This document shows positions 1 through 64,000 of a stretch of 64,000 nt of DNA, in pieces. The stretch is from Massalongia carnosa (Eukaryota). Below the pieces are notes generated by a model. It made no database searches. It was not told the DNA's origin and saw only the letters and a program-made list of their open reading frames with translations. Position 1 is the first letter of the stretch; every line of letters begins with the position of its first letter. The DNA lies in contig OZ287074.1 in assembly GCA_965645245.1 (NCBI GenBank), positions 868,001-932,000 of the forward strand. The letters are read 5' to 3'. The position numbers and the translations under genes are program-made.

Positions 1-341
1 ACACCAACCAGAAACGCAGGCTGCATAAGTCGAACAGATCTTGCCAGGAAGTACAGGTTCTCTAAGCTTCCTTCTACGCCCAAACCCAAGGATCCCGTTT
101 TCTCGGATTGAAGACCCGATAGCGCCTTCAAGAAGTTACGGTTGTCTCGATTGAGAGGCTGATAAGCCACCCAAACGAGATATGATAAACATTCCCACCT
201 CGGAACAACCCACGCCAAACTCCAAGACGCCATTTCTTTACCTAACTGGATAAAGCGTTTCAATCCAACAGCAAACCGCCATGCTCTGTACAGCCTGACG
301 GAAGTATGCCATACCCCACAGCCAAATTTCTTCGCAAGATA
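1..341 (-). CDS. possible exon of an unknown gene running off the window edge
   Basis: A branch-like GCTAAT and a TAG acceptor precede a stop-free frame (YLAKKFGCGVWHTSVRLYRAWRF...MQPAFLVG) that runs to position 1. No family recognised. Confidence 0.2.
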
Positions 342-1753
342 CTACCTAAAACACCCCTAGCATTAGCAAGCAGCTAGAACTACTTTATCACGCTTCAAGA
401 AAATTCATCTATCAAAATAGTCCTTCCCTCATTCCTAGCTATAACTTGAAGCACATTCATCCCAAAAGGCAGGCGTATAGTATATTTCCTCCCTCTCCCC
501 CCCCCCATACGGGAGGAGAGACACGGGTACCCTATAAGCCGGACGGAGAGAGAATATGAACCAGATTTCAGCCCAGCCCAATCAACCAAGACCTTTTTTG
601 TATCCGTCCGACGTATTTTTATCAACAAATAGGGTGCTGAATCGAAAAAAAAACGAGCTCCAACGAACGGAATACATGTTCGTATGGATGGGTACATAGG
701 AGGTAGGTAATTGCAAGCCGAAGCGAAGAGCTTTTAGTTTCGTTGTACGAGTTGGACCGGTAGCATCATCAATACGGAGTAAGCAGTAGGTAAAAAAACA
801 TGTGCCTAGTTAGCACGTCTGCTGTCAGAGATCGATAAGTATAGATAGGGGATGGAGGGAGGTCGATGGGAAAAATAGATAGATACCGAGATGTTCGTGC
901 GAACTTGAGTAGCATTTAGTGCCCGATTCGATTTTTTATCCACACCGATGGGTACTTTCCTCCTCTCCCTTTTCCGTTCACCTGTCTAGTCTACCTAAGC
1001 TCTCCTCTGACAAACAAGTCCCCTTCCCCGGCAACCGCTTACACGATAAATACTTGCATCTATGTATCCATCCGTATCTACAAATCAACCTCTTTCAAGT
1101 CTTTCCTTTCTTTCCTTTCCATTCTTCCATTTTCCGAGAAAGACAAAAGATCTAGCTATTCGTGACTGGTATGATTAGAGGGCCAAGGGCCAAGGGGCAG
1201 GATTCTGGGGATGGAGGGAGGATTGATGGGCTGATTATTGAGTTGTTGATGCGGTTGATGAGTAGGGGAAGGGGTTGTTTCGAGCCTCACTCAACAGCGC
1301 GAGTGGGTGGCAATGTAGCCAACCAATCAATCGATAGATAGGGCTGAGTAGCTAGCTACCTGCCATAGCTAAGGTCATCAAGCTCAGAAAAATAAGAGAA
1401 TGAAGAACGTCACTAGGTGTATTTGTCGCCCGTAAAGCGACTTAAGTTCCCTAACCCCCGAAAACACCGGAAAGAAATTGATCGCATAAAAGAAAGGAAC
1501 CGAAAAGATAAGAAAAATGTAGCTAGTGGTAAGACCACAGATGCTCTGGCCGACCGAGTATGAAGTAAACCGTACCCATGACCATATAACCAAGCATCTG
1601 ACCTCGAGGAACAAGGAATTTGACCCGAGAAGATCCGTATCTAGAGGCCATGTTTGACTGACTACGCAACAGTAAGCTCGTGAGGCAAAGTTACAATCCT
1701 CCCTGCTTTAGCCCTTAGCCCTAACCTTCCGAAACGCCAAACTTAACTTGGGG

Positions 1754-3859
1754 CTATCGATCTGATGTTGGGTGATTCCAGGACCCTGTAGGTCGCGCAA
1801 CACACCTGACGAACCGAACTATAGGCGCGAAGGCATTCCGGCTCGCACGCTCCGTCCATTCTCGACCATTGGACTCATCGTCCGCCCACAGATTCTGCGA
1901 TTCTTCTGGGATGGGTAGGTGTTCTGCCGGATCAGGAATCCATTCCAATACGTCGAATGGCTCGGGAATCCAACGCCATATATTAGCTAGCCAGAAAACT
2001 CCTGGTCGTATGTCGATTGATTTTAGAAGATGGATTCCATAGCGTTGTTGCAGGTCCTGCAAACACGCCACATGTTCTTTCAGCTGATTCGCGTCCGTGC
2101 GTGGAAGATAGTGATGTGGCATGCCTAGGGAGTTTGCTAGGCTCTTCAACGAGCGCTTCAACGCCGCTTCACAGGGGTCGGTGAAGATGAAACGACCATT
2201 TATAGCTGGGTCCGGAGTAACCACACACACCTTTTTTCGAGTCACCATTATCACGTCAGGCAGCACACGGTAGGTGTAGAAGACCACTTTTAAAGTCTTT
2301 AGGGTGGGTGTCCACAGGTGTGGTACAAAGCCAGCGAGGGTATCATCCATCGACCATTGATCGAATAGCACATTGACTTCTACAGGCATATAGAGCTTTA
2401 AATACTCCAGAGATTTGAAGGATCGTAGAAGAGTGATATGTGGGGAGACCTGATCGTAGAATACTCGTTAGCTTATCTGTATTGAAGGAATGACGGAGAG
2501 TGTTTTTCTAGGGAATACGAACACATGAAGCATCTTCCCAGTTGAGGTTTATCCCCAGCCTATTGAGCTCAGTACACGTATGACTGATGAACTCAAGATC
2601 ATAAACATCGATTGAGTTGAGAGGCAAAACAAGGGGATGAGCCTCTATTGCAACATAGGCTGCAATTTCAGGCTCCTGGAGCTTGAGAGAACGAAGCGTG
2701 CTCCGATTACTCCAAAGACATTCCCGAATTATTGCCATGCTTGTGTCTACAAGCACCAGCTGCAGCTTTTGAAGGCAGTTGAGTCGGAGGAGAAAATAAT
2801 GAAAACCGCGGTTACGATCACGCAAGTCGTGAAAGGGCCCATATTGAATTTGACTAACTTTTAGCGTTAATGGCTGTGAGTTGCTTTTCTCCAGAATAGT
2901 GAACATTAAATCCGGGTCGATACATAGTTTCAACTTCAAGACACAAAGATATTTAGTGTACATTGTGTTAATAGTTCTGATGTTGTCTGGTCGAAAGTCA
3001 TACCAAACATAATTCATCACTGCCAAGGGGCGGGCGAATATGTTTTTCAGGGGGGTTAGGCTAGCCAATGTCGAAATGGAGTCGTTAGCTACATCGGACA
3101 AGGCAAGGCTAATCGGTTCTTCTAGTGAGACGTCAAGGTCCTTAAAAACCAGTTGAGAGTGACAGTCATTATCCAGTTTCCCTCTGAATTGACAAGCCGC
3201 CAATAGTCTGGACGTCTTAGGATTATTCCAAACTTTGTGCATCTGTCCAAGAAATCCAACTTCACCTCTGTGACAATCATCTTCTGCTGGGAGAATGGCG
3301 CTGAAAAGCAATCTCCAGTCGTGAGCACGAGGATGTGCGTTTAGGGTTGCAACAAGATCATCGGGGATTAAGGTTGGTGCATGCCAGCTATGCATATTAA
3401 TCATTAGCAAACGACTAGGATCCTCTCTAGCTTAACCGTAAGAGAACTCACACAAACGACTCGAGATTTGGTACGAGACCCATCAGGATCCTGACCAGCC
3501 TCAAAGACTCTTTCTGAACTAATATCCAGCGGCCTAGTTCCGGCTTGGGATGGTGCACCGTATATGGCCACATATTCAAAATCAAAGAGTGTAAATGCCG
3601 ACAATTGGCCGGATTGGTTACCACCAGCGACTGTAAGAGGAGCGCTGTTCGGATTACCTTTGTTGGCTTAAATTCAAGCGTGATGTTCCGATAAAGCCAC
3701 GGGGTCGCTGCATCATTCCAAAACCGTGACGTTAGAGCGAGCGCCCTCAAATCTTCCGTCGTACCGTGACTGTAAAGCTATGAAACAATCAGTGAAATCC
3801 AAAACGATCAAGAAAGGCCTGACCTGTTCGCAGACCAAACGTGCACAGTCTGCAGCCAT
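1754..3859 (-). CDS. fungal F-box-like protein, about 4 exons
   Basis: Splicing joins MAADCARLVCEQ|LYSHGTTEDLRALALTSRFWNDAATPWLYRNITL, which resembles the fungal F-box-like pattern, to ORFs 2508-3410 and 1754-2389 (Leu-rich LxxL segments). GT..AG introns with CTRAY branch sites are present. Confidence 0.65.
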
Positions 3860-3903
3860 GATCGCGGGTGGATATTTAAGGGGGGGTCTATAGTCCTGAA
3901 GAT

Positions 3904-4158
3904 TTAGAGATAGGGAATAAAGAGCCCAATATGTCTTTGTAGTAAAAAATTCCCAACGATGCTGTAGGCTTGAATAAGTGAAAACAATTAAGATTCAACG
4001 CGCTCTGATGGTAAGAATTTGAAGATGAAAGCTTAGAGATAGGGAATAGAGAGCCCAATATGTCCTGGTAGTCACAACTTCAACGATGCTGTAGGCTTGG
4101 ATAAAAAGAAACGATGAAGGCTCAACATGCTCTGGTGCCCAAGACTTTGAAGATCAAA
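3904..4158. repeat. degenerate tandem duplication, two units with 129-bp period
   Basis: Both units (starting 3904 and 4033) contain TTAGAGATAGGGAATA.AGAGCCCAATATGTC, CAACGATGCTGTAGGCTTG.ATAA and TTTGAAGAT.AAA. Confidence 0.9.
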
Positions 4159-7100
4159 CGATCATAAATACGTGAATCCAGAAAAGCCACCCGAAAATGT
4201 GTCGTCGTTCCCAACCCCAGGCGAGCTAACGGGATATCCCGGAACAAGACAGCGATAGCTTAGGCAATGTTGCTAGCATTAGGGTTTATTATTTCACCTC
4301 GTCTTCTTCAACAATGTCTAAATCCATGATTAAATCGTCAAGACGAGTGTAAGTGGGCCACCGAATAACGTCGTTAAGGGGCTTCGGATAGTTCTTCATC
4401 TATCACCCATCCTTTCAATGTTCAAGAGGCAGGCAAACAGAAGGGGGGAAACATGAGAACGCCCTGCAAAACGACAAAAAGATGATCACACGTTCCCGAC
4501 GTCATTCCTAAGGACTGTCCTTTTAGTGATCCTTATCGAAGACAAAGCATAGATTCGACCACCTGCACATTCTTGCACCCCTACATATTTTCAGTCAGTA
4601 AACTGGCTTCAAAGAGATTAAGATCGGGCTTGATGGCTACCCTATATGTTGTTGCTGTACCAAGTATTCAACTTCCATTCGGCGGAAAGTTGGGAGATGT
4701 TTTCGTGCCGGCGTTAGGGGTAGCCGCCAAGGGACGAACAGAGCATTCAACGGCTAATCATACAACCTGAAACTTTCGGCGCACTCAGAAATCATCGGTT
4801 TGCGGAATATCTGCTTTATCCAAACAAGTTCATCACCGCAGCCAAGGAAATAATATAATTGCATCACCTTAGTTCCACCAACTCGAGAGCCAATCGCTAA
4901 TTAATCAGCCGTAATTAAAAATCAACGTGTTTCTTCTTGAAAATGATGAAGGCGGCATAATGCCCCCCATGATTAAGATGCACAGGGTGAGAGGAACAAG
5001 AAGAAGAAAGGGAATCCATGTTTGAGACAGCCTTACCGCTATTGTTCAAAATTGTTACTCGATTATTTCCCAGCAAGATAGTAATATTAGGGATAGCCTG
5101 AGCATCACTCTAGGCTATATCACAAGAAAAAATAATTGGTAGCAATGCTTAACACCGACGTACACGACTACTTTGTTCCCGTACAAGTATTTTCGGTGAG
5201 ACAACGGTTGAGACCATCTATGCTCTACTGCAATAAGACTTTCATTTTCAGCATCGGCCATAGGCTATTGAAAAATGATGACGACGACGTGGTTAGTGAG
5301 TATACGAGATGTGAATATGAAGAGGCGAGGCGCTAATTGCCGCTCCCGTTTCCGCTCCCGAACCTAACGTTATCACGTGTACTATGTAACTCTTTATCCT
5401 TCACGAAATCCGTGTCGAGCACTGCATAGACTCGCGTTCTATTGACATGATACCTGAAAGATCAAGTCGCTCTGATAATACTCCCACAGAACACATTGGA
5501 TTGCTTAAAAAACTAGCCATCTCGAGTATAAGAAATCCTCGCCCACCTTCCAGGCTTCCATTACACCTCCCTCGTTCTGGCCAAAATACGCGCGAGTCTG
5601 ATAACCCGCCCTTTGGCAGTTCTACGATCTCAATCTTCAGGTAGTGTGCAATGCGATAATGGACCTGAAGAAGGTTTTTTTCAGTTACGGGCTTGGATAG
5701 CTCGTATGATCTATACCCACTGCGCAGTAGCTCTCGAACGAGCAAGAGGGGGCGGGGCAAGGTAAACATGCACTCAGAAGACGGAGAAAATGAGAATTGC
5801 GATGGTTATCTTTTTGACGAGTCTATGGTATCAGTGGAAGGAGCATGTTGATCCCTTTGCGTGGAAACGAAACCATTTAAAAAATAAAAACAACATACTG
5901 AGCACACTCTTTCGCAAGCCCCTCGAAGCTGGGCGGAGTATGGGGTGGTGATCGGTTGTCCTGATAGGTTCGGGAGAGGAAATCAGGCAGGCACTGCATG
6001 CACCATAGAGGGCAGTTTAAGCAAAAATACGAATTTTTCTCATTTTCAAGAGTCTTGATGGAGATGAAAAACGGTCGAAGTGTTTTGGGACTGTTGCGAG
6101 ATGGCCGCGTTCTGCTTTGTCTAGCTATTTCGATTCTCCAGCTTATGTCCTCCTTCCCTCCCTCCTCGCGCTCCAACCCCCCCGGGATAATTCCGACAAA
6201 GAGGTATCCATGGATTTCTCGCGTCTACTAATCGGCCAAAAAGACATGCCATACACATTGAGACTTCTATTTCGATTTTTTCTTTGTCTACTTATCCATT
6301 CCATCACAATATATTGACTCCAAACATCATCTCATTCTCCCCATCATCATCCCACCCTTTAGCCTCTTTTTCACCTCGCTCGTCCTCGATTTATTTCGCA
6401 AAAAACCATATCTGATTCATCATATTCATGCTCCAAAATCAAGAGGATATTATACTCTCTTCTACATTTCTTCTTTCAAGCAATCCGAGTGCATAAGCAA
6501 TCGATCAGTCCTTTAATTCTGTTTCGTCACTTGCAAGGCGATGCAATACACATTAACACCAATGTGCTCTACTAATCCTGTAGAAAAAACGAAAGCGACG
6601 CAATATGAAAACAATGAATTAAAAAACCCCCCGCAAGGTCGAACCTCTACCAGAACCCAGGGACGAAATATTCAAACTGCAAAACAGTTGTGAAGCCAAA
6701 AGCCCCCTTACAACACGATAGGGCCTACGTAGATAAATGCCTGGGTGCCAGTCGCCGAAAGCCCCTCAGAAACGCCCTATTTGGGTACGTCTGTCCCTTC
6801 TCGATCGGCCTCTATATACTTTCTTCCATCTTTATCGTTTCTTCTCACCTTCCAGGAAAAGCAGAAGAAACCCCTTTCTATCTTTTCTTCTCCTTCTTCC
6901 TCTATCTTTCCTTTTCCATATTCCCGTTCTCCACCGGTTGGATGAATGAATGCGGGTTGTCATACATTCTTCCGTCCCTTTCCCCCTTCATTTAACAACC
7001 GGCTAGCTGGTGGCCATGGTACCACTTTTTTCCCTTTCTCTTTTAGTTGCAGTATCTAGCTGCCTTCTTCCCTGCATCCTACTTCTCGGCGGCTACTGCT

Positions 7101-7770
7101 GATCGATTACTTGATTGGGAAAGTTACTTGATGCAATGATTTTCCGAATGGAAGGGGTAGGTAAGCTAAACCCCACGACCTCACCTCATCGGTCTACGGG
7201 TCTAACCTCTTCCGTTCCCCTCCTACCATTTCTCCATCTCGTCTTCTTCTTTTGCTCTCCAATCTCACTTTCCCCCCTCTATCCACTCGTCTCCTCCTCC
7301 TTATCTTCCTTCTCCTTCATTTCTCTCATCAATCTTTCTCCCTCCCATTGTTCTTATCTGTTTTCTTCCTTTTTATCCCACTTATGGACTTTAGGTATTT
7401 AAAAAGATAGACAATGAACTAAAAATAATAGAACAAGAAAGATGGGAAAGGAAAGGGAAAAAGACGATGGAAAGATATCAACCCAAAAAAAGTCCTCCTC
7501 CCCCCCGTCCCCACCCGGGACACTCACAAACACCCTTCCTGCAAAAAAAATCCCACAGGGTTTCCCCCACTCACTCTCCTCTCCACCCACACAAAAGTTT
7601 TATAGAAATCGAGACACCCAAAAACACCCCTCCCAATTCCCCCATCCCACGCGGGCTAAACACCTACGTACACGGACAAACCCGACCCGCGAGTTCAGTA
7701 GAAAAGAAAGAAGAGAATCACGAACGAGCGCTAGTAGCGGAAACGACAAAACGATATGAATCTCTTCTTT

Positions 7771-7790
7771 CAATCAATCAATCAATCAAT
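7771..7790. repeat. (CAAT)5 microsatellite within a low-complexity intergenic tract
   Basis: Read directly from the sequence. Confidence 0.85.
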
Positions 7791-8242
7791 GATTTAATTA
7801 ATCAATCAACCCATCAATACAGGAACGAAGACGAGAAGAGGAGGCGGAGGGCAGCAATGTCTTTCTTCCATCTACTCTTTTTTCTATATGTCTGTTTGTT
7901 CAATCATCCCTTTTTTATCCAAAAAAAAAAAAAGGCTCGTCCTTCGATTCATCCCAATTTCCGCTTCCCCTTACCGTCCCCTATTCTCCCCAACCCCCTT
8001 CTTCACCATCCCGCGCCCGTTCCATCCCTCCCAAGATCTCGCCACCTACCATTCACCTAGCCCAACCTAGCTGCTCATCTACTCACCCACCCAAAAAAGA
8101 AAGTGGTCTAGCACTTTACAAGGAGATACAGTATCTCGTTCTTCTTTTTCTTTGGCCCTCTCTCTCTCTCTTTCTTACTTCTTCTTCTAACCATTGTGGG
8201 TTTCTTTCTTCATTCCGGATCACGGGCATAAACGAAAGAAGA

Positions 8243-8276
8243 GAAGAAGAAGAAGAAGAATAACAACAACAACAAC
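8243..8276. repeat. compound microsatellite (GAA)6-T-(AAC)5
   Basis: Read directly from the sequence. Confidence 0.85.
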
Positions 8277-11200
8277 ATCATCAACAAAGAAGTCAACGTC
8301 TTGGTAGATGGATGGATGGATGGGTATAGAAAATCCCGAATGGAGGGAAGAACTTCTATCCGTCCAAGCTAACCACCTAACTATTCTACGACTATATCAC
8401 ATCACATGACACAGCAGGGCTCCCAATTGAAAACTCATCACCCACCCCTTCGCAACCCCCTCTCCCCCCTATAAAAAAATACCATTTCCTCAATACAATC
8501 CATACCGAAAATACCATCGGTATCTTATTTAGCCCTAAAGTAGTTATATGAAACCTGCCGATTGATCCCAAATCTGCTCGATGCAAAAATATCCCCTGAA
8601 ACCAACGATCGACCCGAATGAAGGAAAACGACCCCTGGAAGTAACTAGTCCCTTGTACCTAGTACACACGTACAAAACCGACAGGAAAAAAAGAAAATAG
8701 GTGGAAGACCGAATAAAAACTCTCGCTTAACGAATATCTACGTAGCACCTACCTATCTATATCCCTACCTACACTAGTTGCGGCTGAACCAACAAACATT
8801 TCGACATCAATGCGGAACAATAGACTTTTTCGCTGCATAATGCGGCGTGCAACGTCAGAAGCCAAAACGGTCTTGCATTAGTTGGCTTTTTGTTAGTATC
8901 CGCGTAAATAGAACGTAGGTACTGTACGAAGTACTTCGGTACACCTACTTCTGTACCGCGTATGCATCGAAAGTTCCATATCACGTACCCCTCCAAACCG
9001 ACCTTTTTCCTAAAGCGGGATCGTGGGGAGGCTTACACACAGAGCCGAGCAGAGCCCTCTTTTTAGTACCGAGTACCTTTTCCGCCCCCAAATAAGAACT
9101 CTATGACGCTCTTCACTTAAAGGGAAAAAACAAACGAAAAAAACAGAAATGTTTCGTAAAACTGTGACGATGGGTGGTTCCAGAGTCCTGGACTTGTTAA
9201 CGACCTTTGGGTTGTTATGTTTGGAATACGGGAGTCTTGAATTGAAATAGCAGATGACGTCATCCGGATTATCCAGCTTTCCCCCACCCAACCTCCCTCT
9301 CGCGGACGCAGACGCATCCGGTTCTTCGCGTACCTGCATGCTCAGCGCATCATGCTGACTCCAGGTCTTCCCTTTCCTGCACTAGGGGGATAACAAGGCT
9401 ATGGTGCGAACAAACCTTGAAAAGGCAAAGTAGGGATTGCATGGCTATTCTTTCGGGCGAACCGAATCCTCTTCTGCAGGAACAGCTGCTTTCAAGGTAT
9501 AGGTCCGGTTCTACGGAGGACGTGCATACCTTCCTTACTTACACATTCCAGGCTCCGATCACTCTTGTTCGCCGACTAATGGGGGAAGGCTCCAGGGCTG
9601 AAAATGCTCATGAATTCCCTAAATCCAATGCATGGGTTTTGATACAACCAATGGCCCTACGGAGCCCTTATGAGTGGTGGACCCCGTTGACCAGTGAGGG
9701 TCGGAGATGGTTTCCCAGGCAGGCATTTACAGCCCGAATCAACCAACCCTCGCGAAATCGGATCACTTATCCATTGCCTCGTCATCTCACTTTTGACCTC
9801 TCCATTATCTTCAGTTTCTAATTCTTTCCTAATTAATATGAAAAAAGGCGAACAAGCGCAAATGGTCATGTCCTAGTTTGGTTCCATGTTGGAATTGCAG
9901 ATTTTGGGGGCGAAGAACGCGGAGAAGCATCGAAACTACGCATGCCATTGCTTGCGCCGGCCCGCCAAGGCATGCTAAGCCGCACAATAAACTATGATTG
10001 GTTTCTTGAAAGAAGTCAACAGTCGTTAGCACAAGTTCATGACGAAAAGCTTAGCTCAATAGTGCAGTTCTTATCGAACGTTGCATTTGACTATTTGGTA
10101 CCTATGAGGCTAAGGGTCCGCCATCTTTAACAGCCCTGGAAGTGGCAGCAGCTGGTCGAATTTCCAGAAAAGGTGAAACACAGGTTTGAGAATACGATTG
10201 AGGGCGCAGAAATCGATGGAAGGAGCCAATCTGCCGGCATCAATCTAGAAGCTGCAGGGCCCCTTTCGAACTATACTTTCCTCATGCTAGCTCTACTAGT
10301 CATGGACGAAAGGGGCGTATCGAACCAGAATCCTCAAGAACTTTCGATCAGTATGAGTGGGATATGAGCTATTGTAGGCTCGGTAAGGCGAGGATAAGGT
10401 TATACAGGTGGAAACCCTCTCGCGGATTTTGGACAATCTGACCCTCCCAGAGTCGTACCAAGCACCCCGCATTTGACGAAAAGATGCTCGGGCTATAGAT
10501 ATAGAGTTATTTGTTAGCTGAGACCTAGTTTTATGTATAGGCCCTAATGCCCTTCCTGATACCTTCAGTCGGTCCTCCTACGATGGTATGGGAGGCACAA
10601 CGGCTTAATGGAACCCATCAAGTGCGTGAGCCTATTCCTACCGCATTCCCCAGAACCTAGTTTCATACGATGCAGATTGCCGCGACGATGCGCTCATCAG
10701 TAATCGGCTCGAACATAGAAAGATGCCTGTTCATGGGAAACCCATTGGTATGAAAAGCATGGTTCTCTGCAAAGTCGTGAGAGTATTACCCGAAAGAGGT
10801 TGATCCAAGGGGGAGTACAGCGTGCGTTGTTTCAATTCGGTCTTTAGCATGATGCAGTCTCCATTTCACGTGGCAACTGCCCGGAAATGAATGCCAACCC
10901 TTAGGATAGTACGCCAGGACCAGTGCACGGTGGATTCTAATGGCAAGCATGTTAAAAGTCTGATCTCAAGGCGATATGTTGCCTTGGCGGTGATTTGCTT
11001 TCCAAAAGATGCCGAATACGATCAATGCAAACCATGATTAAAATTAAGTGACAGTTCTTCTTCGGTGAGCGATGGTTGACGAGTCCGTGCGAGGGGGAAA
11101 AAACATTAGAATTCAAAGGCACCATTAGGCACCAAGCCCCCCATGCAGCGAAGATCATGCAAGATCAAAAAGAATCATTAAGGGTCATTTGCGTGCATAA

Positions 11201-11832
11201 TCACCGCTAATAGAGACAAGAAACTCACGGTGGCTGTCCACCAAGTGCTGCAGTAAGGAACTTTACTCGGATATCTCCGATTACCTTGCTTGTTGCGAGC
11301 TCGCGACTTGCGAGTGTCTCACCAGCAGGTTCCCCATGATTCTGGGAATAATTGACGGTAACTGTACCGGTATGTCCGTCCATCGGCAGCGAAAGTGCAA
11401 AGCTGGTGTCATCGTTACCTAAGAAAGGGTAACGATCATCATCAAGGACCTATTTTGACGACGATCCAAGCCACCAACGACATGAGAGAAGTCGACAAGA
11501 CTATTAATACTCCCTGGGACGACAATGTGTCTCACGTCCGATCGTGGGGCTGGTAGCGACCTCGGAGTTCGTGGTGGGAATGTCGTGGAGCCGTGATCAG
11601 TAGCTAACGTAGTTTAGGTAGTTAGGCCTGTTGACCAGTGAACCTCATTGAACCGACAATGATCCAGAATATTCTCCGCAAAGTTGGGTTGATGCAGGGT
11701 AAGCGTGCGACAGTCGGACCGAAACCATGATATGGGATATGGGATACGTGATTGTTGTATGTTCATTGGCCTCTTCAAACCATGGCTTGGTTTCTTCTAA
11801 GAGTTGTACAAGGTATGGGTTTGCAAAGTTGG

Positions 11833-11878
11833 CACGCGGGTGACAAAATAAATTGCAACGTGTAAGCGAATTTACCCC
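11833..11878 (+). repeat. left terminal inverted repeat
   Basis: 46/46 reverse-complement match to 13114-13159. Confidence 0.95.
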
Positions 11879-11931
11879 TGAATGCCCCATCAAAACACCC
11901 TCCTTTTTTTCAACTTTTTATCTCATCATCA

Positions 11932-13035
11932 ATGTCTCGACCCAAAAAGCCTCATTATGATACTCCCACAAAGGCCAAAGTTCAAGGAGCTTATCAATTT
12001 CTCATCTCACATGCAATTCCATTCGATCCACGGGCCATTTTTCAGGAATTTGGCGTGGCCGAGCGCGCGGGCTATAACATCATCAAAAGCGGAGCTTCTT
12101 CTCGCACACGTCACAATTCTTCTCTCGTTGAGACTCGGGGTCGAAAGCGAAAGATTAGTGATGATCAGCTGAAGGAGGCAGATCACATTCTGCAGGATCA
12201 AGATCTACAATTGGAAGGAAAACGCTACACATGGGATGCTTTAGCACAGGAGATTGGGGCCGACGTGATGGGACGTACAATGAAGAGAACTCTTACAGCT
12301 GCCTTGAATGATCACAAATGTCTAGCCTGTGTCAAAGGGTGGCTGGCAATGGCATCAGAAGAAAGAAGAGAAGAATTTGCTACAGTTATGTTAAATAAAT
12401 ATCCTCGGTCCGAAGACTGGCATCGCGTACGATTCAGCGATGAGATTCATTTTGGCTACGGGCCTGAAGGACAGTTACGAATCATTCGTAAGCCCGGAAC
12501 AAGATATCGTTGGGATTGTATTCAGCATCGTGATGCACCACCTGAGAAAGATCGTAAAAGAAAGCACTGCTGGGCAGCAGTTGGTTACAATTTCAAGTCG
12601 GATATCTACTTCTACGATGTGCCCAGCAATAGCAATGGAAAAATGACTCATCAGGTGTATATTGACGCTATTCTTGATCCCGTTGTCAAGCCCTGGTTGG
12701 AGCGTGGAGATGACTTCGTACTTGAAGAAGATGGAGACTCTGGTCATGGCACGGGCAAGACACGAAACGCGGTCAAAAAGTGGAAGTTAGATCACGATTT
12801 AGAGCACTATTTCAATTGTGCTTCATCTCCTGATCTAGCCTCTATTGAAAATTGCTGGCAGCCCGCAAAGCAGCATGTTCGTAAATTTCCTCATTGGGAC
12901 GATGCAAGTTTGGAGCAGCTGATTAGGGAGGGATGGGCTCGAGTCAGTCAGGAATTTATCAATGAAAGGGTGTTATCCATGCCCAAAAGATTGAAAGAGG
13001 TAAAAGATGCAAAGGGGGCGATGACTGGTTATTGA
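11932..13035 (+). CDS. DDE transposase, IS630/Tc1-like (DD38E)
   Basis: 367-aa intronless ORF with an N-terminal HTH-like region, RGRKRK, and the catalytic motifs FSDE, LEEDGDSGH and SPDLASIENCW. There are 38 residues between the second D and the E. Confidence 0.95.
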   Translation: MSRPKKPHYDTPTKAKVQGAYQFLISHAIPFDPRAIFQEFGVAERAGYNIIKSGASSRTRHNSSLVETRGRKRKISDDQLKEADHILQDQDLQLEGKRYTWDALAQEIGADVMGRTMKRTLTAALNDHKCLACVKGWLAMASEERREEFATVMLNKYPRSEDWHRVRFSDEIHFGYGPEGQLRIIRKPGTRYRWDCIQHRDAPPEKDRKRKHCWAAVGYNFKSDIYFYDVPSNSNGKMTHQVYIDAILDPVVKPWLERGDDFVLEEDGDSGHGTGKTRNAVKKWKLDHDLEHYFNCASSPDLASIENCWQPAKQHVRKFPHWDDASLEQLIREGWARVSQEFINERVLSMPKRLKEVKDAKGAMTGY

Positions 13036-13113
13036 TCTCATGTAATTTAGATGAATTTTATCAGCTATGCAGATGATGGTTGATGATGAGATGAAAATTT
13101 GAATAAAAAAGGG

Positions 13114-13159
13114 GGGGTAAATTCGCTTACACGTTGCAATTTATTTTGTCACCCGCGTG
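13114..13159 (-). repeat. right terminal inverted repeat
   Basis: 46/46 reverse-complement match to 11833-11878. Confidence 0.95.
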
Positions 13160-16100
13160 GTTGGGTACTTTCTCACACAGCACGTTGATACGCTCCTGAT
13201 CCCCGTAACAAATCGATAACTTACGGAGTTCATGACGATGGTGTGATAGAAACCAGGTTAGCTCGACTAGGTTGATCCAATGAGGTTGGTACAGAATGTC
13301 CGTTAGCAGAATCAGTCGCAACCCAATTTCCTGCGAGACTAATGACGCACGTGTACTTCCCGCTCACCACCAACATCCTGTACCGGGGGTCCAACTGGCC
13401 GTTTCCGATTAGCTAGCGAAAGTCAATCTCCCGCTTCCCAAAACACCTCCACAAACCTGCAGATACTTGCCAAGTACGAACACAGAGTAGGTACTCCGTC
13501 CTATGCTGCAGAGCACTCTCTGTCGCTATCACCACCAAAACCTTCTTCCTCGTTTGCCATGTGCGCGATTTCTGTACCAAATAGCAAAATCTGGATTCAG
13601 CGTACTGGAGAGTTCGAAAAGGAATTCGGAGAACTGTCTCATCTGCATCATCCCAAACAGGACCTCGAACTCATGACGAAAACCGACCAATCCCCCCCGG
13701 AAGGAGGACCATACTTGCCTATTCCATCTCTTCCTTGCACAGTGGTTTGCCCTCCACCAACATGAAGCGAAACATTCCAGCATCAAGCGGTTTATCAGTA
13801 ATTGGCTAACGACCTCAATCTGCTGTGCGAATCTGTATCGTCCACAAAGTCACAACTTCTACCCTGCTGCCTGAACACTCTCGATCGCCGTCATGGACTA
13901 CTGCTCCTGAAAGGATGTTCTGCGTCTTATTTCTAGTTTCGTCTTGTGCTCAATTCTTTTCACGAGTACAGAGTAGCAGGAAATCGAACTCCCAGACAGG
14001 CAAGTGCAGCGTTATGCAACCTGCTCGATGGAGCAGTGCACCGCCTTCCTCTGCACCTCCTACCACAAACGAGTCATGGTGAACTCGATATAGAACTGCA
14101 TTCCTTTCACATCGTGTTGCTAGGAGTATCATATTCACTTTTGAAGAGGGGTACATATTTTTTCTGAGCCCCTGCTGCTATCAAGTTTCAAGTACGATCC
14201 TATGAGTCTTGTCGAGCATCAGGACTGCAGAGCTCGGCATTCGTGACGTAACGTTTACATCTCCAAAGATGCCTCACCTCCTTGTGTGAGCTAGGTGTTG
14301 GTTCCCCCTTCCCTCCCTACCGTGATCCTCGCATAGCGAAAGATGAGTAAAGCTGTCATAATCACCGGTGTGCTTGTAATGTAAGCCCTCCCAGAATCTT
14401 TGCTTCAAGCCACGTGTAGATGCCGGGTTTGATGCGGAGTCACACGCCTCCCTAGGGTGAAAACAAGCGAAGGAAAGGCTTTTGATAATCCTTGACCAAC
14501 ATCGTTGATGGGTGTTATGGTTCAGGTTGCATGAGGTCATTGGAGCACGATATACTCCGCAGAGTGATGGCTCATCCTAGCGGTGTTGCAGGAGAGTATG
14601 CTCGCAAACATACCAGAAAGTGCGCCCATCAAGAAGACGATCCAAAATGGGGTAAATGCAATTACTGGTGATGGAGAGATGAAGGCGGAAGTATCCAAGT
14701 TTCGGGGTTCGAATATAGGCCCGGTGGTTTTGCTTGTCAAGTGTGGGAGTCTGTTCATTCATCCTCAGTGGGAATCTTGAAGACACGGGAACAAGGTTTC
14801 CTTGTTGGATCTGAAATTTGAGTGATGGTTGTGTGCGCCCTTGGGGGCTGACAATACGTGATAACTGACATCTCGGGAATTGGGGCTTACGTATTCTGTA
14901 CTCGATAGCTCTTGATCAGTATCTAGGTAGTTGCTCTCATCTCTCATCATGATGGACCATACCCATCAAACCAAGCTTTTCAGGCAGTTCGGTATCTATC
15001 AATAAGGCTTTCACGCGATTGTTAGCGGAAAAGAAAGTGTGAGTGGCCATGTACATAGTGGATAGCTCCATGCAAAATGCTCGGCCTTGATTTCTCCCGT
15101 CCTTTGTTTGCTACCGTTGCGCATACTTACAGAGTACCTTATCCCAGCTAAACCTAGCCCGCTCCCCCAAGCGCCAGCGCTTCCACCTCGCCGCAACAAC
15201 TATCGAGAAACTATGTTCGGCCCTGGCCCCGGCCCTGCCGCTCCAGGACATAGTTGACGCTCCCTACGGGTATAGCCGTGCAAACGGTTTCCCCGCAACA
15301 TGCTGGCTAGCAGCATGAGATGTTCTTTGCGATACACGGGAGTAAGGATGAGCATATCCGTACGTCGCGATAACCCTCCTTACGATTGCTGCTCCATTGC
15401 CCATAGTCGCTTGATTTGCTGCTCGGCATACCTAGGCTGGTAGATCGCATTCCGCATGGAGATTAGCTAGACCATGATACGACCTTTAGTTAGGGCGAGG
15501 CCGGCCGTGCGTGCGTTGTTCAAGGCAGCAGAAACGAGTAAATCGAGGATTCGAATCCTTCTAGTCCTAGGCAACAAGAACGACGCTTTAGCGAAGGGAA
15601 GGCGGCTTGGCGAGGTGTGCAGAAAGCGAGCGATTGCTCCCATGATTCTCTTTTTACATGGTGTGTGCGCCTGAATCTTATCCTTGTTCCCAGCAGCATG
15701 ATGGGTGGAACGTACTGCGTTCCCTTGAGCTCAAACGCCCATCATGACTCGGTGTTAGTGTGTACTACAAAGTACTCGGTACGGGGTGTCGGAGGAAGAG
15801 TGCATTTCAGCCTCAGAACGTAGAGCATGAGCGATGATTGGATGAATGGGAATAAGATTTGCCGGGGGGGTGTGCGCGCTGCAGCGACTGGACGACATCA
15901 CGATCGAGTAAGTCAGAAGTTCCTGCACTTAAGCGCCGACGACTTTTCCCTGGTGTGCCTGGGTAGGAAGCGAAACCACGCAACCAACAACCGAAGAAGA
16001 TTCCAATGCTCGTCATTGGTTCCTGACCGCGAATTCAGGCAAACGCCAGACCAGACGGTGGGTTTTCAGCTCAGGTACACTAGTCGTCATTTGTAAAAGT

Positions 16101-16907
16101 GAAGGACTCTAGAGGACTCTGTATATGGCAGCGTGTGATACAGTCAGCAAACTTAGTCACAATGAAAGACGTAAATCGGTGGTGATTGGTGCTCCTTCCG
16201 ACTACTGCTTGTCAAGTACAGAATACTTGGTCAGAGTACGGATACAGAAGACAGAGTATCGAGCTACGCTGTACCGTGCATGCTCTCCAACCCTACGATC
16301 TCGCATACCTCGATAGGTACAGAGTACATGCTGACACACGAGGTTGCAAAGTACAAATGCTGAATTATGAAGGAACAATCCTCCCACAAATGAGCTCTAG
16401 TTATGCATTACCCTTGTCAATAATCGTACAATACTCCATAGGCCATCTTCCAAACAATTTTCGCCCCCAACACCAGCAAAAATTTTGACTTTTGCAGTCA
16501 ACGGGATAAGAAACAGGCCGGATCACGTGAATTGCAACGAGCTCCAAAGGTGGAGCTATGATGACATAACCGGTAAGGAAATACACTCCGTCTAAGCCTC
16601 TCCCGTCCAAGGATCGTCCGTTTAGAATCATGATGAACCTGAAACAGGACACAGCCTGCAACACCGTCAATGCCCCTCCCGATCTGGCATCGCTAAACCA
16701 GAATGCGCAAAGCTGAATTGCCTGTCCATGATTTCTAAGTTCCAGAAAATCCAGAAGAAGAAAACTCCGCCAGCTTCCAGTAATAGCTGATTCTAGCCTC
16801 CCAAGCCCATGTTGGTTTGAATGCCCTGTATAGCTCATCATGAATAATACGCAGACGGCATGTTGCTCGTAGCGCTGGCATATTCGGCGCGATTATAAAT
16901 TGGAAAA

Positions 16908-18232
16908 TTAGTGGAAGGTGTCGCTGAGAGGGGCACCATGGGTGACGAATCCGGGGCTTCGAGAGGATACGATCGGGTGCGCAACGGAAAAGTTGGTCAA
17001 TGACCACCGCGCAGGAGTTGCACCTGAGCCTTCACGGATTCCAAGCTCCAACCGCTTGGGGCAACCATCTTCTGTATGTCTGCGCACGGGATTAGAACAT
17101 ACAATCTCGTCGAAGAGGAACCTAATGCCCACCTTCTCAGCGTGTCCCGACGAGCAAATCGATTGCCGCATAGAGGACATTGGTGATTCTTAGCTTTGAG
17201 ATGTACCTATTTGTCCCATCAGCACTGCCTGAAATACCGGAGAGCCTCAGGTCCTACGCTATCATTATGTCGATCTAGGTCTGTTTTTCGTTGGAACTTC
17301 TTGCTGCAAGGGGTATTGCCCACCATTCCAGTGCAAGGATGAGGATATTTGCGGTCAGGATTATGCGTTTCCATGTGAGACTTCCAGTTATAGCTTCTTT
17401 TAAAGAGTTTCCCGCAAACGCGACACTCGTGCGTAGCTTCCTCCAGGGTGGTTCGTCGGCGCTTCTTTTTGATGCGGGTATCCGTAACGCTCGGCAGAAT
17501 CGCTCGGCCATCAAATCTCGGCAAGTGAGGCTCATCGGTGCTGTGTAAATCAATCGGGTAACCAGGCGCGGCAGGTTTCGACCAACTGCTCTGTTGAGGC
17601 CGGTAGATGTTCTCTGTCGGTGCGCTCATGGGTGAAAGGCCCTGCGAATAGGGCGATAGCTCTTGGTTGATGAGGCCATGCGCACTCCCAGGGGAGGGAT
17701 ACCATTCACTCGGTTCCTCCACCTTCACCTTGGGCGTGAAAAGGAAGTCGGATTCATTTTGGGAGAAAGAGTCGGAAGGCGAGTACGAAGAGGATATTGA
17801 GGATCGATGCGAAGGTAGGTTTGAGCCTGGGGGGGGCGAATGGCAGAATACTAAGCCTGGGGCTTCTGGTGACTGGCAAGTCATCATGCCCGTATTAGAA
17901 GCAGTAGAGTAGCCGGAAAAGGGATCATATGCTGCGGTAAAAATATCAGGTGGTTGCGATGATTGTGGGAAGTCCGTTTCCATTAAGGACGAGTGTGGCC
18001 AGCTCTCTGAAGGCTGGGGAGAAGGTGGCATTTCATGAACCGTGCTTTGCGGGTGAGGAAGATCGCATCCAAAAACTCCCAGACCCCGATGCTGCAAGGA
18101 CCGTGTCGTTGTACTCTCGGATTGAGGCGTCGCAGCGGAGTAGTAGGGCCGCTGAGACGATAATGAATGTTTAGACTGCTGGTCGTAGGGAGAGATAGGT
18201 GACCGAAGAGATTGAGGAGTAAGATTCATCAT
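16908..18232 (-). CDS. C2H2 zinc-finger transcription factor, 3 exons
   Basis: Ser/Pro-rich N-terminus and a KKKRRR NLS. Fingers are CRVC..HMETH and CTGMVGNTPC..HNDS|VH, then CPLC..RRDTLR|RHTEDGC after splicing (first intron 17207-17257). Confidence 0.9.
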
Positions 18233-19577
18233 GGCTCAAGGTCTACTGGCTGTTGGAGGCTTATCGGGGATGACAACGCCAACTGTGGACTCGAGGCCAG
18301 GGCAGGATGAACAAGGCAATGAAAGCAACGAACAACCAACACCGAGTTGAAGTATAGATCAGGATTATCTAGTAAACAAGTATGTTTGCTAAGAGACAAC
18401 AGGTGAGTGATATGTTGGGATAAAGATGGTGATTTGTTGGTGGGGGAGCATCAGTAATATAGTATAGCGGAAGGAATGGGGAGAGGGGGGGTTGCTTGTG
18501 GTGGGGTTTAAGTAATGAAAGTCGAAGATTGTGACATTTACGACAAGGCAGAATCAGGCTATCATAAAGAGAGATAAGCTATAACAGGATACTTGTTACG
18601 GTCTGTGACAAGCATTCGAGATATCCAGGAGACTCAGCACTGCCGAGCTGCCATGATGAAGTAAGCTGCTGTAACGAGGTGTTTGGAGAAGAATTGTGTC
18701 GCGGAGAGGGAGCTAAATGATCGGTATTAATGGCGAATAATTTATGGAGTTATGCTGGGTATTAATAACTCATGGGACAGATGAAAAAGCAGAGAGTAAC
18801 CTAATTCAAAAGAGGATTAAGGAAAATTCAATCCCTGCTTAGAATTAAGGCAGTTAGCTGTAAAGACGCATCCGCCTTAACTCACCCAAAAGTTCCCAAG
18901 CTTTGCTTCTGTACCTTGACCTGAACGTGGTTTAGTTAACGACGTCCAGTTAGGTAGGTTACCTTTAGGTGCATATTCTTGTGAGAATGGGATTAAGCGT
19001 GTTTCCCAGGTCCAAGGTACAAGCTACCAGACCAGGGGTTCCCGCACTAGCTGCATTAGCTGTACTCTATTCCCTTTACCTTGTTGTATTATTACTTCAT
19101 ACGGTAGCTCTGTTTCGATGTGACCACCTGCATGACTTCCCCTTCCACGATTCGGTGTATATACCTAATCCCAGTACTCAATAGCTCTAATAGCTCATAA
19201 AACTAACAGGTGCGGTCATAGAATTAGGTAACACGAGCATGGGAAATTGCAAGGACGGATCACCATCGACGTCAATATCCTGGTCCCAAGATTGTTTCGT
19301 TGTTCCTAAGTTAATATGAGGCAGGATACATCTATTCATCTCACAAACTGTAATCTTTACCAGAATTTTGGGAGATAGCTTGCTTCATATAAATATTATC
19401 TTAGATTGACACATTCTCCCCAAGTAGAGGTCTTCGTTGATCCTTTTGGATGAGGGAGACCCAAAGTAACAAACCACAGATGACCTGCAGATTTTTCTAC
19501 TCAAAGCGATTCAATAGAAACGTTGCCAAATTTTCACCTCTATGAACTCGTTTTCTTAACGCAGGGGCTCGTACATA

Positions 19578-22500
19578 TCAAGCAGTTTCGGGCCCCTTGT
19601 GCGGTTTGGAGATTTTCCGGTTGAGGTCTTCAATCTGCATGCTCAAGTGTTCCATCATGCTTTTGAGTTCCACGATAGTTTCCACGTCACTGCCTTTTGG
19701 GGTTGGCTCTTCTTTGCCTGGATTTTTAGCCAACAGGGACGCATCAGACCAAGTCCTAAGGGGTGGATGTCGTGCGGCTTTGTGCATAGATTGACCATGA
19801 CCCGCAACTAGGGGTCGTTTGTGTGAACGCGATGCGGACCCTGAGCTCTCGCCGCCGCTGGTAAGGTATCGATTGGTGCCTTCATAGGCCCAGATGGCAG
19901 CTATGTAGGGAAAATGCGTTACTTTTAGGAGTGCGATGCGCGCGCGCCGTAGTTGCTCCGCTGGGATACAGAGTCTTAATGGGCGAAAAAAGACCAAAGG
20001 TATCAGGTTCTGTAAATGCTAATATCAGTATACGCTATAAAACTAAGCTTAATTTCCGAGTTCTGAGGTACGATGGTGGCAAGTCAGTAGAGCCTACTCT
20101 TCAAGAACTCGCCAACCGTAGTCTTAGGTGGTGAGGCATTAACATATTGTTCGTGTATGTTTAGCTAAAGTTCTGGATATAACACCATCAAAGCCAGTCA
20201 CAACTTACGAAAGGAGGAAGATAATAGGTTAAGCGCCGAGATGCGGATGCCTTGGTTATTCGTTAATGGACTCAAAAGCCATGATCCCCTAGTATCATCA
20301 CTAACCTCGAGAACGAATACGGAATACCTCAAACACGAATAAGCACCGTCTTGAACTGAACCTCCCAATTCGCGATACTTACTGAAACAGGTATTCTTCT
20401 CGGGCATGATCCATGACCTATCAAAATCAGCCCTGACCTGCTCAGCACCAATCCTGCCTGAGCATTTGTGGTTAAAGGCACAGCCTTTCGGAGCGCATCG
20501 AGATGCTCGGTTTAAGCGGCTTTAACAGCCGCGGCTAAAGGCACGCACCTTGGTGAGGCTTTGGCTAAGAATGGCAACGAGCGAGGTTAACAGCAATATG
20601 TTGGTTAATATCACAAAGCAGAGCATCAACTGGTGATTGGCCAAAGTAGAGTTAGCAAGCCACATATTTCCAAAACGTGACTGGCCGTCTATGTACAGAT
20701 GCGGCGCATACCGTAGGGCCAAGTGCAGTTGAAATCTGGGAAAGCCATTGTCCAATCAGCGATGAGATTTGCCACTTTACGAGAAAAAATGTCTTGGCAT
20801 TCAAACCTTAGATGCGATGTCCTGCCCGCAGCTTCCCGTTAACATCATTCGCACCCCATAATAAATTGCTCAAATCAGGTAAGTAGGTAAATGATAGTTT
20901 ACTCACGAATCCCAGGTAGCTTGACCTACACCGCTTGGTTAGCAATGGAAAATCCTAATGAAGCCGGAAGGGCGAGTCGTCTCAGCCCCACCCAAAAAAC
21001 ACATTAATCATCATCCACCAAATCTGACTGGCCTTGAAAGAATCCCTTGCTAGCATCGTAAAAGTAGTGAGGAAGCCTTGTCATAACAGTGATTAGCGGT
21101 TTCGGACTTATTTGAAGTGAAAGCATCTTGTACCGAGGAACAAAATAATCACAATACCAAGAAACTTGATGAAATCTTTCGTCTAAAGGTAACTCCACGC
21201 AGACTGGTCAGTGTGGCAGACTGGAGCAATTCGGAATATCCGAAAGCTCGTACCATTTCCTTCAAGCATGGAATCTGCCATAGATAATTAGCCAGCTACC
21301 CCATGTAGACGTATACGTAAGGGCTCCTACAAGAGTGCCAAAGTATGGATGAAGACTCAGGAGAGAACAAACTCGAGGTACTAAGAATAGTGCTTCGAGT
21401 GAGAGTATGTCAAACGATATGTCCACAATGTGACTGTTACACTTGAGCAAGCCTATGACTCCTAGTAATCATACATGTCAGCGCCGTGGGAACTCCTGCC
21501 CTGCCGCAAAAGCCGAATAGACAGTCGAATCTACTACTGCAACTCCGAAGGCGGCTTGCAGAATTGAGACCAACATGCCACGAACATGGGCCACATACTT
21601 GATATCAGGAACGCAACCCCAATCCCGACAATCCCTATATCCCACAGGCTCCAGAAATCTGCGGCGTAGAAGAGTGTACCAGCATCCTGAAACTCTCCAA
21701 ATTCGTCATATGCAAAAGCTGCGATCCAAATATAGAGCAAAACTTCGACGACAGTAATTTCCTGTAGATTTCGTTCAACAAGAACAGCGTAATAGAGGAC
21801 CAGAAACATGGCGAAGAAAAGAGCCTCAAATATCTTCTGATACTTGGGCACCCGAAGACGACAGTAAGGATCTGCTCGCCTGTAAATGTTATGGTTAGCT
21901 TCATGAATAGCCTGGCCGCTTAGGTACGCTAAAGCAGATTATAGGCAGATTCTAAGACACGAAAACCCATACCTTTCGTTATACACCTGGGCCTTTTTTT
22001 TGGAATATACGCTGAGAGATTCCCAGAAAACTATATCCCCGGACCAGATACCGGTTATAATCTTTTGCACCACACGCTGGCTAAGAAAATTCTTCGCATC
22101 TGCGATTGCAGCAATCTCCAAAGCATTCGACCCTATGAAAGGCAGTGTTAGGTCATCGTCAAATGAGTGCAACATCCCATCTGAGGAGGGCGGTGAATCA
22201 TTTTGGAACTTCATTGTCGAAAGTCTTCGATCCCACAGAAGAGGACACCGCTCATCACTCGGGTTTTTGATCAGGCTTCTCGCAGAACCGTCGCCGTTAG
22301 TTTCGCTTTCTTCAACGTCGTACGGTCGTTCAGGGCCAGCGCTACTAGCAGGAAGCTCCCCCAACAGGTAGTCAATCAACTCATGATGTGATAGATGGGT
22401 CAGCAATCTCCAGGCAACGAACTCGCATGCATAGCCTCGAGTCTCGTTGATTCCGTGATCATCATGCTCAATTGAAGCAAAATGCCATTTGAGGATCCTA

Positions 22501-22847
22501 AACTTTAATCAGCTAACAGCAGTTATGTCAAGAGTAAGATAGCTTTCAACAGTAATGCCGAGATGATTCCAGGGTGGTAGCACGTATCAGATAAAGATTT
22601 TACTAAGGGCTTCAGTATGTGCCCAGCCGAGGCCGTCCTAAGCTGGTCGAAGGTATGAGGGGTTTCAACCGCCTCAACGAGGTATCTAGGATGTGTTTAA
22701 CAGAAGCGCCAGCTCAGTCCTGCTCGAAACCCACAAAGAAAGTTCGCTAATAACATTGATTAACCGCTCATCCGCGCTAAAAGTTGGCAATTTGGGAAGG
22801 CTCTCGAACTGGCTTGTATGTGGCATTCCTAAAGTTATTCGAGGCAT
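19578..22847 (-). CDS. Yvc1-like TRP-family non-selective cation channel, many exons
   Basis: Exons encode ELIDYLL, NALEIAAIADAKNFLSQRVVQKII..IWSGDIVFW, RVPKYQK, FWSLWDIG, LFLVPR..LSLHPYFGTL and the pore region FFGSSYLGF followed by ILLLTSLVAILS. The start ATG (22847 or 22826) is uncertain. Confidence 0.85.
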
Positions 22848-23105
22848 ACGCAGAGGTTGTAGGCCTGTAAATAGTAGTTTTTAGGAAAATCATAGAAGGT
22901 GGATTAGAAATCAAAGGAAGGCCTCTATAGACATATGTAATGGATGCTGTGCTATTGTGAACGTCCAGAGTAGGATAACATAGAATCTGCAGCAGGGATA
23001 TCATGCGCCACATCCATGGGACAGATCCTAACGTTAGCGCAGTTTACGAAACACAACTTTGACTCGGAAACATATCGATGTCATTGTTTACCTAGCCCGT
23101 CCGGA

Positions 23106-23565
23106 TGTTAAAAAAATGCTGATAATCGATCTCATCGTCTCTGCATCATTTACTCGATCATCTGCGAACCATCTAAATAACAACTACTCGATCATGTATT
23201 TGATCACTTACTACATCATCTGTCTACATCATCTGTAGATGAACATTTAATTCACGAAGAAATGTAACGAAACGTCGTTATGAAGTATAGCGAGTTAGAT
23301 TCGAAATACTAGACATCTCTGAGACGCGTACTGCAAATTGTATTGTCGTCTCCACGAAAGACAGTTGTCCTTCTATCGATCAATCATTTTTGGATTGTTA
23401 TTGTTAACATAAAGAATCGCATGATATGACATGTATGACATAAAAGTTTGTTCTTCATGTCACTTAGTTTTCCTATGTTAGATTGATTCGCTTAATTTAA
23501 AGAGTTATTGAATAGGAAGATCGTTTAAACTTTTTGTATGAATAACAGTCAGAGTATGAATAACA
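23106..23565. mobile_element. degenerate solo LTR (460 bp)
   Basis: The termini are TGTTA...TAACA, flanked by CCGGA and CCGGT (near-perfect 5-bp TSD). The interior is abruptly AT-rich and CC/GG-poor, with small internal duplications. Confidence 0.7.
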
Positions 23566-23726
23566 CCGGTTACACCACACAGTCTTTCCCATCTCTACAC
23601 TTGCCTCTTATCATGGCATCTCGTACATTCATGCAGTCGTCAGCATATCTTCGCATAGCCATTACATCCACGTCTTATGCCTGAAATTTAACCTACATGC
23701 TAGCAAATTCGTTACCATACCTCCTC

Positions 23727-25022
23727 TTAAATGAAATCACCGCCCCCAAACCCACCAAAAGGATTGGGTGGGTAGGCACCTCTAGAGCCACCGCCACCAG
23801 GAAAGCGTGGGCCTCCGCGCAGGTTCGGAGGGCCATCTCCAGGACCAATAGGATCGTATCGCGCTCCCGGTGGTGCTCTAGATACACCTGGAGTTAATAA
23901 GGGAGACATCGATTAGATAAAAAATACTGAAAGAGAGATATACCGGCCGTCATAGATATTCGTTCCTGGCCCACCACCGCCCCTAAAGAGAGGATCGTCA
24001 AACGTAGGATGCATTCCTCCACCACCAACACCACCGCCTAGACCAAATCCGCCACCTCTTAGAGGGTCATGTGGACCTAGTCCAGGAGGGTACAAATCCC
24101 GCTCGCCAATATTTAGCGGTCTTCGTTCTCCGCCTATGCCACCCCTTAGAGGTCTACGGAGCTCGTATTCGTCCTCAAACCCCGGTGGAGGAAATTCGTC
24201 TGCTGGCAGAGGTCTTTGGGGTATTGCTGCAAGAGGGCCATCAAATGGTCGCGGCTGAGCATAAGGGGGCAAACGATCGTCATGAAGCGAATCGTGTTGC
24301 GGAATGGGTTCTCCTTCTCGGTTGGGGACAGGCTGTTGGCGTCTCTCTCGTTCTTCGGTCTGATTGGCAGCATGGGATGTTTCTTCATGATAGCCTTCCT
24401 TGTGAAGGCCAGGCGCCAATTTTTGAATGATTTGGATTTTAATCAATGACCCCAAATCAGTGAGACGACCTGGAGATATGAAAAGGTCTTGGAGAGCACC
24501 AATTTTCTGAGCTTCATCATTGCCAGACACTACTGTGAATGGGAAGGAGGAAGCAGATATAAAGTCTTTTATGGCAAAGTCCATCATATGGACTTTGTCG
24601 TCCCCTAAACCTAGGCCATTGACCACAGCTTTCCCGCCTAGACGGCTAACCTTGATGAGATATTGTAGCGAGGACTGGGTATGGGCGTAGCGGAAGGAAT
24701 AGTCGCTCGATGTTGTGGCGTTCCATTCTTGCGGTAAAGGCTGGATATTACTCGTGTTGGAATTCGCCTCTAAATCGAGTTAATCCTCTTTGTTGGAGTA
24801 GTTTATAGAAGAAAATCAATCTGTACCTATTCGGTGATCCTCTTTAAGCCCCACCAATCTGAAGCCAACAACAAGCATGCAAGCATGGCTTAGGAGCGCG
24901 ACTGCATCAAGAGGGGTTTTTAACTGGGGCTTTGCGTCGGCAGGGAGACTTGAGAGCATGTATTTTGAGAGAGATAATGCACTGAATATATTGCCAACGT
25001 TAATACCGACATATGTAGACAT
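23727..25022 (-). CDS. PI31 (PSMF1/Fub1-like) proteasome regulator, 3 exons
   Basis: N-terminal FP-like domain (ALLSHACMLVVGFRLVG, LPQEWN, YSFRYAH) and a Pro/Gly-rich tail with IGERDLYPPG, GGMHPTFDDPLF, PPGARYDPIGP and a terminal GGDFI. Confidence 0.9.
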
Positions 25023-27726
25023 TGTAAACTAGTCAATATTTTGAGAGGAAAGAATAGTAGCAATGAAATAGTTATACTAAAGCTATAAGTGACGTAGGTG
25101 GGGTTAAAGCCAATGGCCACAACCGAAAATCGCCTGAACGGGTATCTACGGAGGCATAATCATGACCTCTCAGTTTTACCCCCTAAATCCCTATGTCGCT
25201 ACTCCAAAATCTTCGTCATGGAATATCGATACAAAAAATATTTTTGTCACATTCTAAAGAACTAAACTCCTTTTTTCTTCGATAAATCGGCGGTTACTTT
25301 GATACATAGTACATAACAACCATGAGTCAAAATTTAGGCTAGACAGGCAAGATAGGTTAGCGCAATTAGAGCAAGATGTACATACGCTGCAAAGAAAGTC
25401 ACATCGCCATTTTTGCAGCAGAACCCACAAGGCCAAGATATAAACTTTTTTTCCAAAAGCCTAAAGTTACTCCGATCTGCGAATATCAAATAGATACCCA
25501 AAGTTAGGATATCGGTGAGGCAGGCTAAAGATTGAGTGAAGTACAGAGTACTCAGGTCGATACTAAATTCTTCTTCTCCCGCAATTGTGCTAGATTTATC
25601 GTTCAATGTAATACTACAATGAAACTTTAAACCTTAATTCCCAATTTCTTTGAAAGCCGCTCGGCAAGTATTTCAGTACGTACTGAAGAGTAGGGATTGA
25701 TTGATGACTTAAGAATAGAAATCGGTTCAATCTCTGGCCCCTTTTGAGCAGTTTAAACTCTCTGGGAGAAATTGCTAATGAGAGGAGTAGAGGAAGAAGA
25801 TGGATCCGAAGAAAAAAACCTCTTATGGATCAGAAAATCTTCAAGACTTATAGGACGATCTACACCCCATTGATGTAGCTTTCTAAGTATGATATTCTCC
25901 GTTATTGAATCAGTTTTTCTTCGGTTCGGGCCATTCTAGAATGACAACAAAAAGCTTCAGAAAATGGCATTTATTATGCTTCCAATATCGGAAAAGAGTT
26001 TAACGTAGACCCTTAGGGAACAAGACATCACTGGCGCTCAGAGGCATCCAAAGTCTAGATAGAAACAGTATTTTAGCATAGTATGAACGAATCAAGAATT
26101 ATGATATCTTGAAGGCTATGGTATGCCAAGGCCCAATAATGCGTAATCCAGGGCCGATCAAGATGCTCTACTACCAGCGATTTATGGTCTGCTACACCAA
26201 GATCAACAGAACCAAAACGTTCGGATAGGACCCTTGGCTGTTAACTATGCGGAAGAAGGTTCACCCGCAATGATCCATGCACACAAACGTTCATACCAAA
26301 ACGAATCTTGTCCTTTAACGCATACTTATAAATACCCTCAGTTCAACGAGAGGACAAATTCCTTATTTCATGGAAAACAGTGCGTTCGTACTTATCATTA
26401 GATCTTGAACATTTTGATGCGCTTGGTATATGTATCGCCATTGCACTGCTTTAAGGCAATAATCTGTTTCACACATTCTGAATCCTGTTTCAAACTTTCG
26501 CTTCTCTTTTGCTGCAGTTCTAATAAATAATAACTGCAAGAATTGCTCTTAACTTTCTTTGTTGGCATTCTCCTGTTCGCTTTCCTTTTTTCGCCTGTTG
26601 GTCACTGAGCAGCATTTGCAACCTGTTTTATTTCTCACAGGAATGACCAAGCATGTATCCCATGCAGATCTGCATAGAAAAAAACACTAGAATGGAGTCA
26701 ACCTATCGAGCAGGCTCTGGGACTATCTTAACTAAATGGCTTGGTATCAAAATCTGCCTGGTAGCATTAGCCATAAAAGTGCTCTTGACATATGGCAAGA
26801 GAGTTATACCTAGTTGAAAATTTGGAAGGTCCCATAAAGTTAATTATCGAAGGCAGCTCGAACTCCTCTCAAGCCATGATTTTTAACTTCTTTGAATACC
26901 CAAAGAATGCCTGGAGATATTGTCTAATGTTGAAAAACTAAAAAGAGCAATGAGATCACCACGGAAGTATAACCTTAAGACTTGGATACCACGATATACT
27001 TTCTGAGTCTACAACATCGGCCCAGGACCATGGAGAGACTGCTCGTGTCACCCAGAAGTGCTTGGTTTTTTTGTCCACTAACCCGGATTAAAATTGAGCA
27101 CTTCTGGACGACACGAGTGGAAAGCCGTATTCTCAGAGCAAGTTTCAGAACAGAGAGGAGTACTTGAAAAGAATTCATATCAGAAGATAAAAAGAGAAGA
27201 ATAGAGAAGAGCGCTGAGGAGAAATCCCTTTCAAAATATTGCAAGGCAAGTGAAAATGGACAGGAAATAATGAAAGCACCTTCCATCAAGTCCTTCTCCG
27301 CTGAAAAAGACTACGGTGTATTTTCCTGCAAAGGGTATTAGGGCAGCTATAAACTGTATCAGGTGTGTCATTGCTGAAGATTAGATAGGTCACTGGAGAA
27401 GTGTTCTAACAAGATACCTGGCCAACGCAGGGCTACTGTCTGTTGTGAAAACAACTGACGAAGGATGAAGACAAGGTTGATCTTTAATAGAAGACTTACG
27501 CACGTGCCAGAGACAACTGAAAAATAATAACTTGATTGCTCATTCATATGGAAGTGGAATATCTGGAAGGCAAATATTGTTTTCGGCAAGAATTGAGGAC
27601 CGAAAAATAATGTGACTATTGACACTAATCTAGATCAGTTACAGTCTTCCCACAAAGCATTTTGGCACCAGAGTGTACGTTCCTTATTGATTCACCCACA
27701 CAACAGTTTTTACATCCGTTAATGGT

Positions 27727-30116
27727 ATGGGCCACAATCACAACAGCAACGCTATTGATCTTAATCGGCCTTTGCCTCCCCTGCCATTAACTACTTCATT
27801 AGACCCTCGATCCAATATGTCGTTCGATCTTATTGATCCCGAAGGTCTCCTTGCCAGTCCAACCCTACAGGGCTATCAGAGCCTTCCAAGTGGACCACCA
27901 AAATTAAGACGATCAGCAACCTCCTCGAGCTTTGCTCGAGCCAATGAGGGAATATCAACCTTTGCCAGTGTGACTCGTACCAAAGAGGGACTTCGAAAAA
28001 TGACACAAAACCTTCTGCAACCCTTTAGCAAAGAGAAACGCCCTACTTTTGAAGATGAGACGGAACTTCTCGAGCCAAAGAAGAAATATCCACAGGACTA
28101 CAGCGGACCCGATTCACGAATGCAACCGTAAGTTATTAGTCTTCCCATTTGGGCAGATCTTTGCTATCTCTTTTGCTAAGCTATAAACATAACATAGAAC
28201 TCATTCATATAGCGAGATTTCAAGTCTCAATCCCTGGCTCGACCCGATCCCCTTTCAAGACTCGCGTTCCTCCGAAGTTGGCAACTCTCACGCTAATCAA
28301 CGGAGCCAGCCCGTTTATGGTACTGGTAGTTATAGGGAGATGTCTTTACACAGCACATCACGACAAGGAGGTATCTCGCATGGAACTAGCTCATCTGAGG
28401 TAGGCCATGTCTATTACAATGAAGAAAACCATCATGCGTATCCTACTGGTAACTCTGTGGAGACGTCGCTGCGCAATTTGCCTCAACAGAAACAAGGTAT
28501 CGCTCATGTGCCCAGCTTCTCTGATCAGGACAATGGTTGCTATAATCAAGGAAACCATCAAGCTTATGACAATGGTAACTTCATGGAGTCATCGATTCGC
28601 AATACATCTCAACAGCAGAGGGGCATACCTCGAACCTCCCGTATCTCTGATGTGGACGACCCTCATTCTGCTCAAGCATGCCCTCAAGCTCTAGGGAGCA
28701 GTAATTCCATGGAGGTATCGCCTACCAAATTGCTTCATAAATCCAGAGGCATGAGTCAATCTCGCTCCGAGAGCCACATCGACCACAGTCTAGTACCCCC
28801 AACTTTGCTTCTGCCGGTACAGAACGAATCACGTAACCTTCATACTCATGGCGTAATGTTTGGCCATGAGCTCCAAGGATCTCCGTATGCTTCACCATCG
28901 CGAGGCCGCCCAGCTAATCGAATGCATTCGCCCACACCATTGCATGACATCTACGAGGATCAGCCATACTCTTTAGAACCTAGCCTATCAAAGCGTAACC
29001 GCTCTCCCGCCAAGCAAGCCTTAGGCGACCGTGACTCCGTTGCTCGAAGCACCAGTATCGAAGAATTACCTAGTCAGCCAGCCGTTCTTGAATCCAGCGT
29101 ACCAAATCGTAACCACTCTCCTACAAAGCAAGTCTTTGGCGGCCGTAGCCTCCTTGGGCGAAGCACCGGTATGAAAGATTTACCTAGCCAGCCAGCTGGT
29201 TTTGAGTCCAGCCTACCAAAGCTTAACCGCTCTCCTTCCAAGCAATTATTTGGTGATCGTGGCTTTCTTGGGCGAAGTACTAGTATGAAGGAAGCACCCA
29301 ACCCTCAATACCGCAAGAAGAGTATTAAGGACATGAGTGGGAGAGTTAGACAGCGTCTTGGAGAGTTTGTTAGCAGCCTTTTTACTATGCTTTTTTACAG
29401 TCATCTAATATTTTTCTGTCAAATAGGCTCTAGATTTGGGAAAGAAGATCCTCCCAGCTCCCGGCCCACCTCATCATCCTAAAACTGGCCTGACCTCCAG
29501 ATGGAAGACACGGTTCCCTACCGAACATTTAGTGCGCGCTACATTCCTAATCTCTTTAGGACCCTCCGAACAAGCAGAGCTCTATCGCACCGTCGAGCTT
29601 ATGGTCTGCGCGGCCGCGAATGATTACTTGAAGATTCAGGTCGCAGAAGGCCGTATGGACCCTGCAACCTTGCGTAAAGCGATCAATTATTACATCGCTC
29701 AGAATCGCCCGCAGGTGTTCGAGTATCATTTTGACCAGAGGACTCAGTGCCAACTTATCAATGACAATATTCAGACCTTTCGTTTCTATGGGGAACGCGC
29801 CGAGGATCTGATTGCTGTGCGGACAATGCTGAATTGTTGGCAACATTTCGCGCGCGAAATGAGTGTACGCACCTTCTGTAGCCCAGACGCTGTGATTAAG
29901 AAACAGTTACAAGATGTCTACAAAGTGCTTGAGATGCTCGGGGCGAAAGATAGGGTCTTTTATGAGTTCCAGGGCGTCCAAATCCGGGCGCTTAAGACTA
30001 TGAAAGACGCAGAAGAAAAAAAGGCAGCGCATGAGAATATTCAGTGGGGAGTAGAACATGCTTGGGAGCCTAAGGAAGAGGATATGGTCCCAGATGAGTT
30101 GAATCCATTCGCTTGA
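27727..30116 (+). CDS. conserved hypothetical protein with a disordered repeat-rich N-half and a globular C-terminal domain, 3 exons
   Basis: ORFs 27727, 28340 and 29436 join in frame through GT..AG introns. The C-terminal ELMVCAAAN..GRM..NRPQV.E..FDQ.TQ..EMSVRTFC.PD..LEMLGA resembles a family I recall from filamentous ascomycetes. Function unknown. Confidence 0.8.
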
Positions 30117-33100
30117 TAAAAGGACGAAGCTGGGCTCTTCAAGTTTTTTTTTCAGAATGTAGGAATGACGGAATCTTGATTTGTCGACTTGGTCGGCTTT
30201 TCAATCTGGCTTAAGTAGGCTTCTTTTCCCAGATTGGGATAAATGGATGAACGGTGGCTTGGTGACTTTCTTTCTTTTTGAGATGCTAGGTGGGCGGATT
30301 GTCAATTTCTATCTTCCCCTTATTGCGCGATTGCTCGAAATCAATTGATGGGCTACATGGCAGCTTTGCTTCGTGAGTAAGCGTCTCCATTCTTTCGCTC
30401 CCTGAGAGCTAAAAATTGTTCGAAGACTCTCAAGGGCGCACTTCATTTTTCTATTTTCAAAATTCACCCTTACAGACAGCTCTGTTGTGGACTTTCGTCC
30501 ACGATGTAAGTAGCTTCAGCTAGCTTTGCGTAGTGTCATTCGATTCCGCGGTCTTTCACTAGATATGCTGCGTACCGTTAATGCTTGATCTACTTGGACT
30601 CGTGCTGATATTTGGTAAGACGTTCACTCCGATGCTTTTGTCCACGATCTTCCTCTCGATTCTTCCGATACACAGAGCCTGTTACGCTATATGTATATTG
30701 TTTCAGCAACTAGTAAACCGCCATCTAGCCAACCTCCCAAGTTCATTTTTTAGCCAAAACCATTCGTCCTGATTGATTTACCCTCGTATTCCACCTCACT
30801 ATTTCGCTTTCATCCATCAACGACTACATCCATCCATTAGCCCTACCTACTATCTACCTCCACCTCTACCCCCTTCTCTCATCGATTGATAATCTCCAGC
30901 TGTAAAAGTAAAAAAAAGAAGCATTTACCTCCTATACCCCTTCTCGCCCCGCCTATTAGCCATCGCATGAAAACCCATAGTGCACATATCTTGTCTACAT
31001 ATCTTGTCTGTTGAGATGCGAGTTTTTAAAGAGTCAAGATATTTGTCGGGGCTGTTTCTTCGCTATTTTCCAATGCTTAGATATCACCGGGCTCAAAATT
31101 GGTATCTTTAGACATGATTTTTTTTCGAGTCAACCGCTTTTCTTTTCCACAATGAATAGTGCACCTGTGGAAAAGACCTGGGATTTTAATTCCCTTTCTC
31201 ACTTACATACATCGGTTTACCTACTAAGTAACTTAGGTACCTTTCATCCCCACTCCGTTTGTGACCTCAAACATTCAGCTCCAACATCCAACTTTCCACA
31301 ATCAAAAACGAATAACTCGTGTGAATAGTACATGATATGATACACACAACCCGACGGTTTCTGAACATTATAAGTGTTTCCTAATCGTGGGGATTACACT
31401 TGCTTGCTCCTGCTCCTGTTGGCTTTTTTTATTTTTCGTTTCTTTTCTTTGGAATTCCGACAAGTCAAATTAACCGCTAACCGCAATATGCCAAAACGTC
31501 AATTCAACCTCGCATTGGATGTTGGGAATCTGGCTGCTAAAGTTTGGATCCAAATTCCATAAGTAGCCCACTCACTATTTCAATCTAAATGCTCCTTGAC
31601 GGTGGCAGCAATAGCAACAGCAAATAATTCATTCCCCACTCACGCTTTCTCTCTCTATCCTCTGTTTCCCTCTCTTCCAACCCGGCTCGCAAACCTCCTT
31701 CCAAAAAAACATAAACGCTTGCGAATCATTTTTAATCCATCTACCCATTCCCGCCTTCTTTCCCACAGCCCTGCTAGAGTTTTCATCCGCGCCCCGTGAT
31801 GCTTTTTATTTTTCCATCTTTCCCTATTGTGGGGCATATAGCATCCGTCCTTCGACATTCTGTGGCTTGGGATTGAAACGAGATGAGATTCGTCGGAATG
31901 GACGTAGTAGGGAACTAGCTAATTGGCTGGGGTTCTCATTAAAACGGAGAACGGAGAACGGAATGAAATTGAATGGCTGGGTTGGGTTGGGTTGGGGTTT
32001 ATGTCTTGAGGGAAAGAAGTCGGGGCCAGCTGGGCTTTCTTTTCTTTTGTGTGTCGCAACGAACTTCGAAGTTTCTGATATCGGTCGAGGACTTGGTTGT
32101 TGAGCTGAGTGAGTGAGCAAGTGAGCAAGTGAAACCAAACATTAGTGACTCCATCTCTCACTCGGTCCAGAGATTCTGCTTGCATCTTTTTGTACGTCTC
32201 CAATCTCTTCAAGCTCTTCAAGCTCTCTCCTCGCCTCCACCTCTTATCACGCTCTTCACTACTCAACTTAACTTAACCCATCCCTCAATCTCACCCCCAA
32301 TCCCGAACTCTCACTCTCCCCTCTCTCTATCTCTCTCTCTATCGATCCACCAATCGTCCCCTATCCTGAATCCCTCCCCTCTTCCCGATATGTTTCTCGT
32401 CGTAGTTTTCTGCTTCATTCCGAGTAGGTGCTTTGTTGTTAGAGAAACCTTTGCTAAAACCCAGCACTCTATTCATCCACCCACATCCCATCCCATCGCT
32501 TTCCTTTCCTTCATTTTACCTCGCTCTCTCTCTCTATAAAAACCCCAATTCCCTCTAGGTTCAATCCCCCCCAAGAAATTTACCTCAATCAGAAAACCCA
32601 CACCCCGGCCAAAATTTTACCAAATACAGGCCGCAGAGGAGGTCCTAGAGCACATCAGTTGCTCGCTCATGCAGTATACCTACTCTACATACGCATCCTT
32701 CCCTCTCAATACTTTTCTCAGGAAGAGAAGAGAACACAATGGAGGAGTATCTCGTCCAAAACTAAACGTCCCACCCTCATTCCTAGCCCTATGCTTAGCT
32801 ATTCATTTGATCAATCTACCCTGACTGGTTCACTCGCCCATTCTTATCAACATCTGCCGTACCCTACCGTACCCCATCCTAACCTCATCATGATTTCCTT
32901 TCGTTCTTCCTTATCAAACTCCCCTGCCTTCCCTCTTCCTCTGCCTTTCTATCTCCTCTACTTCGTAGTCAGCAGTCATAGTAGAAACAGAAGTCGATGA
33001 AGCGTGCTTGGGCCCGTTTGAGAGGATGGAGGAGGGGGGGGGTGTTGCTTGAACGAATAGGCGCGTAGGGGAAGTCTTCTGCTGTAGAAACCTAGTAGCC

Positions 33101-33481
33101 CAGTCTTAGCACAGACGTATAGTAAGCCAGCCACACTATCCCCAATCGGGCAGTTTAATCCAATTAGGCAAGTAAAGCTGGCAATACAACATGAAAGCCG
33201 TTGTTAAACACAAGAGGAGCCGCAGCTCGGCGTCAATTCCGTCCTTGTATGATACGAAGCAGATCCTAACGAAAACGCCAACGCCGCCCGGTAACAAGGA
33301 ATCCCCTTTTCCTAATCTTCCCGCGCCCTTGGGTATCTTCGCTAAAAAAAACATTGAAGAAATTAAAGCAACGCATCCCCCCAAAACAAAAGAAATAACA
33401 TAGGAAAGTTAAAAAGAAAACGAAAAATTTTAGTAAAGCGCAGCAAACCCTCCCCTTCCACCTCTTCCCCCTCCCTCCCAC

Positions 33482-36400
33482 TCACCGTACCGCCCTAGGC
33501 TCAAACTCCCCCACGAGCCCCCCGTTCAACAACTCCGCCACCATCCTCCCCCGTTGCACCTCCATGTCCTCTCCCCCGTAGGACATGGGGTCAACCCCTA
33601 ATACCACCATCCTCGCGGTGGTGCATGTAAACACCCCGCAGTCGCTCCCATTGAGCTGCCGCGGGCCAGCTCCGAAGCTGCCCGTAGGCACCGACCACTC
33701 TCCCTCCTTCCACGACTTCCCGAGTTCCTCCCTCAGCCATAGCTTCGCATTCCTAATGTAGGAATCGGCTCGCCCACCCATCGAGTCGAAATACTCGATG
33801 GTGCGGGCGAGGGGGCTGACCACGAGCAAGGTCCAATGGGCACCTTGGTGGACTGGGATGAAGACACGTTCGACCTTCAAGAGGTCCTCCTTGCCAATCT
33901 TGGCCTTGGCAGCCCAGCGCTTAATGCTCTGGGCTCCTTTGTCGCGGAGGTTCTTGTAAAAGAACGTGTTGAAGGCGTGGAACTTGGGCGTTTCGCCGGC
34001 CTCGTGGTTCGACACACGCAGACCGTACTCCACCACTTGGTGCAAGCAGGCTGCAATGATCTCGTCATTCAGCCATCCGTGCGCAGGATCTCGTCCCGGG
34101 ACCACTTTTAAGGTACCCAAGTCTTTGCGGGTCAGGGCGGCGCCGCTCGACAAGGTTACCAGCACTTGGCTCATGTCCCGGGTATCTAGTGCCTGCTGCA
34201 CTCTCCCATTCCAAGCCGCATCCAGAGGTTGGATGATATTTTCGGTCGGGATGCGACGGACGCCTTGCTTTTGGCGTTCGTCCGCGGCTGCCTTTGCTTT
34301 GCGAGCCTCCTCGTCCGCGTCCAAGTCTATTTGCCGGGCTCTTTCTTCAGCTACGATGGCTACCTCAAGCTCGCGCAGCTTTTTCTTAAGCTGCCTCTTT
34401 TTTTCGTCTTCTTTGTCCTGTGCTTCTTTGACGATTCGCTGCGAGTGGCGACGCTCCGCTACGTTGAAGCCGATAGCGCCTTGAGACTCCCGTGGCGTTC
34501 CTAGGGTCTTTCTACGCACCGCAGCGCTCCTTTGACGTGTTTGACTCTTCTTGCGACCGGTTTCCCTTCCTTTGTCTGATAAGTCCAAACTAGCAAAGTC
34601 CGAATACTCGTCATCTGATGCGAACAAGTTCTGTCCAGATGCCAATGCATGGGATCCTTCTATCGAGGCTGCTTCTTCCTCCACGGCTGGCCTATCTGCC
34701 TCCACCACAAGGCTACATGCCGTCACTTCTGCTGAGGTATCATTGAGAACTGCTGCGCAGCCTGCCTCGCTGACCATGGGAAAATCTTTAAGTGCTAATG
34801 CAGAGGTAGAATCTCTCAATGCAAATGAATTTCCTTCAAACGACTTGGTAGGGTTCTGAGCTGCCGATGCGTCGAACTCGACTTCGTTGCGAAGGCTGTC
34901 TTGATGAGGTGACGATAAATTACGCTCAACATGCTGATCGAAATATCCTTGCGCGCCGGTGTGGGAGTGGAGTCTTCCTTGGGTATCTCTAAACTCTATA
35001 ACAGTGCTGGGTGCTTGCAATGCCGATGCATTTTCCTCCGGAGGATTAGCGAACAGAGCAACATTATCAGTTGTAGTGGAAGGATACAGTGATCGATCGT
35101 CGATAGGTGAACTCGGGAAAGGCGTAAAAACATTTGGCGCACTACTGCTAGGATCTACAACAAATAATTTTACTAGAGAACGCTGATGGGTCGAGCTAGG
35201 AGCTGATGCCACGGCTGGTGATGACAAGGCATCGTTTACACCAGATATCAATGATTCTGTGCTAGAAGTGTGAGCTGCTGCTTTTCTAGGATAGGTCAAG
35301 TTGCTATGTAATAAAGAATCGCAATCATTGATGCTCAAAGACGATTTTTTATAAGGTGGACTAGAGCTGACAGGAAAATCCATGGACTCTTCGTATATGA
35401 ACTTCTTAGTCTTAGTGATCGGTCTGCCAGTTCTAGGGCTCACAAAGAATGCGACACTCTTCTTCGGAGACCGCTTAGGTGTGTCCAGACCTGATCGGGT
35501 TACTGATTGTGAGAAGCTCTGGTGTTTGCGAATGCCAGATTTTGCACCTGTAGATCGAAGAACGCTTGGCAATTTATCGGATTTATGTGAGCGTGAGACT
35601 TGGATATTTTTGCTCGCAACTCTTCGCTTAAGACCAGCTTTCGATGCTTTCGCCTTTATTTTGAGCTCTTCATCAATAAGCGCTTGGAGTTGGGCGCATG
35701 GCTTAGAATCTAAAGTTTTCTGAAATCCTTTAACTTGGTCATCCGACGTATCAGACATATTTTCGTCCATCTCATCTGATATAGTAGATTCGTCGATCGA
35801 TGCTGCTTCTGGATTCGAATGATGTCTTAGCATACCGGTAGAATTAACTGCATTTTTCGGAGAGGGCTGTGCAGATAAGAGCGAGTTATTAATCATATTG
35901 ATTTGTGAGTTTGAAGAGCCTTGAGTCATGTTCCAGGGTTGTGGTTTCTCGGTCGTAAAATCTCTGGTAGTGTTAGGAGTAGTGTCGGAAGGATTAATTA
36001 ATATGTTCAGGGACGATTGTGTTAATGAGGAAGCGTTAATCGTATTCATGGATGAACTGGAGGGGTCCCGGGTCATGTTCCAGCCCTTAGGTTTTTCGAT
36101 TGCAATATCTCTGGTCATTTTAGAGAGAATAGATGCCGGCTCATCTGTCTTAAGCTTGTCTACTTCGGATCCCGTAGATGCACTGAATCCTGAGCTAGAT
36201 GGGGCGTTAATGAATGGACTTGGAGAGTGTACTGCGCGCGGGGTTGCTGTGTTGAAGAATGAAAAGGTTGATGATGCAGCGGTGAAAAATGGCGCGCGAG
36301 AAAATGCGGTATTGGAAACCCCAGTGTTAGGTGCTGATGCGTCAATTGCTGCACTGTTGGAAGCTCCAGGACTAGCAGATGATGCGTTAATGAGCGTTGG

Positions 36401-37147
36401 GCTAGAACTCGTCTGCGAAGATCCTTGAGTTGCACCGGTCATCACATATGGGTGGCGGGGTACATCTGACTCGATGTCTTCCATCATGGCGGCAAGATCC
36501 TCTTGTTCAGTAAATTGAATATCCTGCATCTGAATGGAATCCAAGAATTTCCGCCGAGCACGTCGCTCTTCATCAATTAGGGCACCGCTGCTTGTCATAT
36601 GAGGCGGGGACCGACTGCGTCGACTCCGTGGTGGTGATTGAGGGCCAAATCGGCGGCGGACTTTGGTAGGTAGAGTGGTTGTAATGGAGACGAGACGGCG
36701 CTTTACGGCATTGCTTGTCTGCACCGCTGCGGTAAAGGTATAGCGTACATGCCGATTGCTGTATGCATATCGTCCCGCGTTATATGTTCCGCGAACGAGT
36801 TCTTTCGAAACTAAGGCGATGACCAAAGTGCCCAAATAAAGAGCCTTGATGATCACCCGTTGCCAGGTCCAACGCTCCTTCATTTCACGATACTCGCGCT
36901 GCCAAGTGCTTTCGTGGGGGGGGGAGGGAGGATGATTGGGATATTCGTTCAATGCGTCCATCACATTCGCTGCGTATTGCGTGATAACAGTGGGTATTGA
37001 CTGTAGGTTTTGGGGATTGAGAGGTTGATGTTCTCGTTCTGTTATCTCTTGATCGTCCACAGCAAACTCGTCGAAGTTGCGACGGCGGCCTGGATTAAAG
37101 GTTGGGGGGGTTGTAGCGTGCCAATCCATCACATCCGGGTTGTCCAT
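33482..37147 (-). CDS. ULP1: Ulp1/SENP-family SUMO protease (peptidase C48)
   Basis: 1221-aa single ORF. The C-terminus carries WLNDEII, FNTFFY, PVHQGAHW, YFDSMG and QLNGSDCGVF (His-Asp-Cys triad plus Gln). Confidence 0.93.
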   Translation of the reverse strand: MDNPDVMDWHATTPPTFNPGRRRNFDEFAVDDQEITEREHQPLNPQNLQSIPTVITQYAANVMDALNEYPNHPPSPPHESTWQREYREMKERWTWQRVIIKALYLGTLVIALVSKELVRGTYNAGRYAYSNRHVRYTFTAAVQTSNAVKRRLVSITTTLPTKVRRRFGPQSPPRSRRSRSPPHMTSSGALIDEERRARRKFLDSIQMQDIQFTEQEDLAAMMEDIESDVPRHPYVMTGATQGSSQTSSSPTLINASSASPGASNSAAIDASAPNTGVSNTAFSRAPFFTAASSTFSFFNTATPRAVHSPSPFINAPSSSGFSASTGSEVDKLKTDEPASILSKMTRDIAIEKPKGWNMTRDPSSSSMNTINASSLTQSSLNILINPSDTTPNTTRDFTTEKPQPWNMTQGSSNSQINMINNSLLSAQPSPKNAVNSTGMLRHHSNPEAASIDESTISDEMDENMSDTSDDQVKGFQKTLDSKPCAQLQALIDEELKIKAKASKAGLKRRVASKNIQVSRSHKSDKLPSVLRSTGAKSGIRKHQSFSQSVTRSGLDTPKRSPKKSVAFFVSPRTGRPITKTKKFIYEESMDFPVSSSPPYKKSSLSINDCDSLLHSNLTYPRKAAAHTSSTESLISGVNDALSSPAVASAPSSTHQRSLVKLFVVDPSSSAPNVFTPFPSSPIDDRSLYPSTTTDNVALFANPPEENASALQAPSTVIEFRDTQGRLHSHTGAQGYFDQHVERNLSSPHQDSLRNEVEFDASAAQNPTKSFEGNSFALRDSTSALALKDFPMVSEAGCAAVLNDTSAEVTACSLVVEADRPAVEEEAASIEGSHALASGQNLFASDDEYSDFASLDLSDKGRETGRKKSQTRQRSAAVRRKTLGTPRESQGAIGFNVAERRHSQRIVKEAQDKEDEKKRQLKKKLRELEVAIVAEERARQIDLDADEEARKAKAAADERQKQGVRRIPTENIIQPLDAAWNGRVQQALDTRDMSQVLVTLSSGAALTRKDLGTLKVVPGRDPAHGWLNDEIIAACLHQVVEYGLRVSNHEAGETPKFHAFNTFFYKNLRDKGAQSIKRWAAKAKIGKEDLLKVERVFIPVHQGAHWTLLVVSPLARTIEYFDSMGGRADSYIRNAKLWLREELGKSWKEGEWSVPTGSFGAGPRQLNGSDCGVFTCTTARMVVLGVDPMSYGGEDMEVQRGRMVAELLNGGLVGEFEPRAVR

Positions 37148-38105
37148 GGTGAGGGTGGTACAATGTAAAAGAGGTTTAACGATGTCAGTGTAAAAGTAGA
37201 AGTGAGCTCTTGCTGAAGAGATAAAGATTGGCGCTTGAGTCTGATTAAGTAATCGTCAACGTTGTAGTGGTTAGAAAGATGGTAGAAGCTGTTGTTGGTG
37301 ATTACAATGTTGTCAGAGGGAGTAGAGGGAAAAGAGGAAAGAGAAGAAAGAGAAAAGGTTTTGTTGTGGGGGGTAAACAATCTAAGAAGCCCTAAGAGGG
37401 GCGCCATTGTGAGATGAGGGCAAATGCCGATATTCACACTTGAGGGAGAAGAAGTATTGCGATGCGAGGTCGCGATGTTGAAGCTAAGTATTAGTACTCC
37501 GTACAAGCACCTATTGCGGTCTCGAAACAGCCTAGTGGGATGTTCTTTGTGGAATCAGCCGCTAATGCGGGCAAAAGCAACACGAATCAAGATTAAGCAC
37601 AACATCTCCTCTATTCCTTGCAAGGCGAGACAAGACGACCTTGATACAGCACCATCACCAATCAAACCGGGGAGGTCAAGAACTACCATCACCAAGAAAA
37701 TCCTTGTGCACAATGGCGCAACGCTTTTAGCTACCTATCGAGATTGCGTCTTCGTACCTGAGTAAATTGACAACCGGTCCTACAAGATCAGTGTTCATGC
37801 AAGGGATTTCTCTTATGGTATTTATGGTTATTTCTAACATAAGCCCCTTTCGTTGTGGGAGGTACGGAGTAGAAGAACACTTGAAAGATCTACACCAAAA
37901 AATACAAACCCGTTCCGAGAGCACCAAAGGATTTACTCCATACCTAAAGCCAATATATTCATGTATGGGCAAAGATGTACAGTATGAAGAGTAAATAGGC
38001 AGAGACTCTCGAATAGGTACCAGAATCCAGGAACCATTGATTGGAGGAGCAATGTCAGTCAGCTAGGTATTTGGCAAAGCACATGGATGTTCTAGAAATC
38101 CACCG

Positions 38106-39752
38106 TTATTTCACAAGCAAAATGGCGATCAAAGCCAACGGGCCCAGTAAGCCACGTGGCAAACCTTTCTCGCTGTGCGGTGCAGCGCTCTTGTGAGTTG
38201 GCGTACTGTTCGGCGATGGTACTGTATTGGTGGCGGAGCCTGAGGTATCGGTGCCATTGGGAATATTAGTCTCATCATCCGGCAATTTCTTAATAGACAG
38301 GTTTTGCAGCTTCCCCCCGCTACTGGAATACACAGGCTGCAATACGTTAGTGTCGGATATATCCACTAATTTGCCGTTATTCGGCTTCTCAATGCCCTTG
38401 TCAATGAGGCTCTGTCCCCCCGCTGGTATAGGGACAAGACTGAACTTGCTGACAAAATTGGATGAGCCGATTAAACTACTCTTACAGGTCGGCGCAACTA
38501 CTTTGGTTGCGCTTGGATTGCCGGATTCTAGCGCTTTAATGTCTAATTTGTTGTACTGATGTTGAAGGTTATCGTAATCTACCATCAGCTCGGCCGTATC
38601 GTTTTGGTACAGAACCACAAGGCCGAAGTTATTGGCCTCTTCCTGGACGTACTCGTAGACCAACCCACCACTCATAACCGAGGTCATATTAGGGCCATAT
38701 AAGGCTAGTACTTCATTAAAGACACGAGGCCTGACTTCATTGCATCCATACTCAGAGAAGAAGACCGGAATCGTGGTATTTGCAAACTGCGAGACAAGGA
38801 TGTTGTAACCAGACGTCTCAAATGTAGCGTCCCCGCCACACCAAGAGTACGAGTTCAAGCCAAAAAAATCTATCTTGGAGTTGTCCAAACTTGATCCATC
38901 GATGGCGCATTCAAGGTAAGCCCAAGAGTCGGCCAGAATGTCCCGGACATCAGCAGCGCTATAACCAATTGGGATTTTTCTCGGCGAATTTTGGGCAATA
39001 TAGTTCTTCAAATCGCGAGTAATGCTTCGAATATATGGCGGAACAGTCTCTCCGCTTGGAATGTCATTCATCACCTCATTGCCTGCGAAGAATCCCAGCG
39101 TATTGGGGAAACTGTGGAACGCCTCAACGACAGCAAAGACTCGTTTTAGATATTCCGAGTTGTAGGAGTTCTTCAAATCTTTTGGATTCAAACTCTCATT
39201 GGGCAGTGGCGAGTTGACTGGTCGCAAATCGTCAGTTCGTTGACTATAATGGGATGCTTGTTGACGGATTCAGACCATCAAGTAGCATGTGTATTCCCAC
39301 AGCATTAAATATACTGGCGCAGAGATTATGGTCGAGAGCCGGGTCAAGATTGTACACCCTGATTGTATTTATCCCGAGCATTTGCATTAGGGCAGCATCA
39401 CGCAGACAGAGGGTTCCATTGCTTAACGGATCAATTCCTGAGCCAGCAATGAAGCCCGAGGAGCCCCCCGGCTGGTAACTAGTTGATCATCAACTCAAGT
39501 ACCTTGATATGAGTCACAAAATTTGGGATAAACCTACGCCACACCGATAATTTGAAAACGAGCATTGGTAACGGAGTTAACGAAGTTCGATCCTGCAACT
39601 TTGATCGGTTGCACCGCCAATGCCAAAGTAGCACATAGAGTAAGCACGAATACATGAAAGCCGTATGGCTAGGTGTTTGAATTCTAACGTTAAAAATCGT
39701 TCTCAAGGACCTTGAAGGTTCATTCGGTAATCAACTTACGTACCAAAAACAT
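38106..39752 (-). CDS. GH72 beta-1,3-glucanosyltransferase (Gel/Gas family), probably GPI-anchored, no X8 domain
   Basis: Signal peptide, then GVAYQPGG, DPLS..C.RDA, INTIRVY, FFAGNEV, IGYSAAD, FGLNSYSWCG, PVFFSEYGCN and SGGLVYEY, followed by a Ser/Thr tail and hydrophobic C-terminus. Three introns. Confidence 0.93.
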
Positions 39753-40752
39753 TTTGATATTTATGATCAGCACAGGGAATGAAATCCTTTTCCCTTAATA
39801 CGTTAAGGAAGTATGGAGAACCAACTAGCCAGGATCATGTGCCGAACGTGCAGAAGCCACGAAAAAAAACTGGCGATGAAAAGGAACAAAGGCAATGAGT
39901 TCTAAAAGAAGGAAGTGTCCTTACACTTCATATGTAAGTTGAATGTTATCGTCAAGACAAGTGGTTTCGGCTAAAAACTTGTAATGCAAGATAACTTGGA
40001 GGAGGCCCGCGCTTAATAGATAACTCTGGGCCAAAATAAATGCGTAAACAATCACCAGATTCCATGTGAAAATCCCCGCCTACGATCATTGTAGGGTGCA
40101 TAACTACGGAGTACAGAGTACCACATGGAGATACAAAGTATATGCTAGACCAATTGATAACCAAGCTTTAATGGGATGATTGCAGTGGCTTCTCTATACC
40201 CCGTAGAGATGTGTAGAAGAGGATATAAGGCCTTTGCTTGTTAGGTAAGTCACGATTCAAAAGACGATGGACTAGCTAGTCTGGAGGGTTCCGAAAAAAG
40301 ATTATTCATCTCGTCCTATGCCTAGGTTGAGCGCCCGAAACTTCTGGAGGTGAGCTTACTTGAGTGGTCAATGGAGTAGAAAAAGGATCAGCTGGGAAGG
40401 CGAGCAAGCTGAGAGGAAGGTGATGAACGTGCGCCGTGAAATCAATCCCTCGCACATGGCGATTAGAGTCGTATTTGCGGAATCCTGGCTCACGAAGTAT
40501 TCAGATATATGCTTGACGAACACCAATGCATGGTATCATCTTTGACCGCCGACCATTTATTCCATCTGTCTCTATTTGCTAGAGACTGAATTCCACCAAG
40601 TAATAACTGCCGTGTCCGACAAGATACAAGTAGAACTTATACAAAGCCCTAATCTAAGGATGAAGAGTTCAAAAAACCGCATTAAGAGTGAAGAAGGGGG
40701 TATGCGCCGTAGAAATAGTAGATCTTGCTGTGGCCAGAAATGGATGCAGGAC

Positions 40753-41423
40753 TCAATGATCGATACCGGTCGCGGAGCCAGAGTCCGAGGCTGGACCATG
40801 ACCAAAAGGGCCGACATCAATAGTCGGGTCTATAGCAATCATCTCAGCTAGTATATCGATGACCGGTTTGGGTACGGTTTTGTCGTAGATGGATATTAAG
40901 TCTCGGGGTGACGGGTAGACTTTGAGCGCTTTATAAAAGCATAATGCCGCCTCTACCTGGTCTGCGCCTGTACGTACGTTAGTAGTCAAAGTTTGCTTGA
41001 ACTCGACAAGGCAAACATACCCTCTTGACATAGCTGCTCTCCTTGCCCCACTTGAGTCATGAAATAGGCTTCCTTATCCTCCACGTCGGTTGGGAACCCT
41101 GTTTCTCTAGCCCTTCTCACCGCCGTTTTAATTGTTTCTTTCAGCTGGATGCCCTGAGCCTCCGCTTCTTCTCTCGCTGCGCGTGCCTCCTTCCGCGATT
41201 CTCGTTTCAAAGCCTTCCTGAACTCAGGATCTGTCCGCCGCTTATGATCAAAGTAAACTGCGTATGCTAAAATCATGCTTGTTAGCAGTTGACAGTCTTC
41301 TTTTATCACTGCCTATGATCATGTTCGGGATTGGATCATGAGTATACCAAGAAATCCCGTAAAAAGAACACCGGCAGAAGCGAAGGCAATGGTTGATGCT
41401 CGAATAGATGATGACATCGTCAT
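40753..41423 (-). CDS. TOM20: mitochondrial import receptor Tom20
   Basis: N-terminal TM segment, then [29 protein letters not shown] and [27 protein letters not shown]. Two introns. Confidence 0.95.
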
Positions 41424-41720
41424 AAATCTCAAGGTAGTTTCGCTTCGCCCCTTTCGGTCCCAACCGACACAACCAGAATTTTGGCGATGGTTAGCTTTGG
41501 AGAAGAAGAAAGTTGGTCGTCCGGGATTTAAGGGGTTTGATGAGAATTTTTGGATATAGGCAACTTTTTCGATTGAAGGCCTGCCCAAACTGCGCTAGCG
41601 AGAAGAAGCCGGAATCTTTCCGCCTTGGCTTAGAAGTTGACAGTGTATAAACTCCTCTCCACAACCCTATTCTCATTTTCCGATACCGCGCAACGCCTCA
41701 TATCCCCTTTGAAAGACTAG

Positions 41721-43873
41721 ATGGAGGAGAAGAGCAAAGGATTTTCTTTGCGGCAAAAGAAATCATCACGTCGGCCACCAATCAGCGCTCCTCAACAGAT
41801 CCAAAGTTCCCCAGCACAATCGCCAGCGCTGGTGGGAAATGGGAATGGTGACAAACACAATGGTAACAGGCCAGGAGGGAGCAGTGGGAGCTCAGAATCT
41901 ACCAGTCAGCCACGTAGGCCAAGTGGAAACACAGTAGACCTTGTAAAGCGAAGATATTCGACGAGGTTCACAACATTGGCCGATTTCAGAAATGCCGATG
42001 TACCGCCAATACCTGCACTTCCCACAGGAAATGTAGATCATCCTACCCAACAGAAGACGCAGTTAGGTTCTGCTGTAGTGCATGACGTCGATATAGATCT
42101 TGATGCACTGAAAGATCCTGGCTTACAAGCTGATCAATGTGAGTGTAGCGATGTACTCCTGTAAATTTTACCATTAAGTGGTGGATAGACGCTTCAACTC
42201 TGCTGTCCGATGCATCCGCTCAGGATTTACGTCAATTTCAGTCCAGCCTTCGCAAGATCAAGAACCGTGCTTCTACCGACCTACAGCAGAATGTATATCA
42301 AAATCGAACCCAGTTTATCAACATCAGCAAGGAGGCAGATAAACTTAGAGGAGAAATGAGAACGCTCCGTGGCCTTTTGTCAGAACTTACAACCTCTGTT
42401 GGTCACTCAACAAGCCCTACGGCGCCAGAACCCAGAGTTTCTTTAGACAATGACTCGACAAGGGCTCAAAAGCAAGCAAGACGAACCTCAGTTGCCAGTC
42501 TCGAGGCCATGTGGAACGTGCAACTGCATGCTTTATGGAAAAATGTCGAAGGCTCGCAGAAGTTCTTGCCGACAGTTCTAGGAAGACATGTTGTTCATGA
42601 ATCGGGACACTGGGTAGAATTAGACGCGGCAACATGGAAAGCCCGGCGACCTGCACACATGTTCCTTCTTAACGATCACCTGCTCATCGCGACTAAAAAG
42701 AGGAGACGAATGAACCCCAGCTTAATGGTAAACGGCGATGTCACACAAGAACCGTCGTCGAAGCTGATAGTAGACAAATGCTGGCTTCTCCAAGATATAG
42801 ACATGATCGATATAGTCTCTTCAAGTGGATTAGCCCCTTTAGCTAGCGAAAGGAGCGAGATGTCTAATGCAATTAACATTCGCCACGGGCATGAATCGTA
42901 CACCTATCGCCTTGACAAAAACTCTAATACGGAGAAGGCGCATCTCCTTCAAGCTTTCAAAAGAGCGGCAGACGAAATACGTCGAGAACTACGAGCTAAT
43001 GCCGAGCAGCTAATCAATAAAAACACCGAATCTATGGATTACTATTCTTCAAAAGACCCGGCTTTGTCCAAAAAATCCGATTTTGTTCACTCAATGAGCG
43101 GGAAGAGAGATCGCCCCGAAATCTTGATCGAGGTTGATGGGAAACACCAGAATCTCCGGTGGGTGGAAGGCCAGATCGACGAGCTGGACAGCGAAGTAGC
43201 GTTGCAAAGGTTTGAGGATGCAGTACGGTATGTTGAGAAGCTGCGGAGGCTCGCTAGGGGTTTGAAGGGCAACACGATAGCGCAAGAACTTATCTTAACC
43301 CGAGTTGACAAGCGAGCCAAAAAACTTAGGGGTAAGTCTTTCCTCAACGGCTGACTTATATTCTTTGCTGAACGCTTCACAGATCTTATAACGCGGCAGT
43401 TAGTGGACACTCATTCTTTACTAAAAGTCACACAATCCAATGTTGCATGGCTCGTTCGCCTTGGCTTTACGGACAGCGCAAGGGAAGCATATCTGAAAGC
43501 TAGAACCGACACCATCGCCAAACGAAAACGCCAGATCCTCTTCGAAGGCAATCTGCACCATCATATCTACCAAATCTCCTACGTCTATTTCATCCTGATC
43601 CGCAACACCATGACAATCTACCAGCAATGCTTCCCACCTCTGATGATGAGTGCATGTGTTAAATGGGCCAAGGAGCACCTCGACGCTTTCAACCGGATTC
43701 TCGCCAGCCAGCTAAGTAACGTGCAACGCGAGAGTCCCACATGGAGGGAATGCATGGAACGGGCGCGCGAGCATGCGAAATTTGTGGACGAAGTGGGGCT
43801 TGATTTTAAGGATTTAGTTGGCGTGGAGTTTGAGGAGGGTGACGAAAGTATCTCTAATATCGTGACAAGATAA
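41721..43873 (+). CDS. EXO84: exocyst subunit Exo84
   Basis: DLVKRRYSTRF, DLQQNVYQNRTQFI.ISKEA, LWKNVEGSQKFLP, a PH-like region (WVELDAATWK..HMFLLNDHLL) and SACVKWAKE. Two introns. Confidence 0.95.
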
Positions 43874-44000
43874 CTCATAATAAACAATCATCACTATCTA
43901 GTCCTCTTTTTCGTCAACGAAATATTACAGATCTTGGCTCATGCAGATGTTAGTCAAGACCAAGCTTTAACTCTCAATCTCCTCCACCAGCTTCTTCGGT

Positions 44001-44825
44001 TCACTTCCCCTCCCCTCCTTCATCACTAATCTCCTTCTCAAGCTCCCTCCCCCCAATCTCCACCCCATCACTGATCCCTCCATCCTGCTCCCCTTCCCCC
44101 TCCCCATCCTTGCACTCGTCCCCCCTTTCTCCCTCCCCATCCTTAGACCCGTTCTCCCCTTCCCCCACTCCCAATGTAAGCCCTGCATCACCCCCAACCT
44201 TATCCTCCTCCCGCCGCCCAATCACCACCGTCCCTACCACAAGCCCCCCCGCCCCCACCCACCACAGCGGTGGCAAGCGCTCCCCGAACACCGCCAACCC
44301 TAGCAGCGCCGTTAGCACGAAGTTGGCGGATGTGTTGATGATGGCGACGCGCGTTGTGGACGTCGCGCGCGTGAGGGCGGCCGTGAATAGGGCCCACATT
44401 GAGGCGTTGAAGGCGAGGTTAAGAAGAAAGCAGATCTGGGAGGTTGAGAGGAAGGAATTAGTGGAATTGGTGGGTTGTTGGGGAAGGGTTGATGGTTGGG
44501 TAAGACGAGGGAAGGGTTGCAACGGGTATATAGAGGGAAAAGAGAGTGACTGGGAATATACAGTGCGGATCAGGAGCTCAACGGGTTTTTTGGAGGGGGC
44601 GAGCCCGAGGGTTGTAGAGATGGCACTGGACCAGGAGGAGGTGATGGATGTCGTTGTGCTGTTATTATGACTAGTCAGAGTTTTTTTTTCTCCAAGAGTG
44701 TGAGAGAAGGAGAGTGGGAAGGAGGGTGCAGGGAGTGGTTGGTACAGTTTTGCGAAAACACTGTTGAACGCTGCGCAGGCGCCACTGGCGACTGCGAGCG
44801 CCAGCCAGGGGGATTTGAATATCAT
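44001..44825 (-). CDS. TMEM42-like (EamA/DMT-type) membrane protein
   Basis: WLALAVASGACAAFNSVFAKL|TTT, MWALFT.AL, STTRVAIINTSANFVLTALLG..VFGE.LPPLWW.GA. Introns at 44659-44745 and 44436-44561. Confidence 0.85.
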   Translation of the reverse strand: MIFKSPWLALAVASGACAAFNSVFAKLYQPLPAPSFPLSFSHTLGEKKTLTSHNNSTTTSITSSWSSAISTTLGLAPSKKPVELLIRTVYSQSLSFPSIYPLQPFPRLTQPSTLPQQPTNSTNSFLSTSQICFLLNLAFNASMWALFTAALTRATSTTRVAIINTSANFVLTALLGLAVFGERLPPLWWVGAGGLVVGTVVIGRREEDKVGGDAGLTLGVGEGENGSKDGEGERGDECKDGEGEGEQDGGISDGVEIGGRELEKEISDEGGEGK

Positions 44826-45350
44826 GATTCGGCGTTGTAGGGATGTTTGTAAATTGTGTAGGGGTCTTCCTTTCTTTTTCGGTTTGTGTGACGGGGAAAG
44901 AGGGCTGATAAAGTACACAGGCTCGGGGTGGGGGTTTGGGAGGACAATTTCTTAATTATCTGCTTGATAGATAAGTGGATATTACGCTGCTGATAAACTC
45001 GAGATTATATGAATTCAGAATCTTAGTAGCCCTCTTAAACTACGTTTGTGAAGCAGCACTCGTATCATGTCTTTTCAAGATTATGAGAGTCTGCTGACAC
45101 CCGCAAGAAGTCAATCAATAAAAAAATTCACAATCCACAAAATCAAGCGTAATCTACATTTCTCAATAACCTTCCTTCAACGTCTTTTGCAGATTGGGTA
45201 TCTTTGTAGCCTGCTTCTGACGCCCAAACTCCTCATATGTTCCCTACCATCTACTTGATAGATGAAGCAAGTATCCGCTCTCGAACTTGTTTTCCTCTTA
45301 AAACCTGCTCACTTTCATAATATTCGCCGATATGCTATCAAGTCTTCCAC

Positions 45351-45816
45351 CTAGGTCTCTCCAGGCCGCTTCGCATTGCAGCTTACGATCTTGACCTTAT
45401 CTGCTTGGACCGAGTTGTGATTTTCAAGCTTGAAATTGACGTCCTTAATGAGGAACGTCCATACTTCGTCGCAGAATCGATATGTATCGAGGTGGCCCTT
45501 CGGACATGAACTAGTTAGCCACATATTGCACGTTGACGCGCAGCAGACATTCCACCGCTCCTCACCTTGAAGGTCAGGCGGGCCTTGACCTTGTCTGCTA
45601 GAACCTCGGTGACACATTTATCGAAGCTAGATATGACTTTCATCGCCAGCTGGGGCTCAATGCGGGAAGAATGAACCAGTTCATCAAGGGTATCAATAAG
45701 AGAGAGTCCAATGCTGATAAGCCATCCTAGTCAGTTCCTACCCAGTTATATATAGCTTGGTGCCTGCAATAATACCTGCTGCGACGATAGAGCTCATAGT
45801 AAGACTGGTTGTTCAT
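45351..45816 (-). CDS. TOA2: TFIIA gamma (small) subunit
   Basis: [18 protein letters not shown]...[51 protein letters not shown]. Confidence 0.96.
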
Positions 45817-46043
45817 CTTCAAGTATACACGCGGAGTTGAAAAAGATGTTTAGTTAGGCGAAAGTTGATGCCATCAATGCAAGAACCTTGATGACTAATC
45901 AGACTTGCAGCGGAAGCTAGGCTATTCTAGTCCTCTTCCTGATCGTTGACCTCCAAATCTCGAAATTGTATTTTTCCCCAATCACTCACAATAACCCGGA
46001 GTTTGAGCAGCTCTTCTAGTGTTTATCTATCTTTCTGAACGAC

Positions 46044-46855
46044 ATGAGTCTCTCCTATGGGCTATGGGGTGGTACAGCAAGTTTGACTGTTATAGGACTC
46101 TGTGAGGGCCTCGGCTAGCTTCGTCAAAGACTCAGCTAACCATTTCTTAGATTTATTATTCACTGGTGACGGCGAGGTTTTTAATGTGGGTTTCATTGGC
46201 ATGCTTAAAAGGGGCAATATCTGACAGAAAGCCCAAAGGTTGGACAATATCTCGAAACCATCTCTCCCTATGCTTTCGCGGATCTAGGCATCAGTCTATG
46301 TATTGGATTATCCGTTGTGGGGGCAGCATGGTAGGTGAACCAATTCCGGCATGAGTGTAACCATAGCTTATATTACCATCATCAGGGGTATATTCATCAC
46401 CGGTTCCTCGATCCTAGGTGGTGGCGTCAAAGCACCTCGAATACGAACGAAGAACCTTATATCGATTATATTTTGCGAGGTCGTCGCTATATACGGCGTC
46501 ATCATGGCAATCGTGTTTTCGGCGAAGCTGACTCCATCAAATAAGGGGGATGACGTCTACTCCAGCAGTAATTACTATACAGGCTTTGCGCTATTCTGGG
46601 CTGGTTTGACCGTTGGAATGTGCAATCTCATCTGCGGTGTTTCAGTGGGAATAAACGGTAGTAGCGCGGCACTGGCTGACGCCGCCGATCCAAGTTTGTG
46701 AGTGGTTAATAATATTCAGTATGCCATTGAAAGCTGCTAATACTGCTTGAAGATTTGTAAAAGTACTCGTCATCGAAATCTTTAGTTCTGTCCTTGGACT
46801 GTTTGGGCTTATCATTGGCTTGCTTGTCTCAGGGAAAGCGCTAGACTTCAAATAG
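46044..46855 (+). CDS. VMA16: V-ATPase proteolipid subunit c''
   Basis: [77 protein letters not shown]. Four introns. Confidence 0.96.
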
Positions 46856-47176
46856 GACACCTAGAGAGTTAAGGGGTTGGAGGTAGAAAAAGAAATTCTA
46901 TTCTTTATTGTTTTTATCATGGGAGCATTGGGCAATGTAAGCTCTGGCGTTTGGGAGATACCTTGAGGATCATGTGTCTTTGTTTTCTTTGTAAATAGCA
47001 TCTTTAGGTATAAGATGGGTCTTTCAAATGGTATTTGTAAGGGACACCGTGGATGGAACTACAACGTATCGCTAGTGGATGCCCAACCTAGATTTTACAT
47101 AACCAAAAACGTAACCATATCCGAAACGATCTTAATTTGCCTCCTCAAATCCTTCCAAGATAAACAACCAAGCATC

Positions 47177-49425
47177 ATGCCCAAAGTCAAATTAAAAGCA
47201 GCTGTGATTATCATATCCGACACCGCATACCAAGATCCATCCACCGACAAATGCGCAAGCGTCCTCACTGATACCTTCGCCATCGAAGGCGACGACCAAT
47301 GGACGCTGCACCGTGCCATCCTTCTCCCTGACGATGTTTCACTGATACAAACAGAAATCATGGAGCTGTGCAGGGATGGTGAGGAATTCGCGAATCTCAT
47401 CGTTACTAGTGGTGGCACTGGCTTTGCGGTTAGAGATCGGACGCCAGAAGCCGTTAGCGGGTTACTTGATAGACATGCGACCGGGTTGGTGTAAGTGCAA
47501 TAACAATGTTTCCTGACTTCTACATGTTTTTGCAAGGGCTCATGATGGCGCAGGCATGGCATGTTGGCAGCTTCTCGAGAGATTACGCCATGTAAGCAGC
47601 GGATTTTTAATTTTCTTTCTGAAAGCAGTGGCATTGATGAATCATAATTGGACGGCAGTGTTTGTCAAATCTATATAAAACCTCAAAACTTCATCTCCCG
47701 CAATGAGGGCTAACACTACGAGTAGTTGCGCTCATGGCAAGGCCGGTTGCTGGGATTCGGAATAAGACAATTATAGTTACGCTTCCTGGGTCGCCAAAAG
47801 GCGCCAAAGAGAACCTTTTGGGAATTCTGAAACTGTTGCCTCATGCTTGCATGCAAGCTGCTGGTGCCGACTCAAGAGCTCTTCATAAGGGAGGTGTGAA
47901 GAAACTCGAGGAAGAAGCGGGCTTGAGCGCTACCAAAGATTCCCATCATTACCATCATGAACACAGTCACCCACGTGGACATAATGTCCCTCGAGCTCAT
48001 ACTCCCCGTGAGAACCGCCCAGAGTCAAACGACCCACGAGATGGCCCTCCACGTCGCTATCGTTCCTCGCCATATCCCATGATAGCTGTTGAGGAAGCTA
48101 TTCAAATAATTCTCAAGGAATCTCCTCCCCTCCTAACCCATGAAGCTATTGTTGATAACCAATTGATTGGATACGTGCTGGCCAGGGATGTTCAGGCTAA
48201 GGAAGCCGTTCCTGCATACCGAGCTAGCAGAGTTGACGGATACGCACTGATAGTGCCTGAAGATGGTCCAAGCCCTAAGGGGATACTGCATGTAGCCTCA
48301 GTGTCCCATGCACGTCCAGGCAAGATACCAGCTCTCCAGCCAGGGCAGATTTCACGGATCACTACAGGGGCACCTCTCCCACCCGGAGCGACGAGTGTGG
48401 CAATGGTGGAAGATACTGTTTTGAGAAGCCTTACCGACGACGAGACTGAGGAGAAGGAGGTCGAGATCTTGACGGACGAGATTAAGCCAAACGAGAATGT
48501 ACGGGAGATAGGCAGTGATACTGCAATGGGTGAGGTTATCTTAAGAAAAGGCGACAAAGTTACCGCTATCGGCGGCGAGTTGGGTCTGCTGGCTTCTGTG
48601 GGCCAGAAACTAGCCACAGTTTACAGGAAGCCTATTGTTGGTATATTGAGCACGGGAGATGAAATTGTCAACCATAATCGACAAGGCGCCTTGCGTCTGG
48701 GAGAGGTTCGGGATTGTAACCGTCCTACCATCCAGGCTGTGGTGCAAGGTTGGGGGTTTGAAGTAATAGACTTGGGAATTGCTAACGATACGTAAGTTAG
48801 ATGGTCATTATAATCCTGTCTGTTGGTTACTGACGGCATTGGTAAAAGACCCGATGCGCTAGAGCAATCTCTCCGCGACGCCATGCGCAAAGTCGACGTT
48901 ATCGTTACCACAGGCGGCGTTTCCATGGGCGAACTGGATCTCCTTAAGCCAATCATCGAACGCTCCCTCGGTGGAACAATCCACTTTGGGCGTGTTGCCA
49001 TGAAACCCGGGAAACCGGCTACCTTCGCCACCATCCCATTCAAGAACGGCAACGGAGAACGAGAAACCTGTCTGATATTCTCCTTGCCCGGAAACCCAGC
49101 ATCTGCAATCGTAACTCTTCACCTATTCGTTTTACCGTCTTTGCATTATTCATCAGGAATAAGCCCGCCTGGCCTTCCCAAGGTTCTGGTGACTCTCGAT
49201 CACGATATCATGCTCGACCCACGGAGAGCAGAGTATCATCGCGCCGCTGTAGATGCAAGGAGTGATGGTTTACTTTATGCCGCCAGTACGGGCGGCCAGA
49301 GAAGTTCTAGGATTGGAAGCTTTAGGTGCGCGAACGCGCTGCTATGTTTGCCTGCGCGGGAAGGATTCTTTGAAAAAGGCCAGAGGATTGAGGCGCTGCT
49401 CATGAGCCAAGTGCAGGGGTTTTGA
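47177..49425 (+). CDS. cnxE: gephyrin-like molybdenum insertase (MogA G-domain plus MoeA E-domain)
   Basis: G domain: IISD, TSGGTGFA.RDRTPEA, TLPGSPKG. A His-rich linker precedes the E domain: PAYRASRVDGYA, RITTGAPLP, LSTGDE, TTGGVSMGELD, MKPGKP, LPGNP. Confidence 0.93.
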
Positions 49426-49774
49426 CCCAAGAATGAAAAGAATGAACGGAATCGGGTTTAAAATCAGGAAAAATATAGGAGTATAGACACAATGTAAAAT
49501 AGTAGAACGCCCGATAAAGAGCAAGTGCAATTCATGATAGGGAATGAGAAGCGCAACAGCGAATACAAACAGAAGTGATAGCAAAGGCGAAGTCGTGAGA
49601 AGTTACAGGGACAGCACGTGCCATCGGATCGGATGTCACCCTGCCGCAGCTAATACAAGATTGTACTAGCGCACTAGCTACTTCTAACTCTCAGGGATAG
49701 TCCCCAAATCCTCTCCACATCCACAATTCGTTTCCCAAATCCCCCAAAAGACCTTTAAAGACCAAGTCACAATC

Positions 49775-50542
49775 ATGGTCCGAATCAAATACCGCTATCT
49801 CCTCGTCAACATCCTCTACCCCGATCCCTCCCCTTTCATCCTCACTCCTATCACCACCATATCCCCCCCCTCCCCCCATCTTCCCCCCGCCCTCCTCCAA
49901 TTCCACGCCCCAACCCCCAACCACCTAACCCCCCAGCTCCTGGCGCGTACTATAAAAGACCAGATCGCACTCCTGTACGGCGATTACGGCGTCGGCGTCA
50001 CCGCTGCGAGTCTGAATGGTATTTTCATTTCTTTTCTGTCGTTTTCATCCTATCTCTTCATCCCTCTCTGTGTTGTATTACTATACGGCAGCATATCGTG
50101 TGAGTTTTTCTCTTTTCGAGAAGAAGTCTAATCTATTTTAAAAAACCCCCTCACAGTAAAATACCTCTCGCCCGCCACCTCAACCGCCATCGTGCGCTGC
50201 TCGCGTACGCACTACCGCCTCGTGTGGGCGGCCCTATCGTTCCTGACGCATCTCCCAGGCTCCCCGGCGGCGCACAGCGGGCCGCTGCTGCCGTGCGTTT
50301 TCCAGGTCCTGAGGGTGTCGGGGACGATCCGGAAGAGCGAGGAGGAGGCCATCAGGCAGGCTAGAGCCGCGATTATGCGTGCGAAGAGGGAGGGGGGGCC
50401 GGAGGGGCGGTTGGGAGGGCTGCGGGCGGTTTTGGGACGGGCGGATGAGCGGCTTGGAGCGGGCGCGAAAGGGGGAGGGGATGAGGATGTGGTGGCTGGT
50501 ATTGAGAATGAGGATGAGGAGGAGAGTGAGGGCGAGGGATGA
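49775..50542 (+). CDS. POP5: RNase P/MRP subunit Pop5
   Basis: MVRIKYRYLLVNILYP, LYGDYG, |VKYLSPATSTAIVRCSR.HYRLVWAALSF and VLRVSGTIRKSEE. One intron. Confidence 0.93.
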
Positions 50543-50653
50543 TGGATGACCGGTGTTCAATGAGTTTTCGGGAGGATGATGATATAGGTGTTGACGGATG
50601 ATTCAGAATTGCCTAACGTCTCTTGCCAGAAGCCACACCCACGGTGCCAGGCC

Positions 50654-52061
50654 TTAAGGTCGCCTCACAACCGTAACGCCGCTATCAGCGATCCGCCTCG
50701 CCATCCCATCCATCCCGTACTCATCCTCATCGTCGTCGGCATAATCCGTCAAGTCAGGCGTCCCCCTCGCCCTCGCCGCCTCCTCCAACTCCCTCCGCTC
50801 TAGCTCATCGAATTCGTCCTTCCGATCGATCCACCGCTCCTGCACGTCCCCTACGCTCAGCTGCCCCAATCCTTCCCTCATTGCCACCTGCCAAACCGTA
50901 TCATTGGCGCCCTCAGCGCCGCCGAACGCATACCCGCCCGCCCGATCGATCGCCTGCAGCAACGTCATCATACTCCGCTTATCCTCAACTGCCAGTGTCT
51001 CGAAGCCCACCAGGCCGAAATCCTCTACTAGCTCTACGATCGCGTGGTTTAGCCCGGCGAATTTGCCGTCTTGCATCGCTGGGTTCTCGGACGCGAGATG
51101 GGGGAGCAGGTAGGAGAGGTCTTGCACTTCGGTGTAGTAGTCAAGGTTGAACGGGAGAGGAGCGTAGCTGGCCAGCTTGTCGATTTTGGTCAGCACGTTC
51201 AGGTGCGGCAGGTCCATCTGCAGCATGGCGCGCAACGAGAGCAGGACGGTCGATATGTACAGTGAGGGCAGCGTGAGAGTGTAGGAGTCTGTTAAATGGA
51301 GGACCACCAGCTACATCGAATTCGGGGGGAATTGTTAACATAATCCTTGCCTCCTATTTCGAGGCGGAGAGGTTTGGGGGGAGGGTAGAACTAACTCTAT
51401 ACCCCATCTTCTCGATCCTCGCAAATATCCTCCGCAACGACCCATGATGCGTGAACAGCTCCACCTGGCCTGGACAATCGAATAGCACATAATCATCTAC
51501 TCCCACAAAAAATCAGCCCCCCGTCATTTGCCTTTCTCCAAATCAACAAACTCCCCTCTCTTCCAGCATCCCTAACCCTCCTCACCCCGGAAACCAACCC
51601 ACCACCAAAAACCAAAAAAGAAGAATCTTCTCACCTAGCCAAACCGTCTAAAATAGGTACATACCTCCCAACCCCCTCAACCCCCTTTCCAACCACTCCC
51701 CTCCCCCTTCCCCCTCCAGCTCCTCCAGCGCCCACAATACCGCCCCATTCGGCCCCAAGCCCTGCTCCTCCATCACCTCCTCCACGCGCACCACCTCGCG
51801 CACGTCGAGCGCGCAATCGTACCCCACCGCGCCTACCCCATGGCCGCCGCGTGGCCGTGCGCTAGCATGCTGGCCTACGGTGACGGCAGCGCCATCAGCA
51901 GACGAAGAGAGGGAAAGGGGGAAGGTCCCCAAGTCGTTCGCCGGATCGAGGTTGACCACGGAGCATTTCCGCCCCAGCGCGCTGAGAAACTGCTGCATGC
52001 CGGCGCAATAGGTGGATTTCCCGGAGCCGGGAGGGCCGATTATTAGTTGGGCGAAGGGCAT
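50654..52061 (-). CDS. GPN2: GPN-loop GTPase 2
   Basis: MPFAQLIIGPPGSGKSTYC, VNLDPAND, LGPNG, DYVLFDCPGQVELFTHH and LPHLNVLTKID..LPFNLDYYTEVQDL. Two clear introns. Confidence 0.94.
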
Positions 52062-52637
52062 GGTCGGGTTGTTTCTTGCTTTGGGTTGTGTCTGGTTTGG
52101 TTTAGTACATATGGGTGGCGATGGTGGGGTGGGGGTGGGGGTGGGGGTGGGGGTAAGGGTAGGGGTGTTGATTTTGGGAATCGTATGCGCGTGGGAGAAT
52201 AGAAAGAAGGAAGAAAGAGAGGGAGGGAGAGAAGGTGAGGGAAGTGAGGAGTCGGGATGGATTTGTATGCTGTAGCAGAGTGGAATGGGGTGATTTGTGA
52301 ATAGGTAGATGGATAAACATGAAAAGGTGGGACGTGCCCGCGGCACATTAATATGTAACGAAAAATACTCACCACGGACTGTAGATATTAACTCGTCCGC
52401 AGCAGCTAACATTTCCCACATGAAACCTCTACTCTACTCCTTCTTCCTTCTTCGTCCACATCTCCATCTACATACGTACATAAACACATTGTAGCTTCAT
52501 CTCCACCTCCACTTAAACCCTTCCTCATCCCCCGCCTCCGCCTCTTAAACTCCCCACTCGTCAACCAATCCTTACTCAACTCTTCTTCTACCCAACACCC
52601 CCCACCCCACCAAAACACCAAATCCAAACAAAAAAGG

Positions 52638-54081
52638 ATGAGCGCTCGTAAGTCCTGCTTCCCACTAAGCCTCCCTAAAAAACCCCAACTAACTTTTACC
52701 CCCCTTCCCCCTTCTTTTCTCAGAAACCCAAACCGAGCTTTCCTCCCCCCCCCAAGACGCCATTTCTAGCCTCCAATTCGCCCCCACAGGACCTCGTCTC
52801 CTAGTCGCATCCTGGGATCGGAACGTTTACCTGTACGACACCAGCACTGGCGCCAGTGCTGCCGCCGAGGGTGGGGGCAGGGGGGATGGAGAAGGAGAAG
52901 GAGGAGGAGCGGGGGGGAGATTGGTGAGGGCGTTTTTGCATAGGGCACCGGTGTTAGATGTGTGTTTTGGGGAGGAGGCGGAGGAGGAGGCGTTTACAGC
53001 CGGGTTGGATTGGGACGTTAGACGGTGAGTGAATCTCTTTCGTTTTGGGTTCCTTTTTTTTCTTTTTTTCTGGAACAAGGGGGGTGGAGGGTGGCTTAGA
53101 AGGTTGTAGGGTTTCAATTGGTGTCGGGGGGGGGGGGGGGGGGGGGGGGGATGAGGAGGATTGAGGAGGCTTGTGTGGATGTAGAGGGAGGAGAGAGGGT
53201 TTCGGAGATAGTCTACTACATCTATGGTAGGGGAGGAACAGGGCTAAAGAGTTGATGTGTTTGTTCTTTGTCATTGCAGAATCGATCTTGTTTCCGGTGC
53301 ACAGGCCGTGCTCTCCAGCCACGCCGCCGGCGTCAAATCCGTCGCCTATAGCCCAACGCATAAGATCCTAATCTCCGCCTCGTGGGACTCGACGCTTCAC
53401 ATCCACCGTCTACACGATCCGTCCGCAGCCCGCTACGGCTCCGTCACCCTCCCCGCGAAACCCTTCTCGATCTCGCTCACCCCGACGAAGCTCGTCGTGG
53501 CCATGGCCTCGCGCGCCCTTCACATCTATGATCTCGCTGCCCTCGCCGCGGAATCCTCCCAGCCGTCTTCGAGCCCAATATCGCTTCAGATTGAGCCCTG
53601 GCAGCGCCGGGAGAGCGCGCTCAAGTTCATGGCTCGGGCTGTGTCCTGCATGCCTAACGACGCCGGCTACGCGAGCAGCAGCATCGAGGGCCGTGTTGCG
53701 GTGGAATGGTTCGATCCCTCCGCGTCGTCACAGGCCCGCAAATACGCGTTTAAATGCCACAGGCAGGCGTCACCCGAGGGCGTCGACGTCGTGTATCCCG
53801 TCAACGCACTGGCGTTCCATCCAGTGCATGGTACGTTTGCGTCGGGCGGTGGAGACGGGTTGGTGTCGCTGTGGGATGGGGTAGGTAAGCGCCGAATCCG
53901 GCAGTACCAGAGATATGCCGCGAGTGTGGCGGCACTGAGCTTTTCGGGGGATGGGAAGTATTTAGCCGTGGGTATTAGCCCCGGCTTTGAGGATGGAAGA
54001 GAAGGGACAGGGGATGGGGTTATAAAGGTCTTCGTGAGGGAGCTGGGAGCGAACGAGGCTAAGGGCAAAGGAGGTAAATGA
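52638..54081 (+). CDS. BUB3: spindle-checkpoint WD40 protein Bub3
   Basis: PPQDAISSLQF..LLVASWD, RRESALKFMAR, SSIEGRVAVEWFD..KYAFKCHR, YPVNALAFHP.HGTFASGGGDG and KRRIRQY. Two introns. Confidence 0.92.
53126..53150 (+). repeat. G25 homopolymer in BUB3 intron 2
   Basis: Read directly from the sequence. Confidence 0.9.
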
Positions 54082-55553
54082 TAAATGGAAGCCAAAACTC
54101 AAAGCTGGCCTTAGTATCCAATGAATGGCGGTCCAGACTGAGTGTTGTTGGGGGCTATGTTGCCCAATATCTTTCAAATCCGTGACAAATAGGTATTCGG
54201 AAACAATACTGGTCGATCGCAGCAACGATAGCTGGAGATCGAAGCATCCTAAGTCATGCTACTATAATCCTCCGACGTTTTTATCCAACACCAAGTCTTT
54301 GGCGGCATATCAAGACGGTGTGGCTTTCTCTGTCATTTGCTATTGACCTGATATTCACCCACACATCAACAGATTGCATCCAAGAAATCCTGGCTATTCT
54401 TTGGGGGCTGCCTAGTTAAGAATTAGGTTGGCTGGAAGAAGCAAGGCTGCAAATCTAAGAACGTATGCCCAGATGCCGATTGGACGGCCCCCATGATTTT
54501 TTGATTATCGCAATAAAATCGATATTGCCATATGCAGCTCGTGGTAGGTCCTGGTGATTGAAATCAAAGATATATAGTTGCATTTCGCCCTTATTCTGTG
54601 AACATTTTGTCGTCTGTGCTCTCACTCTCACTTGCTGTCTCTCTGTCAGGTTGCCGCTGACAAATCCTTTGAGGATGGATACCAGTTTCCCATTCGCCAG
54701 CATAATGCCTCGATCTGCTTCTTGGGGAAGGAGGCTGTGCGATTGGCTCACCGCCGACCCAGAAGCCGGCTGACTGCATGTGTTCATTTCCTAAGATTCT
54801 TCTCAAGTCCTCCGGTTTCCTCAAAAGCATACTTCACGGTCGACTGGTTGCGGCTTTCAATCTAGAACACTTCCTCTTCGACTGCCCCGCTCCCACAAAC
54901 CAGACTCATTGGTGCCCAATACCGGAATCCTTGAATCTGCAGCTCAAGACTGATTGGCCACGATCCATTCAACTCGTCACATGTCGTCCAATGGCATGCT
55001 GTACAGCTTACCGGTGTATATTTTACACCGCCAGCACACCATTGAGCCTCAAGATAGGCTCATGAGCTCGGCGGGCTCCGGTTTTTGGTTACTGGACTCG
55101 GTATTTTTCATTTAGTCTGGAGTATTCGATCTTTTGCTCCAGCTGCCTTTTGACGGCGTTTCTTTGCCTGATAACGCTCATTGAGTTTTGCTGGTTTGTC
55201 TGGAGACTACCCAATCACACCCCTTAAACCTGATCTCGATTCGCTGCACCTCCGACTAAGTTAGAATGGATGACTCTTAGACTTTCATATTCCGACTGAA
55301 CGACAGCTGTCTCTGAGCGGTGCTTTTTATCAACGGAGCACACACGAGAGCACGATCAATCACATCAATACAAGAAGAGAAATCGGTCCTTGGCTTTTGA
55401 ACCCTTAGCTGTTTCGTTACCTCATGGTTATTTGAAAAAGTGCGTGCACGTACAGTCTGCCCTTTCCACACGAGAGATTACGCAGTTCTAGTTGAAAACG
55501 ATCTGTGACAGTTTTGCTTGTTGTGAGCATTCAAGTTGCTACAAAGGCAGACC

Positions 55554-56181
55554 ATGTCGGCTCCCACATGTCGGCTAGATGTCGCCGGTGTGATTCTTTC
55601 AGAACCAGATTTTCTGATTACCTTGAACGGATCAGAGTCAGCCCGTTCATCAAGGATGGAAAACTCTTCAGAAATATATGATTCATATGCGAAATCACCC
55701 ATGCCATTCCTGAGCGCTACCAGAGAGCTTGGCAGCTGGATCGATGATGTAGTAAAGTGTACAAACCACCCGCAGCTTGAGCTGCCGCATCTTGGGTCAA
55801 CCACCCCCGAAGAAGCCCGTGCGATCATCCAAGCTATCGATCGCGCCCAAGGTAAGAGGTGTGAAGGAGTTATCTTATAGCTTTTGACTAAAATTTTTGA
55901 TAGCGGCTATCGAGTCGCTGAGCGGGTTTGAAACCACGCAAGCTTATCCAAATCCCGCCCTGCTTGGTCTTCATCAAGGCACTCCCCGTCGTAGGCAAGG
56001 CCTTGAACCCCTCCATGGAGCAGGAAAGAAGATGAAATTATCCCAACCAAATCCTTGTGCTTTGCGAACCAATCAAAGACGACAGGGAAACTCCGTTCAT
56101 GAGAAGGGAGATGCTCGAGGCCAACGAGGCCTTGATGAGCACGGGTATACTCAAGGATCGGTGAAGCATCCTTTGGCTTAA
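55554..56181 (+). CDS. orphan hypothetical protein, 2 exons
   Basis: ATG at 55554. Intron 55852-55903 (GTAAGA..TTGAC..TAG) joins ...IIQAIDRAQ to AAIESLSG... in frame. No family recognised. Confidence 0.45.
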
Positions 56182-57057
56182 ACCATGTGCCTAGGCCCAT
56201 ACTGCTTGCGCCTATCATTTATTTTCGTGATCTTATCGATCTAGTTTTGGACATACAGGATCGTGGGTGCCTTAGGGCACGGGCATAGGTCGCACTTTAA
56301 TGAGCAGTGCGACGACTATCCGGAAGATATTTAGAGATTAGCGAAACCTTAGACGACGTCAATAGTGCGTTTTTAGTGTCTGTATGTTCACTACATATTT
56401 GAGGTTTTTTTGGGGTGTCCATAGCCAGTTCATAGCCGTTCCATTGGGTGTTTCACTTCTTGAGCACTCATAGGTTACGTGTGATCTCACATTACTTCCC
56501 GCCGCGATCGCCCGACTATCTGTCAGGAAATATCATGCATGCATGACATACGCGATCTTCGCTTCAGTCTGATCATGCTGCAGCCCTGTAGCTTGTATGT
56601 CTTACAGAAAATTCTCGTCTAATAATGTTTTTGATAGATTCTCCTAAGTGACAAGGAGCTCCTGTGAAGAATTGTTTAAAGCCGTCGTCTTCGACATCAG
56701 GACGAACAAATACTAGATCTTTTGTAGTGTCATCAATACTTATGTGTGTTTGTTAGCTGCGGGTTTTCCTTAAAAGACCCTCTACAGTTAACTACTCTCT
56801 TTGTCCGATAAACGAGTATTGCTTACTTGCGACCTTTGACGTTTCCCAAAGAAAGACGTGAGAGCGACAGACCCGAACCTTTGACCCAGACCACAAGGCC
56901 TATATCATGATGTGGAAATCTTGCCAATAATTGGCTGCGGGGAATATGTTTTGCTAGTTGCCTCTTGGAGCTGTGCTGAGGACTTAATCGGGATTTCTAG
57001 ATCCATGCAGAAAGTCACTCATGAAGCAACGGCAACGACAGCCTGCTTTCGGCCACG

Positions 57058-58072
57058 TCATTTGTCTAATCCCCTGGCTTTCACGAAGCGTGCGATTTGT
57101 TCTTTGCACGTTTTCTCATTGTACTGCTCCCGAACTTCGTACAATGAAATAATCTCCTGGGCACAATCGACAACAGCTTTGATGTCAATCTCACCTTCCG
57201 CAAGCCAGCTAACCAGATTCTGCACCTTGACCTGCGAGGGGTTTGCTGCAGATGAGCCGGCGCCAGATGTATCTTTAGGTAACTGGGATGCTGTTGCTAG
57301 AGCTGCCGCAGTGCTAGCTGCGGCTTGAAGTCCAGCCTGTGTTGGTTTCAACGTGAGAGCAAGAAATATAGCCGTGACTGCAATTACGTGCGGAGGAAAA
57401 AGAAGAGGGAGATCTGTCAAATAGTGATCGTTGAGAATTGACCAGGCAAGAGAAACATCCTCTTGACCCATATTTAAAGTGTTTTGGAGATCTTGCAGCG
57501 TCCGATATGGATGGTGAATAATGAGCTGAGAGTTTATCTCCGCAATCAGAGAAAACTCGCTTTCTCCGAGTTTGGAAACATCCGAGATGATAAAGTCTAG
57601 TAAGTGGTTAGCGGAATGGGAGCATCAACGAGAACTGCTTAGAGAACCTGGCCACATGTTGCGAGCTTCGCTGACAACGACTCGAATATGCTGTGGGCAT
57701 TCTTCCATCTTACAAGCTAAATATAAAGCTGTGGCTAGCATGAGATAAGGGTTCGTGGACCGGATCTCGACTCTAGTGTAATATCTTCGAACGTAGACTT
57801 GCGCTGTAGCCAAAGCCTGCTGTCTGACAGTCATACGCTTTCCAAGCTTTGTGAGTTCTAATTGAACTGCAATTTAGGACCAAATGGCAAATTGACGATA
57901 GAAATTACATACGCTGGTTAAAGTAAATGCTGAGAAGACGCCAATCTGGCAACGGGTATTGCTGCACTAGATTCCGGTCCTCGTCCTCCAGGCTTTGCCG
58001 AGTTTCAGAAAGGGCTTCATTTGTGAATTGCCAGTGACGACGTTGGGTTGATGCCCAATAATTGGCAGCCAT
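57058..58072 (-). CDS. SSN8: cyclin C, Mediator kinase module
   Basis: [53 protein letters not shown] and [23 protein letters not shown]. Two introns. Confidence 0.96.
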
Positions 58073-58590
58073 GAATCGTAGACAGCACTTTAAGAGTTTG
58101 CTCAACAAGATATACGTCGTCAATGGGCAGCGGAGATTGGGGCATTGAAGGAGTCTTACCCGGTGACAGCTGAGGAAGTTATGATGAAGATATTGATGGT
58201 GCTTTTGATTAAGTGTAAGAGGAATTTACGGTCTGAGCAGATTTCTATGAAGAATCAACAAACTCGTTCAATGGGTTCGGTGCTAACGAAAGATTTCCGA
58301 GTCTCACGGAAATGAAAGGTAGATGTTTATATAGGTAGATAGATACAAGTGGTTGTAGCAAACGCAGTAGAGTCCATTATTTACAACAAATAGATGATGA
58401 AATCTCAATCTCCAACACTTCAACCCTTTGGATGTTGCAAAACGCCGTTTGCCGTTCAGTAGATACCGCCCTTCTATGGATACGTGAAGATGGTCCCCAT
58501 TCCTGGAAATATGAGATCTATTTCATCTCCATGCGCCATTCCAGTTGTTCCCCGAACAAAGGGTGGGGGAACACAAGGTGACAAGCTTCT

Positions 58591-59541
58591 TCAGGATCTG
58601 CCTGACTGCTCCGTTGTCATGGGCTTGTCATGCCTTAAAATGAAATCCACCACAGCTTCTCGAAACGCCTCAGGCTTCTCGGAAATCACCCAGTGACCGC
58701 AATCAATCTCACGCAATTCGAAATTTGGGAAGAAGCTTCCAATTATGGGCAGCACATCGTCACCCATGTAATGGCTCCTCAAACCTCGAATGAATAGCGT
58801 GGGACCTTCGTACCGTGTTTCGCTGGGGTCTTTAAAAGGAAAACCTCCCATCTTGTCTAGATTTTCCGCAAGAATATTTATAGGAATCCGGAGACGAATG
58901 TGATTCGCCCCTGCTGCTCGAACAAGGTTTGTGAGTAAGAACTGACGGATGGGCAATGCTTCTTCATAGGATTTCAAAATATTGTTCGCATCGGTTTGCT
59001 TGCAGACCTTTGCATTTTCGATCTCCTGCATACCTTTGACATACTTTAAAAAATTACTTTTGAGAGCTGCAGCAACCGGTGCGTTGTCAACAGAAATCAT
59101 GGCTTTCAATAAACGAGGAGACTGTAAAGCAATAGTCATGGCAACCTTTGCCCCCATTGAATGGCCTATAACTATTGGCGATTTCAAGCCATGGGCTCTA
59201 ATGAATTCCTCAACGTCACTGGCCATGGCAGCATACGTGTGGGTGGAATCATGAGGAGAGTCTCCATGATTTCGCAAGTCAAGCGTGTAGACCGACCTCC
59301 GAAGATCTCGAGCGAGTACTTTACCGATACTTCGACTGTTGCTTTTTGACCCGAACAAGCCGTGAAGGATAATCAGAGACTCTGACGGTGATTTAGCCTT
59401 TGCTTCGGGAGGTTTGTGCAAGATGTATGCAAGGCTCAGATGCCGAACGCATGTCGCCTTTCTTGGTAGACCAAGATAACCAGAGCGTGAGGTACGAGAG
59501 AAAGTCCAGTTAGCAGACCAGATCTTCAGCTGTTTTGCCAT
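58591..59541 (-). CDS. ABHD11-like mitochondrial alpha/beta hydrolase
   Basis: HGLFGSKSN, DLRNHGDSPH, GHSMGAK, VDNAP, IRQFLLTNL and GHWVISEKP. A basic N-terminal presequence-like stretch follows the first ATG at 59541. Confidence 0.92.
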   Translation of the reverse strand: MAKQLKIWSANWTFSRTSRSGYLGLPRKATCVRHLSLAYILHKPPEAKAKSPSESLIILHGLFGSKSNSRSIGKVLARDLRRSVYTLDLRNHGDSPHDSTHTYAAMASDVEEFIRAHGLKSPIVIGHSMGAKVAMTIALQSPRLLKAMISVDNAPVAAALKSNFLKYVKGMQEIENAKVCKQTDANNILKSYEEALPIRQFLLTNLVRAAGANHIRLRIPINILAENLDKMGGFPFKDPSETRYEGPTLFIRGLRSHYMGDDVLPIIGSFFPNFELREIDCGHWVISEKPEAFREAVVDFILRHDKPMTTEQSGRS

Positions 59542-61168
59542 TAGTAAATGAGACTTGAAAAGGTTGACGAGCAAAATCCCGGATTTACATAACCAATGCA
59601 AACTAGTTGGGCGCCAATTATCTCACAGCGGAACATGCCGTTCCGTAACGACTTACCCCTGTTTCTCAAATGCCAACGCAAGCCAAGTCAAAACTACCGA
59701 CGACCACGTAACCGGTTTTGGTTTGCTCTATAAACTTCATTTTTTCAGAGAACGGTATTAAAAAGCTTTTTATTCAGCTATAATATTGAAACCTATGATG
59801 TTTGGAGAATCAGGGTGGCATTGCCTGTAAACATGAGTTTTGCCCCAATCCGGACAGCTACCCCTACATCCCTTGGTAAACCAAGTTCGTCACTATTGTG
59901 AGGAAATCATCCAACGTACAAAAGTTTGGGACTACCAATCTATTTTCTTTCTTACCATACAATGTCTATATTGCAACCCATCTTTTCTTGCGAACCGTGC
60001 GAACTTACTTGGACTTGGTATTTTGAATTTTCTATTCGGTACAGACCTTAGTCCACCCAACTATTGATCCCTAGTATACTCACTATTCATGCGCTGTATA
60101 CTCCTCGGAAGAAGATCCCGAAGGCAGAAGTCTAAAGGCAAAATCAAATAGTCCTTAGATCTAATCTCGAAGGATTCTTCCTTCAATTGGTTTCCTAAAG
60201 CACCTCATACATGAGTCCCGTTGAGTTCCTTAAGATTCAACATTCTTTAAATAGTTATCCGTGCTCTCAGCTGTGTATTTTCTTTCACCATGGATCCATC
60301 TTCATCCTAGTGATCTTTTCCATACTAGTGCTATACAAAGCACTTTACCAATGAGGTCCGAAGAATTTCCCAGAACTGACGAGATAACGTTGTAAAAAGA
60401 CCTTCTGGCTTTACATAGCACACGTTCTCTGGTGCAAGTTGTCTGTGCTTGATTCACTTTGAATGAGTACGAAGAAAAATACAGTTTCATGTTAGATCTG
60501 TCCATGGGGCATTTTTCATGGGGCATTGTATCACAAGCAAGTAGAAATCTGGTTTCCAATGAAACTGCTCAAGACATTATAGTCGAGTCCCTCCTGATGA
60601 TGAAACTCACAAGGCCGGTGAGCGCTATAGTCTCTTCTCTTTCGACTCACTCAATATAGACTATACCGTTACAAGGAGACTAGGAAGACATCCTAGGTTC
60701 TAAAGAGGTGGGTAACCGGATGATGATAGATTGAAAAAGATTTTCTTTAGATGAGTGAAGGACCTCCATACACCTATTATAAAAAGGTTCACGTATTAGT
60801 TTGTCCTTTCTTGACCTATAGTGTTACGTTGCCTAATCAGCCGGGATCTAGGCGTGCTGATGAATGCATGACACCGTTATTGATACCACCACCAAAAGTG
60901 CGAAAAAATAGACTAACGATGCTTGGGTGTGGAATGCTCGGATGGGTTGACTTTCGGGCCGATGTATCTCCGAAGAAGTAGCCCCACGGCTTCAACTCTT
61001 TAGCAAACCACTTTAGCAAACCACCAGAATGCTGATTGAGAAGCTATTAACCGCACGACAAGGTTTACCAAGGACTTTATAATATTGTTTTGCTGCCTTT
61101 TCGACACAAGCAAACCACCAAATAGCAGTCATGAGTAAAGAAAGATAACCCGAGTAGCGATATTGGCG

Positions 61169-63283
61169 ATGGATCGCGAGGATCAGCACGCCCAAGATGC
61201 ACGGGTGGAAAAACTATGGCATATTCTTGACACCTGTAAAAGAGGGCAATTGAGCCTTAACGACTTAAAGAAGGGGCTAGCAATATTGGATCATCGTAAG
61301 TTTAGAGTTGCAAGGCTCCCTGAAATGCTAATCGTGGTGGTAGCTCTGAAGAATGCAGACTCTCTTCTTAAAGACGTCTTGAAAGCCGTAGATACTGATG
61401 GAGACGGGCATATACAGTACTCTGGTGCGTCCTACTACCTCAGCCATAGCACAGCATGGCTGACTCAAGGGGTGAAGAGTTTCGGACATTTGTGGAGCAA
61501 ACAGAGAAACAGCTTTGGCAGCTTTTCAAAAGCATTGATCATGATCGCAATGGTCAACTAGACAAAAATGAGTTGAGGACAGCTTTCCTCCGCGCAGGGC
61601 TCGCAGTTCCAAATTCTAAACTTGATCAATTTTTCTCTGAGGTGGATAGAAATCATGATGGTGTTATAAGCTTTGATGAGTGGAGGTTTGTTTGTTGCAA
61701 TTCGCGCAGAAATAATGCTGGCTGAATATAACTCAGGGACTTTCTGCTCTTTCTCCCGGCGACTAAGCCCAACCTGAGAGCTGTGCTCTCATACTACACC
61801 TCGACGGTGAAGCTAAATGCCGAGGGGGACGTGCATGTATCGAATGATACGGTAGAGGGACTAGGTAGACATCGCTTTCCTACAGCATTATTTGGAGTTC
61901 TTGTAAACCTTACCAAAATTCCTCCGTCCATATCTCCCTCCATAGGTACACCACCGCCAATTAATGGGGCGAACACCAATCCTCCTGTAACGGAGGTACA
62001 GCCAACTTTGTTCCCCTGGGAACCAGGAGATTTGTCCCACCAAGAGCCGGACGTGCTCCAGTCTGCAATATCCGTGGAGATTATTCTTGCGTCGAAGAAG
62101 AAGGGCTTGCTGACGGATCTATTGCCTGATCCAGGCTACTTTCTCGCCGGTGGCGTCGCGGGTGTCGTATCTCGAACTGCAACTGCCCCTTTAGATCGTC
62201 TCAAAGTCTACCTTATCGCGCAGATCGGGAGCAAGGAGGAAACGGTGCAGTCGCTTAAGGAAGGGGCACCGCTGCAGGCTGCTAAAAAGGCATCACGCCC
62301 GCTGGTCGATGCAGGAAGAGCCTTATGGCGTATGGGAGGGATCCGGAGTCTTTTCGCCGGTAAACTAGTCTGGCAGTAATGGTGTGTCGTGCTGATTCTT
62401 TGGTAGGCAACGGGCTTAACGTGATAAAAGTCATGCCTGAATCGGCGATAAAGTTCGGCTCCTATGAGGTACTGAGATTGTTTCGCTCTGCTGATGATAG
62501 CTAACGTAAGCTACAGGGCTCCAAAACAGCATTAGCCAAACTTGAAGGGCATGGGAATCCCAAAAATCTCAAACCATGGTCTCAATTCTTTGCTGCCGGC
62601 ATGGGGGGCATGATATCTCAGTCAGCTTGATCGCTCGTTACCCTTGGGTAATAAGCGCAATACTCTAACCTACTACTAGATTCTGTATATATCCTCTCGA
62701 CACACTCAAATTGTATATCTCTTGAGCAATTCTTTCTTCGAATCAATCGACTAACCTTTCTAGCCGCATGCAATGCGAAACCGTTGAAGGCGGCCTCCAC
62801 GGCAACGCGCTCATCCTTGCTACCGCCCGTAAGATGTGGCGCACGACGGGCATCCGCTCCTTCTATCGCGGCCTCCCCATGGGTCTTATTGGCATGTTTC
62901 CCTACAGCGCTATCGACCTCACCACTTTCGAGTATCTTAAGCAGTTCATCACGCACCGCAATGCCGTGGCTCGACACTGTCACGAGGAAGATGCCAGCCC
63001 TGGGAATGTTATGACGGCCGGGATGGGCGCGGTCAGCGGCGCTATGGGCGCTAGTATCGTTTACCCCATTAATGTACTTCGGACTAGGCTGCAGAGCCAG
63101 GGAACGGCAACCCATCCACCTGTTTATACGGGGATGTGGGACGTCACAGTGAAGACGGTCAAAGGAGAGGGGATTCGAGGTCTGTTCAAAGGGATCACGC
63201 CAAATCTTCTAAAAGTGGTGCCCGCTGTCTCGATAACTTACGTCGTGTACGACAACTCAAAGCGAGTGCTCGGGCTGAATTAA
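61169..63283 (+). CDS. SAL1: Ca2+-binding mitochondrial ATP-Mg/Pi carrier
   Basis: EF-hands (DTDGDGHI, DHDRNGQLD, DRNHDGVISFDEW) followed by three carrier repeats (PLDRLK, PLDTLK, PINVLRTRLQ). Multiple introns. Confidence 0.93.
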
Positions 63284-64000
63284 AATATCTACAGCGACGC
63301 GCTTCGTTGCTCCCGATTCCGTAGCTTCATTTAGGAAGAAAATCTGACGCCGAGGACGATATCACGAAGGATGGATAGTTCGCGCGAGGTTCGTTGTCGC
63401 ATTGATTGGCGGCGCAATATTTATTGAGTTCCCGACTAACACTTGATTCCTCCGCTCAGGACAGAGACATCAATATGTCACCAATTCAACCCATGTGCTT
63501 TGGAGGATTTTGTGTTTAGGCGGCTGGGCTGGGCTAGTTAAGGCTACATGGGTCGGGCTGGATGACGAAAGGCAGGAACGGGAACACGAAACGGTTTCTG
63601 TTGCTTCCATCGACTTATATTTTTAAGCGGAGATACCCGGCGCACACGCGCGCCTTTTTCAATAAATTAAAATTAAAAAAATTTTCTTTTCAGAATCTTT
63701 TCTTCCTCTCTGTTTCAATTCACACTCTCGACAATGAGAAATAATTTTTCGGAGAAAGACAGCTAGCCAAGACTATTGCGGTGCACATAACGAGCCCGGT
63801 CCGAGATGCGTATTTGATTTTCCAGCCAGAAGCATTGTGTTGAAATAGGTATATGACTATGGCTATATGGCTATGTAATAATAAAGGTATGTATGACCGT
63901 GATGTTAAGGATGAAGAGTTGCTATGCAGCAATCTTTTCCTATTACTGGTCACCCTTCTAAGCGAGGTGATCTTATCTTATCTTGGGACTAAGCCTAATG

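Follow-up and report, generated by a model that had tools for sequence, protein, structure and literature searches.

Duplication of a TA dinucleotide at the insertion site is one of the characters by which IS630-Tc1-mariner transposons are defined, both in classification and in annotation pipelines (PMC7325037, PMC2836289, PMC4188875). The fungal Tc1-like element impala of Fusarium oxysporum, which encodes a transposase of 340 aa, reinserts at TA and duplicates it (PMC5579170), and its catalytic spacing has been reported as DD37E (PMC7325037). Other duplications have been described within the group, such as TAA or TAAA for the Fot and Fot-like pogo elements of fungi (PMC7386202), as have other spacings, such as DD38E in Intruder, a narrow animal family that is sister to DD34E/Tc1 (PMC7731502).

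The window analysed here, a stretch of 64 kb from the Massalongia carnosa genome, contains an element of 1,327 bp (11833-13159) with one open reading frame (ORF) between inverted ends. The terminal inverted repeats (TIRs) are 46 nt long and 100% complementary, with the left arm, which starts with CACGCGGGTGACAAAA, at 11833-11878 on the plus strand and the right arm at 13114-13159 on the minus strand; a terminus similar to that of the left arm is found in relatives. The pairing stops at the element ends, where the next outward bases are G opposite C, and both ends adjoin a GTTGG pentamer (11828-11832 and 13160-13164). Neither end abuts TA, since the left flank ends with GG and the right flank starts with GT. 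These features are as given in a previous sequence-only reading of the locus, which had described perfect 46-bp TIRs ending exactly at GTTGG repeats and no TA at either end. In the window, a 28-nt pattern of the TIR that tolerated as many as 3 mismatches matched only the two arms (0 matches expected from 100 shuffles), and scans for the exact TIR gave 0 matches each in the genome contig and viral contig collections. Inside the arms is a second pair of inverted repeats, a 29-nt sequence at 11904-11932 on the plus strand that is 90% identical to its partner at 13080-13108 on the minus strand, which possibly serves as a second transposase-binding site. The ORF (11932-13035, plus strand) is intact, codes for 367 aa and needs no intron. 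The element is an intact, autonomous DNA transposon of the cut-and-paste type from an ascomycete, and has probably been mobile recently.

Its form is that of a Tc1-family element, with TIRs around a single transposase gene in about 1.3-2.4 kb. It shares with Tc1 and Sleeping Beauty the 1.3-kb size, the single ORF of about 340-370 aa, the catalytic motifs (FSDE/WSDE, D.D..H, SPDL.PIEN), the RNase H-like fold and ends that start with CA. It differs from both in that 5 bp of G+C-rich target are duplicated instead of TA, and in that its spacing, with extra residues right after the second catalytic D, is DD38E where theirs is DD34E; none of the insertions surveyed below showed the 2-bp duplication of a TA target that is a trait of the Tc1 family. 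The size is similar to that of impala (PMC5579170), from which the family differs by the lack of TA flanks, in a comparison based on the published end motif and description; the element end CACGCGGGTGACAAAATAA departs from the motif given for mimp, the MITE of impala. Among fungal members of the IS630-Tc1-mariner group, Fot and the Fot-like pogo elements likewise have an altered duplication (PMC7386202), but TA is retained within it and they have pogo-type DDD enzymes, whereas the window element has no TA and a Tc1-type DDE transposase. Intruder, likened here by its description, has the same DD38E spacing (PMC7731502).

The catalytic triad of the transposase, D170/D267/E306 (codons at 12439-12441, 12730-12732 and 12847-12849, plus strand), lies in the motifs FSDE, EEDGDSGH and SPDLASIEN, which align to WSDE, QHDNDPKH and SPDLNPIEN of Sleeping Beauty. 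A search for homologues yielded 295 proteins, with P0001-P0005 at 70-98% identity, and clustering at 50% gave a family of 228 representatives (E <= 1e-30). The Pfam domain DDE_3 was found in the window protein (E 2.6e-9, above the DDE_3 cut-off) and in 35 of the 36 family members that were aligned; HTH_Tnp_Tc3_2 was found in 20 of the 36 and was absent from the window's own protein at E values up to 1. In a comparison of the family profile with solved structures, the catalytic domain of Sleeping Beauty was matched with an E value of 7e-19, as compared to 0.25 for Mos1, and all three catalytic motifs lined up in the alignment to Sleeping Beauty. An AlphaFold model (pLDDT 78.4) predicted two bundles of helices (residues 11-52 and residues 77-125), and the top Foldseek match of the model was Sleeping Beauty (5cr4_A, E 2.5e-10, TM 0.77 on the target), followed by Mos1 transpososomes and SETMAR. 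Sequence and predicted fold thus place the transposase in the Tc1 branch of IS630-Tc1-mariner, consistent with the Tc1-like, DD38E enzyme recognised previously from its motifs.

An unlikely alternative is that the clade falls outside Tc1 proper, as a lineage of its own in the IS630-Tc1-mariner group with a rank like that of Zator or pogo, independently derived from bacterial IS630-like elements and never TA-using. The defining TA duplication is indeed missing, the spacing is DD38E and not DD34E, DDE_3 also spans bacterial IS630, and bacterial relatives exist: a protein-pattern scan of genome contigs identified 10 IS630-like loci with 24-35% identity. Against this, the best solved relative is the Tc1-family enzyme by a wide difference in E value, the Tc3-type helix-turn-helix domain occurs in more than half of the aligned members, and the TIR tip is similar in its core, as compared by eye, to the published impala/mimp end motif.

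The 5-bp duplication around the window element is real, as seen from an empty site in a relative. A contig of 42,547 nt from a lichen metagenome run (X1) matched both flanks at about 99% identity and skipped the element, with alignments that covered positions 10900-11803 and 13160-14100 of the window. The 37 letters between the two alignments, when read by eye, were a diverged copy of 11801-11827 running straight into GTTGGGTAC, such that the site carried no element and one GTTGG, which is the single copy that the sequence-only reading had required of an empty site. This was the only empty site seen, and three small indels lay within 30 bp of it.

To examine whether the duplication is general, we surveyed the flanks of 31 distinct insertions in which both arms had family termini, namely the window element and 30 metagenome relatives with 40-55% protein identity to the window transposase. 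Three TIR pairs without family termini were dropped, 6 duplicate loci had been merged beforehand, and the limits of each element were taken from a motif rule that allowed trimming inwards by up to 3 nt. An exact direct repeat of 5 bp flanked 18 of the 31 insertions, all 18 repeats being different, whereas none of the 31 was flanked by TA. The earlier interpretation would have failed if other copies were flanked by TA or if GTTGG were part of the element, and neither was observed. L006 becomes the 19th exact repeat if its boundary is set by hand at CAC, and one further insertion matched at 4 of the 5 bases. In control comparisons, mismatched pairs of left and right flanks from family members agreed over the 5-mer in 4 of 930 cases, and no repeats were seen in the 31 insertions at any of four offset positions. 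The bacterial IS630-like locus L088, treated with the same procedure as a positive control, had TA on both sides of its ends; it was the only one of the 10 bacterial loci with a clean TIR pair, making this a thin outgroup control.

These data bear on the explanation that the GTTGG pair arose by chance, or from one aberrant non-TA integration by a TA-specific Tc1-like transposase. For a single case, a match of two 5-mers at fixed positions has a probability of 1 in 1024, in agreement with the figure of roughly 1 in 1000 proposed from the window alone, and rare non-TA integration has been reported for Sleeping Beauty (PMC5801840, PMC7987939). With exact repeats at more than half of the independent insertions of diverged relatives, TA at none and one GTTGG at the empty site, this explanation is refuted by the flank survey and left with very little probability, and we conclude that the 5-bp duplication is a trait of the whole clade.

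Under the strict rule, an exact 5-bp repeat was missing from 13 of the 31 insertions. Two of these had longer repeats with the rule-set boundaries, of 6 bp in L021 and 7 bp in L031, raising the question of whether the stagger is fixed or varies with the target between 5 and 7 bp. We consider a variable stagger improbable, since repeats of 5 bp numbered 18 and those of 6 and 7 bp only one each, since one or two extra matching bases are occasionally expected at G+C-rich, partly palindromic targets, and since the boundary of L021 is ambiguous. Seven insertions (L001, L008, L030, L034, L036, L044 and L046) had no repeat at all, which may be due to the age of the copies, to recombination among them or to chimeras in the metagenome assemblies.

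The 18 duplicated pentamers were G+C-rich and leaned to CCNGG, with C in 11 cases at each of positions 1 and 2, G in 11 cases at position 4, and G or C in 17 cases at position 5. The base two before the repeat was A or T in 17 of the 18, and the base three after it was A in 14 of the 18; the latter was apparently asymmetric, with no matching T on the other side. A ..TGG was often seen beside the left end (the window element, X6, L008 and L052), which reflects target preference and not element sequence.

Transib elements also duplicate 5 bp and prefer G+C-rich targets. With the CAC start of the window copy, this might place the element with the Transib/RAG group. The CAC start, which had been noted as a likeness to Transib, stood for the window copy but not for the family, the termini of which are CAC, CAA or CTC, so that the likeness is limited to the G+C-rich duplication of 5 bp. 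Besides, the only Pfam matches of the window protein at E values up to 1 were DDE_3 and one weak unrelated match, with no RAG1-type family, and the transposases are unrelated, the sequence and fold matches being to the Tc1/mariner enzymes Sleeping Beauty and Mos1. Membership of the Transib/RAG group was thereby ruled out, with hardly any probability left to it, and the 5-bp duplication is a shared outcome rather than a sign of shared ancestry.

By homology, the transposase would bind the long inverted ends via a putative N-terminal helix-turn-helix region, excise the element and join its 3' ends (...GTG-3'), both of them, to target DNA. Since the clade duplicates 5 bp of target and not TA, the two strand-transfer attacks would be staggered by 5 bp instead of 2, at G+C-rich pentamers near C-C-N-G-G with A/T just outside and with no requirement for TA. 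Our main reading, to which we assign a probability of roughly 0.87, is thus that the element is an intact Tc1-branch DD38E transposon whose clade duplicates 5 bp rather than TA, with a chemistry taken from homology. The altered target capture without TA that had been proposed for a Tc1-related lineage is supported both by the flank survey and by the empty site.

A broader proposition, for and against which we see even odds, is that a widespread Tc1/impala-like clade of ascomycetes, as yet undescribed, gave up TA and the 2-bp stagger for a 5-bp stagger into G+C-rich, CCNGG-like sites. No earlier report of a Tc1-like clade that duplicates 5 bp was found in the text covered by full-text literature searches. 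Because elements of this group are recognised by their TA duplication, a large fungal clade that breaks the rule would be missed or truncated when boundaries are called from TA. If true, the clade would offer a natural experiment in how Tc1-type transpososomes control their stagger and their choice of target, and the structural basis of both could be derived from close relatives that use either TA and 2 bp or G+C-rich sites and 5 bp. It would also be a source of small non-TA Tc1-type tools, the intact 1.3-kb element with its different target spectrum being a candidate for insertional mutagenesis in fungi.

We also considered whether the element interrupts a host gene. When 1,332 bases are taken out, an ORF on the minus strand stays open, as read by eye, yet indels of 7, 9 and other lengths are present at this place in the X1 relative, for which reason the ORF is probably not a gene. 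Contigs of two other runs, X4 and X5, pass from the flank into the TIR, so that the site is filled in both. In run X4, read depth over the element exceeded that over the flanks about 150-fold, a ratio that is not a copy number.

The window contains one element of 1,327 bp (11833-13159), the terminal arms of which (11833-11878 and 13114-13159, 46 nt each) are 100% complementary and are abutted on their outer sides by a direct repeat of GTTGG (11828-11832 and 13160-13164). As described in the sequence-only reading, TA is absent next to both ends. The inverted repeat cannot be extended outwards. A second, imperfect inverted pair (11904-11932 and 13080-13108; 29 nt, 90%) is located just inside the terminal arms. 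The terminal inverted repeat (TIR) sequence had two matches in the 64 kb, namely the two arms, against 0 expected, and neither the element nor its protein recurs in the window, whether whole or in part. An intact open reading frame (11932-13035) codes for a transposase of 367 aa with the motifs FSDE, EEDGDSGH and SPDLASIE.

Sequence and predicted fold identify a Tc1-type transposase, as had been proposed. The protein matched the Pfam domain DDE_3 (E 2.6e-9), scoring 37.5 bits where the cut-off is 28.6, but no other credible Pfam domain. A word-indexed search yielded 295 homologues (E <= 0.001), those with names being from Dothideomycetes, Botrytis, Pseudogymnoascus and Orbilia, and the top homologue, 98% identical, is the representative of 43 clustered sequences. 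When cluster representatives were searched exhaustively, 3,226 matched at E <= 0.001, 931 at E <= 1e-10 and 228 at E <= 1e-30. In an alignment of 36 family members (A1), the catalytic residues D267 and E306 were invariant and D170 nearly so; DDE_3 was detected in 35 of the 36 and HTH_Tnp_Tc3_2 in 20. The family profile matched the catalytic domain of Sleeping Beauty (5cr4; E 7e-19), in which each of the three catalytic motifs was in register, and Mos1 at E 0.25 only. A structure search with an AlphaFold model of the transposase (mean pLDDT 78.4) ranked 5cr4_A at the top (E 2.5e-10; target-normalised TM 0.77), followed by Mos1 transpososomes and SETMAR, with retroviral integrases far lower.

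Six public sequencing runs contain part of the segment 10900-14100, and four of these were aligned to the stretch. A single 42,547-nt contig from a lichen metagenome (X1) matches 10900-11803 (2 other letters, 7 gapped) and 13160-14100 (12 other letters, 2 gapped), skipping 1,356 window bases with 37 letters between the matching parts. Read by eye, these letters are a diverged version of 11801-11827 with 13 added letters in three small indels, and the diverged stretch passes straight into GTTGGGTAC. Since the junction letters run directly into this sequence, the site is empty in the X1 relative and has one GTTGG, in line with the target duplication inferred earlier. The same relative also shows a deletion of 7 bases at 11741 as well as three indels, read by eye as 3, 9 and 1 bases, less than 30 bp from the insertion site. 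The left flank (11741-11832) evolves quickly and is probably non-coding, even though a minus-strand frame is open across the site.

The site is filled in runs X4 and X5, where contigs extend out of the left flank and reach 11857, inside the TIR; in X4 a contig also leads from 13135 into the right flank. Runs X2-X4, which may be the window's own source, are not independent of it. In X6, from a different organism, a 5,428-nt contig has a copy of 11829-13106 (9 other letters, 2 gaps) with a different flank, ending ...CTTAC ahead of TTGG, from which the left flank is CTTGG. On the right, the copy breaks off short of the TIR, which leaves no duplication to be read.

To extend the comparison to relatives, JGI metagenome contigs were scanned with A1, which yielded 80 loci of 36-64% identity, and the best inverted repeat around every transposase match was sought by a script. 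The TIR score was at least 20 in 39 loci, giving 34 distinct insertions when the window was included; three (L015, L041, L070) without the family terminus on both arms were set aside, and 31 were scored. Boundaries followed the motif rule C[ACT][ACG][GC], with 0-3 nt of inward trimming to undo palindromic extension. With these boundaries, an exact 5-bp repeat was present in 18 of the 31 insertions, while TA on both sides was observed in none. Repeats of 6 and 7 bp occurred once each (L021 and L031), 3 bp only twice and 4 bp never. One locus (L006) was mis-trimmed by the rule, and a boundary at CAC gives a CGTGG repeat that would raise the count to 19; in L077, 4 of the 5 positions match. No repeat was found at the flanks of 7 of the 31 (L001, L008, L030, L034, L036, L044, L046). 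When the left flank of one locus was compared with the right flank of another, 4 of 930 pairs agreed, and shifting the right pentamer by 3, 5, 7 or 9 nt within the same locus gave 0 of 31 each. All 18 duplicated pentamers were distinct and hence represent the target, not the element, which also holds for GTTGG. An open reading frame of at least 330 aa is retained in 6 of the 19 duplication-bearing elements, and the lowest pairwise identity among these six is 39.5%, so the trait spans a deep clade. The 5-bp duplication is a family-wide rule, which supports the earlier interpretation of a Tc1-related lineage with this duplication instead of TA: the lineage is of Tc1 type and works like Tc1, yet lacks the TA that serves as a criterion of membership.

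As a check of the procedure, a bacterial IS630-like locus (L088, one of 10 loci) gave TA flanks at both ends, which start CACTGCGGG. This locus, at 43-1647 in a Saprospiraceae MAG, codes for a protein of 27% identity, and its ends start CACTGCGGGCCAAAAG, similar to the tip of the fungal family, yet with TA on both sides. With motif-rule boundaries, the longer repeats are GCCGCC in L021 (1601-2971) and CCCAGGT in L031 (668-2024); the remaining members whose ends are of the L031 type, L034 and L044, have no repeat. L070 (about 2450-3028), 576 bp and internally deleted with family-type ends and a left tip without CAC, is a candidate non-autonomous (MITE-like) member. L008/L009 (2189-3507), flanked by GTTGG, the pentamer of the window, on the left and CCATT on the right, may be a recombinant of two copies or a chimeric assembly.

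The targets are G+C-rich. C was found in 11 of the 18 at position 1 of the duplication and in 11 at position 2, G in 11 at position 4, and G or C in 17 at position 5. Two bases before the repeat, 17 of the 18 had A or T. Three bases after it, 14 had A and, at the mirror position before it, only 3 had T, which hints that insertion orientation relative to the target is non-random. Single ends on short contigs likewise have ..GG followed by GTA (for example L014, L024, L041 and L070). The preference for ..GG explains the frequent GG before the left end, as in the window, X6, L008 and L052, and the apparent extension of the TIR by GG/CC in some cases. The consensus in this small sample of 18 targets is roughly CCNGG with A/T-rich shoulders.

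By analogy with Tc1/mariner biochemistry, a transposase dimer on both ends would excise the element, its 3' ends (...GTG-3') would be transferred to two target strands, and gap repair would afterwards make the duplication. The two strand attacks would have to lie 5 bp apart, not 2, and the target read would be a G+C-rich pentamer in place of a flipped TA; this spacing and this target are the new points. In the profile alignment, the family differs from Sleeping Beauty by extra residues directly after the second catalytic D.

Among published accounts, in the portions available, TA is stated for Tc1/mariner elements in general and fungal families (PMC7325037, PMC2836289), pogo-type elements (PMC4188875) and impala (PMC5579170), and the TAA and TAAA of Fot elements (PMC7386202) were the only departures within the group found in the literature searched. 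In the corresponding portions of other papers, DD38E is merely cited as a known spacing (PMC9977792, PMC11544213), fungal Tc1/Mariner elements are counted via Pfam domains with duplications not considered (PMC5751038), 5-bp duplications belong to LTR elements (PMC10085805), and nothing is said of a 5-bp duplication in Tc1-type elements (PMC4455052). Searches of the full-text literature, a scope outside which lie Repbase, Dfam, subscription journals and supplements, turned up no Tc1-type element described as making a 5-bp duplication, so the trait may already be catalogued elsewhere. By description, the closest named fungal relative is probably impala, which is similar to the window's family in size and end core, with DD37E as reported.

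As for base composition, G+C reaches 0.56-0.58 at 50001-54000, compared with about 0.46 elsewhere in the window, and in 2-kb windows the GC skew is strongly negative at 6001-8000 (-0.33) and 32001-34000 (-0.26).
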